The notes under the pieces are model-generated. The model worked only from the letters and a program-made list of their open reading frames with translations. It was not told the origin of the DNA and searched no databases. A DNA stretch of 64,000 nt from positions 19,220,001 to 19,284,000 of the forward strand of contig OZ059894.1 of assembly GCA_964057225.1 (NCBI GenBank). Reading direction: 5' to 3'. Shown piece after piece: positions 1 to 64,000 of this stretch. Both the position numbers and the translations under genes were made by a program. The number at the start of each line of letters is the position of its first letter. Position 1 is the stretch's first letter. Origin of the DNA: Auanema rhodensis. Taxonomy: Eukaryota > Animalia > Nematoda.

Positions 1-3000
1 TCGAAAAATTTCAAGATAAATTAGCAAAAAGTAGATGTTTTTAGATTCCTTTTTTCAAGGCAAAGACGATGGACAATGTTATTCAACGAAAAAATTAATT
101 TATCAGGGTGAAAATCGAGGATATAAGTGTGAACTTATATCAGTTGATATCTCGGTGCATTTTTAAGCTAGCGCAAATCTGATAACACAGATCGACGCAG
201 CTTAAAAATCCGCATCGAATGCACTATACTACATTGAGAAACGCTTAATACAAAAATTAGTTATGATCGTTTGAAAAATGATCCATTAGTGTATGTTGAG
301 TTTCCATGTACACTCAACATTGCTTCCAAAAACATTTTGACAAAAATTTTTTCGAAAAATTTCAAGATAAATTAGCAAAAAGTAAATGTTCTTAGATTGC
401 TTTTTTCAAGGCAAAGACGATGGACAATGATATTCAACGAAAAAATTAATTCTTCAGGGTGAAAATCGAGGATATAAGTGTGAACTTATATCAGTTGATA
501 TCTCGGTGCATTTTTAAGCTAGCGCAAATCTGATAACACAGATCGACGCAGCTTAAAAATCCGCATCGAATGCACTATACTACATTGAGAGACGCTTAAT
601 ACAAAAATTAGTTATGATCGTTTGAAAAATGATGCATTAGTGTATGTTGAGTTTCCATGTACACTCAACATTGCTTCCAAAAACATTTTGACAAAAATTT
701 TTTCGAAAAATTTCAAAATAAATTAGCAAAAAGTAGATGTTTTTAGATTCCTTTTTTCAAGGCAAAGACGATGGACAATGTTATTCAACGGAAAAATTAA
801 TTTTTCAGGGTGAAAATCGAGGATATAAGTGTGAACTTATATCAGTTGATATCTCGGTGCATTTTTAAGCTAGCGCAAATCTGATAACACAGATCGACGC
901 AGCTTAAAAATCCGCATCGAATGCACTATACTACATTGAGAAACGCTTAATACAAAAATTAGTTATGATCGTTTGAAAAATGATGCATTAGTGTATGTTG
1001 AGTTTCCATGTACACTCAACATTGCTTCCAAAAACATTTTGACAAAAATGTTTTCGAAAAATTTCAAAATAAATTAGCAAAAAGTAGATGTTTTTAGATT
1101 CCTTTTTTCAAGGCAAAGACGATGGACAATGTTATTCAACGAAAAAATTAATTTTTCAAGGTGAAAATCGAGGATATAAGTGTGAACTTATATCAGTTGA
1201 TATCTCGGTGCATTTTTAAGCTAGCGCAAATCTGATAACACAGATCGACGCAGCTTAAAAATCCGCATCGAATGCACTATACTACATTGAGAAACGCTTG
1301 ATACAGAAATTAGTTATGATCGTTTGAAAAATGATCCATTAGTGTATGTTGAGTTTCCATGTACACTCAACATTGCTTCCAAAAACATTTTGACAAAAAT
1401 TTTTTCGAAAAATTTCAAGATAAATTAGCAAAAAGTAGCTGTTTTTAGATTCCTTTTTTCAAGGCAAAGACGATGGACAATGTTATTCAACGGAAAAATT
1501 AATTTTTCAGGGTGAAAATCGAGGATATAAGTGTGAACTTATATCAGTTAATATCTCGGTGCATTTTTAAGCTAGCGCAAATCTGATAACACAGATCGAC
1601 GCAGCTTAAAAATCCGCATCGAATGCACTATACTACATTGAGAAACGCTTAATACAAAAATTAGTTATGATCGTTTGAAAAATGATGCATTAGTGTATGT
1701 TGAGTTTCCATGTACACTCAACATTGCTTCCAAAAACATTTTGACAAAAATGTTTTCGAAAAATTTCAAAATAAATTAGCAAAAAGTAGATGTTTTTAGA
1801 TTCCTTTTTTCAAGGCAAAGACGATGGACAATGTTATTCAACGAAAAAATTAATTTTTCAAGGTGAAAATCGAGGATATAAGTGTGAACTTATATCAGTT
1901 GATATCTCGGTGCATTTTTAAGCTAGCGCAAATCTGATAACACAGATCGACGCAGCTTAAAAATCCGCATCGAATGCACTATACTACATTGAGAAACGCT
2001 TAATACAAAAATTAGTTATGATCGTTTGAAAAATGATGCATTAGTGTATGTTGAGTTTCCATGTACACTCAACATTGCTTCCAAAAACATTTTGACAAAA
2101 ATGTTTTCGAAAAATTTCAAAATAAATTAGCAAAAAGTAGATGTTTTTAGATTCCTTTTTTCAAGGCAAAGACGATGGACAATGTTATTCAACGAAAAAA
2201 TTAATTTTTCAAGGTGAAAATCGAGGATATAAGTGTGAACTTATATCAGTTGATATCTCGGTGCATTTTTAAGCTAGCGCAAATCTGATAACACAGATCG
2301 ACGCAGCTTAAAAATCCGCATCGAATGCACTATACTACATTGAGAAACGCTTGATACAGAAATTAGTTATGATCGTTTGAAAAATGATCCATTAGTGTAT
2401 GTTGAGTTTCCATGTACACTCAACATTGCTTCCAAAAACATTTTGACAAAAATTTTTTCGAAAAATTTCAAGATAAATTAGCAAAAAGTAGCTGTTTTTA
2501 GATTCCTTTTTTCAAGGCAAAGACGATGGACAATGTTATTCAACGGAAAAATTAATTTTTCAGGGTGAAAATCGAGGATATAAGTGTGAACTTATATCAG
2601 TTAATATCTCGGTGCATTTTTAAGCTAGCGCAAATCTGATAACACAGATCGACGCAGCTTAAAAATCCGCATCGAATGCACTATACTACATTGAGAAACG
2701 CTTAATACAAAAATTAGTTATGATCGTTTGAAAAATGATGCATTAGTGTATGTTGAGTTTCCATGTACACTCAACATTGCTTCCAAAAACATTTTGACAA
2801 AAATGTTTTCGAAAAATTTCAAAATAAATTAGCAAAAAGTAGATGTTTTTAGATTCCTTTTTTCAAGGCAAAGACGATGGACAATGTTATTCAACGAAAA
2901 AATTAATTTTTCAAGGTGAAAATCGAGGATATAAGTGTGAACTTATATCAGTTGATATCTCGGTGCATTTTTAAGCTAGCGCAAATCTGATAACACAGAT

Positions 3001-6000
3001 CGACGCAGCTTAAAAATCCGCATCGAATGCACTATACTACATTGAGAAACGCTTGATACAGAAATTAGTTATGATCGTTTGAAAAATGATCCATTAGTGT
3101 ATGTTGAGTTTCCATGTACACTCAACATTGCTTCCAAAAACATTTTGACAAAAATTTTTTCGAAAAATTTCAAGATAAATTAGCAAAAAGTAGCTGTTTT
3201 TAGATTCCTTTTTTCAAGGCAAAGACGATGGACGATGTTATTCAACGAAAAAATCAATTTTTCAGGGTGAAAATCGAGGATATAAGTGTGAACTTATATC
3301 AGTTGATATCTCGGTGCATTTTTAAGCTAGCGCAAATCTGATAACACAGATCGACGCAGCTTAAAAATCCGCATCGAATGCACTATACTACATTGAGAAA
3401 CGCTTGATACAGAAATTAGTTATGATCGTTTGAAAAATGATCCATTAGTGTATGTTGAGTTTCCATGTACACTCAACATTGCTTCCAAAAACATTTTGAC
3501 AAAAATTTTTTCGAAAAATTTCAAGATAAATTAGCAAAAAGTAGATTTTTTTAGATTGCTTTTTTCAAGGCAAAGACGATGGACAATGATATTCAACGAA
3601 AAAATTAATTCTTCAGGGTGAAAATCGAGGATATAAGTGTGAACTTATATCAGTTGATATCTCGGTGCATTTTTAAGCTAGCGCAAATCTGATAACACAG
3701 ATCGACGCAGCTTAAAAATCCGCATCGAATGCACTATACTACATTGAGAAACGCTTGATACAGAAATTAGTTATGATCGTTTGAAAAATGATCCATTAGT
3801 GTATGTTGAGTTTCCATGTACACTCAACATTGCTTCCAAAAACATTTTGACAAAAATTTTTTCGAAAAATTTCAAAATAAATTAGCAGAAAGTAGATGTT
3901 TTTAGATTGCTTTTTTCAAGGCAAAGACGATGGACAATGTTATTCAACGAAAAAATTAATTCTTCAGGGTGAAAATCGAGGATATAAGTGTGAACTTATA
4001 TCAGTTGATATCTCGGTGCATTTTTAAGCTAGCGCAAATCTGATAACACAGATCGACGCAGCTTAAAAATCCGCATCGAATGCACTATACTACATTGAGA
4101 AACGCTTAATACAAAAATTAGTTATGATCGTTTGAAAAATGATGCATTAGTGTATGTTGAGTTTCCATGTACACTCAACATTGCTTCCAAAAACATTTTG
4201 ACAAAAATTTTTTCGAAAAATTTCAAGATAAATTAGCAAAAAGTAGATGTTTTTAGATTGCTTTTTTCAAGGCAAAGACGATGGACAATGTTATTCAACG
4301 AAAAAATTAATTTTTCAGGGTGAAAATCGAGGATATAAGTGTGAACTTATATCAGTTGATATCTCGGTGCATTTTTAAGCTAGCGCAAATCTGATAACAC
4401 AGATCGACGCAGCTTAAAAATCCGCATCGAATGCACTATACTACATTGAGAAACGCTCAATACAAAAATTAGTTATGATCGTTTGAAAAATGATCCATTA
4501 GTGTATGTTGAGTTTCCATGTACACTCAACATTGCTTCCAAAAACATTTTGACAAAAATTTTTTCGAAAAATTTCAAGATAAATTAGCAAAAAGTAGATT
4601 TTTTTAGATTGCTTTTTTCAAGGCAAAGACGATGGACAATGATATTCAACGAAAAAATTAATTCTTCAGGGTGAAAATCGAGGATATAAGTGTGAACTTA
4701 TATCAGTTGATATCTCGGTGCATTTTTAAGCTAGCGCAAATCTGATAACACAGATCGACGCAGCTTAAAAATCCGCATCGAATGCACTATACTACATTGA
4801 GAAACGCTTGATACAGAAATTAGTTATGATCGTTTGAAAAATGATCCATTAGTGTATGTTGAGTTTCCATGTACACTCAACATTGCTTCCAAAAACATTT
4901 TGACAAAAATTTTTTCGAAAAATTTCAAAATAAATTAGCAAAAAGTAGATGTTTTTAGATTGCTTTTTTCAAGGCAAAGACGATGGACAATGTTATTCAA
5001 CGAAAAAATTAATTCTTCAGGGTGAAAATCGAGGATATAAGTGTGAACTTATATCAGTTGATATCTCGGTGCATTTTTAAGCTAGCGCAAATCTGATAAC
5101 ACAGATCGACGCAGCTTAAAAATCCGCATCGAATGCACTATACTACATTGAGAAACGCTCAATACAAAAATTAGTTATGATCGTTTGAAAAATGATCCAT
5201 TAGTGTATGTTGAGTTTCCATGTACACTCAACATTGCTTCCAAAAACATTTTGACAAAAATTTTTTCGAAAAATTTCAAAATAATTTAGCAAAAAGTAGA
5301 TGTTTTTAGATTGCTTTTTTCAAGGCAAAGACGATGGACAATGTTATTCAATGAAAAAATTAATTCTTGAGGGTGAAAATCGAGGCTATAAGTGTGAACT
5401 TATATCAGTTGATATCTCGGTGCATTTTTAAGCTAGCGCAAATCTGATAACACAGATCGACGCAGCTTAAAAATCCGCATCGAATGCACTATACTACATT
5501 GAGAAACGCTTAATACAAAAATTAGTTACGATCGTTTGAAAAATGATGCATTAGTGTATGTTGAGTTTCCATGTACACTCAACATTGCTTCCAAAAACAT
5601 TTTGACAAAAATTTTTTCGAAAAATTTCAAGATAAATTAGCAAAAAGTAGATGTTTTTAGATTCCTTTTTTCAAGGCAAAGACGATGGACGATGTTATTC
5701 AACGAAAAAATTAATTTATCAGGGTGAAAATCGAGGATATAAGTGTGAACTTATATCAGTTGATATCTCGGTGCATTTTTAAGCTAGCGCAAATCTGATA
5801 ACACAGATCGACGCAGCTTAAAAATCCGCATCGAATGCACTATACTACATTGAGAAACGATTGATACAGAAATTAGTTATGATCGTTTGAAAAATGATCC
5901 ATTAGTGTATGTTGAGTTTCCATGTACACTCAACATTGCTTCCAAAAACATTTTGACAAAAATTTTTTCGAAAAATTTCAAGATAAATTAGCAAAAAGTA

Positions 6001-9000
6001 AATGTTCTTAGATTGCTTTTTTCAAGGCAAAGACGATGGACAATGATATTCAACGAAAAAATTAATTCTTCAGGGTGAAAATCGAGGATATAAGTGTGAA
6101 CTTATATCAGTTGATATCTCGGTGCATTTTTAAGCTAGCGCAAATCTGATAACACAGATCGACGCAGCTTAAAAATCCGCATCGAATGCACTATACTACA
6201 TTGAGAGACGCTTAATACAAAAATTAGTTATGATCGTTTGAAAAATGATGCATTAGTGTATGTTGAGTTTCCATGTACACTCAACATTGCTTCCAAAAAC
6301 ATTTTGACAAAAATTTTTTCGAAAAATTTCAAAATAAATTAGCAAAAAGTAGATGTTTTTAGATTCCTTTTTTCAAGGCAAAGACGATGGACAATGTTAT
6401 TCAACGGAAAAATTAATTTTTCAGGGTGAAAATCGAGGATATAAGTGTGAACTTATATCAGTTGATATCTCGGTGCATTTTTAAGCTAGCGCAAATCTGA
6501 TAACACAGATCGACGCAGCTTAAAAATCCGCATCGAATGCACTATACTACATTGAGAAACGCTTAATACAAAAATTAGTTATGATCGTTTGAAAAATGAT
6601 GCATTAGTGTATGTTGAGTTTCCATGTACACTCAACATTGCTTCCAAAAACATTTTGACAAAAATTTTTTCGAAAAATTTCAAAATAAATTAGCAAAAAG
6701 TAGATGTTTTTAGATTCCTTTTTTCAAGGCAAAGACGATGGACAATGTTATTCAACGGAAAAATTAATTTTTCAGGGTGAAAATCGAGGATATAAGTGTG
6801 AACTTATATCAGTTGATATCTCGGTGCATTTTTAAGCTAGCGCAAATCTGATAACACAGATCGACGCAGCTTAAAAATCCGCATCGAATGCACTATACTA
6901 CATTGAGAAACGCTTAATACAAAAATTAGTTATGATCGTTTGAAAAATGATGCATTAGTGTATGTTGAGTTTCCATGTACACTCAACATTGCTTCCAAAA
7001 ACATTTTGACAAAAATGTTTTCGAAAAATTTCAAAATAAATTAGCAAAAAGTAGATGTTTTTAGATTCCTTTTTTCAAGGCAAAGACGATGGACAATGTT
7101 ATTCAACGAAAAAATTAATTTTTCAAGGTGAAAATCGAGGATATAAGTGTGAACTTATATCAGTTGATATCTCGGTGCATTTTTAAGCTAGCGCAAATCT
7201 GATAACACAGATCGACGCAGCTTAAAAATCCGCATCGAATGCACTATACTACATTGAGAAACGCTTAATACAAAAATTAGTTATGATCGTTTGAAAAATG
7301 ATGCATTAGTGTATGTTGAGTTTCCATGTACACTCAACATTGCTTCCAAAAACATTTTGACAAAAATTTTTTCGAAAAATTTCAAGATAAATTAGCAAAA
7401 AGTAAATGTTCTTAGATTGCTTTTTTCAAGGCAAAGACGATGGACAATGATATTCAACGAAAAAATTAATTCTTCAGGGTGAAAATCGAGGATATAAGTG
7501 TGAACTTATATCAGTTGATATCTCGGTGCATTTTTAAGCTAGCGCAAATCTGATAACACAGATCGACGCAGCTTAAAAATCCGCATCGAATGCACTATAC
7601 TACATTGAGAGACGCTTAATACAAAAATTAGTTATGATCGTTTGAAAAATGATGCATTAGTGTATGTTGAGTTTCCATGTACACTCAACATTGCTTCCAA
7701 AAACATTTTGACAAAAATTTTTTCGAAAAATTTCAAAATAAATTAGCAAAAAGTAGATGTTTTTAGATTCCTTTTTTCAAGGCAAAGACGATGGACAATG
7801 TTATTCAACGGAAAAATTAATTTTTCAGGGTGAAAATCGAGGATATAAGTGTGAACTTATATCAGTTGATATCTCGGTGCATTTTTAAGCTAGCGCAAAT
7901 CTGATAACACAGATCGACGCAGCTTAAAAATCCGCATCGAATGCACTATACTACATTGAGAGACGCTTAATACAAAAATTAGTTATGATCGTTTGAAAAA
8001 TGATGCATTAGTGTATGTTGAGTTTCCATGTACACTCAACATTGCTTCCAAAAACATTTTGACAAAAATTTTTTCGAAAAATTTCAAAATAAATTAGCAA
8101 AAAGTAGATGTTTTTAGATTCCTTTTTTCAAGGCAAAGACGATGGACAATGTTATTCAACGGAAAAATTAATTTTTCAGGGTGAAAATCGAGGATATAAG
8201 TGTGAACTTATATCAGTTGATATCTCGGTGCATTTTTAAGCTAGCGCAAATCTGATAACACAGATCGACGCAGCTTAAAAATCCGCATCGAATGCACTAT
8301 ACTACATTGAGAAACGCTTAATACAAAAATTAGTTATGATCGTTTGAAAAATGATGCATTAGTGTATGTTGAGTTTCCATGTACACTCAACATTGCTTCC
8401 AAAAACATTTTGACAAAAATTTTTTCGAAAAATTTCAAAATAAATTAGCAAAAAGTAGATGTTTTTAGATTCCTTTTTTCAAGGCAAAGACGATGGACAA
8501 TGTTATTCAACGGAAAAATTAATTTTTCAGGGTGAAAATCGAGGATATAAGTGTGAACTTATATCAGTTGATATCTCGGTGCATTTTTAAGCTAGCGCAA
8601 ATCTGATAACACAGATCGACGCAGCTTAAAAATCCGCATCGAATGCACTATACTACATTGAGAAACGCTTAATACAAAAATTAGTTATGATCGTTTGAAA
8701 AATGATGCATTAGTGTATGTTGAGTTTCCATGTACACTCAACATTGCTTCCAAAAACATTTTGACAAAAATGTTTTCGAAAAATTTCAAAATAAATTAGC
8801 AAAAAGTAGATGTTTTTAGATTCCTTTTTTCAAGGCAAAGACGATGGACAATGTTATTCAACGAAAAAATTAATTTTTCAAGGTGAAAATCGAGGATATA
8901 AGTGTGAACTTATATCAGTTGATATCTCGGTGCATTTTTAAGCTAGCGCAAATCTGATAACACAGATCGACGCAGCTTAAAAATCCGCATCGAATGCACT

Positions 9001-12000
9001 ATACTACATTGAGAAACGCTTAATACAAAAATTAGTTATGATCGTTTGAAAAATGATGCATTAGTGTATGTTGAGTTTCCATGTACACTCAACATTGCTT
9101 CCAAAAACATTTTGACAAAAATTTTTTCGAAAAATTTCAAGATAAATTAGCAAAAAGTAAATGTTCTTAGATTGCTTTTTTCAAGGCAAAGACGATGGAC
9201 AATGATATTCAACGAAAAAATTAATTCTTCAGGGTGAAAATCGAGGATATAAGTGTGAACTTATATCAGTTGATATCTCGGTGCATTTTTAAGCTAGCGC
9301 AAATCTGATAACACAGATCGACGCAGCTTAAAAATCCGCATCGAATGCACTATACTACATTGAGAGACGCTTAATACAAAAATTAGTTATGATCGTTTGA
9401 AAAATGATGCATTAGTGTATGTTGAGTTTCCATGTACACTCAACATTGCTTCCAAAAACATTTTGACAAAAATTTTTTCGAAAAATTTCAAAATAAATTA
9501 GCAAAAAGTAGATGTTTTTAGATTCCTTTTTTCAAGGCAAAGACGATGGACAATGTTATTCAACGGAAAAATTAATTTTTCAGGGTGAAAATCGAGGATA
9601 TAAGTGTGAACTTATATCAGTTGATATCTCGGTGCATTTTTAAGCTAGCGCAAATCTGATAACACAGATCGACGCAGCTTAAAAATCCGCATCGAATGCA
9701 CTATACTACATTGAGAAACGCTTAATACAAAAATTAGTTATGATCGTTTGAAAAATGATGCATTAGTGTATGTTGAGTTTCCATGTACACTCAACATTGC
9801 TTCCAAAAACATTTTGACAAAAATGTTTTCGAAAAATTTCAAAATAAATTAGCAAAAAGTAGATGTTTTTAGATTCCTTTTTTCAAGGCAAAGACGATGG
9901 ACAATGTTATTCAACGAAAAAATTAATTTTTCAAGGTGAAAATCGAGGATATAAGTGTGAACTTATATCAGTTGATATCTCGGTGCATTTTTAAGCTAGC
10001 GCAAATCTGATAACACAGATCGACGCAGCTTAAAAATCCGCATCGAATGCACTATACTACATTGAGAAACGCTTAATACAAAAATTAGTTATGATCGTTT
10101 GAAAAATGATGCATTAGTGTATGTTGAGTTTCCATGTACACTCAACATTGCTTCCAAAAACATTTTGACAAAAATGTTTTCGAAAAATTTCAAAATAAAT
10201 TAGCAAAAAGTAGATGTTTTTAGATTCCTTTTTTCAAGGCAAAGACGATGGACAATGTTATTCAACGAAAAAATTAATTTTTCAAGGTGAAAATCGAGGA
10301 TATAAGTGTGAACTTATATCAGTTGATATCTCGGTGCATTTTTAAGCTAGCGCAAATCTGATAACACAGATCGACGCAGCTTAAAAATCCGCATCGAATG
10401 CACTATACTACATTGAGAAACGCTTGATACAGAAATTAGTTATGATCGTTTGAAAAATGATCCATTAGTGTATGTTGAGTTTCCATGTACACTCAACATT
10501 GCTTCCAAAAACATTTTGACAAAAATTTTTTCGAAAAATTTCAAGATAAATTAGCAAAAAGTAGATGTTTTTAGATTCCTTTTTTCAAGGCAAAGACGAT
10601 GGACGATGTTATTCAACGAAAAAATCAATTTTTCAGGGTGAAAATCGAGGATATAAGTGTGAACTTATATCAGTTGATATCTCGGTGCATTTTTAAGCTA
10701 GCGCAAATCTGATAACACAGATCGACGCAGCTTAAAAATCCGCATCGAATGCACTATACTACATTGAGAAACGCTTGATACAGAAATTAGTTATGATCGT
10801 TTGAAAAATGATCCATTAGTGTATGTTGAGTTTCCATGTACACTCAACATTGCTTCCAAAAACATTTTGACAAAAATTTTTTCGAAAAATTTCAAGATAA
10901 ATTAGCAAAAAGTAGATTTTTTTAGATTGCTTTTTTCAAGGCAAAGACGATGGACAATGATATTCAACGAAAAAATTAATTCTTCAGGGTGAAAATCGAG
11001 GATATAAGTGTGAACTTATATCAGTTGATATCTCGGTGCATTTTTAAGCTAGCGCAAATCTGATAACACAGATCGACGCAGCTTAAAAATCCGCATCGAA
11101 TGCACTATACTACATTGAGAAACGCTTGATACAGAAATTAGTTATGATCGTTTGAAAAATGATCCATTAGTGTATGTTGAGTTTCCATGTACACTCAACA
11201 TTGCTTCCAAAAACATTTTGACAAAAATTTTTTCGAAAAATTTCAAAATAAATTAGCAAAAAGTAGATGTTTTTAGATTGCTTTTTTCAAGGCAAAGACG
11301 ATGGACAATGTTATTCAACGAAAAAATTAATTCTTCAGGGTGAAAATCGAGGATATAAGTGTGAACTTATATCAGTTGATATCTCGGTGCATTTTTAAGC
11401 TAGCGCAAATCTGATAACACAGATCGACGCAGCTTAAAAATCCGCATCGAATGCACTATACTACATTGAGAAACGCTTAATACAAAAATTAGTTATGATC
11501 GTTTGAAAAATGATGCATTAGTGTATGTTGAGTTTCCATGTACACTCAACATTGCTTCCAAAAACATTTTGACAAAAATTTTTTCGAAAAATTTCAAGAT
11601 AAATTAGCAAAAAGTAGATGTTTTTAGATTGCTTTTTTCAAGGCAAAGACGATGGACAATGTTATTCAACGAAAAAATTAATTTTTCAGGGTGAAAATCG
11701 AGGATATAAGTGTGAACTTATATCAGTTGATATCTCGGTGCATTTTTAAGCTAGCGCAAATCTGATAACACAGATCGACGCAGCTTAAAAATCCGCATCG
11801 AATGCACTATACTACATTGAGAAACGCTCAATACAAAAATTAGTTATGATCGTTTGAAAAATGATCCATTAGTGTATGTTGAGTTTCCATGTACACTCAA
11901 CATTGCTTCCAAAAACATTTTGACAAAAATTTTTTCGAAAAATTTCAAGATAAATTAGCAAAAAGTAGATTTTTTTAGATTGCTTTTTTCAAGGCAAAGA

Positions 12001-15000
12001 CGATGGACAATGATATTCAACGAAAAAATTAATTCTTCAGGGTGAAAATCGAGGATATAAGTGTGAACTTATATCAGTTGATATCTCGGTGCATTTTTAA
12101 GCTAGCGCAAATCTGATAACACAGATCGACGCAGCTTAAAAATCCGCATCGAATGCACTATACTACATTGAGAAACGCTTGATACAGAAATTAGTTATGA
12201 TCGTTTGAAAAATGATCCATTAGTGTATGTTGAGTTTCCATGTACACTCAACATTGCTTCCAAAAACATTTTGACAAAAATTTTTTCGAAAAATTTCAAA
12301 ATAAATTAGCAAAAAGTAGATGTTTTTAGATTGCTTTTTTCAAGGCAAAGACGATGGACAATGTTATTCAACGAAAAAATTAATTCTTCAGGGTGAAAAT
12401 CGAGGATATAAGTGTGAACTTATATCAGTTGATATCTCGGTGCATTTTTAAGCTAGCGCAAATCTGATAACACAGATCGACGCAGCTTAAAAATCCGCAT
12501 CGAATGCACTATACTACATTGAGAAACGCTTAATACAAAAATTAGTTACGATCGTTTGAAAAATGATGCATTAGTGTATGTTGAGTTTCCATGTACACTC
12601 AACATTGCTTCCAAAAACATTTTGACAAAAATTTTTTCGAAGAATTTCAAAATAAATTAGCAAAAAGTAGATGTTTTTAGATTCCATTTTTCAAGGCAAA
12701 GACGATGGACAATGTTATTCAACGAAAAAATTAATTCTTCAGGGTGAAAATCGAGGATATAAGTGTGAACTTATATCAGTTGATATCTCGGTGCATTTTT
12801 AAGCTAGCGCAAATCTGATAACACAGATCGACGCAGCTTAAAAATCCGCATCGAATGCACTATACTACATTGAGAAACGCTCAATACAAAAATTAGTTAT
12901 GATCGTTTGAAAAATGATCCATTAGTGTATGTTGAGTTTCCATGTACACTCAACATTGCTTCCAAAAACATTTTGACAAAAATTTTTTCGAAAAATTTCA
13001 AAATAATTTAGCAAAAAGTAGATGTTTTTAGATTGCTTTTTTCAAGGCAAAGACGATGGACAATGTTATTCAATGAAAAAATTAATTCTTGAGGGTGAAA
13101 ATCGAGGCTATAAGTGTGAACTTATATCAGTTGATATCTCGGTGCATTTTTAAGCTAGCGCAAATCTGATAACACAGATCGACGCAGCTTAAAAATCCGC
13201 ATCGAATGCACTATACTACATTGAGAAACGCTTAATACAAAAATTAGTTACGATCGTTTGAAAAATGATGCATTAGTGTATGTTGAGTTTCCATGTACAC
13301 TCAACATTGCTTCCAAAAACATTTTGACAAAAATTTTTTCGAAAAATTTCAAAATAAATTAGCAAAAAGTAGATGTTTTTAGAATCCATTTTTCAGGGCA
13401 AAGACGATGGACAATGTTATTCAACGAAAAAATTAATTCTTCAGGGTGAAAATCGAGGATATAAGTGTGAACTTATATCAGTTGATATCTCGGTGCATTT
13501 TTAAGCTAGCGCAAATCTGATAACACAGATCGACGCAGCTTAAAAATCCGCATCGAATGCACTATACTACATTGAGAAACGCTTAATACAAAAATTAGTT
13601 ATGATCGTTTGAAAAATGATGCATTAGTGTATGTTGAGTTTCCATGTACACTCAACATTGCTTCCAAAAACATTTTGACAAAAATTTTTTCGAAAAATTT
13701 CAAGATAAATTAGCAAAAAGTAAATGTTTTTAGATTCCTTTTTTCAAGGCAAAGACGATGGACAATGTTATTCAACGAAAAAATTTATTTTTCAGGGTGA
13801 AAATCGAGGATATAAGTGTGAACTTATATCAGTTGATATCTCGGTGCATTTTTAAGCTAGCGCAAATCTGATAACACAGATCGACGCAGCTTAAAAATCC
13901 GCATCGAATGCACTATACTACATTGAGAAACGCTTGATACAGAAATTAGTTATGATCGTTTGAAAAATGATCCATTAGTGTATGTTGAGTTTCCATGTAC
14001 ACTCAACATTGCTTCCAAAAACATTTTGACAAAAATTTTTTCGAAAAATTTCAAAATAATTTAGCAAAAAGTAGATGTTTTTAGATTGCTTTTTTCAAGG
14101 CAAAGACGATGGACAATGTTATTCAACGAAAAAATTAATTCTTGAGGGTGAAAATCGAGGATATAAGTGTGAACTTATATCAGTTGATATCTCGGTGCAT
14201 TTTTAAGCTAGCGCAAATCTGATAACACAGATCGACGCAGCTTAAAAATCCGCATCGAATGCACTATACTACATTGAGAAACGCTTAATACAAAAATTAG
14301 TTACGATCGTTTGAAAAATGATGCATTAGTGTATGTTGAGTTTCCATGTACACTCAACATTGCTTCCAAAAACATTTTGACAAAAATGTTTTCGAAAAAT
14401 TTCAAAATAATTTAGCAAAAAGTAGATGTTTTTAGATTGCTTTTTTCAAGGCAAAGACGATGGACAATGTTATTCAACGAAAAAAATTAATTCTTGAGGG
14501 TGAAAATCGAGGATATAAGTGTGAACTTATATCAGTTGATATCTCGGTGCATTTTTAAGCTAGCGCAAATCTGATAACACAGATCGACGCAGCTTAAAAA
14601 TCCGCATCGAATGCACTATACTACATTGAGAAACGCTTAATACAAAAATTAGTTACGATCGTTTGAAAAATGATGCATTAGTGTATGTTGAGTTTCCATG
14701 TACACTCAACATTGCTTCCAAAAACATTTTGACAAAAATTTTTTCGAAAAATTTCAAAATAAATTAGCAAAAAGTAGATGTTTTTAGAATCCATTTTTCA
14801 AGGCAAAGACGATGGACAATGTTATTCAACGAAAAAATTAATTCTTGAGGGTGAAAATCGAGGATATAAGTGTGAACTTATATCAGTTGATATCTCGGTG
14901 CATTTTTAAGCTAGCGCAAATCTGATAACACAGATCGACGCAGCTTAAAAATCCGCATCGAATGCACTATACTACATTGAGAAACGCTTAATACAAAAAT

Positions 15001-15900
15001 TAGTTACGATCGTTTGAAAAATGATGCATTAGTGTATGTTGAGTTTCCATGTACACTCAACATTGCTTCCAAAAACATTTTGACAAAAATTTTTTCGAAA
15101 AATTTCAAAATAAATTAGCAAAAAGTAGATGTTTTTAGAATCCATTTTTCAAGGCAAAGACGATGGACAATGTTATTCAACGAAAAAATTAATTCTTCAG
15201 GGTGAAAATCGAGGATATAAGTGTGAACTTATATCAGTTGATATCTCGGTGCATTTTTAAGCTAGCGCAAATCTGATAACACAGATCGACGCAGCTTAAA
15301 AATCCGCATCGAATGCACTATACTACATCGAGAAACGCTTAATACAAAAATTAGTTATGATCGTTTGAAAAATGATGCATTAGTGTATGTTGAGTTTCCA
15401 TGTACACTCAACATTGCTTCCAAAAACATTTTGACAAAAATTTTTTCGAAAAATTTCAAGATAAATTAGCAAAAAGTAGATGTTTTTAGATTCCTTTTTT
15501 CAAGGCAAAGACGATGGACAATGTTATTCAACGAAAAAATTAATTTTTCAGGGTGAAAATCGAGGATATAAGTGTGAACTTATATCAGTTGATATCTCGG
15601 TGCATTTTTAAGCTAGCGCAAATCTGATAACACAGATCGACGCAGCTTAAAAATCCGCATCGAATGCACTATACTACATTGAGAAACGCTTAATACAGAA
15701 ATTAGTTATGATCGTTTGAAAAATGATCCATTAGTGTATGTTGAGTTTCCATGTACACTCAACATTGCTTCCAAAAACATTTTGACAAAAATTTTTTCGA
15801 AAAATTTCAAAATAATTTAGCAAAAAGTAGATGTTTTTAGATTGCTTTTTTCAAGGCAAAGACGATGGACAATGTTATTCAACGAAAAAATTAATTCTTG

Positions 15901-18900
15901 AGGGTGAAAATCGAGGATATAAGTGTGAACTTATATCAGTTGATATCTCGGTGCATTTTTAAGCTAGCGCAAATCTGATAACACAGATCGACGCAGCTTA
16001 AAAATCCGCATCGAATGCACTATACTACATTGAGAAACGCTTGATACAAAAATTAGTTACGATCGTTTGAAAAATGATGCATTAGTGTATGTTGAGTTTC
16101 CATGTACACTCAACATTGCTTCCAAAAACATTTTGACAAAAATGTTTTCGAAAAATTTCAAAATAATTTAGCAAAAAGTAGATGTTTTTAGATTGCTTTT
16201 TTCAAGGCAAAGACGATGGACAATGTTATTCAACGAAAAAAATTAATTCTTGAGGGTGAAAATCGAGGATATAAGTGTGAACTTATATCAGTTGATATCT
16301 CGGTGCATTTTTAAGCTAGCGCAAATCTGATAACACAGATCGACGCAGCTTAAAAATCCGCATCGAATGCACTATACTACATTGAGAAACGCTTAATACA
16401 AAAATTAGTTACGATCGTTTGAAAAATGATGCATTAGTGTATGTTGAGTTTCCATGTACACTCAACATTGCTTCCAAAAACATTTTGACAAAAATTTTTT
16501 CGAAAAATTTCAAAATAAATTAGCAAAAAGTAGATGTTTTTAGATTCCATTTTTCAAGGCAAAGACGATGGACAATGTTATTCAACGAAAAAATTAATTC
16601 TTCAGGGTGAAAATCGAGGATATAAGTGTGAACTTATATCAGTTGATATCTCGGTGCATTTTTAAGCTAGCGCAAATCTGATAACACAGATCGACGCAGC
16701 TTAAAAATCCGCATCGAATGCACTATACTACATTGAGAAACGCTCAATACAAAAATTAGTTATGATCGTTTGAAAAATGATCCATTAGTGTATGTTGAGT
16801 TTCCATGTACACTCAACATTGCTTCCAAAAACATTTTGACAAAAATGTTTTCGAAAAATTTCAAAATAATTTAGCAAAAAGTAGATGTTTTTAGTTTGCA
16901 TTTTTCAAGGCAAAGACGATGGACAATGTTATTCAACGAAAAAATTAATTCTTGAGGGTGAAAATCGAGGATATAAGTGTGAACTTATATCAGTTGATAT
17001 CTCGGTGCATTTTTAAGCTAGCGCAAATCTGATAACACAGATCGACGCAGCTTAAAAATCCGCATCGAATGCACTATACTACATTGAGAAACGCTTAATA
17101 CAAAAATTAGTTATGATCGTTTGAAAAATGATGCATTAGTGTATGTTGAGTTTCCATGTACACTCAACATTGCTTCCAAAAACATTTTGACAAAAATTTT
17201 TTCGAAAAATTTCAAAATAATTTAGCAAAAAGTAGATGTTTTTAGATTCCTTTTTTCAAGGCAAAGACGATGGACAATGTTATTCAACGAAAAAATAATT
17301 CTTCAGGGTGAAAATCGAGGATATAAGTGTGAACTTATATCAGTTGATATCTCGGTGCATTTTTAAGCTAGCGCAAATCTGATAACACAGATCGACGCAG
17401 CTTAAAAATCCGCATCGAATGCACTATACTACATTGAGAAACGCTCAATACAAAAATTAGTTATGATCGTTTGAAAAATGATCCATTAGTGTATGTTGAG
17501 TTTCCATGTACACTCAACATTGCTTCCAAAAACATTTTGACAAAAATTTTTTCGAAAAATTTCAAAATAATTTAGCAAAAAGTAGATGTTTTTAGTTTGC
17601 TTTTTTCAAGGCAAAGACGATGGACAATGTTATTCAACGAAAAAATTAATTCTTGAGGGTGAAAATCGAGGATATAAGTGTGAACTTATATCAGTTGATA
17701 TCTCGGTGCATTTTTAAGCTAGCGCAAATCTGATAACACAGATCGACGCAGCTTAAAAATCCGCATCGAATGCACTATACTACATTGAGAAACGCTTAAT
17801 ACAAAAATTAGTTATAATCGTTTGAAAAATGATGCATTAGTGTATGTTGAGTTTCCATGTACACTCAACATTGCTTCCAAAAACATTGTGACAAAAATTT
17901 TTTCGAAAAATTTCAAAATAAATTAGCAAAAAGTAGATGTTTTTAGAATCCATTTTTCAAGGCAAAGACGATGGACAATGTTATTCAACGAAAAAATTAA
18001 TTCTTCAGGGTGAAAATCGAGGATATAAGTATGAACTTATATCAGTTGATATCTCGGTGCATTTTTAAGCTAGCGCAAATCTGATAACACAGATCGACGC
18101 AGCTTAAAAATCCGCATCGAATGCACTATACTACATTGAGAAACGCTTAATACAAAAATTAGTTATGATCGTTTGAAAAATGATGCATTAGTGTATGTTG
18201 AGTTTCCATGTACACTCAACATTGCTTCCAAAAACATTTTGACAAAAATTTTTTCGAAAAATTTCAAGATAAATTAGCAAAAAGTAGATGTTCTTAGATT
18301 GCTTTTTTCAAGGCAAAGACGATGGACAATGATATTCAACGAAAAAATTAATTCTTCAGGGTGAAAATCGAGGATATAAGTGTGAACTTATATCAGTTGA
18401 TATCTCGGTGCATTTTTAAGCTAGCGCAAATCTGATAACACAGATCGACGCAGCTTAAAAATCCGCATCGAATGCACTATACTACATTGAGAAACGCTTG
18501 ATACAAAAATTAGTTACGATCGTTTGAAAAATGATGCATTAGTGTATGTTGAGTTTCCATGTACACTCAACATTGCTTCCAAAAACATTTTGACAAAAAT
18601 GTTTTCGAAAAATTTCAAAATAATTTAGCAAAAAGTAGATGTTTTTAGATTGCTTTTTTCAAGGCAAAGACGATGGACAATGTTATTCAACGAAAAAAAT
18701 TAATTCTTGAGGGTGAAAATCGAGGATATAAGTGTGAACTTATATCAGTTGATATCTCGGTGCATTTTTAAGCTAGCGCAAATCTGATAACACAGATCGA
18801 CGCAGCTTAAAAATCCGCATCGAATGCACTATACTACATTGAGAAACGCTTAATACAAAAATTAGTTACGATCGTTTGAAAAATGATGCATTAGTGTATG

Positions 18901-20749
18901 TTGAGTTTCCATGTACACTCAACATTGCTTCCAAAAACATTTTGACAAAAATTTTTTCGAAAAATTTCAAAATAAATTAGCAAAAAGTAGATGTTTTTAG
19001 ATTCCATTTTTCAAGGCAAAGACGATGGACAATGTTATTCAACGAAAAAATTAATTCTTCAGGGTGAAAATCGAGGATATAAGTGTGAACTTATATCAGT
19101 TGATATCTCGGTGCATTTTTAAGCTAGCGCAAATCTGATAACACAGATCGACGCAGCTTAAAAATCCGCATCGAATGCACTATACTACATTGAGAAACGC
19201 TCAATACAAAAATTAGTTATGATCGTTTGAAAAATGATCCATTAGTGTATGTTGAGTTTCCATGTACACTCAACATTGCTTCCAAAAACATTTTGACAAA
19301 AATGTTTTCGAAAAATTTCAAAATAATTTAGCAAAAAGTAGATGTTTTTAGTTTGCATTTTTCAAGGCAAAGACGATGGACAATGTTATTCAACGAAAAA
19401 ATTAATTCTTGAGGGTGAAAATCGAGGATATAAGTGTGAACTTATATCAGTTGATATCTCGGTGCATTTTTAAGCTAGCGCAAATCTGATAACACAGATC
19501 GACGCAGCTTAAAAATCCGCATCGAATGCACTATACTACATTGAGAAACGCTTAATACAAAAATTAGTTATGATCGTTTGAAAAATGATGCATTAGTGTA
19601 TGTTGAGTTTCCATGTACACTCAACATTGCTTCCAAAAACATTTTGACAAAAATTTTTTCGAAAAATTTCAAAATAATTTAGCAAAAAGTAGATGTTTTT
19701 AGATTCCTTTTTTCAAGGCAAAGACGATGGACAATGTTATTCAACGAAAAAATAATTCTTCAGGGTGAAAATCGAGGATATAAGTGTGAACTTATATCAG
19801 TTGATATCTCGGTGCATTTTTAAGCTAGCGCAAATCTGATAACACAGATCGACGCAGCTTAAAAATCCGCATCGAATGCACTATACTACATTGAGAAACG
19901 CTCAATACAAAAATTAGTTATGATCGTTTGAAAAATGATCCATTAGTGTATGTTGAGTTTCCATGTACACTCAACATTGCTTCCAAAAACATTTTGACAA
20001 AAATTTTTTCGAAAAATTTCAAAATAATTTAGCAAAAAGTAGATGTTTTTAGTTTGCTTTTTTCAAGGCAAAGACGATGGACAATGTTATTCAACGAAAA
20101 AATTAATTCTTGAGGGTGAAAATCGAGGATATAAGTGTGAACTTATATCAGTTGATATCTCGGTGCATTTTTAAGCTAGCGCAAATCTGATAACACAGAT
20201 CGACGCAGCTTAAAAATCCGCATCGAATGCACTATACTACATTGAGAAACGCTTAATACAAAAATTAGTTATAATCGTTTGAAAAATGATGCATTAGTGT
20301 ATGTTGAGTTTCCATGTACACTCAACATTGCTTCCAAAAACATTGTGACAAAAATTTTTTCGAAAAATTTCAAAATAAATTAGCAAAAAGTAGATGTTTT
20401 TAGAATCCATTTTTCAAGGCAAAGACGATGGACAATGTTATTCAACGAAAAAATTAATTCTTCAGGGTGAAAATCGAGGATATAAGTATGAACTTATATC
20501 AGTTGATATCTCGGTGCATTTTTAAGCTAGCGCAAATCTGATAACACAGATCGACGCAGCTTAAAAATCCGCATCGAATGCACTATACTACATTGAGAAA
20601 CGCTTAATACAAAAATTAGTTATGATCGTTTGAAAAATGATGCATTAGTGTATGTTGAGTTTCCATGTACACTCAACATTGCTTCCAAAAACATTTTGAC
20701 AAAAATTTTTTCGAAAAATTTCAAGATAAATTAGCAAAAAGTAGATGTT
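15901..20749. repeat. Seven-monomer (2457-bp) tandem block duplication within the satellite
   Basis: Rare variants recur at offset 2457: 7-A run 16236/18693, gtttgca 16894/19351, 1-bp deletion ~17290/19747, ttataat ~17815/20272, attgtg ~17887/20344, agtatg ~18031/20488. Confidence 0.88.
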
Positions 20750-23700
20750 TTTAGATTCCTTTTTTCAAGGCAAAGACGATGGACAATGTTATTCAACGAA
20801 AAAATTAATTTTTCAGGGTGAAAATCGAGGATATAAGTGTGAACTTATATCAGTTGATATCTCGGTGCATTTTTAAGCTAGCGCAAATCTGATAACACAG
20901 ATCGACGCAGCTTAAAAATCCGCATCGAATGCACTATACTACATTGAGAAACGCTTGATACAGAAATTAGTTATGATCGTTTGAAAAATGATCCATTAGT
21001 GTATGTTGAGTTTCCATGTACACTCAACATTGCTTCCAAAAACATTTTGACAAAAATTTTTTCGAAAAATTTCAAAATAATTTAGCAAAAAGTAGATGTT
21101 TTTAGTTTGCATTTTTCAAGGCAAAGACGATGGACAATGTTATTCAACGAAAAAATTAATTCTTGAGGGTGAAAATCGAGGATATAAGTGTGAACTTATA
21201 TCAGTTGATATCTCGGTGCATTTTTAAGCTAGCGCAAATCTGATAACACAGATCGACGCAGCTTAAAAATCCGCATCGAATGCACTATACTACATTGAGA
21301 AACGCTTAATACAAAAATTAGTTATAATCGTTTGAAAAATGATGCATTAGTGTATGTTGAGTTTCCATGTACACTCAACATTGCTTCCAAAAACATTGTG
21401 ACAAAAATTTTTTCGAAAAATTTCAAAATAAATTAGCAAAAAGTAGATGTTTTTAGAATCCATTTTTCAAGGCAAAGACGATGGACAATGTTATTCAACG
21501 AAAAAATTAATTCTTCAGGGTGAAAATCGAGGATATAAGTATGAACTTATATCAGTTGATATCTCGGTGCATTTTTAAGCTAGCGCAAATCTGATAACAC
21601 AGATCGACGCAGCTTAAAAATCCGCATCGAATGCACTATACTACATTGAGAAACGCTTAATACAAAAATTAGTTATGATCGTTTGAAAAATGATGCATTA
21701 GTGTATGTTGAGTTTCCATGTACACTCAACATTGCTTCCAAAAACATTTTGACAAAAATTTTTTCGAAAAATTTCAAGATAAATTAGCAAAAAGTAGATG
21801 TTTTTAGATTCCTTTTTTCAAGGCAAAGACGATGGACAATGTTATTCAACGAAAAAATTAGTTTTTCAGGGTGAAAATCGAGGATATAAGTGTGAACTTA
21901 TATCAGTTGATATCTCGGTGCATTTTTAAGCTAGCGCAAATCTGATAACACAGATCGACGCAGCTTAAAAATCCGCATCGAATGCACTATACTACATTGA
22001 GAAACGCTTGATACAGAAATTAGTTATGATCGTTTGAAAAATGATCCATTAGTGTATGTTGAGTTTCCATGTACACTCAACATTGCTTCCAAAAACATTT
22101 TGACAAAAATTTTTTCGAAAAATTTCAAAATAATTTAGCAAAAAGTAGATGTTTTTAGTTTGCATTTTTCAAGGCAAAGACGATGGACAATGTTATTCAA
22201 CGAAAAAATTAATTCTTGAGGGTGAAAATCGAGGATATAAGTGTGAACTTATATCAGTTGATATCTCGGTGCATTTTTAAGCTAGCGCAAATCTGATAAC
22301 ACAGATCGACGCAGCTTAAAAATCCGCATCGAATGCACTATACTACATTGAGAAACGCTTAATACAAAAATTAGTTATGATCGTTTGAAAAATGATGCAT
22401 TAGTGTATGTTGAGTTTCCATGTACACTCAACATTGCTTCCAAAAACATTTTGACAAAAATTTTTTCGAAAAATTTCAAAATAATTTAGCAAAAAGTAGA
22501 TGTTTTTAGATTCCTTTTTTCAAGGCAAAGACGATGGACAATGTTATTCAACGAAAAAATAATTCTTCAGGGTGAAAATCGAGGATATAAGTGTGAACTT
22601 ATATCAGTTGATATCTCGGTGCATTTTTAAGCTAGCGCAAATCTGATAACACAGATCGACGCAGCTTAAAAATCCGCATCGAATGCTCTATACTACATTG
22701 AGAAACGCTTAATACAAAAATTAGTTACGATCGTTTGAAAAATGATGCATTAGTGTATGTTGAGTTTCCATGTACACTCAACATTGCTTCCAAAAACATT
22801 TTGACAAAAATTTTTTCGAAAAATTTCAAAATAAATTAGCAAAAAGTAGATGTTTTTAGATTCCATTTTTCAAGGCAAAGACGATGGACAATGTTATTCA
22901 ACGAAAAAATTAATTCTTCAGGGTGAAAATCGAGGATATAAGTGTGAACTTATATCAGTTGATATCTCGGTGCATTTTTAAGCTAGCGCAAATCTGATAA
23001 CACAGATCGACGCAGCTTAAAAATCCGCATCGAATGCACTATACTACATTGAGAAACGCTCAATACAAAAATTAGTTATGATCGTTTGAAAAATGATCCA
23101 TTAGTGTATGTTGAGTTTCCATGTACACTCAACATTGCTTCCAAAAACATTTTGACAAAAATTTTTTCGAAAAATTTCAAAATAATTTAGCAAAAAGTAA
23201 ATGTTTTTAGTTTGCTTTTTTCAAGGCAAAGACGATGGACAATGTTATTCAACGAAAAAATTAATTCTTGAGGGTGAAAATCGAGGATATAAGTGTGAAC
23301 TTATATCAGTTGATATCTCGGTGCATTTTTAAGCTAGCGCAAATCTGATAACACAGATCGACGCAGCTTAAAAATCCGCATCGAATGCACTATACTACAT
23401 TGAGAAACGCTTAATACAAAAATTAGTTATGATCGTTTGAAAAATGATGCATTAGTGTATGTTGAGTTTCCATGTACACTCAACATTGCTTCCAAAAACA
23501 TTTTGACAAAAATTTTTTCGAAAAATTTCAAAATAATTTAGCAAAAAGTAGATGTTTTTAGATTCCTTTTTTCAAGGCAAAGACGATGGACAATGTTATT
23601 CAACGAAAAAATAATTCTTCAGGGTGAAAATCGAGGATATAAGTGTGAACTTATATCAGTTGATATCTCGGTGCATTTTTAAGCTAGCGCAAATCTGATA

Positions 23701-26700
23701 ACACAGATCGACGCAGCTTAAAAATCCGCATCGAATGCACTATACTACATTGAGAAACGCTTAATACAAAATTTAGTTATAATCGTTTGAAAAATGATGC
23801 ATTAGTGTATGTTGAGTTTCCATGTACACTCAACATTGCTTCCAAAAACATTGTGACAAAAATTTTTTCGAAAAATTTCAAAATAAATTAGCAAAAAGTA
23901 GATGTTTTTAGAATCCATTTTTCAAGGCAAAGACGATGGACAATGTTATTCAACGAAAAAATTAATTCTTCAGGGTGAAAATCGAGGATATAAGTGTGAA
24001 CTTATATCAGTTGATATCTCGGTGCATTTTTAAGCTAGCGCAAATCTGATAACACAGATCGACGCAGCTTAAAAATCCGCATCGAATGCACTATACTACA
24101 TTGAGAAACGCTTAATACAAAAATTAGTTATGATCGTTTGAAAAATGATGCATTAGTGTATGTTGAGTTTCCATGTACACTCAACATTGCTTCCAAAAAC
24201 ATTTTGACAAAAATTTTTTCGAAAAATTTCAAGATAAATTAGCAAAAAGTAGATGTTTTTAGATTCCTTTTTTCAAGGCAAAGACGATGGACAATGTTAT
24301 TCAACGAAAAAATTAATTTTTCAGGGTGAAAATCGAGGATATAAGTGTGAACTTATATCAGTTGATATCTCGGTGCATTTTTAAGCTAGCGCAAATCTGA
24401 TAACACAGATCGACGCAGCTTAAAAATCCGCATCGAATGCACTATACTACATTGAGAAACGCTTGATACAGAAATTAGTTATGATCGTTTGAAAAATGAT
24501 CCATTAGTGTATGTTGAGTTTCCATGTACACTCAACATTGCTTCCAAAAACATTTTCACAAAAATTTTTTCGAAAAATTTCAAAATAATTTAGCAAAAAG
24601 TAGATGTTTTTAGATTCCATTTTTCAAGGCAAAGACGATGGACAATGTTATTCAACGAAAAAATTAATTCTTCAGGGTGAAAATCGAGGATATAAGTGTG
24701 AACTTGTATAAGTTGATATCTCGGTGCATTTTTAAGCTAGCGCAAATCTGATAACACAGATCGACGCAGCTTAAAAATCCGCATCGAATGCACTATACTA
24801 CATTGAGAAACGCTTAATACAAAAATTAGTTATGATCGTTTGAAAAATGATGCATTAGTGTATGTTGAGTTTCCATGTACACTCAACATTGCTTCCAAAA
24901 ACATTTTGACAAAAATTTTTTCGAAAAATTTCAGAATAATTTAGCAAAAAGTAGATGTTTTTAGATTCCATTTTTCAAGGCAAAGACGATGGACAATGTT
25001 ATTCAACGAAAAAATTAATTCTTCAGGGTGAAAATCGAGGATATAAGTGTGACCTTGTATAAGTTGATATCTCGGTGCATTTTTAAGCTAGCGCAAATCT
25101 GATAACAGAGATCGACGCAGCTTAAAAATCCGCATCGAATGCACTATACTACATTGAGAAACGCTTAATACAAAAATTAGTTATGATCGTTTGAAATATG
25201 ATGCATTAGTGTATGTTGAGTTTCCATGTACACTCAACATTGCTTCCAAAAACATTTTCACAAAAATTTTTTCGAAAAATTTCAAAATAATTTAGCAAAA
25301 AGTAGATGTTTTTAGATTCCATTTTTCAAGGCAAAGACGATGGACAATGTTATTCAACGAAAAAATTAATTCTTCAGGGTGAAAATCGAGGATATAAGTG
25401 TGAACTTGTATAAGTTGATATCTCGGTGCATTTTTAAGCTAGCGCAAATCTGATAACACAGATCGACGCAGCTTAAAAATCCGCATCGAATGCACTATAC
25501 TACATTGAGAAACGCTTAATACAAAAATTAGTTATGATCGTTTGAAAAATGATGCATTAGTGTATGTTGAGTTTCCATGTACACTCAACATTGCTTCCAA
25601 AAACATTTTGACAAAAATTTTTTCGAAAAATTTCAGAATAATTTAGCAAAAAGTAGATGTTTTTAGATTCCATTTTTCAAGGCAAAGACGATGGACAATG
25701 TTATTCAACGAAAAAATTAATTCTTCAGGGTGAAAATCGAGGATATAAGTGTGAACTTATATCAGTTGATATCTCGGTGCATTTTTAAGCTAGCGCAAAT
25801 CTGATAACACAGATCGACGCAGCTTAAAAATCCGCATCGAATGCACTATACTACATTGAGAAACGCTTAATACAAAAATTAGTTATGATCGTTTGAAAAA
25901 TGATGCATTAGTGTATGTTGAGTTTCCATGTACACTCAACATTGCTTCCAAAAACATTTTGACAAAAATTTTTTCGAAAAATTTCAGAATAATTTAGCAA
26001 AAAGTAGATGTTTTCAGATTTCTTTTTTCAAGGCAAAGACGATGGACAATGTTATTCAACGAAAAAATTAATTCTTCAGGGTGAAAATCGAGGATATAAG
26101 TGTGAACTTATATCAGTTGATATCTCGGTGCATTTTTAAGCTAGCGCAAATCTGATAACACAGATCGACGCAGCTTAAAAATCCGCATCGAATGCTCTAT
26201 ACTACATTGAGAAACGCTTAATACAAAAATTAGTTATGATCGTTTGAAAAATGATGCATTAGTGTATGTTGAGTTTCCATGTACACTCAACATTGCTTCC
26301 AAAAACATTTTGACAAAAATTTTTTCGAAAAATTTCAAAATAAATTAGCAAAAAGTAGATGTTTTTAGATTCCATTTTTCAAGGCAAAGACGATGGACAA
26401 TGTTATTCAACGAAAAAATTAATTCTTCAGGGTGAAAATCGAGGATATAAGTGTGAACTTATATCAGTTGATATCTCGGTGCATTTTTAAGCTAGCGCAA
26501 ATCTGATAACACAGATCGAAGCAGCTTAAAAATCCGCATCGAATGCACTATACTACATTGAGAAACGCTTAATACAAAAATTAGTTATGATCGTTTGAAA
26601 AATGATGCATTAGTGTATGTTGAGTTTCCATGTACACTCAACATTGCTTCCAAAAACATTTTGACAAAAATTTTTTCGAGAAATTTCAAAATAATTTAGC

Positions 26701-27549
26701 AAAAAGTAGATGTTTTTAGATTGCTTTTTTCAAGGCAAAGACGATGGACAATGTTATTCAACGAAAAAATTAATTCTTCAGGGTGAAAATCGAGGATATA
26801 AGTGTGAACTTATATCAGTTGATATCTCGGTGCATTTTTAAGCTAGCGCAAATCTGATAACACAGATCGACGCAGCTCAAAAATCCGCATCGAATGCACT
26901 ATACTACATTGAGAAACGCTTAATACAAAAATTAGTTATGATCGTTTGAAAAATGATGCATTAGTGTATGTTGAGTTTCCATGTACACTCAACATTGCTT
27001 CCAAAAACATTTTGACAAAAATTTTTTCGAAAAATTTCAAAATAATTTAGCAAAAAGTAGATGTTTTTAGATTGCTTTTTTCAAGGCAAAGACGATGGAC
27101 AATGTTATTCAACGAAAAAATTAATTCTTCAGGGTGAAAATCGAGGATATAAGTGTGAACTTATATCAGTTGATATCTCGGTGCATTTTTAAGCTAGCGC
27201 AAATCTGATAACACAGATCGACGCAGCTTAAAAATCCGCATCGAATGCACTATACTACATTGAGAAACGCTTAATACAAAAATTAGTTATGATCGTTTGA
27301 AAAATGATGCATTAGTGTATGTTGAGTTTCCATGTACACTCAACATTGCTTCCAAAAACATTTTGACAAAAATTTTTTCGAGAAATTTCAAAATAATTTA
27401 GCAAAAAGTAGATGTTTTTAGATTGCTTTTTTCAAGGCAAAGACGATGGACAATGTTATTCAACGAAAAAATTAATTCTTCAGGGTGAAAATCGAGGATA
27501 TAAGTGTGAACTTATATCAGTTGATATCTCGGTGCATTTTTAAGCTAGC

Positions 27550-30300
27550 GCAAATCTGATAACACAGATCGACGCAGCTCAAAAATCCGCATCGAATGCA
27601 CTATACTACATTGAGAAACGCTTAATACAAAAATTAGTTATGATCGTTTGAAAAATGATGCATTAGTGTATGTTGAGTTTCCATGTACACTCAACATTGC
27701 TTCCAAAAACATTTTGACAAAAATTTTTTCGAAAAATTTCAAAATAATTTAGCAAAAAGTAGATGTTTTTAGATTGCTTTTTTCAAGGCAAAGACGATGG
27801 ACAATGTTATTCAACGAAAAAATTAATTCTTCAGGGTGAAAATCGAGGATATAAGTGTGAACTTATATCAGTTGATATCTCGGTGCATTTTTAAGCTAGC
27901 GCAAATCTGATAACACAGATCGACGCAGCTTAAAAATCCGCAACGAATGCACTATACTACATTGAGAAACGCTTAATACAAAAATTAGTTATGATCGTTT
28001 GAAAAATGATGCATTAGTGTATGTTGAGTTTCCATGTACACTCAACATTGCTTCCAAAAACATTTTGACAAAAATTTTTTCGAGAAATTTCAAAATAATT
28101 TAGCAAAAAGTAGATGTTTTTCGATTGCTTTTTTCAAGGCAAAGACGATGGACAATGTTATTCAACGAAAAAAGTAATTCTTGAGGGTGAAAATCGAGGA
28201 TATAAGTGTGAACTTATATCAGTTGATATCTCGGTGCATTTTTAAGCTAGCGCAAATCTGATAACACAGATCGACGCAGCTCAAAAATCCGCATCGAATG
28301 CACTATACTACATTGAGAAACGCTTAATACAAAAATTAGTTATGATCGTTTGAAAAATGATGCATTAGTGTATGTTGAGTTTCCATGTACACTCAACATT
28401 GCTTCCAAAAACATTTTGACAAAAATTTTTTCGAAAAATTTCAAAATAATTTAGCAAAAAGTAGATGTTTTTAGATTGCTTTTTTCAAGGCAAAGACGAT
28501 GGACAATGTTATTCAACGAAAAAATTAATTCTTCAGGGTGAAAATCGAGGATATAAGTGTGAACTTATATCAGTTGATATCTCGGTGCATTTTTAAGCTA
28601 GCGCAAATCTGATAACACAGATCGACGCAGCTCAAAAATCCGCATCGAATGCACTATACTACATTGAGAAACGCTTAATACAAAAATTAGTTATGATCGT
28701 TTGAAAAATGATGCATTAGTGTATGTTGAGTTTCCATGTACACTCAACATTGCTTCCAAAAACATTTTGACAAAAATTTTTTCGAAAAATTTCAAAATAA
28801 TTTAGCAAAAAGTAGATGTTTTTAGATTGCTTTTTTCAAGGCAAAGACGATGGACAATGTTATTCAACGAAAAAATTAATTCTTCAGGGTGAAAATCGAG
28901 GATATAAGTGTGAACTTATATCAGTTGATATCTCGGTGCATTTTTAAGCTAGCGCAAATCTGATAACACAGATCGACGCAGCTTAAAAATCCGCAACGAA
29001 TGCACTATACTACATTGAGAAACGCTTAATACAAAAATTAGTTATGATCGTTTGAAAAATGATGCATTAGTGTATGTTGAGTTTCCATGTACACTCAACA
29101 TTGCTTCCAAAAACATTTTGACAAAAATTTTTTCGAGAAATTTCAAAATAATTTAGCAAAAAGTAGATGTTTTTCGATTGCTTTTTTCAAGGCAAAGACG
29201 ATGGACAATGTTATTCAACGAAAAAAGTAATTCTTGAGGGTGAAAATCGAGGATATAAGTGTGAACTTATATCAGTTGATATCTCGGTGCATTTTTAAGC
29301 TAGCGCAAATCTGATAACACAGATCGACGCAGCTCAAAAATCCGCATCGAATGCACTATACTACATTGAGAAACGCTTAATACAAAAATTAGTTATGATC
29401 GTTTGAAAAATGATGCATTAGTGTATGTTGAGTTTCCATGTACACTCAACATTGCTTCCAAAAACATTTTGACAAAAATTTTTTCGAAAAATTTCAAAAT
29501 AATTTAGCAAAAAGTAGATGTTTTTAGATTGCTTTTTTCAAGGCAAAGACGATGGACAATGTTATTCAACGAAAAAATTAATTCTTCAGGGTGAAAATCG
29601 AGGATATAAGTGTGAACTTATATCAGTTGATATCTCGGTGCATTTTTAAGCTAGCGCAAATCTGATAACACAGATCGACGCAGCTCAAAAATCCGCATCG
29701 AATGCACTATACTACATTGAGAAACGCTTAATACAAAAATTAGTTATGATCGTTTGAAAAATGATGCATTAGTGTATGTTGAGTTTCCATGTACACTCAA
29801 CATTGCTTCCAAAAACATTTTGACAAAAATTTTTTCGAAAAATTTCAAAATAATTTAGCAAAAAGTAGATGTTTTTAGATTGCTTTTTTCAAGGCAAAGA
29901 CGATGGACAATGTTATTCAACGAAAAAATTAATTCTTCAGGGTGAAAATCGAGGATATAAGTGTGAACTTATATCAGTTGATATCTCGGTGCATTTTTAA
30001 GCTAGCGCAAATCTGATAACACAGATCGACGCAGCTTAAAAATCCGCAACGAATGCACTATACTACATTGAGAAACGCTTAATACAAAAATTAGTTATGA
30101 TCGTTTGAAAAATGATGCATTAGTGTATGTTGAGTTTCCATGTACACTCAACATTGCTTCCAAAAACATTTTGACAAAAATTTTTTCGAGAAATTTCAAA
30201 ATAATTTAGCAAAAAGTAGATGTTTTTCGATTGCTTTTTTCAAGGCAAAGACGATGGACAATGTTATTCAACGAAAAAAGTAATTCTTGAGGGTGAAAAT
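27550..30300. repeat. Local 3-monomer (1053-bp) higher-order repeat, about three copies
   Basis: Variant gcaacg at ~27942, 28995 and 30048, with linked cgagaaattt, tttcgattg and aaagtaattcttga, all spaced 1053 bp. The two intervening monomers carry agctcaaaaa. Confidence 0.88.
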
Positions 30301-32818
30301 CGAGGATATAAGTGTGAACTTATATCAGTTGATATCTCGGTGCATTTTTAAGCTAGCGCAAATCTGATAACACAGATCGACGCAGCTTAAAAATCCGCAT
30401 CGAATGCACTATACTACATTGAGAAACGCTTAATACAAAAATTAGTTATGATCGTTTGAAAAATGATGCATTAGTGTATGTTGAGTTTCCATATACACTC
30501 AACATTGCTTCCAAAAACATTTTGACAAAAATTTTTTCGAAAAATTTCAAAATAATTTAGCAAAAAGTAGATGTTTTTAGATTCCTTTTTTCAAGGCAAA
30601 GACGATGGACAATGTTATTCAACGAAAAAATTAATTCTTCAGGGTGAAAATCGAGGATATAAGTGTGAACTTATATCAGTTGATATCTCGGTGCATTTTT
30701 AAGCTAGCGCAAATCTGATAACACAGATCGACGCAGCTTAAAAATCCGCATCGAATGCACTATACTACATTGAGAAACGCTTGATACAGAAATTAGTTAT
30801 GATTGTTCGAAAAATGATGCATTAGTGTATGTTGAGTTTCCATGTACACTCAACATTGCTTCCAAAAACATTTTGACAAAAATTTTTTCGAAAAATTTCA
30901 AAATAATTTAGCAAAAAGTAGATGTTTTCGGATTTCTTTTTTCAAGGCAAAGACGATGGACAATGTTATTCAACGAAAAAATTAATTCTTCAGGGTGAAA
31001 ATCGAGGATATAAGTGTGAACTTATATCAGTTGATATCTCGGTGCATTTTTAAGCTAGCGCAAATCTGATAACACAGATCGACGCAGCTTAAAAATCCGC
31101 ATCGAATGCACTATACTACATTGAGAAACGCTTAATACAAAAATTAGTTATGATCGTTTGAAAAATGATGCATTAGTGTATGTTGAGTTTCCATGTACAC
31201 TCAACATTGCTTCCAAAAACATTTTGACAAAAATTTTTTCGAAAAATTTCAAAATAATTTAGCAAAAAGTAGATGTTTTTAGATTGCTTTTTTCAAGGCA
31301 AAGACGATGGACAATGTTATTCAACGAAAAAATTAATTCTTCAGGGTGAAAATCGAGGATATAAGTGTGAACTTATATCAGTTGATATCTCGGTGCATTT
31401 TTAAGCTAGCGCAAATCTGATAACACAGATCGACGCAGCTTAAAAATCCGCATCGAATGCACTATACTACATTGAGAAACGCTTAATACAAAAATTAGTT
31501 ATGATCGTTTGAAAAATGATGCATTAGTGTATGTTGAGTTTCCATGTACACTCAACATTGCTTCCAAAAACATTTTGACAAAAATTTTTTCGAAAAATTT
31601 CAAAATAATTTAGCAAAAAGTAGATGTTTTTAGATTGCTTTTTTCAAGGCAAAGACGATGGACAATGTTATTCAACGAAAAAAGTAATTCTTGAGGGTGA
31701 AAATCGAGGATATAAGTGTGAACTTATATCAGTTGATATCTCGGTGCATTTTTGAGCTAGCGCAAATCTGATAACACAGATCGACGCAGCTTAAAAATCC
31801 GCATCGAATGCACTATACTACATTGAGAAACGCTCAACACAAAAATTAGTTATGATCGTTTGAAAAATGATGCATTAGTGTATGTTGAGTTTCCATATAC
31901 ACTCAACATTGCTTCCAAAAACATTTTGACAAAAATTTTTTCGAAAAATTTCAAAATAATTTAGCAAAAAGTAGATGTTTTTAGATTCCTTTTTTCAAGG
32001 CAAAGACGATGGACAATGTTATTCAACGAAAAAATTAATTCTTCAGGGTGAAAATCGAGGATATAAGTGTGAACTTATATCAGTTGATATCTCGGTGCAT
32101 TTTTAAGCTAGCGCAAATCTGATAACACAGATCGACGCAGCTTAAAAATCCGCATCGAATGCACTATACTACATTGAGAAACGCTTAATACAAAAATTAG
32201 TTATGATCGTTTGAAAAATGATGCATTAGTGTATGTTGAGTTTCCATGTACACTCAACATTGCTTCCAAAAACATTTTGACAAAAATTTTTTCGAAAAAT
32301 TTCAAAATAATTTAGCAAAAAGTAGATGTTTTTAGAATCCATTTTTCAAGGCAAAGACGATGGACAATGTTATTCAACGAAAAAATTAATTCTTCAGGGT
32401 GAAAATCGAGGATATAAGTGTGAACTTATATCAGTTGATATCTCGGTGCATTTTTAAGCTAGCGCAAATCTGATAACACAGATCGACGCAGCTTAAAAAT
32501 CCGCATCGAATGCACTATACTACATTGAGAAACGCTTAATACAAAAATTAGTTATGATCGTTTGAAAAATGATGCATTAGTGTATGTTGAGTTTCCATGT
32601 ACACTCAACATTGCTTCCAAAAACATTTTGACAAAAATTTTTTCGAAAAATTTCAAAATAAATTAGCAAAAAGTAGATGTTTTTAGAATCCATTTTTCAA
32701 GGCAAAGACGATGGACAATGTTATTCAACGAAAAAATTAATTCTTCAGGGTGAAAATCGAGGATATAAGTGTGAACTTATATCAGTTGATATCTCGGTGC
32801 ATTTTTAAGCTAGCGCAA

Positions 32819-32930
32819 ATCTGATAACACAGATCGACGCAGCTTAAAAATCCGCATCGAATGCACTATACTACATCTGATAACACAGATCGACGCAGCT
32901 TAAAAATCCGCATCGAATGATATATACTAC
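32819..32930 (+). repeat. 56-bp tandem duplication inside one satellite monomer (407-bp monomer)
   Basis: atctgataac...ctatactac occurs at 32819-32874 and again at 32875-32930, with cac changed to ata in the second copy. The ggatataagt landmark spacing from 32761 to 33168 is 407 = 351+56. Confidence 0.95.
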
Positions 32931-35900
32931 ATTGAGAAACGCTCAACACAAAAATTAGTTATGATCGTTTGAAAAATGATCCATTAGTGTATGTTGAGTT
33001 TCCATGTACACTCAACATTGCTTCCAAAAACATTTTGACAAAAATTTTTTCGAAAAATTTCAAAATAATTTAGCAAAAAGTAGATGTTTTTAGATTGCTT
33101 TTTTCAAGGCAAAGACGATGGACAATGTTATTCAACGAAAAAATTAATTCTTCAGGGTGAAAATCGAGGATATAAGTGTGAACTTATATCAGTTGATATC
33201 TCGGTGCATTTTTAAGCTAGCGCAAATCTGATAACACAGATCGACGCAGCTTAAAAATCCGCATCGAATGCACTATACTACATTGAGAAACGCTTAATAC
33301 AAAAATTAGTTATGATCGTTTGAAAAATGATGCATTAGTGTATGTTGAGTTTCCATATACACTCAACATTGCTTCCAAAAACATTTTGACAAAAATTTTT
33401 TCGAAAAATTTCAAAATAATTTAGCAAAAAGTAGATGTTTTTAGATTCCTTTTTTCAAGGCAAAGACGATGGACAATGTTATTCAACGAAAAAAATAATT
33501 CTTCAGGGTGAAAATCGAGGATATAAGTGTGAACTTATATCAGTTGATATCTCGGTGCATTTTTAAGCTAGCGCAAATCTGATAACACAGATCGACGCAG
33601 CTTAAAACTCCGCATCGAATGCACTATACTACATTGAGAAACGCTTAATACAAAAATTAGTTATGATCGTTTGAAAAATGATGCATTAGTGTATGTTGAG
33701 TTTCCATGTACACTCAACATTGCTTCCAAAAACATTTTGACAAAAATTTTTTCGAAAAATTTCAAAATAATTTAGCAAAAAGTAGATGTTTTAAGATTGC
33801 TTCTTTCAAGGCAAAGACGATGGACAATGTTATTCAACGAAAAAAGTAATTCTTGAGGGTGAAAATCGAGGATATAAGTGTGAACTTATATCAGTTGATA
33901 TCTCGGTGCATTTTTAAGCTAGCGCAAATCTGATAACACAGATCGACGCAGCTTAAAAATCCGCATCGAATGCACTATACTACATTGAGAAACGCTTAAT
34001 ACAAAAATTAGTTATGATCGTTTGAAAAATGATGCATTAGTGTATGTTGAGTTTCCATATACACTCAACATTGCTTCCAAAAACATTTTGACAAAAATTT
34101 TTTCGAAAAATTTCAAAATAATTTAGCAAAAAGTAGATGTTTTTAGATTCCTTTTTTCAAGGCAAAGACGATGGACAATGTTATTCAACGAAAAAATTAA
34201 TTCTTCAGGGTGAAAATCGAGGATATAAGTGTGAACTTATATCAGTTGATATCTCGGTGCATTTTTAAGCTAGCGCAAATCTGATAACACAGATCGACGC
34301 AGCTTAAAAATCCGCATCGAATGCACTATACTACATTGAGAAACGCTTAATACAAAAATTAGTTATGATCGTTTGAAAAATGATGCATTAGTGTATGTTG
34401 AGTTTCCATGTACACTCAACATTGCTTCCAAAAACATTTTGACAAAAATTTTTTCGAAAAATTTCAAAATAATTTAGCAAAAAGTAGATGTTTTAAGATT
34501 GCTTTTTTCAAGGCAAAGACGATGGACAATGTTATTCAACGAAAAAAGTAATTCTTGAGGGTGAAAATCGAGGATATAAGTGTGAACTTATATCAGTTGA
34601 TATCTCGGTGCATTTTTAAGCTAGCGCAAATCTGATAACACAGATCGACGCAGCTTAAAAATCCGCATCGAATGCACTATACTACATTGAGAAACGCTTA
34701 ATACAAAAATTAGTTATGATCGTTTGAAAAATGATGCATTAGTGTATGTTGAGTTTCCATATACACTCAACATTGCTTCCAAAAACATTTTGACAAAAAT
34801 TTTTTCGAAAAATTTCAAAATAATTTAGCAAAAAGTAGATGTTTTTAGATTCCTTTTTTCAAGGCAAAGACGATGGACAATGTTATTCAACGAAAAAATT
34901 AATTCTTCAGGGTGAAAATCGAGGATATAAGTGTGAACTTATATCAGTTGATATCTCGGTGCATTTTTAAGCTAGCGCAAATCTGATAACACAGATCGAC
35001 GCAGCTTAAAAATCCGCATCGAATGCACTATACTACATTGAGAAACGCTTAATACAAAAATTAGTTATGATCGTTTGAAAAATGATGCATTAGTGTATGT
35101 TGAGTTTCCATGTACACTCAACATTGCTTCCAAAAACATTTTGACAAAAATTTTTTCGAAAAATTTCAAGATAAATCAGCAAAAAATAGGTGTTTTTAGA
35201 TTCCTTTTTTCAAGGCAAAGACGATGGACAATGTTATTCAACGAAAAAATTAATTTTTCAGGGTGAAAATCGAGGATATAAGTGTGAACTTATATCAGTT
35301 GATATCTCGGTGCATTTTTAAGCTAGCGCAAATCTGATAACACAGATCGACGCAGCTTAAAAATCCGCATCGAATGCACTATACTACATTGAGAAACGCT
35401 TAATACAAAAATTAGTTATGATCGTTTGAAAAATGATGCATTAGTGTATGTTGAGTTTCCATGTACACTCAACATTGCTTCCAAAAACATTTTGACAAAA
35501 ATTTTTTCGAAAAATTTCAAGATAAATTAGCAAAAAGTAGATGTTTTTAGATTCCTTTTTTCAAGGCAAAGACGATGGACAATGTTATTCAACGAAAAAA
35601 TTAATTCTTCAGGGTGAAAATCGAGGATATAAGTGTGAACTTATATCAGTTGATATCTCGGTGCATTTTTCAGCTAGCGCAAATCTGATAACACAGATCG
35701 ACGCAGCTTAAAAATCCGCATCGAATGCACTATACTACATTGAGAAACGCTCAATACAAAAATTAGTTATGATCGTTTGAAAAATGATGCATTAGTGTAT
35801 GTTGAGTTTCCATGTACACTCAACATTGCTTCCAAAAACATTTTGACAAAAATTTTTTCGAAAAATTTCAAAATAATTTAGCAAAAAGTAGATGTTTTTA

Positions 35901-38900
35901 GATTCCTTTTTTCAAGGCAAAGACGATGGACAATGTTATTCAACGAAAAAATTAATTCTTCAGGGTGAAAATCGAGGATATAAGTGTGAACTTATATCAG
36001 TTGATATCTCGGTGCATTTTTAAGCTAGCGCAAATCTGATAACACAGATCGACGCAGCTTAAAAATCCGCATCGAATGCACTATACTACATTGAGAAACG
36101 CTTAATACAAAAATTAGTTATGATCGTTTGAAAAATGATGCATTAGTGTATGTTGAGTTTCCATGTACACTCAACATTGCTTCCAAAAACATTTTGACAA
36201 AAATTTTTTCGAAAAATTTCAAGATAAATTAGCAAAAAGTAGATGTTTTTAGATTCCTTTTTTCAAGGCAAAGACGATGGACAATGTTATTCAACGAAAA
36301 AATTAATTTTTCAGGGTGAAAATGGAGGATATACGTGTGAACTTATATCAGTTGATATCTCGGTGCATTTTTAAGCTAGCGCAAATCTGATAACACAGAT
36401 CGACGCAGCTTAAAAATCCGCATCGAATGCACTATACTACATTGAGAAACGCTTAATACAAAAATTAGTTATGATCGTTTGAAAAATGATGCATTAGTGT
36501 ATGTTGAGTTTCCATGTACACTCAACATTGCTTCCAAAAACATTTTGACAAAAATTTTTTCGAAAAATTTCAAGATAAATCAGCAAAAAATAGGTGTTTT
36601 TAGATTCCTTTTTTCAAGGCAAAGACGATGGACAATGTTATTCAACGAAAAAATTAATTTTTCAGGGTGAAAATCGAGGATATAAGTGTGAACTTATATC
36701 AGTTGATATCTCGGTGCATTTTTAAGCTAGCGCAAATCTGATAACACAGATCGACGCAGCTTAAAAATCCGCATCGAATGCACTATACTACATTGAGAAA
36801 CGCTTAATACAAAAATTAGTTATGATCGTTTGAAAAATGATGCATTAGTGTATGTTGAGTTTCCATGTACACTCAACATTGCTTCCAAAAACATTTTGAC
36901 AAAAATTTTTTCGAAAAATTTCAAGATAAATCAGCAAAAAATAGGTGTTTTTAGATTCCTTTTTTCAAGGCAAAGACGATGGACAATGTTATTCAACGAA
37001 AAAATTAATTTTTCAGGGTGAAAATCGAGGATATAAGTGTGAACTTATATCAGTTGATATCTCGGTGCATTTTTAAGCTAGCGCAAATCTGATAACACAG
37101 ATCGACGCAGCTTAAAAATCCGCATCGAATGCACTATACTACATTGAGAAAAGCTTAATACAAAAATTAGTTATGATCGTTTGAAAAATGATGCATTAGT
37201 GTATGTTGAGTTTCCATGTACACTCAACATTGCTTCCAAAAACATTTTGACAAAAATTTTTTCGAAAAATTTCAAGATAAATTAGCAAAAAGTAGATGTT
37301 TTTAGATTCCTTTTTTCAAGGCAAAGACGATGGACAATGTTATTCAACGAAAAAATTAATTCTTCAGGGTGAAAATCGAGGATATAAGTGTGAACTTATA
37401 TCAGTTGATATCTCGGTGCATTTTTAAGCTAGCGCAAATCTGATAACACAGATCGACGCAGCTTAAAAATCCGCATCGAATGCACTATACTACATTGAGA
37501 AACGCTTAATACAAAAATTAGTTATGATCGTTTGAAAAATGATCCATTAGTGTATGTTGAGTTTCCATGTACACTCAACATTGCTTCCAAAAACATTTTG
37601 ACAAAAATTTTTTCGAAAAATTTCAAGATAAATTAGCAAAAAGTAGATGTTTTTAGATTCCTTTTTTCAAGGCAAAGACGATGGACAATGTTATTCAACG
37701 AAAAAATTAATTTTTCAGGGTGAAAATCGAGGATATACGTGTGAACTTATATCAGTTGATATCTCGGTGCATTTTTAAGCTAGCGCAAATCTGATAACAC
37801 AGATCGACGCAGCTTAAAAATCCGCATCGAATGCACTATACTACATTGAGAAACGCTTAATACAAAAATTAGTTATGATCGTTTGAAAAATGATGCATTA
37901 GTGTATGTTGAGTTTCCATGTACACTCAACATTGCTTCCAAAAACATTTTGACAAAAATTTTTTCGAAAAATTTCAAGATAAATCAGCAAAAAATAGGTG
38001 TTTTTAGATTCCTTTTTTCAAGGCAAAGACGATGGACAATGTTATTCAACGAAAAAATTAATTTTTCAGGGTGAAAATCGAGGATATAAGTGTGAACTTA
38101 TATCAGTTGATATCTCGGTGCATTTTTAAGCTAGCGCAAATCTGATAACACAGATCGACGCAGCTTAAAAATCCGCATCGAATGCACTATACTACATTGA
38201 GAAACGCTTAATACAAAAATTAGTTATGATCGTTTGAAAAATGATGCATTAGTGTATGTTGAGTTTCCATGTACACTCAACATTGCTTCCAAAAACATTT
38301 TGACAAAAATTTTTTCGAAAAATTTCAAGATAAATTAGCAAAAAGTAGATGTTTTTAGATTCCTTTTTTCAAGGCAAAGACGATGGACAATGTTATTCAA
38401 CGAAAAAATTAATTCTTCAGGGTGAAAATCGAGGATATAAGTGTGAACTTATATCAGTTGATATCTCGGTGCATTTTTAAGCTAGCGCAAATCTGATAAC
38501 ACAGATCGACGCAGCTTCAAAATCCGCATCGAATGCACTATACTACATTGAGAAACGCTCAATACAAAAATTAGTTATGATCGTTTGAAAAATGATCCAT
38601 TAGTGTATGTTGAGTTTCCATGTACACTCAACATTGCTTCCAAAAACATTTTGACAAAAATTTTTTCGAAAAATTTCAAAATAATTTAGAAAAAAGTAGA
38701 TGTTTTTAGATTGCTTTTTTCAAGGCAAAGACGATGGACAATGTTATTCAACGAAAAAATTAATTCTTGAGGGTGAAAATCGAGGATATAAGTGTGAACT
38801 TATATCAGTTGATATCTCGGTGCATTTTTAAGCTAGCGCAAATCTGATAACTCAGATCGACGCAACTTAAAAATCCGCATCGAATGCACTATACTACATT

Positions 38901-39849
38901 GAGAAACGCTTAATACAAAAATTAGTTATGATCGTTTGAAAAATGATGCATTAGTGTATGTTGAGTTTCCATGTACACTCAACATTGCTTCCAAAAACAT
39001 TTTGACAAAAATTTTTTCGAAAAATTTCAAAATAAATTAGCAAAAAGTAGATGTTTTTAGAATCCATTTTTCAAGGCAAAGACGATGGACAATGTTATTC
39101 AACGAAAAAATTAATTCTTCAGGGTGAAAATCGAGGATATAAGTGTGAACTTATATCAGTTGATATCTCGGTGCATTTTTAAGCTAGCGCAAATCTGATA
39201 ACACAGATCGACGCAGCTTAAAAATCCGCATCGAATGCACTATACTACATTGAGAAACGCTTAATACAAAAATTAGTTATGATCGTTTGAAAAATGATGC
39301 ATTAGTGTATGTTGAGTTTCCATGTACACTCAACATTGCTTCCAAAAACATTTTGACAAAAATTTTTTCGAAAAATTTCAAAATAATTTAGCAAAAAGTA
39401 GATGTTTTTAGATTGCTTTTTTCAAGGCAAAGACGATGGACAATGTTATTCAACGAAAAAAGTAATTCTTGAGGGTGAAAATCGAGGATATAAGTGTGAA
39501 CTTATATCAGTTGATATCTCGGTGCATTTTTAAGCTAGCGCAAATCTGATAACACAGATCGACGCAACTTAAAAATCCGCATCGAATGCACTATACTACA
39601 TTGAGAAACGCTTAATACAAAAATTAGTTATGATCGTTTGAAAAATGATGCATTAGTGTATGTTGAGTTTCCATGTACACTCAACATTGCTTCCAAAAAC
39701 ATTTTGACAAAAATTTTTTCGAAAAATTTCAAAATAAATTAGCAAAAAGTAGATGTTTTTAGATTCCATTTTTCAAGGCAAAGACGATGGACAATGTTAT
39801 TCAACGAAAAAAGTAATTCTTGAGGGTGAAAATCGAGGATATAAGTGTG

Positions 39850-42300
39850 AACTTATATCAGTTGATATCTCGGTGCATTTTTAAGCTAGCGCAAATCTGA
39901 TAACACAGATCGACGCAGCTTAAAAATCCGCATCGAATGCACTATACTACATTGAGAAACGCTTAATACAAAAATTAGTTATGATCGTTTGAAAAATGAT
40001 GCATTAGTGTATGTTGAGTTTCCATATACACTCAACATTGCTTCCAAAAACATTTTGACAAAAATTTTTTCGAAAAATTTCAAAATAATTTAGCAAAAAG
40101 TAGATGTTTTTAGATTCCTTTTTTCAAGGCAAAGACGATGGACAATGTTATTCAACGAAAAAAATAATTCTTCAGGGTGAAAATCGAGGATATAAGTGTG
40201 AACTTATATCAGTTGATATCTCGGTGCATTTTTAAGCTAGCGCAAATCTGATAACACAGATCGACGCAGCTTAAAACTCCGCATCGAATGCACTATACTA
40301 CATTGAGAAACGCTTAATACAAAAATTAGTTATGATCGTTTGAAAAATGATGCATTAGTGTATGTTGAGTTTCCATGTACACTCAACATTGCTTCCAAAA
40401 ACATTTTGACAAAAATTTTTTCGAAAAATTTCAAAATAATTTAGCAAAAAGTAAATGTTTTTAGATTGCTTTTTTCAAGGCAAAGACGATGGACAATGTT
40501 ATTCAACGAAAAAAGTAATTCTTGAGGGTGAAAATCGAGGATATAAGTGTGAACTTATATCAGTTGATATCTCGGTGCATTTTTAAGCTAGCGCAAATCT
40601 GATAACACAGATCGACGCAGCTTAAAAATCCGCATCGAATGCACTATACTACATTGAGAAACGCTTAATACAAAAATTAGTTATGATCGTTTGAAAAATG
40701 ATGCATTAGTGTATGTTGAGTTTCCATATACACTCAACATTGCTTCCAAAAACATTTTGACAAAAATTTTTTCGAAAAATTTCAAAATAATTTAGCAAAA
40801 AGTAGATGTTTTTAGATTCCTTTTTTCAAGGCAAAGACGATGGACAATGTTATTCAACGAAAAAATTAATTCTTCAGGGTGAAAATCGAGGATATAAGTG
40901 TGAACTTATATCAGTTGATATCTCGGTGCATTTTTAAGCTAGCGCAAATCTGATAACACAGATCGACGCAGCTTAAAAATCCGCATCGAATGCACTATAC
41001 TACATTGAGAAACGCTTAATACAAAAATTAGTTATGATCGTTTGAAAAATGATGCATTAGTGTATGTTGAGTTTCCATGTACACTCAACATTGCTTCCAA
41101 AAACATTTTGACAAAAATTTTTTCGAAAAATTTCAAAATAATTTAGCAAAAAGTAGATGTTTTTAGATTGCTTTTTTCAAGGCAAAGACGATGGACAATG
41201 TTATTCAACGAAAAAAGTAATTCTTGAGGGTGAAAATCGAGGATATAAGTGTGAACTTATATCAGTTGATATCTCGGTGCATTTTTAAGCTAGCGCAAAT
41301 CTGATAACACAGATCGACGCAGCTTAAAAATCCGCATCGAATGCACTATACTACATTGAGAAACGCTTAATACAAAAATTAGTTATGATCGTTTGAAAAA
41401 TGATGCATTAGTGTATGTTGAGTTTCCATATACACTCAACATTGCTTCCAAAAACATTTTGACAAAAATTTTTTCGAAAAATTTCAAAATAATTTAGCAA
41501 AAAGTAGATGTTTTTAGATTCCTTTTTTCAAGGCAAAGACGATGGACAATGTTATTCAACGAAAAAAATAATTCTTCAGGGTGAAAATCGAGGATATAAG
41601 TGTGAACTTATATCAGTTGATATCTCGGTGCATTTTTAAGCTAGCGCAAATCTGATAACACAGATCGACGCAGCTTAAAACTCCGCATCGAATGCACTAT
41701 ACTACATTGAGAAACGCTTAATACAAAAATTAGTTATGATCGTTTGAAAAATGATGCATTAGTGTATGTTGAGTTTCCATGTACACTCAACATTGCTTCC
41801 AAAAACATTTTGACAAAAATTTTTTCGAAAAATTTCAAAATAATTTAGCAAAAAGTAGATGTTTTTAGATTGCTTTTTTCAAGGCAAAGACGATGGACAA
41901 TGTTATTCAACGAAAAAAGTAATTCTTGAGGGTGAAAATCGAGGATATAAGTGTGAACTTATATCAGTTGATATCTCGGTGCATTTTTAAGCTAGCGCAA
42001 ATCTGATAACACAGATCGACGCAGCTTAAAAATCCGCATCGAATGCACTATACTACATTGAGAAACGCTTAATACAAAAATTAGTTATGATCGTTTGAAA
42101 AATGATGCATTAGTGTATGTTGAGTTTCCATATACACTCAACATTGCTTCCAAAAACATTTTGACAAAAATTTTTTCGAAAAATTTCAAAATAATTTAGC
42201 AAAAAGTAGATGTTTTTAGATTCCTTTTTTCAAGGCAAAGACGATGGACAATGTTATTCAACGAAAAAATTAATTCTTCAGGGTGAAAATCGAGGATATA
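39850..42300. repeat. Local dimeric (702-bp) higher-order repeat; the same dimer also occurs at ~33200-34900 and ~47300-48900
   Basis: Variant ccatataca at ~40026, 40728, 41430 and 42132 (also 33357/34059/34761 and 47397/48099/48801) alternates with monomers bearing gattgc...aaagtaattcttga. Confidence 0.85.
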
Positions 42301-45300
42301 AGTATGAACTTATATCAGTTGATATCTCGGTGCATTTTTAAGCTAGCGCAAATCTGATAACACAGATCGACGCAGCTTAAAAATCCGCATCGAATGCACT
42401 ATACTACATTGAGAAACGCTTAATACAAAAATTAGTTATGATCGTTTGAAAAATGATGCATTAGTGTATGTTGAGTTTCCATATACACTCAACATTGCTT
42501 CCAAAAACATTTTGACAAAAATTTTTTCGAAAAATTTCAAGATAAATTAGCAAAAAGTAGATGTTTTTAGATTCCTTTTTTCAAGGCAAAGACGATGGAC
42601 AATGTTATTCAACGAAAAAATTAATTTTTCAGGGTGAAAATCGAGGATATAAGTGTGAACTTATATCAGTTGATATCTCGGTGCATTTTTAAGCTAGCGC
42701 AAATCTGATAACACAGATCGACGCAGCTTAAAAATCCGCATCGAATGCACTATACTACATTGAGAAACGCTTAATACAAAAATTAGTTATGATCGTTTGA
42801 AAAATGATGCATTAGTGTATGTTGAGTTTCCATGTACACTCAACATTGCTTCCAAAAACATTTTGACAAAAATTTTTTCGAAAAATTTCAAGATAAATTA
42901 GCAAAAAGTAGATGTTTTTAGATTCCTTTTTTCAAGGCAAAGACGATGGACAATGTTAATCAACGAAAAAATTAATTCTTCAGGGTGAAAATCGAGGATA
43001 TAAGTGTGAACTTATATCAGTTGATATCTCGGTGCATTTTTAAGCTAGCGCAAATCTGATAACACAGATCGACGCAGCTTAAAAATCCGCATCGAATGCA
43101 CTATACTACATTGAGAAACGCTTAATACAAAAATTAGTTATGATCGTTTGAAAAATGATGCATTAGTGTATGTTGAGTTTCCATGTACACTCAACATTGC
43201 TTCCAAAAACATTTTGACAAAAATTTTTTCGAAAAATTTCAAAATAATTTAGCAAAAAGTAGATGTTTTTAGATTCCTTTTTTCAAGGCAAAGACGATGG
43301 ACAATGTTATTCAACGAAAAAATTAATTCTTCAGGGTGAAAATCGAGGATATAAGTGTGAACTTATATCAGTTGATATCTCGGTGCATTTTTAAGCTAGC
43401 GCAAATCTGATAACACAGATCGACGCAGCTTAAAAATCCGCATCGAATGCACTATACTACATTGAGAAACGCTTAATACAAAAATTAGTTATGATCGTTT
43501 GAAAAATGATGCATTAGTGTATGTTGAGTTTCCATATACACTCAACATTGCTTCCAAAAACATTTTGACAAAAATTTTTTCGAAAAATTTCAAGATAAAT
43601 TAGCAAAAAGTAGATGTTTTTAGATTCCTTTTTTCAAGGCAAAGACGATGGACAATGTTATTCAACGAAAAAATTAATTTTTCAGGGTGAAAATCGAGGA
43701 TATAAGTGTGAACTTATATCAGTTGATATCTCGGTGCATTTTTAAGCTAGCGCAAATCTGATAACACAGATCGACGCAGCTTAAAAATCCGCATCGAATG
43801 CACTATACTACATTGAGAAACGCTTAATACAAAAATTAGTTATGATCGTTTGAAAAATGATGCATTAGTGTATGTTGAGTTTCCATGTACACTCAACATT
43901 GCTTCCAAAAACATTTTGACAAAAATTTTTTCGAAAAATTTCAAGATAAATTAGCAAAAAGTAGATGTTTTTAGATTCCTTTTTTCAAGGCAAAGACGAT
44001 GGACAATGTTAATCAACGAAAAAATTAATTCTTCAGGGTGAAAATCGAGGATATAAGTGTGAACTTATATCAGTTGATATCTCGGTGCATTTTTAAGCTA
44101 GCGCAAATCTGATAACACAGATCGACGCAGCTTAAAAATCCGCAACGAATGCACTATACTACATTGAGAAACGCTTAATACAAAAATTAGTTATGATCGT
44201 TTGAAAAATGATGCATTAGTGTATGTTGAGTTTCCATGTACACTCAACATTGCTTCCAAAAACATTTTGACAAAAATTTTTTCGAGAAATTTCAAAATAA
44301 TTTAGCAAAAAGTAGATGTTTTTCGATTGCTTTTTTCAAGGCAAAGACGATGGACAATGTTATTCAACGAAAAAATTAATTCTTGAGGGTGAAAATCGAG
44401 GATATAAGTGTGAACTTATATCAGTTGATATCTCGGTGCATTTTTAAGCTAGCGCAAATCTGATAACACAGATCGACGCAGCTTAAAACTCCGCATCGAA
44501 TGCACTATACTACATTGAGAAACGCTTAATACAAAAATTAGTTATGATCGTTTGAAAAATGATGCATTAGTGTATGTTGAGTTTCCATGTACACTCAACA
44601 TTGCTTCCAAAAACATTTTGACAAAAATTTTTTCGAAAAATTTCAAAATAATTTAGCAAAAAGTAGATGTTTTTAGATTCCTTTTTTCAAGGCAAAGACG
44701 ATGGACAATGTTATTCAACGAAAAAATTAATTCTTCAGGGTGAAAATCGAGGATATAAGTGTGAACTTATATCAGTTGATATCTCGGTGCATTTTTAAGC
44801 TAGCGCAAATCTGATAACACAGATCGACGCAGCTTAAAAATCCGCATCGAATGCACTATACTACATTGAGAAACGCTTAATACAAAAATTAGTTATGATC
44901 GTTTGAAAAATGATGCATTAGTGTATGTTGAGTTTCCATGTACACTCAACATTGCTTCCAAAAACATTTTGACAAAAATTTTTTCGAAAAATTTCAAAAT
45001 AATTTAGCAAAAAGTAGATGTTTTTAGATTGCTTTTTTCAAGGCAAAGACGATGGACAATGTTATTCAACGAAAAAAGTAATTCTTGAGGGTGAAAATCG
45101 AGGATATAAGTGTGAACTTATATCAGTTGATATCTCGGTGCATTTTTAAGCTAGCGCAAATCTGATAACACAGATCGACGCAGCTTAAAAATCCGCATCG
45201 AATGCACTATACTACATTGAGAAACGCTTAATACAAAAATTAGTTATGATCGTTTGAAAAATGATGCATTAGTGTATGTTGAGTTTCCATATACACTCAA

Positions 45301-48300
45301 CATTGCTTCCAAAAACATTTTGACAAAAATTTTTTCGAAAAATTTCAAAATAATTTAGCAAAAAGTAGATGTTTTTAGATTCCTTTTTTCAAGGCAAAGA
45401 CGATGGACAATGTTATTCAACGAAAAAATTAATTCTTCAGGGTGAAAATCGAGGATATAAGTGTGAACTTATATCAGTTGATATCTCGGTGCATTTTTAA
45501 GCTAGCGCAAATCTGATAACACAGATCGACGCAGCTTAAAAATCCGCATCGAATGCACTATACTACATTGAGAAACGCTTAATACAAAAATTAGTTATGA
45601 TCGTTTGAAAAATGATGCATTAGTGTATGTTGAGTTTCCATATACACTCAACATTGCTTCCAAAAACATTTTGACAAAAATTTTTTCGAAAAATTTCAAG
45701 ATAAATTAGCAAAAAGTAGATGTTTTTAGATTCCTTTTTTCAAGGCAAAGACGATGGACAATGTTATTCAACGAAAAAATTAATTTTTCAGGGTGAAAAT
45801 CGAGGATATAAGTGTGAACTTATATCAGTTGATATCTCGGTGCATTTTTAAGCTAGCGCAAATCTGATAACACAGATCGACGCAGCTTAAAAATCCGCAT
45901 CGAATGCACTATACTACATTGAGAAACGCTTAATACAAAAATTAGTTATGATCGTTTGAAAAATGATGCATTAGTGTATGTTGAGTTTCCATGTACACTC
46001 AACATTGCTTCCAAAAACATTTTGACAAAAATTTTTTCGAAAAATTTCAAGATAAATTAGCAAAAAGTAGATGTTTTTAGATTCCTTTTTTCAAGGCAAA
46101 GACGATGGACAATGTTAATCAACGAAAAAATTAATTCTTCAGGGTGAAAATCGAGGATATAAGTGTGAACTTATATCAGTTGATATCTCGGTGCATTTTT
46201 AAGCTAGCGCAAATCTGATAACACAGATCGACGCAGCTTAAAAATCCGCAACGAATGCACTATACTACATTGAGAAACGCTTAATACAAAAATTAGTTAT
46301 GATCGTTTGAAAAATGATGCATTAGTGTATGTTGAGTTTCCATGTACACTCAACATTGCTTCCAAAAACATTTTGACAAAAATTTTTTCGAGAAATTTCA
46401 AAATAATTTAGCAAAAAGTAGATGTTTTTCGATTGCTTTTTTCAAGGCAAAGACGATGGACAATGTTATTCAACGAAAAAATTAATTCTTGAGGGTGAAA
46501 ATCGAGGATATAAGTGTGAACTTATATCAGTTGATATCTCGGTGCATTTTTAAGCTAGCGCAAATCTGATAACACAGATCGACGCAGCTTAAAACTCCGC
46601 ATCGAATGCACTATACTACATTGAGAAACGCTTAATACAAAAATTAGTTATGATCGTTTGAAAAATGATGCATTAGTGTATGTTGAGTTTCCATGTACAC
46701 TCAACATTGCTTCCAAAAACATTTTGACAAAAATTTTTTCGAAAAATTTCAAAATAATTTAGCAAAAAGTAGATGTTTTTAGATTCCTTTTTTCAAGGCA
46801 AAGACGATGGACAATGTTATTCAACGAAAAAATTAATTCTTCAGGGTGAAAATCGAGGATATAAGTGTGAACTTATATCAGTTGATATCTCGGTGCATTT
46901 TTAAGCTAGCGCAAATCTGATAACACAGATCGACGCAGCTTAAAACTCCGCATCGAATGCACTATACTACATTGAGAAACGCTTAATACAAAAATTAGTT
47001 ATGATCGTTTGAAAAATGATGCATTAGTGTATGTTGAGTTTCCATGTACACTCAACATTGCTTCCAAAAACATTTTGACAAAAATTTTTTCGAAAAATTT
47101 CAAAATAATTTAGCAAAAAGTAGATGTTTTTAGATTCCTTTTTTCAAGGCAAAGACGATGGACAATGTTATTCAACGAAAAAATTAATTCTTCAGGGTGA
47201 AAATCGAGGATATAAGTGTGAACTTATATCAGTTGATATCTCGGTGCATTTTTAAGCTAGCGCAAATCTGATAACACAGATCGACGCAGCTTAAAAATCC
47301 GCATCGAATGCACTATACTACATTGAGAAACGCTTAATACAAAAATTAGTTATGATCGTTTGAAAAATGATGCATTAGTGTATGTTGAGTTTCCATATAC
47401 ACTCAACATTGCTTCCAAAAACATTTTGACAAAAATTTTTTCGAAAAATTTCAAAATAATTTAGCAAAAAGTAGATGTTTTTAGATTCCTTTTTTCAAGG
47501 CAAAGACGATGGACAATGTTATTCAACGAAAAAATTAATTCTTCAGGGTGGAAATCGAGGATATAAGTGTGAACTTATATCAGTTGATATCTCGGTGCAT
47601 TTTTAAGCTAGCGCAAATCTGATAACACAGATCGACGCAGCTTAAAACTCCGCATCGAATGCACTATACTACATTGAGAAACGCTTAATACAAAAATTAG
47701 TTATGATCGTTTGAAAAATGATGCATTAGTGTATGTTGAGTTTCCATGTACACTCAACATTGCTTCCAAAAACATTTTGACAAAAATTTTTTCGAAAAAT
47801 TTCAAAATAATTTAGCAAAAAGTAGATGTTTTTAGATTGCTTTTTTCAAGGCAAAGACGATGGACAATGTTATTCAACGAAAAAAGTAATTCTTGAGGGT
47901 GAAAATCGAGGATATAAGTGTGAACTTATATCAGTTGATATCTCGGTGCATTTTTAAGCTAGCGCAAATCTGATAACACAGATCGACGCAGCTTAAAAAT
48001 CCGCATCGAATGCACTATACTACATTGAGAAACGCTTAATACAAAAATTAGTTATGATCGTTTGAAAAATGATGCATTAGTGTATGTTGAGTTTCCATAT
48101 ACACTCAACATTGCTTCCAAAAACATTTTGACAAAAATTTTTTCGAAAAATTTCAAAATAATTTAGCAAAAAGTAGATGTTTTTAGATTCCTTTTTTCAA
48201 GGCAAAGACGATGGACAATGTTATTCAACGAAAAAATTAATTCTTCAGGGTGAAAATCGAGGATATAAGTGTGAACTTATATCAGTTGATATCTCGGTGC

Positions 48301-51300
48301 ATTTTTAAGCTAGCGCAAATCTGATAACACAGATCGACGCATCTTAAAACTCCGCATCGAATGCACTATACTACATTGAGAAACGCTTAATACAAAAATT
48401 AGTTATGATCGTTTGAAAAATTATGCATTAGTGTATGTTGAGTTTCCATGTACACTCAACATTGCTTCCAAAAACATTTTGACAAAAATTTTTTCGAAAA
48501 ATTTCAAAATAATTTAGCAAAAAGTAGATGTTTTTAGATTGCTTTTTTCAAGGCAAAGACGATGGACAATGTTATTCAACGAAAAAAGTAATTCTTGAGG
48601 GTGAAAATCGAGGATATAAGTGTGAACTTATATCAGTTGATATCTCGGTGCATTTTTAAGCTAGCGCAAATCTGATAACACAGATCGACGCAGCTTAAAA
48701 ATCCGCATCGAATGCACTATACTACATTGAGAAACGTTTAATACAAAAATTAGTTATGATCGTTTGAAAAATGATGCATTAGTGTATGTTGAGTTTCCAT
48801 ATACACTCAACATTGCTTCCAAAAACATTTTGACAAAAATTTTTTCGAAAAATTTCAAAATAATTTAGCAAAAAGTAGATGTTTTTAGATTCCTTTTTTC
48901 AAGGCAAAGACGATGGACAATGTTATTCAACGAAAAAATTAATTCTTCAGGGTGAAAATCGAGGATATAAGTGTGAACTTATATCAGTTGATATCTCGGT
49001 GCATTTTTAAGCTAGCGCAAATCTGATAACACAGATCGACGCAGCTTAAAAATCCGCATCGAATGCACTATACTACATTGAGAAACGCTTAATACAAAAA
49101 TTAGTTATGATCGTTTGAAAAATGATGCATTAGTGTATGTTGAGTTTCCATGTACACTCAACATTGCTTCCAAAAACATTTTGACAAAAATTTTTTCGAA
49201 AAATTTCAAGATAAATTAGCAAAAAGTAGATGTTTTTAGATTCCTTTTCTCAAGGCAAAGACGATGGACAATGTTATTCAACGAAAAAATTAATTTTTCA
49301 GGGTGAAAATCGAGGATATACGTGTGAACTTATATCAGTTGATATCTCGGTGCATTTTTAAGCTAGCGCAAATCTGATAACACAGATCGACGCAGCTTAA
49401 AAATCCGCATCGAATGCACTATACTACATTGAGAAACGCTTAATACAAAAATTAGTTATGATCGTTTGAAAAATGATGCATTAGTGTATGTTGAGTTTCC
49501 ATGTACACTCAACATTGCTTCCAAAAACATTTTGACAAAAATTTTTTCGAAAAATTTCAAGATAAATTAGCAGAAAGTAGATGTTTTTAGATTCCTTTTT
49601 TCAAGGCAAAGACGATGGACAATGTTATTCAACGAAAAAATTAATTTTTCAGGGTGAAAATCTAGGATATAAGTGTGAACTTATATCAGTTGATATCTCG
49701 GTGCATTTTTAAGCTAGCGCAAATCTGATAACACAGATCGACGCAGCTTAAAAATCCGCATCGAATGCACTATACTACATTGAGAAACGCTCAATACAAA
49801 AATTAGTTATGATCGTTTGAAAAATGATCCATTAGTGTATGTTGAGTTTCCATGTACACTCAACATTGCTTCCAAAAACATTTTGACAAAAATTTTTTCG
49901 AAAAATTTCAAGATAAATTAGCAAAAAGTAGATGTTTTTAGATTCCTTTTCTCAAGGCAAAGACGATGGACAATGTTATTCAACGAAAAAATTAATTTTT
50001 CAGGGTGAAAATCGAGGATATACGTGTGAACTTATATCAGTTGATATCTCGGTGCATTTTTAAGCTAGCGCAAATCTGATAACACAGATCGACGCAGCTT
50101 AAAAATCCGCATCGAATGCACTATACTACATTGAGAAACGCTCAATACAAAAATTAGTTATGATCGTTTGAAAAATGATCCATTAGTGTATGTTGAGTTT
50201 CCATGTACACTCAACATTGCTTCCAAAAACATTTTGACAAAAATTTTTTCGAAAAATTTCAAAATAATTTAGCAAAAAGTAGATGTTTTTAGATTGCTTT
50301 TTTCAAGGCAAAGACGATGGACAATGTTATTCAACGAAAAAATTAATTCTTGAGGGTGAAAATCGAGGATATAAGTGTGAACTTATATCAGTTGATATCT
50401 CGGTGCATTTTTAAGCTAGCGCAAATCTGATAACACAGATCGACGCAGCTTAAAAATCCGCATCGAATGCACTATACTACATTGAGAAACGCTTAATACA
50501 AAAATTAGTTATGATCGTTTGAAAAATGATGCATTAGTGTATGTTGAGTTTCCATATACACTCAACATTGCTTCCAAAAACATTTTGACAAAAATTTTTT
50601 CGAAAAATTTCAAAATAATTTAGCAAAAAGTAGATGTTTTTAGATTCCTTTTTTCAAGGCAAAGACGATGGACAATGTTATTCAACGAAAAAATTAATTC
50701 TTCAGGGTGAAAATCAAGGATATAAGTGTGAACTTATATCAGTTGATATCTCGGTGCATTTTTAAGCTAGCGCAAATCTGATAACACAGATCGACGCAGC
50801 TTAAAAATCCGCATCGAATGCACTATACTACATTGAGAAACGCTTAATACAAAAATTAGTTATGATCGTTTGAAAAATGATGCATTAGTGTATGTTGAGT
50901 TTCCATGTACACTCAACATTGCTTCCAAAAACATTTTGACAAAAATTTTTTCGAAAAATTTCAAGATAAATTAGCAAAAAGTAGATGTTTTTAGATTCCT
51001 TTTTTCAAGGCAAAGACGATGGACAATGTTATTCAACGAAAAAATTAATTCTTCAGGGTGAAAATCGAGGATATAAGTGTGAACTTATATCAGTTGATAT
51101 CTCGGTGCATTTTTAAGCTAGCGCAAATCTGATAACACAGATCGACGCAGCTTAAAAATCCGCATCGAATGCACTATACTACATTGAGAAACGCTCAATA
51201 CAAAAATTAGTTATGATCGTTTGAAAAATGATCCATTAGTGTATGTTGAGTTTCCATGTACACTCAACATTGCTTCCAAAAACATTTTGACAAAAATTTT

Positions 51301-54199
51301 TTCGAAAAATTTCAAAATAATTTAGCAAAAAGTAGATGTTTTTAGATTGCTTTTTTCAAGGCAAAGACGATGGACAATGTTATTCAACGAAAAAATTAAT
51401 TCTTGAGGGTGAAAATCGAGGATATAAGTGTGAACTTATATCAGTTGATATCTCGGTGCATTTTTAAGCTAGCGCAAATCTGATAACACAGATCGACGCA
51501 ACTTAAAAATCCGCATCGAATGCACTATACTACATTGAGAAACGCTTAATACAAAAATTAGTTATGATCGTTTGAAAAATGATGCATTAGTGTATGTTGA
51601 GTTTCCATATACACTCAACATTGCTTCCAAAAACATTTTGACAAAAATTTTTTCGAAAAATTTCAAAATAATTTAGCAAAAAGTAGATGTTTTTAGATTC
51701 CTTTTTTCAAGGCAAAGACGATGGACAATGTTATTCAACGAAAAAATTAATTCTTCAGGGTGAAAATCGAGGATATAAGTGTGAACTTATATCAGTTGAT
51801 ATCTCGGTGCATTTTTAAGCTAGCGCAAATCTGATAACACAGATCGACGCAGCTTAAAAATCCGCATCGAATGCACTATACTACATTGAGAAACGCTCAA
51901 TACAAAAATTAGTTATGATCGTTTGAAAAATGATCCATTAGTGTATGTTGAGTTTCCATGTACACTCAACATTGCTTCCAAAAACATTTTGACAAAAATT
52001 TTTTCGAAAAATTTCAAAATAATTTAGCAAAAAGTAGATGTTTTTAGATTGCTTTTTTCAAGGCAAAGACGATGGACAATGTTATTCAACGAAAAAATTA
52101 ATTCTTGAGGGTGAAAATCGAGGATATAAGTGTGAACTTATATCAGTTGATATCTCGGTGCATTTTTAAGCTAGCGCAAATCTGATAACACAGATCGACG
52201 CAACTTAAAAATCCGCATCGAATGCACTATACTACATTGAGAAACGCTTAATACAAAAATTAGTTATGATCGTTTGAAAAATGATGCATTAGTGTATGTT
52301 GAGTTTCCATGTACACTCAACATTGCTTCCAAAAACATTTTGACAAAACTTTTTTCGAAAAATTTCAAAATAAATTAGCAAAAAGTAGATGTTTTTAGAA
52401 TCCATTTTTCAAGGCAAAGACGATGGACAATGTTATTCAACGAAAAAATTAATTCTTCAGGGTGAAAATCGAGGATATAAGTGTGAACTTATATCAGTTG
52501 ATATCTCGGTGCATTTTTAAGCTAGCGCAAATCTGATAACACAGATCGACGCAGCTTAAAAATCCGCATCGAATGCACTATACTACATTGAGAAACGCTT
52601 AATACAAAAATTAGTTATGATCGTTTGAAAAATGATGCATTAGTGTATGTTGAGTTTCCATGTACACTCAACATTGCTTCCAAAAACATTTTGACAAAAC
52701 TTTTTTCGAAAAATTTCAAAATAAATTAGCAAAAAGTAGATGTTTTTAGAATCCATTTTTCAAGGCAAAGACGATGGACAATGTTATTCAACGAAAAAAT
52801 TAATTCTTCAGGGTGAAAATCAAGGATATAAGTGTGAACTTATATCAGTTGATATCTCGGTGCATTTTTAAGCTAGCGCAAATCTGATAACACAGATCGA
52901 CGCAGCTTAAAAATCCGCATCGAATGCACTATACTACATTGAGAAACGCTTAATACAAAAATTAGTTATGATCGTTTGAAAAATGATGCATTAGTGTATG
53001 TTGAGTTTCCATGTACACTCAACATTGCTTCCAAAAACATTTTGACAAAAATTTTTTCGAAAAATTTCAAGATAAATTAGCAAAAAGTAGATGTTTTTAG
53101 ATTCCTTTTTTCAAGGCAAAGACGATGGACAATGTTATTCAACGAAAAAATTAATTTTTCAGGGTGAAAATCGAGGATATAAGTGTGAACTTATATCAGT
53201 TGATATCTCGGTGCATTTTTAAGCTAGCGCAAATCTGATAACACAGATCGACGCAGCTTAAAAATCCGCATCGAATGCACTATACTACATTGAGAAACGC
53301 TCAATACAAAAATTAGTTATGATCGTTTGAAAAATGATCCATTAGTGTATGTTGAGTTTCCATGTACACTCAACATTGCTTCCAAAAACATTTTGACAAA
53401 AATTTTTTCGAAAAATTTCAAAATAATTTAGCAAAAAGTAGATGTTTTTAGATTGCTTTTTTCAAGGCAAAGACGATGGACAATGTTATTCAACGAAAAA
53501 ATTAATTCTTGAGGGTGAAAATCGAGGATATAAGTGTGAACTTATATCAGTTGATATCTCGGTGCATTTTTAAGCTAGCGCAAATCTGATAACACAGATC
53601 GACGCAACTTAAAAATCCGCATCGAATGCACTATACTACATTGAGAAACGCTTAATACAAAAATTAGTTATTATCGTTTGAAAAATGATGCATTAGTGTA
53701 TGTTGAGTTTCCATATACACTCAACATTGCTTCCAAAAACATTTTGACAAAAATTTTTTCGAAAAATTTCAAAATAATTTAGCAAAAAGTAGATGTTTTT
53801 AGATTCCTTTTTTCAAGGCAAAGACGATGGACAATGTTATTCAACGAAAAAATTAATTCTTCAGGGTGAAAATCGAGGATATAAGTGTGAACTTATATCA
53901 GTTGATATCTCGGTGCATTTTTAAGCTAGCGCAAATCTGATAACACAGATCGACGCAGCTTAAAAATCCGCATCGAATGCACTATACTACATTGAGAAAC
54001 GCTCAATACAAAAATTAGTTATGATCGTTTGAAAAATGATCCATTAGTGTATGTTGAGTTTCCATGTACACTCAACATTGCTTCCAAAAACATTTTGACA
54101 AAAATTTTTTCGAAAAATTTCAAAATAATTTAGCAAAAAGTAGATGTTTTTAGAATTCATTTTTCAAGGCAAAGATGATGGACAATGTTATTCAACGAA

Positions 54200-57100
54200 A
54201 AAATTAATTCTTCAGGGTGAAAATCAAGGATATAAGTGTGAACTTATATCAGTTGATATCTCGGTGCATTTTTAAGCTAGCGCAAATCTGATAACACAGA
54301 TCGACGCAGCTTAAAAATCCGCATCGAATGCACTATACTACATTGAGAAACGCTTAATACAAAAATTAGTTATGATCGTTTGAAAAATGATGCATTAGTG
54401 TATGTTGAGTTTCCATGTACACTCAACATTGCTTCCAAAAACATTTTGACAAAAATTTTTTCAAAAAATTTCAAGATAAATTAGCAAAAAGTAGATGTTT
54501 TTAGATTCCTTTTTTCAAGGCAAAGACGATGGACAATGTTATTCAACGAAAAAATTAATTTTTCAGGGTGAAAATCGAGGATATACGTGTGAACTTATAT
54601 CAGTTGATATCTCGGTGCATTTTTAAGCTAGCGCAAATCTGATAACACAGATCGACGCAGCTTAAAAATCCGCATCGAATGCACTATACTACATTGAGAA
54701 ACGCTTAATACAAAAATTAGTTATGATCGTTTGAAAAATGATGCATTAGTGTATGTTGAGTTTCCATGTACACTCAACATTGCTTCCAAAAACATTTTGA
54801 CAAAAATTTTTTCGAAAAATTTCAAGATAAATTAGCAAAAAGTAGATGTTTTTAGATTCCTTTTTTCAAGGCAAAGACGATGGACAATGTTATTCAACGA
54901 AAAAATTAATTTTTCAGGGTGAAAATCGAGGATATAAGTGTGAACTTATATCAGTTGATATCTCGGTGCATTTTTAAGCTAGCGCAAATCTGATAACACA
55001 GATCGACGCAGCTTAAAAATCCGCATCGAATGCACTATACTACATTGAGAAACGCTCAATACAAAAATTAGTTATGATCGTTTGAAAAATGATCCATTAG
55101 TGTATGTTGAGTTTCCATGTACACTCAACATTGCTTCCAAAAACATTTTGACAAAAATTTTTTCGAAAAATTTCGAAATAATTTAGCAAAAAGTAGATGT
55201 TTTTAGATTGCTTTTTTCAAGGCAAAGACGATGGACAATGTTATTCAACGAAAAAATTAATTCTTGAGGGTGAAAATCGAGGATATAAGTGTGAACTTAT
55301 ATCAGTTGATATCTCGGTGCATTTTTAAGCTAGCGCAAATCTGATAACACAGATCGACGCAACTTAAAAATCCGCATCGAATGCACTATACTACATTGAG
55401 AAACGCTTAATACAAAAATTAGTTATGATCGTTTGAAAAATGATGCATTAGTGTATGTTGAGTTTCCATGTACACTCAACATTGCTTCCAAAAACATTTT
55501 GACAAAAATTTTTTCGAAAAATTTCAAAATAATTTAGCAAAAAGTAGATGTTTTTAGATTTCTTTTTTCAAGGCAAAGACGATGGACAATGTTATTCAAC
55601 GAAAAAATTAATTCTTCAGGGTGAAAATCGAGGATATAAGTGTGAACTTATATCAGTTGATATCTCGGTGCATTTTTAAGCTAGCGCAAATCTGATAACA
55701 CAGATCGACGCAGCTTAAAAATCCGCATCGAATGCACTATACTACATTGAGAAACGCTTAATACAAAAATTAGTTATGATCGTTTGAAAAATGATGCATT
55801 AGTGTATGTTGAGTTTCCATGTACACTCAACATTGCTTCCAAAAACATTTTGACAAAAATTTTTTCGAAAAATTTCAAAATAATTTAGCAAAAAGTAGAT
55901 GTTTTTAGATTCCTTTTTTCAAGGCAAAGACGATGGACAATGTTATTCAACGAAAAAATTAATTCTTCAGGGTGAAAATCGAGGATATAAGTGTGAACTT
56001 ATATCAGTTGATATCTCGGTGCATTTTTAAGCTAGCGCAAATCTGATAACACAGATCGACGCAGCTTAAAAATCCGCATCGAATGCACTATACTACATTG
56101 AGAAACGCTTAATACAAAAATTAGTTATGATCGTTTGAAAAATGATGCATTAGTGTATGTTGAGTTTCCATGTACACTCAACATTGCTTCCAAAAACATT
56201 TTGACAAAAATTTTTTCGAAAAATTTCAAAATAATTTAGCAAAAAGTAGATGTTTTTAGATTTCTTTTTTCAAGGCAAAGACGATGGACAATGTTATTCA
56301 ACGAAAAAATTAATTCTTCAGGGTGAAAATCGAGGATATAAGTGTGAACTTATATCAGTTGATATCTCGGTGCATTTTTAAGCTAGCGCAAATCTGATAA
56401 CACAGATCGACGCAACTTAAAAATCCGCATCGAATGCACTATACTACATTGAGAAACGCTTAATACAAAAAATAGTTATGATCGTTTGAAAAATGATGCA
56501 TTAGTGTATGTTGAGTTTCCATGTACACTCAACATTGCTTCCAAAAACATTTTGACAAAACTTTTTTCGAAAAATTTCAAAATAATTTAGCAAAAAGTAG
56601 ATGTTTTTAGATTCCTTTTTTCAAGGCAAAGACGATGGACAATGTTATTCAACGAAAAAATTAATTCTTCAGGGTGAAAATCGAGGATATAAGTGTGAAC
56701 TTATATCAGTTGATATCTCGGTGCATTTTTAAGCTAGCGCAAATCTGATAACACAGATCGACGCAGCTTAAAAATCCGCATCGAATGCACTATACTACAT
56801 TGAGAAACGCTTAATACAAAAATTAGTTATGATCGTTTGAAAAATGATGCATTAGTGTATGTTGAGTTTCCATGTACACTCAACATTGCTTCCAAAAACA
56901 TTTTGACAAAAATTTTTTCGAAAAATTTCAAAATAATTTAGCAAAAAGTAGATGTTTTTAGATTCCTTTTTTCAAGGCAAAGACGATGGACAATGTTATT
57001 CAACGAAAAAATTAATTCTTCAGGGTGAAAATCGAGGATATAAGTGTGAACTTATATCAGTTGATATCTCGGTGCATTTTTAAGCTAGCGCAAATCTGAT

Positions 57101-60003
57101 AACACAGATCGACGCAACTTAAAAATCCGCATCGAATGCACTATACTACATTGAGAAACGCTTAATACAAAAAATAGTTATGATCGTTTGAAAAATGATG
57201 CATTAGTGTATGTTGAGTTTCCATGTACACTCAACATTGCTTCCAAAAACATTTTGACAAAAATTTTTTCGAAAAATTTCAAGATAAATTAGCAAAAAGT
57301 AGATGTTTTTAGATTCCTTTTTTCAAGGCAAAGACGATGGACATGTTATTCAACGAAAAAATTAATTTTTCAGGGTGAAAATCGAGGATATAAGTGTGAA
57401 CTTATATCAGTTGATATCTCGGTGCATTTTTAAGCTAGCGCAAATCTGATAACACAGATCGACGCAGCTTAAAAATCCGCATCGAATGCACTATACTACA
57501 TTGAGAAACGCTCAATACAAAAATTAGTTATGATCGTTTGAAAAATGATCCATTAGTGTATGTTGAGTTTCCATGTACACTCAACATTGCTTCCAAAAAC
57601 ATTTTGACAAAAATTTTTTCGAAAAATTTCAAAATAATTTAGCAAAAAGTAGATGTTTTTAGATTGCTTTTTTCAAGGCAAAGACGATGGACAATGTTAT
57701 TCAACGAAAAAATTAATTCTTGAGGGTGAAAATCGAGGATATAAGTGTGAACTTATATCAGTTGATATCTCGGTGCATTTTTAAGCTAGCGCAAATCTGA
57801 TAACACAGATCGACGCAACTTAAAAATCCGCATCGAATGCACTATACTACATTGAGAAACGCTTAATACAAAAATTAGTTATGATCGTTTGAAAAATGAT
57901 GCATTAGTGTATGTTGAGTTTCCATGTACACTCAACATTGCTTCCAAAAACATTTTGACAAAAATTTTTTCGAAAAATTTCAAAATAATTTAGCAAAAAG
58001 TAGATGTTTTTAGATTTCTTTTTTCAAGGCAAAGACGATGGACAATGTTATTCAACGAAAAAATTAATTCTTCAGGGTGAAAATCGAGGATATAAGTGTG
58101 AACTTATATCAGTTGATATCTCGGTGCATTTTTAAGCTAGCGCAAATCTGATAACACAGATCGACGCAGCTTAAAAATCCGCATCGAATGCACTATACTA
58201 CATTGAGAAACGCTTAATACAAAAATTAGTTATGATCGTTTGAAAAATGATGCATTAGTGTATGTTGAGTTTCCATGTACACTCAACATTGCTTCCAAAA
58301 ACATTTTGACAAAACTTTTTTCGAAAAATTTCAAAATAAATTAGCAAAAAGTAGATGTTTTTAGAATCCATTTTTCAAGGCAAAGACGATGGACAATGTT
58401 ATTCAACGAAAAAATTAATTCTTCAGGGTGAAAATCAAGGATATAAGTGTGAACTTATATCAGTTGATATCTCGGTGCATTTTTAAGCTAGCGCAAATCT
58501 GATAACACAGATCGACGCAGCTTAAAAATCCGCATCGAATGCACTATACTACATTGAGAAACGCTTAATACAAAAATTAGTTATGATCGTTTGAAAAATG
58601 ATGCATTAGTGTATGTTGAGTTTCCATGTACACTCAACATTGCTTCCAAAAACATTTTGACAAAAATTTTTTCAAAAAATTTCAAGATAAATTAGCAAAA
58701 AGTAGATGTTTTTAGATTCCTTTTTTCAAGGCAAAGACGATGGACAATGTTATTCAACGAAAAAATTAATTTTTCAGGGTGAAAATCGAGGATATACGTG
58801 TGAACTTATATCAGTTGATATCTCGGTGCATTTTTAAGCTAGCGCAAATCTGATAACACAGATCGACGCAGCTTAAAAATCCGCATCGAATGCACTATAC
58901 TACATTGAGAAACGCTTAATACAAAAATTAGTTATGATCGTTTGAAAAATGATGCATTAGTGTATGTTGAGTTTCCATGTACACTCAACATTGCTTCCAA
59001 AAACATTTTGACAAAAATTTTTTCGAAAAATTTCAAGATAAATTAGCAAAAAGTAGATGTTTTTAGATTCCTTTTTTCAAGGCAAAGACGATGGACAATG
59101 TTATTCAACGAAAAAATTAATTTTTCAGGGTGAAAATCGAGGATATAAGTGTGAACTTATATCAGTTGATATCTCGGTGCATTTTTAAGCTAGCGCAAAT
59201 CTGATAACACAGATCGACGCAGCTTAAAAATCCGCATCGAATGCACTATACTACATTGAGAAACGCTCAATACAAAAATTAGTTATGATCGTTTGAAAAA
59301 TGATCCATTAGTGTATGTTGAGTTTCCATGTACACTCAACATTGCTTCCAAAAACATTTTGACAAAAATTTTTTCGAAAAATTTCGAAATAATTTAGCAA
59401 AAAGTAGATGTTTTTAGATTGCTTTTTTCAAGGCAAAGACGATGGACAATGTTATTCAACGAAAAAATTAATTCTTGAGGGTGAAAATCGAGGATATAAG
59501 TGTGAACTTATATCAGTTGATATCTCGGTGCATTTTTAAGCTAGCGCAAATCTGATAACACAGATCGACGCAACTTAAAAATCCGCATCGAATGCACTAT
59601 ACTACATTGAGAAACGCTTAATACAAAAATTAGTTATGATCGTTTGAAAAATGATGCATTAGTGTATGTTGAGTTTCCATGTACACTCAACATTGCTTCC
59701 AAAAACATTTTGACAAAAATTTTTTCGAAAAATTTCAAAATAATTTAGCAAAAAGTAGATGTTTTTAGATTTCTTTTTTCAAGGCAAAGACGATGGACAA
59801 TGTTATTCAACGAAAAAATTAATTCTTCAGGGTGAAAATCGAGGATATAAGTGTGAACTTATATCAGTTGATATCTCGGTGCATTTTTAAGCTAGCGCAA
59901 ATCTGATAACACAGATCGACGCAGCTTAAAAATCCGCATCGAATGCACTATACTACATTGAGAAACGCTTAATACAAAAATTAGTTATGATCGTTTGAAA
60001 AAT
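54200..60003. repeat. Dispersed block duplication: ~54200-55792 repeated at ~58411-60003 (offset 4211 = 12x351-1)
   Basis: Rare variants share order and offset: aatcaagg 54226/58437, tcaaaaaatt 54463/58674, tatacgtg 54586/58797, tttcgaaata 55175/59386, gcaactt 55361/59572, gatttct 55561/59772. Confidence 0.85.
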
Positions 60004-60060
60004 TATTCTATTTTACTAGTCTACGACGTTAAATAAGAATTATATTTATTCGAAATGCTT
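60001..60060 (-). repeat. Right terminus of the DIRS element: right extension (~60001-60037) plus outer end of the right inverted terminal repeat (60038 onward; inner boundary not determinable)
   Basis: 60001-60054 is the exact reverse complement of 60432-60485. 60038-60060 (aattatatttattcgaaatgctt) is repeated directly at 60482-60504. Confidence 0.88.
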
Positions 60061-60431
60061 TATTTCGTAATAGGTCCTCACATAAAACAAACAAAAAAAA
60101 ATTCAAATTATCTCTCAGGTTCCCTTTCCCACGTTTCTTTGGGCGGGAAACAGTGAGAGTAAGCGATCGTCCTTATTCATTTCAGGTGTCCAAAAAAGGA
60201 AGAATAGAAAGGCAGCATAACAATAACAAAATAAAAGAACAATAGTAACAGAAGGAAAGGAAAGGCTGCGGATAGCAGGCAGCATGCTAACCTATCTCTT
60301 GCGGTCGTAGTTGGTGCGTTGTGCAGGCTTGAATCTGGAAAGTTATGATAAAGACATCGAAAGTGGGCGAGCTCGAGTGGAAGTCCTCAGGTTGGTTAGC
60401 GGGAGCGCAGTAGGGGTGGAGGTGGGAGATA

Positions 60432-60504
60432 TTCGAATAAATATAATTCTTATTTAACGTCGTAGACTAGTAAAATAGAATAATTATATTTATTCGAAAT
60501 GCTT
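60432..60504 (-). repeat. Internal complementary region (ICR) of the DIRS element
   Basis: Composite of a 54-bp perfect inverted copy of the right end and a 23-bp segment equal to the ITR start, overlapping by aatt (60482-60485). It lies 2 nt beyond the YR stop codon (60507-60509), the usual ICR position in DIRS1 elements. Confidence 0.92.
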
Positions 60505-60506
60505 CT

Positions 60507-61763
60507 TCAAAAAAGAATCTTGGACTGGAACGAGGTTCTTCGCTCATAGTGGGTGAAGAAGGTTTTTTCTGAAGCCCAGTTAGCCGCCTTGAGGATGTCG
60601 CCTATAGGTAGACCTTGCGCTAGTGCCTTCGAGGTCACAGCCGAGCGTGTTGAGTGAGCTTTGAAGGTAGTGGGTATGCCCGCGCTGTGCAGGGTCTTTC
60701 TAATCCAACCAGAAATGGTGGTGGGTTCCACTGCTGCTCCATTCTTTCTGTTAAGAAAGAGGCATCTTGTTCGGCGGAGTTCCATGGTTCGAGATAGGTA
60801 TTCATTTATGCAGTTAATAGGGCACAGGTTATTGCGTGTGGGGAAGTTCTCGAACTTCGCTTCATGCGGGGGTCCCTTAGATCTGTTTTTATTGCGTTTA
60901 TTTATGAAGAAAGTTAACCCTTCTGCGTCGATACGCATGTGATCTAGGGAGAAAACGGCCAATTCGCTCACCCTCTTTGGAGAGCATAGGGCCAATAGAG
61001 TGGCTAGCTTGTGAGTGAGAGACTCTAGGCTGAGTTGGACGTTGGGGCCCAGCCTATCAAGGAAGTCCAAGACTTCGGAGGGGTCCCAGGTGTCTACGTA
61101 CCTAGCCCCTGAAGGCTTCTCTCTGAACAAACCCCTCATGAGGCGGAGGAGCAGCACGTTCTCCTTTAGGGAGGGGGAGACCCCTAGGTGATCGGCCAAT
61201 GCGGATATCGCTACCTTGTGTATGCGTACTGTGGAGAAGGCCTTAGTTTGAGCGAGAAATGATAGATAGTTAGCAACCGTTACTGGGTTGGGAGTAAAAG
61301 GTATCTTCTGCTTATTGCAGTAAGCTTTCCAGTTCTTGAGAGCACAGCCGTACTGTTTGCGTGTTCCTGGGGCCCAGGATTCGTTTAGGAGTCTCTTAGT
61401 CTCTGCTGTTACTCCCTCAAAGGAGTTTGTTAAATCTTCCACGCTGCTAATTGGAAATTCGGCGACTGCAGGAGAGGATGTGGGTTTCCTTCCCGGTCGG
61501 ACAGCAGGTTCGGGTGTTGGAGCAGCAAGGGAGGCTCCTTGGATCTCTCTTGGAGTAGGGGAAACCACATTTGGCTCTTCCAGAATGGTGCTATCACTAT
61601 AGCCGACCTCTGGGAGCTGGCGAGCTTTCCTAAGGTCTTGTGCAGGAGGTGGAAAGGTGGAAATACGTAAAGTAATCCGTCTGGCAGCTGCTGCCAATTG
61701 AACAAGAGTGCGTTCACTCCTAATGCGGCGCAATCTGGAAAGAAGGAGTAGAAAAGGGCGCAT
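60507..61763 (-). CDS. DIRS tyrosine recombinase (lambda integrase superfamily)
   Basis: Catalytic set, numbered on the 422-aa track: R268 (KRVSEL), probable K296, H374-x-x-R377 (HSTRS), W400 and Y410 (FFTHY). An N-terminal core-binding-like region SWAPGTRKQY...W..YC and the CPI motif are present. The track start at 61775 is TTG; the first ATG is at 61763 and the frame opens after a stop at 61803-61805. The true start is uncertain. Confidence 0.94.
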   Translation of the reverse strand: MRPFLLLLSRLRRIRSERTLVQLAAAARRITLRISTFPPPAQDLRKARQLPEVGYSDSTILEEPNVVSPTPREIQGASLAAPTPEPAVRPGRKPTSSPAVAEFPISSVEDLTNSFEGVTAETKRLLNESWAPGTRKQYGCALKNWKAYCNKQKIPFTPNPVTVANYLSFLAQTKAFSTVRIHKVAISALADHLGVSPSLKENVLLLRLMRGLFREKPSGARYVDTWDPSEVLDFLDRLGPNVQLSLESLTHKLATLLALCSPKRVSELAVFSLDHMRIDAEGLTFFINKRNKNRSKGPPHEAKFENFPTRNNLCPINCINEYLSRTMELRRTRCLFLNRKNGAAVEPTTISGWIRKTLHSAGIPTTFKAHSTRSAVTSKALAQGLPIGDILKAANWASEKTFFTHYERRTSFQSKILF

Positions 61764-64000
61764 TTGGCGTTCCAAGTGGACGCGAACAGGTCTATTTTGG
61801 GTTCACCCCATTTGGAAAATATTGATCTAGTGATCTCCGGATGGAGCGACCAGTCTTCCTTCAAAATTCTGCCGCGGGACAGGCAGTCGGCAGCCGTATT
61901 GATTTTTCCCGCTATATGCGATGCTCTGATTCTGAGCTTACGGGTATCGGCAAATTGCCATAACTCCAGTGCTAATCTAGTGCCCTTCTGGGATTGACTC
62001 CCGCCCCTACGGTTGATGTAGGCAATGGCAGAAGTATTATCTAAGAGTAAGAGAACGTCGAGATTGAGCCAGGTCTTGCCGAACTCTGTTAGACCCTTCG
62101 TTGCTGCAATCAGCTCCAGCCAGTTTATATGGTAGTTAAAGCGTTCTGCCTCGGACCAAGATCCTGACAAGGTATTACCTTCCCACGAAGCGCCAAAACC
62201 CTCCAGGGAGGCATCTGAGGTAATGGAGTATCGGGGAGAAAAGGGCGTGAGCGAGGATACTTCTGATAGACGGGGAACGTCCTTGGTTCGAAGATCCTCC
62301 AGGATCTTTCTTAACGATCGATCTATTCTTAGAATTTGAGGGAAGGCATTGGGATCATTTACGTTCGTAATTCCTTTAAGCCGTAGGTGGAAGTGCAGTT
62401 CACGGTTTCTGAAGGAGAGGTTAGGTGCTACCAGAGACGCAAAGTTCAATTTTCCCATTAGCGAGGCTAATGCTCTTATACTCAGCTCTGATTGAGCTGT
62501 TAAACGAGTGAGAGACTCGAGCAAACCCTTTTTCTTGGCCTTTGGGAGAGACCAGCTCATCGATCTTGAATTCAGCTGAATACCAAGAAATTCTATTTCT
62601 TGTGTGGGTATCATAATTGATTTATCCCAGTTTATCGTAAAACCCGCGCGATCAAAAGTAATTAGAATCTCTGTTAGTTGGGACCTGAGACAATCAGGAT
62701 CCTCCGAGATGAACAGCCAGTCATCTAAGTAGTTGATGAGATTGATCCCTTTACCCCGAAAATGGGATACCAGAACACGCATTAGCTTATGGAATATGTA
62801 GGGGGCTGAGCTCAGCCCAAAAGGGAGTGCTCTAAATAGGAAAGTGCGCCCCTCTGCTGTGAAAGCTAGGAAGGGTTGATCCTTCGGATCGATACTAATC
62901 GCGTGGTAGGCTGAATGAAAATCGATTTTGATCATGAAATTATCCTGTCGTAGGAGCGACGGGATGTCCCGAAGGGATTCTAGCTTGAACTTGGGTACTC
63001 GGAGAAAAGTGTTCAGGCGCTTTAAATTGAGGATGAAACGGGCCGTGCCGTCCGCCTTGGGAACGTGGAAGGTCGGGGATATGAAAACCTTCTCCCTCGG
63101 GGCGGCCTCTCGAATGGCGCCAGTGTACAGCAGTTCCTGGATATCCGACCTGGGTTGCTCCGGCAAGGTAGAGCAGATGGGTGGCAGCGATAAAGGTGGA
63201 GGTGTGCGGGCAAAGGGGAGACTATAGCCCTGAACCGCGTTAAGGATCTCCTTGTCCCTGGAGATGGACGCCCAAAAGGTTGTGGTGGAGGATACCCGGC
63301 ATGCGAAAGGAAAAGTGACTAACCTCTTTCTCTGGTTAGTAGCGAACGTTGAGAAGGTAGCTTGTCTCTTGGGGGCTGAGCGTGGCCGTTGGGCATCATT
63401 CCTGCGAGGAGTTGTTCTGGAGCTTCTGGACAGTTCGGAGTACGACGATAGTTCTGCTCTGAGCTTCTTGCCAAACAGTTCGGGTGCCGAATCCTCTGGA
63501 GCGTTGTCTACCGGGATCACGGTTCCATAGATGGGGGACTTCTTGAAGCTAGGCATGGCTCGGTAGGGTTGAGAGATCTTCATCTTGGTTAGAGCACACT
63601 CTCGCAAGTTGGTGCAGTGGGTCTTGATGTTAGCGCTGAGGAAGCGCTCCACTATGGCAAAGTATGCCTCCTGTTTTGTTGACAGACGAGAGTCCCTATC
63701 TATCCTGCCCAGCTTGCGAATTATCTTGATGTTAGAAAGAACGATTAGATCATTCTCGTATGCCGTGCGTATCTCAGCTTCGGACAGACGGATAGTGGGC
63801 TTGATGTTATTGTCCACGTGAGTAGTGTAGCGGTCGTCCAAGACCGGTAGTCGAGCGAACGGTGAGTCGATATTTGGGAGTTCCGAGATGAGCTCAGCTC
63901 TCTCGGTCGAGGACATGAGCAGTCCCGAGGCGAGTCTCTCGAAATCAGCAGTCTCGGAGGAAGATAGGCGAACGAGTGGCCTAGATCTGGGTCCGTGTGC
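61430..64000 (-). CDS. DIRS polyprotein: Gag-like C-terminal region + reverse transcriptase + RNase H + methyltransferase-like domain (5'-partial; at least 828 aa from ATG at 63916)
   Basis: RT motifs: FHVPKADG..RFILNLKRLN, KIDFHSAYH, LPFGLSSAP, YLDD (62720-62731) and FLG. RNase H (~62227-61874): SDAS..GFG, HINWLELIA, DNTSA, HIAGKINTAADCLSR. MT-like domain (~61855-61430): DW, IDLFAS, YVFPPF, APFW...WF. Manual translation of 63917-64000 finds no stop (AHGPRSRPLVRLSSSETADFERLASGLL-M), so the true start is probably outside the window. Confidence 0.95.
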   Translation of the reverse strand, partial: AHGPRSRPLVRLSSSETADFERLASGLLMSSTERAELISELPNIDSPFARLPVLDDRYTTHVDNNIKPTIRLSEAEIRTAYENDLIVLSNIKIIRKLGRIDRDSRLSTKQEAYFAIVERFLSANIKTHCTNLRECALTKMKISQPYRAMPSFKKSPIYGTVIPVDNAPEDSAPELFGKKLRAELSSYSELSRSSRTTPRRNDAQRPRSAPKRQATFSTFATNQRKRLVTFPFACRVSSTTTFWASISRDKEILNAVQGYSLPFARTPPPLSLPPICSTLPEQPRSDIQELLYTGAIREAAPREKVFISPTFHVPKADGTARFILNLKRLNTFLRVPKFKLESLRDIPSLLRQDNFMIKIDFHSAYHAISIDPKDQPFLAFTAEGRTFLFRALPFGLSSAPYIFHKLMRVLVSHFRGKGINLINYLDDWLFISEDPDCLRSQLTEILITFDRAGFTINWDKSIMIPTQEIEFLGIQLNSRSMSWSLPKAKKKGLLESLTRLTAQSELSIRALASLMGKLNFASLVAPNLSFRNRELHFHLRLKGITNVNDPNAFPQILRIDRSLRKILEDLRTKDVPRLSEVSSLTPFSPRYSITSDASLEGFGASWEGNTLSGSWSEAERFNYHINWLELIAATKGLTEFGKTWLNLDVLLLLDNTSAIAYINRRGGSQSQKGTRLALELWQFADTRKLRIRASHIAGKINTAADCLSRGRILKEDWSLHPEITRSIFSKWGEPKIDLFASTWNAKCALFYSFFPDCAALGVNALLFNWQQLPDGLLYVFPPFHLLHKTLGKLASSQRSAIVIAPFWKSQMWFPLLQERSKEPPLLLQHPNLLSDREGNPHPLLQSPNFQLAAWKI

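What the first reader, a model, noticed from the sequence alone, without database searches (positions are those of the whole stretch)
59900..64000. Intact DIRS tyrosine-recombinase retrotransposon joined precisely to a homogeneous satellite array: candidate satellite/centromere-targeting family
Seen: 60 kb of near-identical 351-bp monomers ends at a single base with no degenerate transition, directly at the terminus of an element with two stop-free ORFs, complete RT/RNase H/YR catalytic motifs and mismatch-free terminus-ICR complementarity. Established: DIRS elements integrate a circular intermediate through a YR without a conventional target-site duplication, and Dictyostelium DIRS-1 clusters at centromeres. 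The best-known satellite-invading retroelements are instead Ty3/Ty1 LTR or non-LTR types. Inference: this is a very young, probably active DIRS family that may target this satellite at a fixed monomer position. One insertion cannot show targeting.
Basis: partly seen in the sequence, partly recalled or inferred. Interest (0 to 1): 0.85.

Follow-up and report, generated by a model that had tools for sequence, protein, structure and literature searches.

The report
Jumping gene confined to germline-only satellite
A young jumping gene of the DIRS type in the roundworm Auanema rhodense sits only inside one 351-letter repeat that the worm discards from its body cells, and lands again and again at the same few letters of it. 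The repeat is not a centromere.

Summary
A 351-bp satellite (170.8 copies, 97% alike) ends at window 60003. A 4,427-bp DIRS1-type tyrosine-recombinase retrotransposon follows (60004 to 64430, minus strand, running past the window), and the satellite resumes in register with no base gained or lost.

The element has 147-nt perfect ITRs and an ICR that is 100% complementary to both termini. It carries a 940-aa gag-RT-RNase H-MT ORF and an overlapping 418-aa recombinase ORF.

The genome is the Auanema rhodense germline assembly. The satellite makes up at least 23.5% of it and must lie in DNA eliminated from somatic cells. The centromere reading is therefore not supported.

All 12 copies of the family lie in this satellite, at four positions that each follow AAT. 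One position was hit at least four separate times: the elements there differ by 0-13 of 4,427 bases (0-1 among the three chromosome-1 copies), while their flanks differ by about 2%. A second family (65% identical) uses the same position, and a similar motif in an unrelated 199-bp satellite.

One caveat limits the targeting claim. The satellite holds about 58% of all AAAAAT sites in the genome, so simple sequence preference plus weak selection explains much of the bias. Activity is unproven, because no RNA was seen.

The scan's first readers had already flagged other copies of these DIRS elements elsewhere in this genome.

The parts
1..60003 (+). 351-bp satellite array. It makes up at least 23.5% of the genome. 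Inferred to be the second autosomal-terminal, germline-restricted repeat (AT-2) of A. rhodense.
   Evidence: TRF: period 351, 170.8 copies, 97%. A 27-mer of the monomer hits 121,062 times genome-wide. It is not the AT-1, XR or XT FISH-probe repeat. The preprint describes two autosome-specific terminal repeats.
60001..60003 (+). AAT triplet of the target, identical to the last three bases of the element's far end. This is the presumed 3-bp crossover core.
   Evidence: All four used sites end in AAT (AAG in the C6 copies). The ICR complementarity extends over this triplet. The 3-bp junction model is described in PMC3266345.
60004..64000 (-). DIRS1-type retrotransposon, family 1. The full element is 4,427 bp and ends at window-equivalent 64430, outside the window (seen in L002).
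60004..60038 (-). 35-nt extension of the 3' terminus (right extension), absent from the other ITR and complementary to the ICR.
   Evidence: I1 starts at 60039; I2 covers 60001-60054.
60039..60185 (-). 3' inverted terminal repeat, 147 nt, 100% complementary to 64284-64430.
   Evidence: the repeat finder I1.
60432..60504 (-). Internal complementary region. One half complements the 3' terminus and the other half the 5' terminus, so it spells the joined-ends (circle) junction.
   Evidence: the repeat finder I2 (54 nt, 100%) and I3 (25 nt, 96%).
60507..61763 (-). ORF2, tyrosine recombinase, 418 aa from the first ATG. Motifs: KRVSEL (60960-60977), AHSTRS (60642-60659), FTHY (60546-60557).
   Evidence: Pfam PF00589 4.5e-8, 33.5 bits against a cut-off of 27.1.
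61430..64000 (-). ORF1, 940 aa, gag-like N-terminus fused to RT, RNase H and an MT-like domain. Its ATG is at window-equivalent 64252. It overlaps ORF2 by 334 nt.
62573..63061 (-). Reverse transcriptase domain (YLDD at 62720-62731).
   Evidence: Pfam RVT_1 8.9e-22.
61874..62218 (-). RNase H motifs (SDASLEGFG, NWLELIA, LLLDNTSAIAY, HIAGKINTAADCLSR).
   Evidence: Read directly from the translation. Homologues covering this region carry PF17917. Pfam itself did not call the domain here.
61547..61861 (-). Putative methyltransferase-like domain, typical of the DIRS order.
   Evidence: Weak Pfam Dam match, E = 0.0022-0.0084, below the cut-off. Several homologues carry PF05869.

Best explanation
This is one copy of a young, low-copy DIRS1-type tyrosine-recombinase retrotransposon family in the germline genome of the nematode Auanema rhodense.

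Inferred mechanism, from the DIRS-1 model: an RNA is reverse-transcribed, and the ICR serves as the template that restores and joins the two termini. The element's tyrosine recombinase then exchanges strands between the AAT at the joined ends and an AAT in the chromosome. This inserts the element conservatively, with no target-site duplication.

Shown here: insertion is not random among AAT sites. The family uses a few sites that follow an A-run in the 351-bp satellite, above all ...ATGATCGTTTGAAAAAT|GATGC.

The satellite is a huge germline-only repeat that is thrown away from somatic cells at about the 12-cell stage. It holds most of the genome's A5T sites. Sequence preference therefore puts most new copies there, and weak selection on eliminated DNA lets intact copies persist. 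Array dynamics then duplicate some copies along with their flanking monomers.

The satellite is not a centromere.
For: Anatomy. The element is 4,427 bp with 147-nt perfect ITRs, a 35-nt terminal extension, and an ICR complementary to both ends. It has RT, recombinase and MT-like hits and two overlapping ORFs. The insertion is precise and in register, with no duplication.

Distribution. There are exactly 12 copies with both termini, all inside the 351-bp satellite. The satellite is 23.5% of the genome. If 7-8 independent events fell at random, the chance that all land in it is about 1e-5.

Independent insertions. The copies at C1:19.280 and C1:19.394 have identical elements (0 differences in 4,427 bases). 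Their flanks differ at 37 of 2,106 positions, starting 8 bp from the junction, which is as much as random array segments differ. The same holds for the C1:19.096 and C4 copies. Empty sites identical over +/-200 bp lie 3-4 kb upstream.

Site clustering. Four of 8 events fall at one of 27 AAT sites: p = 0.003.

Second family. A family 65% identical in DNA (55% in recombinase protein) has 5 of its 11 copies at the same site. Two more are in a non-homologous 199-bp satellite that shares ATGATCG-N3/4-GAAAAA with that site.

Selection on the element. Between subfamilies there are 12 synonymous and 10 non-synonymous changes (binomial p = 0.003 against 75% non-synonymous), so the lineages diverged under selection for function. 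Changes mirrored in both ITRs of the C5 copy, and poly-A length that co-varies between the two ITRs, indicate copying through the replication cycle.

Organism and fate of the satellite. The assembly size of 180.9 Mb matches, and the published AT-1 FISH probe hits 138,553 times at a 176-bp period. The preprint reports that the terminal autosomal repeat blocks are eliminated from the soma.
Against: The satellite holds about 58% of all AAAAAT hexamers in the genome. Under a plain A5T preference, all 7 A5T-type events landing in it has p of about 0.02. Use of 3 of the monomer's 8 A5T sites is not significantly uneven (p = 0.09-0.19).

Site C (GCAAT|GTTGA) does not fit the A-run motif.

Five of the 12 copies are probably array duplications rather than new insertions.

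No RNA evidence was found: three RNA-labelled runs held none of the element's words.

Gene conversion among copies could make them look younger than they are.

That this satellite is the paper's AT-2, and is eliminated, is inferred from its size and distribution. It was not read from the paper's tables, which were not available.

Long-read support for the junction could not be checked.
Confidence: 0.75

Rival explanations
1. Retention bias only. The element inserts at any AAT in the genome. Copies in gene-rich retained DNA are purged, while copies in eliminated repeat blocks are invisible to somatic selection, so only those survive.
For: The preprint itself argues that eliminated regions are under weak selective surveillance. 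Eliminated DNA is more than 90% tandem repeat, so any survivor there would sit in a satellite. A relative in N. brasiliensis sits in ordinary gene-flanked DNA.
Against: Within eliminated DNA (61% of the genome), the chance that all 7-8 events fall in this one satellite is about 5e-4 to 1e-3. None is in the 24-Mb AT-1 repeat. Four of 8 events fall at one of 27 AAT sites, p = 0.003. A second family shares that exact site and a 13-nt motif in an unrelated satellite.
Confidence: 0.12
2. No repeated transposition. One or two old insertions were spread within and between arrays by unequal crossing-over and segmental duplication of the satellite.
For: Some copy pairs clearly arose this way. C1:19.394 and C1:19.400 are 5,831 bp apart, which equals 4,427 + 4 x 351, and their flanks are identical for 345 to 1,038 bp. 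The C1:5.518/5.526 pair has an identical left flank. The three C6 copies share a rare G at the junction.
Against: There are four different monomer positions and two orientations. Identical elements have flanks that differ by 1.8% starting 4-8 bp from the junction. On the one informative substitution (plus two ITR poly-A length states), the C4 site-A copy groups with the C1:5.5 Mb site-B copies (8 differences against 13), not with the C1 site-A copies.
Confidence: 0.05
3. Targeting by chromatin or a bound protein rather than by DNA sequence. The recombinase or gag is tethered to heterochromatin, or to a satellite-binding factor, on the germline-restricted blocks, and the AAT core only fixes the exact base.
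For: At least four DIRS families by recombinase similarity. For two of them copies were shown here to lie in eliminated-type satellites, and three of the four had already been flagged there by first readers. Used sites do not resemble the element's own junction more than unused AAT sites do. Tethered targeting is known for Ty1, Ty3, Ty5 and chromoviruses (own knowledge).
Against: The same nucleotide is reused in different arrays and chromosomes. The ATGATCG-N3/4-GAAAAA motif is shared by two unrelated satellites, which points to DNA recognition. No chromodomain or other reader domain was found in the gag-like part.
Confidence: 0.1
4. One reading: a centromere-targeting retroelement sitting in centromeric satellite.
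For: Dictyostelium DIRS-1 and nototheniid fish DIRS1 accumulate at centromeric heterochromatin (abstracts seen). Long homogeneous satellite arrays are typical of regional centromeres.
Against: The host is a rhabditid nematode, a group with holocentric chromosomes (own knowledge, not tested for Auanema). [quoted passage not shown]
Confidence: 0.03

Closest known systems
DIRS1-like retrotransposons (Dictyostelium DIRS-1 and the animal DIRS1-like elements surveyed by Piednoel et al. 2011, PMC3266345)
   Same: The architecture matches: ITRs, a one-sided terminal extension, and an ICR complementary to both ends. It has gag, RT, RNase H, an MT-like domain and a tyrosine recombinase, with a long ORF overlap. 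In element orientation it begins with ATT and ends next to ATT, the commonest triplet in that survey. Insertion leaves no target-site duplication.
   Different: The host is a rhabditid nematode, a group in which the 2011 and 2014 surveys found no well-conserved DIRS1-like element. gag is fused in frame to pol. Every copy lies in one satellite at four fixed positions, whereas DIRS-1 is known for inserting into other DIRS-1 copies at centromeres.
Pat1-like elements of nematodes (Panagrellus, C. briggsae, Pristionchus)
   Same: They belong to the same DIRS order, have the same domain set including the MT-like domain, and occur in nematode hosts.
   Different: Pat1-like elements have split direct repeats (A1-B1...A2-B2) and a zinc finger in gag. 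This element has inverted terminal repeats plus an ICR and no zinc-finger motif.
Site-specific retrotransposons of repeated DNA: R1/R2 in rDNA, TRAS/SART in telomeric repeats, microsatellite-specific non-LTR elements, centromere-satellite Ty3 elements (own knowledge)
   Same: Repeated independent insertion at the same nucleotide of a tandem repeat, in a fixed orientation. The family is low in copy number, intact and young. The niche is a 'safe haven' where insertions cost little.
   Different: Those elements use endonuclease- or integrase-based integration. This one uses a tyrosine recombinase with a 3-bp core. Its specificity is looser (four sites), and its target is a satellite that exists only in the germline.
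CR1-like LINE families at two fixed positions of the 176-bp eliminated satellite of the same genome
   Same: The same genome and the same kind of niche: a germline-restricted terminal satellite with fixed insertion positions.
   Different: A different element class (a non-LTR LINE, not a recombinase retroelement) and a different satellite (AT-1, not the 351-bp repeat). I confirmed only that the 176-bp repeat is the published AT-1. I did not check the LINE claim.

Membership tests
DIRS1-like (Dirs1 superfamily, DIRS order) | Reverse transcriptase with the YxDD motif | tested here: met
   PF00078 8.9e-22, 78 bits against a cut-off of 29.6. YLDD lies at 62720-62731.
DIRS1-like (Dirs1 superfamily, DIRS order) | RNase H domain after RT | tested here: inconclusive
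   The motifs DAS..G.G, E, DN and H..N..AD.LSR can be read in the translation, and homologues carry PF17917. Pfam did not call the domain in this protein.
DIRS1-like (Dirs1 superfamily, DIRS order) | Putative methyltransferase domain (separates DIRS from Ngaro and VIPER) | tested here: inconclusive
   PF05869 Dam at E = 0.0022-0.0084, 16-18 bits, below the cut-off of 28.1. Homologues carry PF05869.
DIRS1-like (Dirs1 superfamily, DIRS order) | Tyrosine recombinase in place of integrase | tested here: met
   PF00589 4.5e-8, 33.5 bits against a cut-off of 27.1. R, HxxR and Y motifs are present. There was no match to solved structures by sequence.
DIRS1-like (Dirs1 superfamily, DIRS order) | Inverted terminal repeats plus an internal complementary region matching both termini | tested here: met
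   ITRs 147 nt at 100%. ICR arms 54 nt at 100% and 25 nt at 96%.
DIRS1-like (Dirs1 superfamily, DIRS order) | Insertion without target-site duplication, at a 3-bp sequence shared with the junction | tested here: met
   The satellite resumes in register. AAT lies at the left flank and at the element's far end in 9 of 12 copies, and AAG in the three C6 copies.
Pat1-like (PAT) | Split direct repeats A1-B1...A2-B2 | tested here: not met
   Only one short direct repeat of 26 nt was found, and it is part of the ITR/ICR system. The termini are inverted.
Pat1-like (PAT) | Zinc finger in gag | tested here: not met
   No CCHC-type motif in the first 250 or so residues of ORF1. No Pfam hit.
Site-specific (target-restricted) retrotransposon | Independent insertions at the same nucleotide and orientation, and none elsewhere | tested here: met
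   12 of 12 copies are in the satellite. Site A was hit at least 4 times with unrelated flanks. Specificity is relaxed: four sites are used.
Centromere-targeting retroelement | The target repeat is the functional centromere (CENP-A bound) | not testable with these tools
   No ChIP data were available. The host is a nematode, and the repeat is inferred to be eliminated from the soma, which argues against it.

The most novel reading that the evidence does not exclude
Several DIRS1-like lineages in A. rhodense may have evolved true sequence-specific integration into germline-restricted satellites. The recombinase, or a partner, would read a site of about 13 nt (ATGATCG-N3/4-GAAAAA[T]) that exists almost only in repeats discarded from the soma. 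Programmed DNA elimination would then have created a dedicated niche in which intact recombinase retroelements persist at no somatic cost.
Probability: 0.4. Interest if true: 0.8.

Novelty: new variant of a known kind. Interest (0 to 1): 0.64.

Why it matters
Recombinase (DIRS) retroelements are the least understood retrotransposons, and almost nothing is known about how they choose targets. Here a small, intact family gives a clean natural record of conservative integration: at least seven events, four sites, and a shared motif between two families.

The host discards 61% of its germline genome. The record therefore bears on an open question in the DNA-elimination field. Is eliminated DNA merely a place where repeats pile up, or is it a niche that mobile elements actively exploit?

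The site and the recombinase are now defined well enough to test directly.

The finding also shows that DIRS1-type architecture exists in rhabditid nematodes (Auanema and Nippostrongylus), contrary to the earlier surveys.

Tried and rejected
- **Wider flanks.** I did not try to get those letters another way. Flank analysis rests on the 1.0-1.5 kb already held, plus junction patterns that I specified myself.
- **Homology between satellite and element** (homing by homology). Only chance matches of 10-17 nt were found. Rejected.
- **Used sites resemble the element's own joined-ends junction.** They rank mid to low among the 27 AAT sites. Rejected.
- **The 199-bp and 351-bp satellites are homologous.** No significant alignment. 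Rejected, so the shared motif is not common descent.
- **This satellite is the published AT-1, XR or XT repeat.** No probe match. Rejected. AT-1 is the 176-bp repeat.
- **Expression.** No RNA-labelled run held the element, and only one 155-nt contig lay on the satellite. This is not evidence of silence.
- **Junction support from reads.** Only Logan contigs were available, and those listed break inside the terminal repeats. Inconclusive.
- **Recombinase against solved structures by sequence.** Nothing meaningful.
- **Pfam on the gag-like part.** Nothing.
- **One synonymous/non-synonymous comparison** (C5 against C6) was discarded, because indels shifted my coordinates.

Full report
**1. What is in the window**

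Tandem Repeats Finder reports a single array from 1 to 60003: period 351, 170.8 copies, 97% matches, no indels. The array ends at ...gtttgaaaaat. From 60004 the sequence is unrelated to it (blastn of monomer against element finds only chance words).

The window cuts the element at 64000. The window is G000:C1:19220001-19284000, and locus L002 shows the rest. The element ends at window-equivalent 64430, and the very next bases are gatgcatta..., which continue the monomer exactly where it was broken. The insertion is therefore 4,427 bp with no base duplicated or lost.

**2. Anatomy of the element (minus strand)**

- The repeat finder gives 147-nt ITRs that are 100% complementary (60039-60185 and 64284-64430).
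- There is a 35-nt extension at one end only (60004-60038).
- The internal complementary region lies at 60432-60504. Its two halves complement the two termini, 54 nt at 100% and 25 nt at 96%. The first of these runs on over the AAT triplet at the junction.
- ORF1 is 940 aa (64252 to 61430). It has a gag-like N-terminus without a zinc finger, then RT (Pfam RVT_1 8.9e-22, YLDD), readable RNase H motifs, and a weak Dam-like methyltransferase match.
- ORF2 is 418 aa (61763 to 60507) and overlaps ORF1 by 334 nt. It is a tyrosine recombinase (PF00589 4.5e-8, above its cut-off; R, HxxR and Y motifs).

This is the textbook DIRS1-like layout described by Piednoel et al. (PMC3266345), including the commonest ATT/AAT junction triplet. 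It is not the split-direct-repeat, zinc-finger layout of nematode Pat1 (PMC4157794).

**3. The organism and the satellite**

Protein relatives are nematode sequences at only 34-37% identity.

- The assembly size, 180,911,798 bases, equals the 180.9 Mb of the new A. rhodense germline assembly (preprint 10.64898/2026.08.27.747507).
- The paper's FISH probe for the eliminated autosomal repeat AT-1 hits G000 138,553 times with a 176-bp period, starting at the very end of contig C1.

So the genome is A. rhodense.

The 351-bp repeat is not AT-1, XR-1, XT-1 or XT-2. A 27-mer across its monomer boundary hits 121,062 times. That is about 42.5 Mb, or 23.5% of the genome, on many contigs.

The paper says the following:

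- Retained DNA is about 60 Mb with under 10% repeats.

A 42-Mb autosomal repeat can only lie in the eliminated part, and it is most likely AT-2. This is an inference, because the supplementary tables were not available. Rhabditid nematodes are holocentric (own knowledge), and somatic cells divide without this repeat, so the centromere reading is not supported.

**4. All copies and their sites**

Searches with both termini find exactly 12 copies. Every one is flanked on both sides by the 351-bp satellite. Four positions are used, and all follow AAT:

| Site | Sequence at the junction | Copies |
|---|---|---|
| A | gtttgaaaaAAT\|gatgc | C1:19.096, 19.280, 19.394, 19.400; C4:19.25 |
| B (satellite in the other orientation) | cgaaaaaAAT\|ttttg | C1:5.518, 5.526; C6:1.481, 2.001, 2.014 |
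| C | ggaagcAAT\|gttga | C5:18.07 |
| D | cttaaaaAAT\|ccgca | C3:4.558 |

**5. How many independent events**

The elements differ by 0-40 of about 4,427 positions.

Probable duplications:

- C1:19.394 and 19.400 lie 5,831 bp apart, which is 4,427 + 4 x 351. Their flanks are identical for 345 and 1,038 bp, so this is a tandem duplication.
- C1:5.518/5.526 is likewise a duplication.
- The three C6 copies share a rare G at the junction and are probably one event.

Independent insertions:

- C1:19.280 and C1:19.394 have identical elements. Their flanks differ at 37 of 2,106 positions, beginning 8 bp from the junction.
- That divergence matches random array segments, whose median is 23 per 1,404.
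- C1:19.096 and C4:19.25 behave the same way.
- Empty sites identical to this copy's flanks over +/-200 bp lie 3-4 kb upstream, as expected for insertion into the local array.

I count at least 7-8 independent insertions, four of them at site A.

**6. Statistics**

- All events in a repeat that is 23.5% of the genome: about 1e-5.
- All events in this repeat, counting eliminated DNA only: about 5e-4 to 1e-3.
- Four of eight events at one of the 27 AAT sites of the monomer: p = 0.003.
- Three of the four sites are AAAAAT. The monomer has eight such sites, and under an A5T rule the site usage is not significantly uneven (p = 0.09-0.19).
- The genome has 1,662,597 AAAAAT sites, and about 58% of them are in this satellite. 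A plain A5T preference would put all seven A5T-type events there with p of about 0.02.

Much of the 'targeting' is therefore what a short sequence preference would give in a genome where this repeat dominates.

**7. A second family points to longer recognition**

A family 65% identical in DNA (55% in recombinase protein) has 11 copies.

- Five of them, all on C3, sit at site A of the same satellite, one base to the left (gtttgaaaaa|TAGAA...).
- Two sit in an unrelated 199-bp satellite at C4:13.6 Mb.
- The two satellites are not homologous, yet the two targets share ATGATCG, then 3 or 4 bases, then GAAAAA, directly before the junction. By my rough estimate the chance of this is about 0.004.
- Eight of the 11 copies follow AAAAA.

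By recombinase similarity there are at least four DIRS families, all with open recombinase frames. First readers had flagged DIRS copies in satellites at several of these places. I did not check those.

**8. Youth and function**

- Nine of the 11 contiguous copies have both ORFs open.
- One has a 2-bp deletion in ORF1.
- One has a frameshift in the recombinase.
- The C3 copy is split by two insertions of about 17 kb.

Between the most divergent subfamilies there are 12 synonymous and 10 non-synonymous changes (p = 0.003 against neutral expectation). The lineages therefore diverged under selection for coding function.

The C5 copy carries a substitution mirrored in both ITRs, and poly-A length co-varies between the two ITRs across copies. 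This fits regeneration of the ends through the replication cycle.

Contigs from three independent DNA studies, under three organism labels, hold the element body as a single contig of 3.8-3.9 kb with 3-5 differences. No RNA-labelled run held it, so activity is plausible but unproven.

**9. Mechanism**

- Shown here: conservative insertion at AAT, a fixed orientation per site, an ICR that spells the joined ends, and repeated use of a few sites.
- Established elsewhere: the ICR is essential for DIRS-1 retrotransposition, and the cDNA is mostly linear and single-stranded (PMC7192593). The 3-bp junction recombination model is from PMC3266345.
- Inferred: the recombinase or a partner prefers A-run sites, perhaps with an upstream ATGATCG. 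Residence in eliminated DNA removes any somatic cost.

**10. Comparison and novelty**

The element meets the tested structural criteria of DIRS1-like elements and fails those of Pat1. Its RNase H and methyltransferase domains are supported only by motifs and by homologues.

Surveys of 2011 and 2014 found no well-conserved DIRS1-like element in rhabditid nematodes. The closest named relative, in Nippostrongylus brasiliensis, also has perfect 152-nt ITRs and an ICR, and sits in ordinary gene-flanked DNA.

I found no paper that mentions DIRS in Auanema, or a recombinase retroelement specific for a satellite. The preprint says only that half of the eliminated protein-coding genes look TE-derived.

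Verdict: a new variant of a known kind. It is a DIRS1-like family restricted to a germline-only satellite, with a small set of preferred integration sites. The scan's first readers had already flagged other copies of these families, and a follow-up had described LINEs at fixed sites in the other terminal satellite.

Noticed in passing
L013, L014, L012, L025 (G000:C3:4558492-4596808): The C3 copy of the element is split into three pieces by two insertions of about 17 kb. The two insertions have identical termini (AGTAGAGAGCC...), the same orientation, and 6-bp target duplications (GCCGTA and ATGGAG). Two hits within 884 bp of a 4.4-kb element, while the surrounding satellite is untouched, suggests that this element avoids the satellite or prefers DIRS sequence.
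   Followed up: partly
L027-L030; G000:C3:4.41-4.95 Mb, C4:13.63-13.65 Mb, C6:4.72 and 15.90 Mb, C1:3.14 Mb: A second DIRS family (65% DNA identity) has 11 copies. Two pairs are inverted (C4:13628528 minus with 13647345 plus; C6:4718757 minus with 4728054 plus), which looks like palindromic duplication. Two C3 copies are 4,787 bp apart, which may mean adjacent monomers.
   Followed up: partly
G000:C1:12.97-13.20 Mb, C3:5.29, C4:7.89 and 12.01-12.06, C6:4.25, C8:25.85 Mb: There are two further DIRS recombinase families (52-53% aa identity), all with open frames of 300-438 aa. Their flanks were not examined.
   Followed up: no
window 60072 and 60093-60094, and their mirror positions 64397 and 64368-64369 in L002/L008: In the C5 copy a substitution and a poly-A shortening occur at mirror positions of both ITRs. 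Poly-A length co-varies between the two ITRs across copies. This suggests that both ends are rebuilt from one template in each replication cycle.
   Followed up: partly
L031:4475-9440 (Nippostrongylus brasiliensis CP130734.1): The closest named relative (34% aa) is a full element with 152-nt perfect ITRs, an ICR and two overlapping ORFs, sitting in non-satellite DNA. DIRS1-type architecture therefore exists in Strongylida too, contrary to the 2011 and 2014 surveys.
   Followed up: partly
window 59584-59738: One 155-nt contig (depth 4) from an RNA-labelled run lies on the satellite. This is either satellite transcription or DNA carry-over.
   Followed up: no
L005/L006 flanks (G000:C1:5.52 Mb): The satellite on the left arm of C1 is a variant with a 349-bp period and its own diagnostic bases (cgttaaaat and cgggaaaat at site B). 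It is about 6% diverged from the C6 arrays, so the arrays are chromosome-arm specific subfamilies.
   Followed up: partly
G000:C1:134 onward: The contig starts directly in the 176-bp AT-1 repeat. The 351-bp repeat begins near 0.907 Mb. The left terminal block is therefore AT-1 followed by the 351-bp repeat.
   Followed up: no
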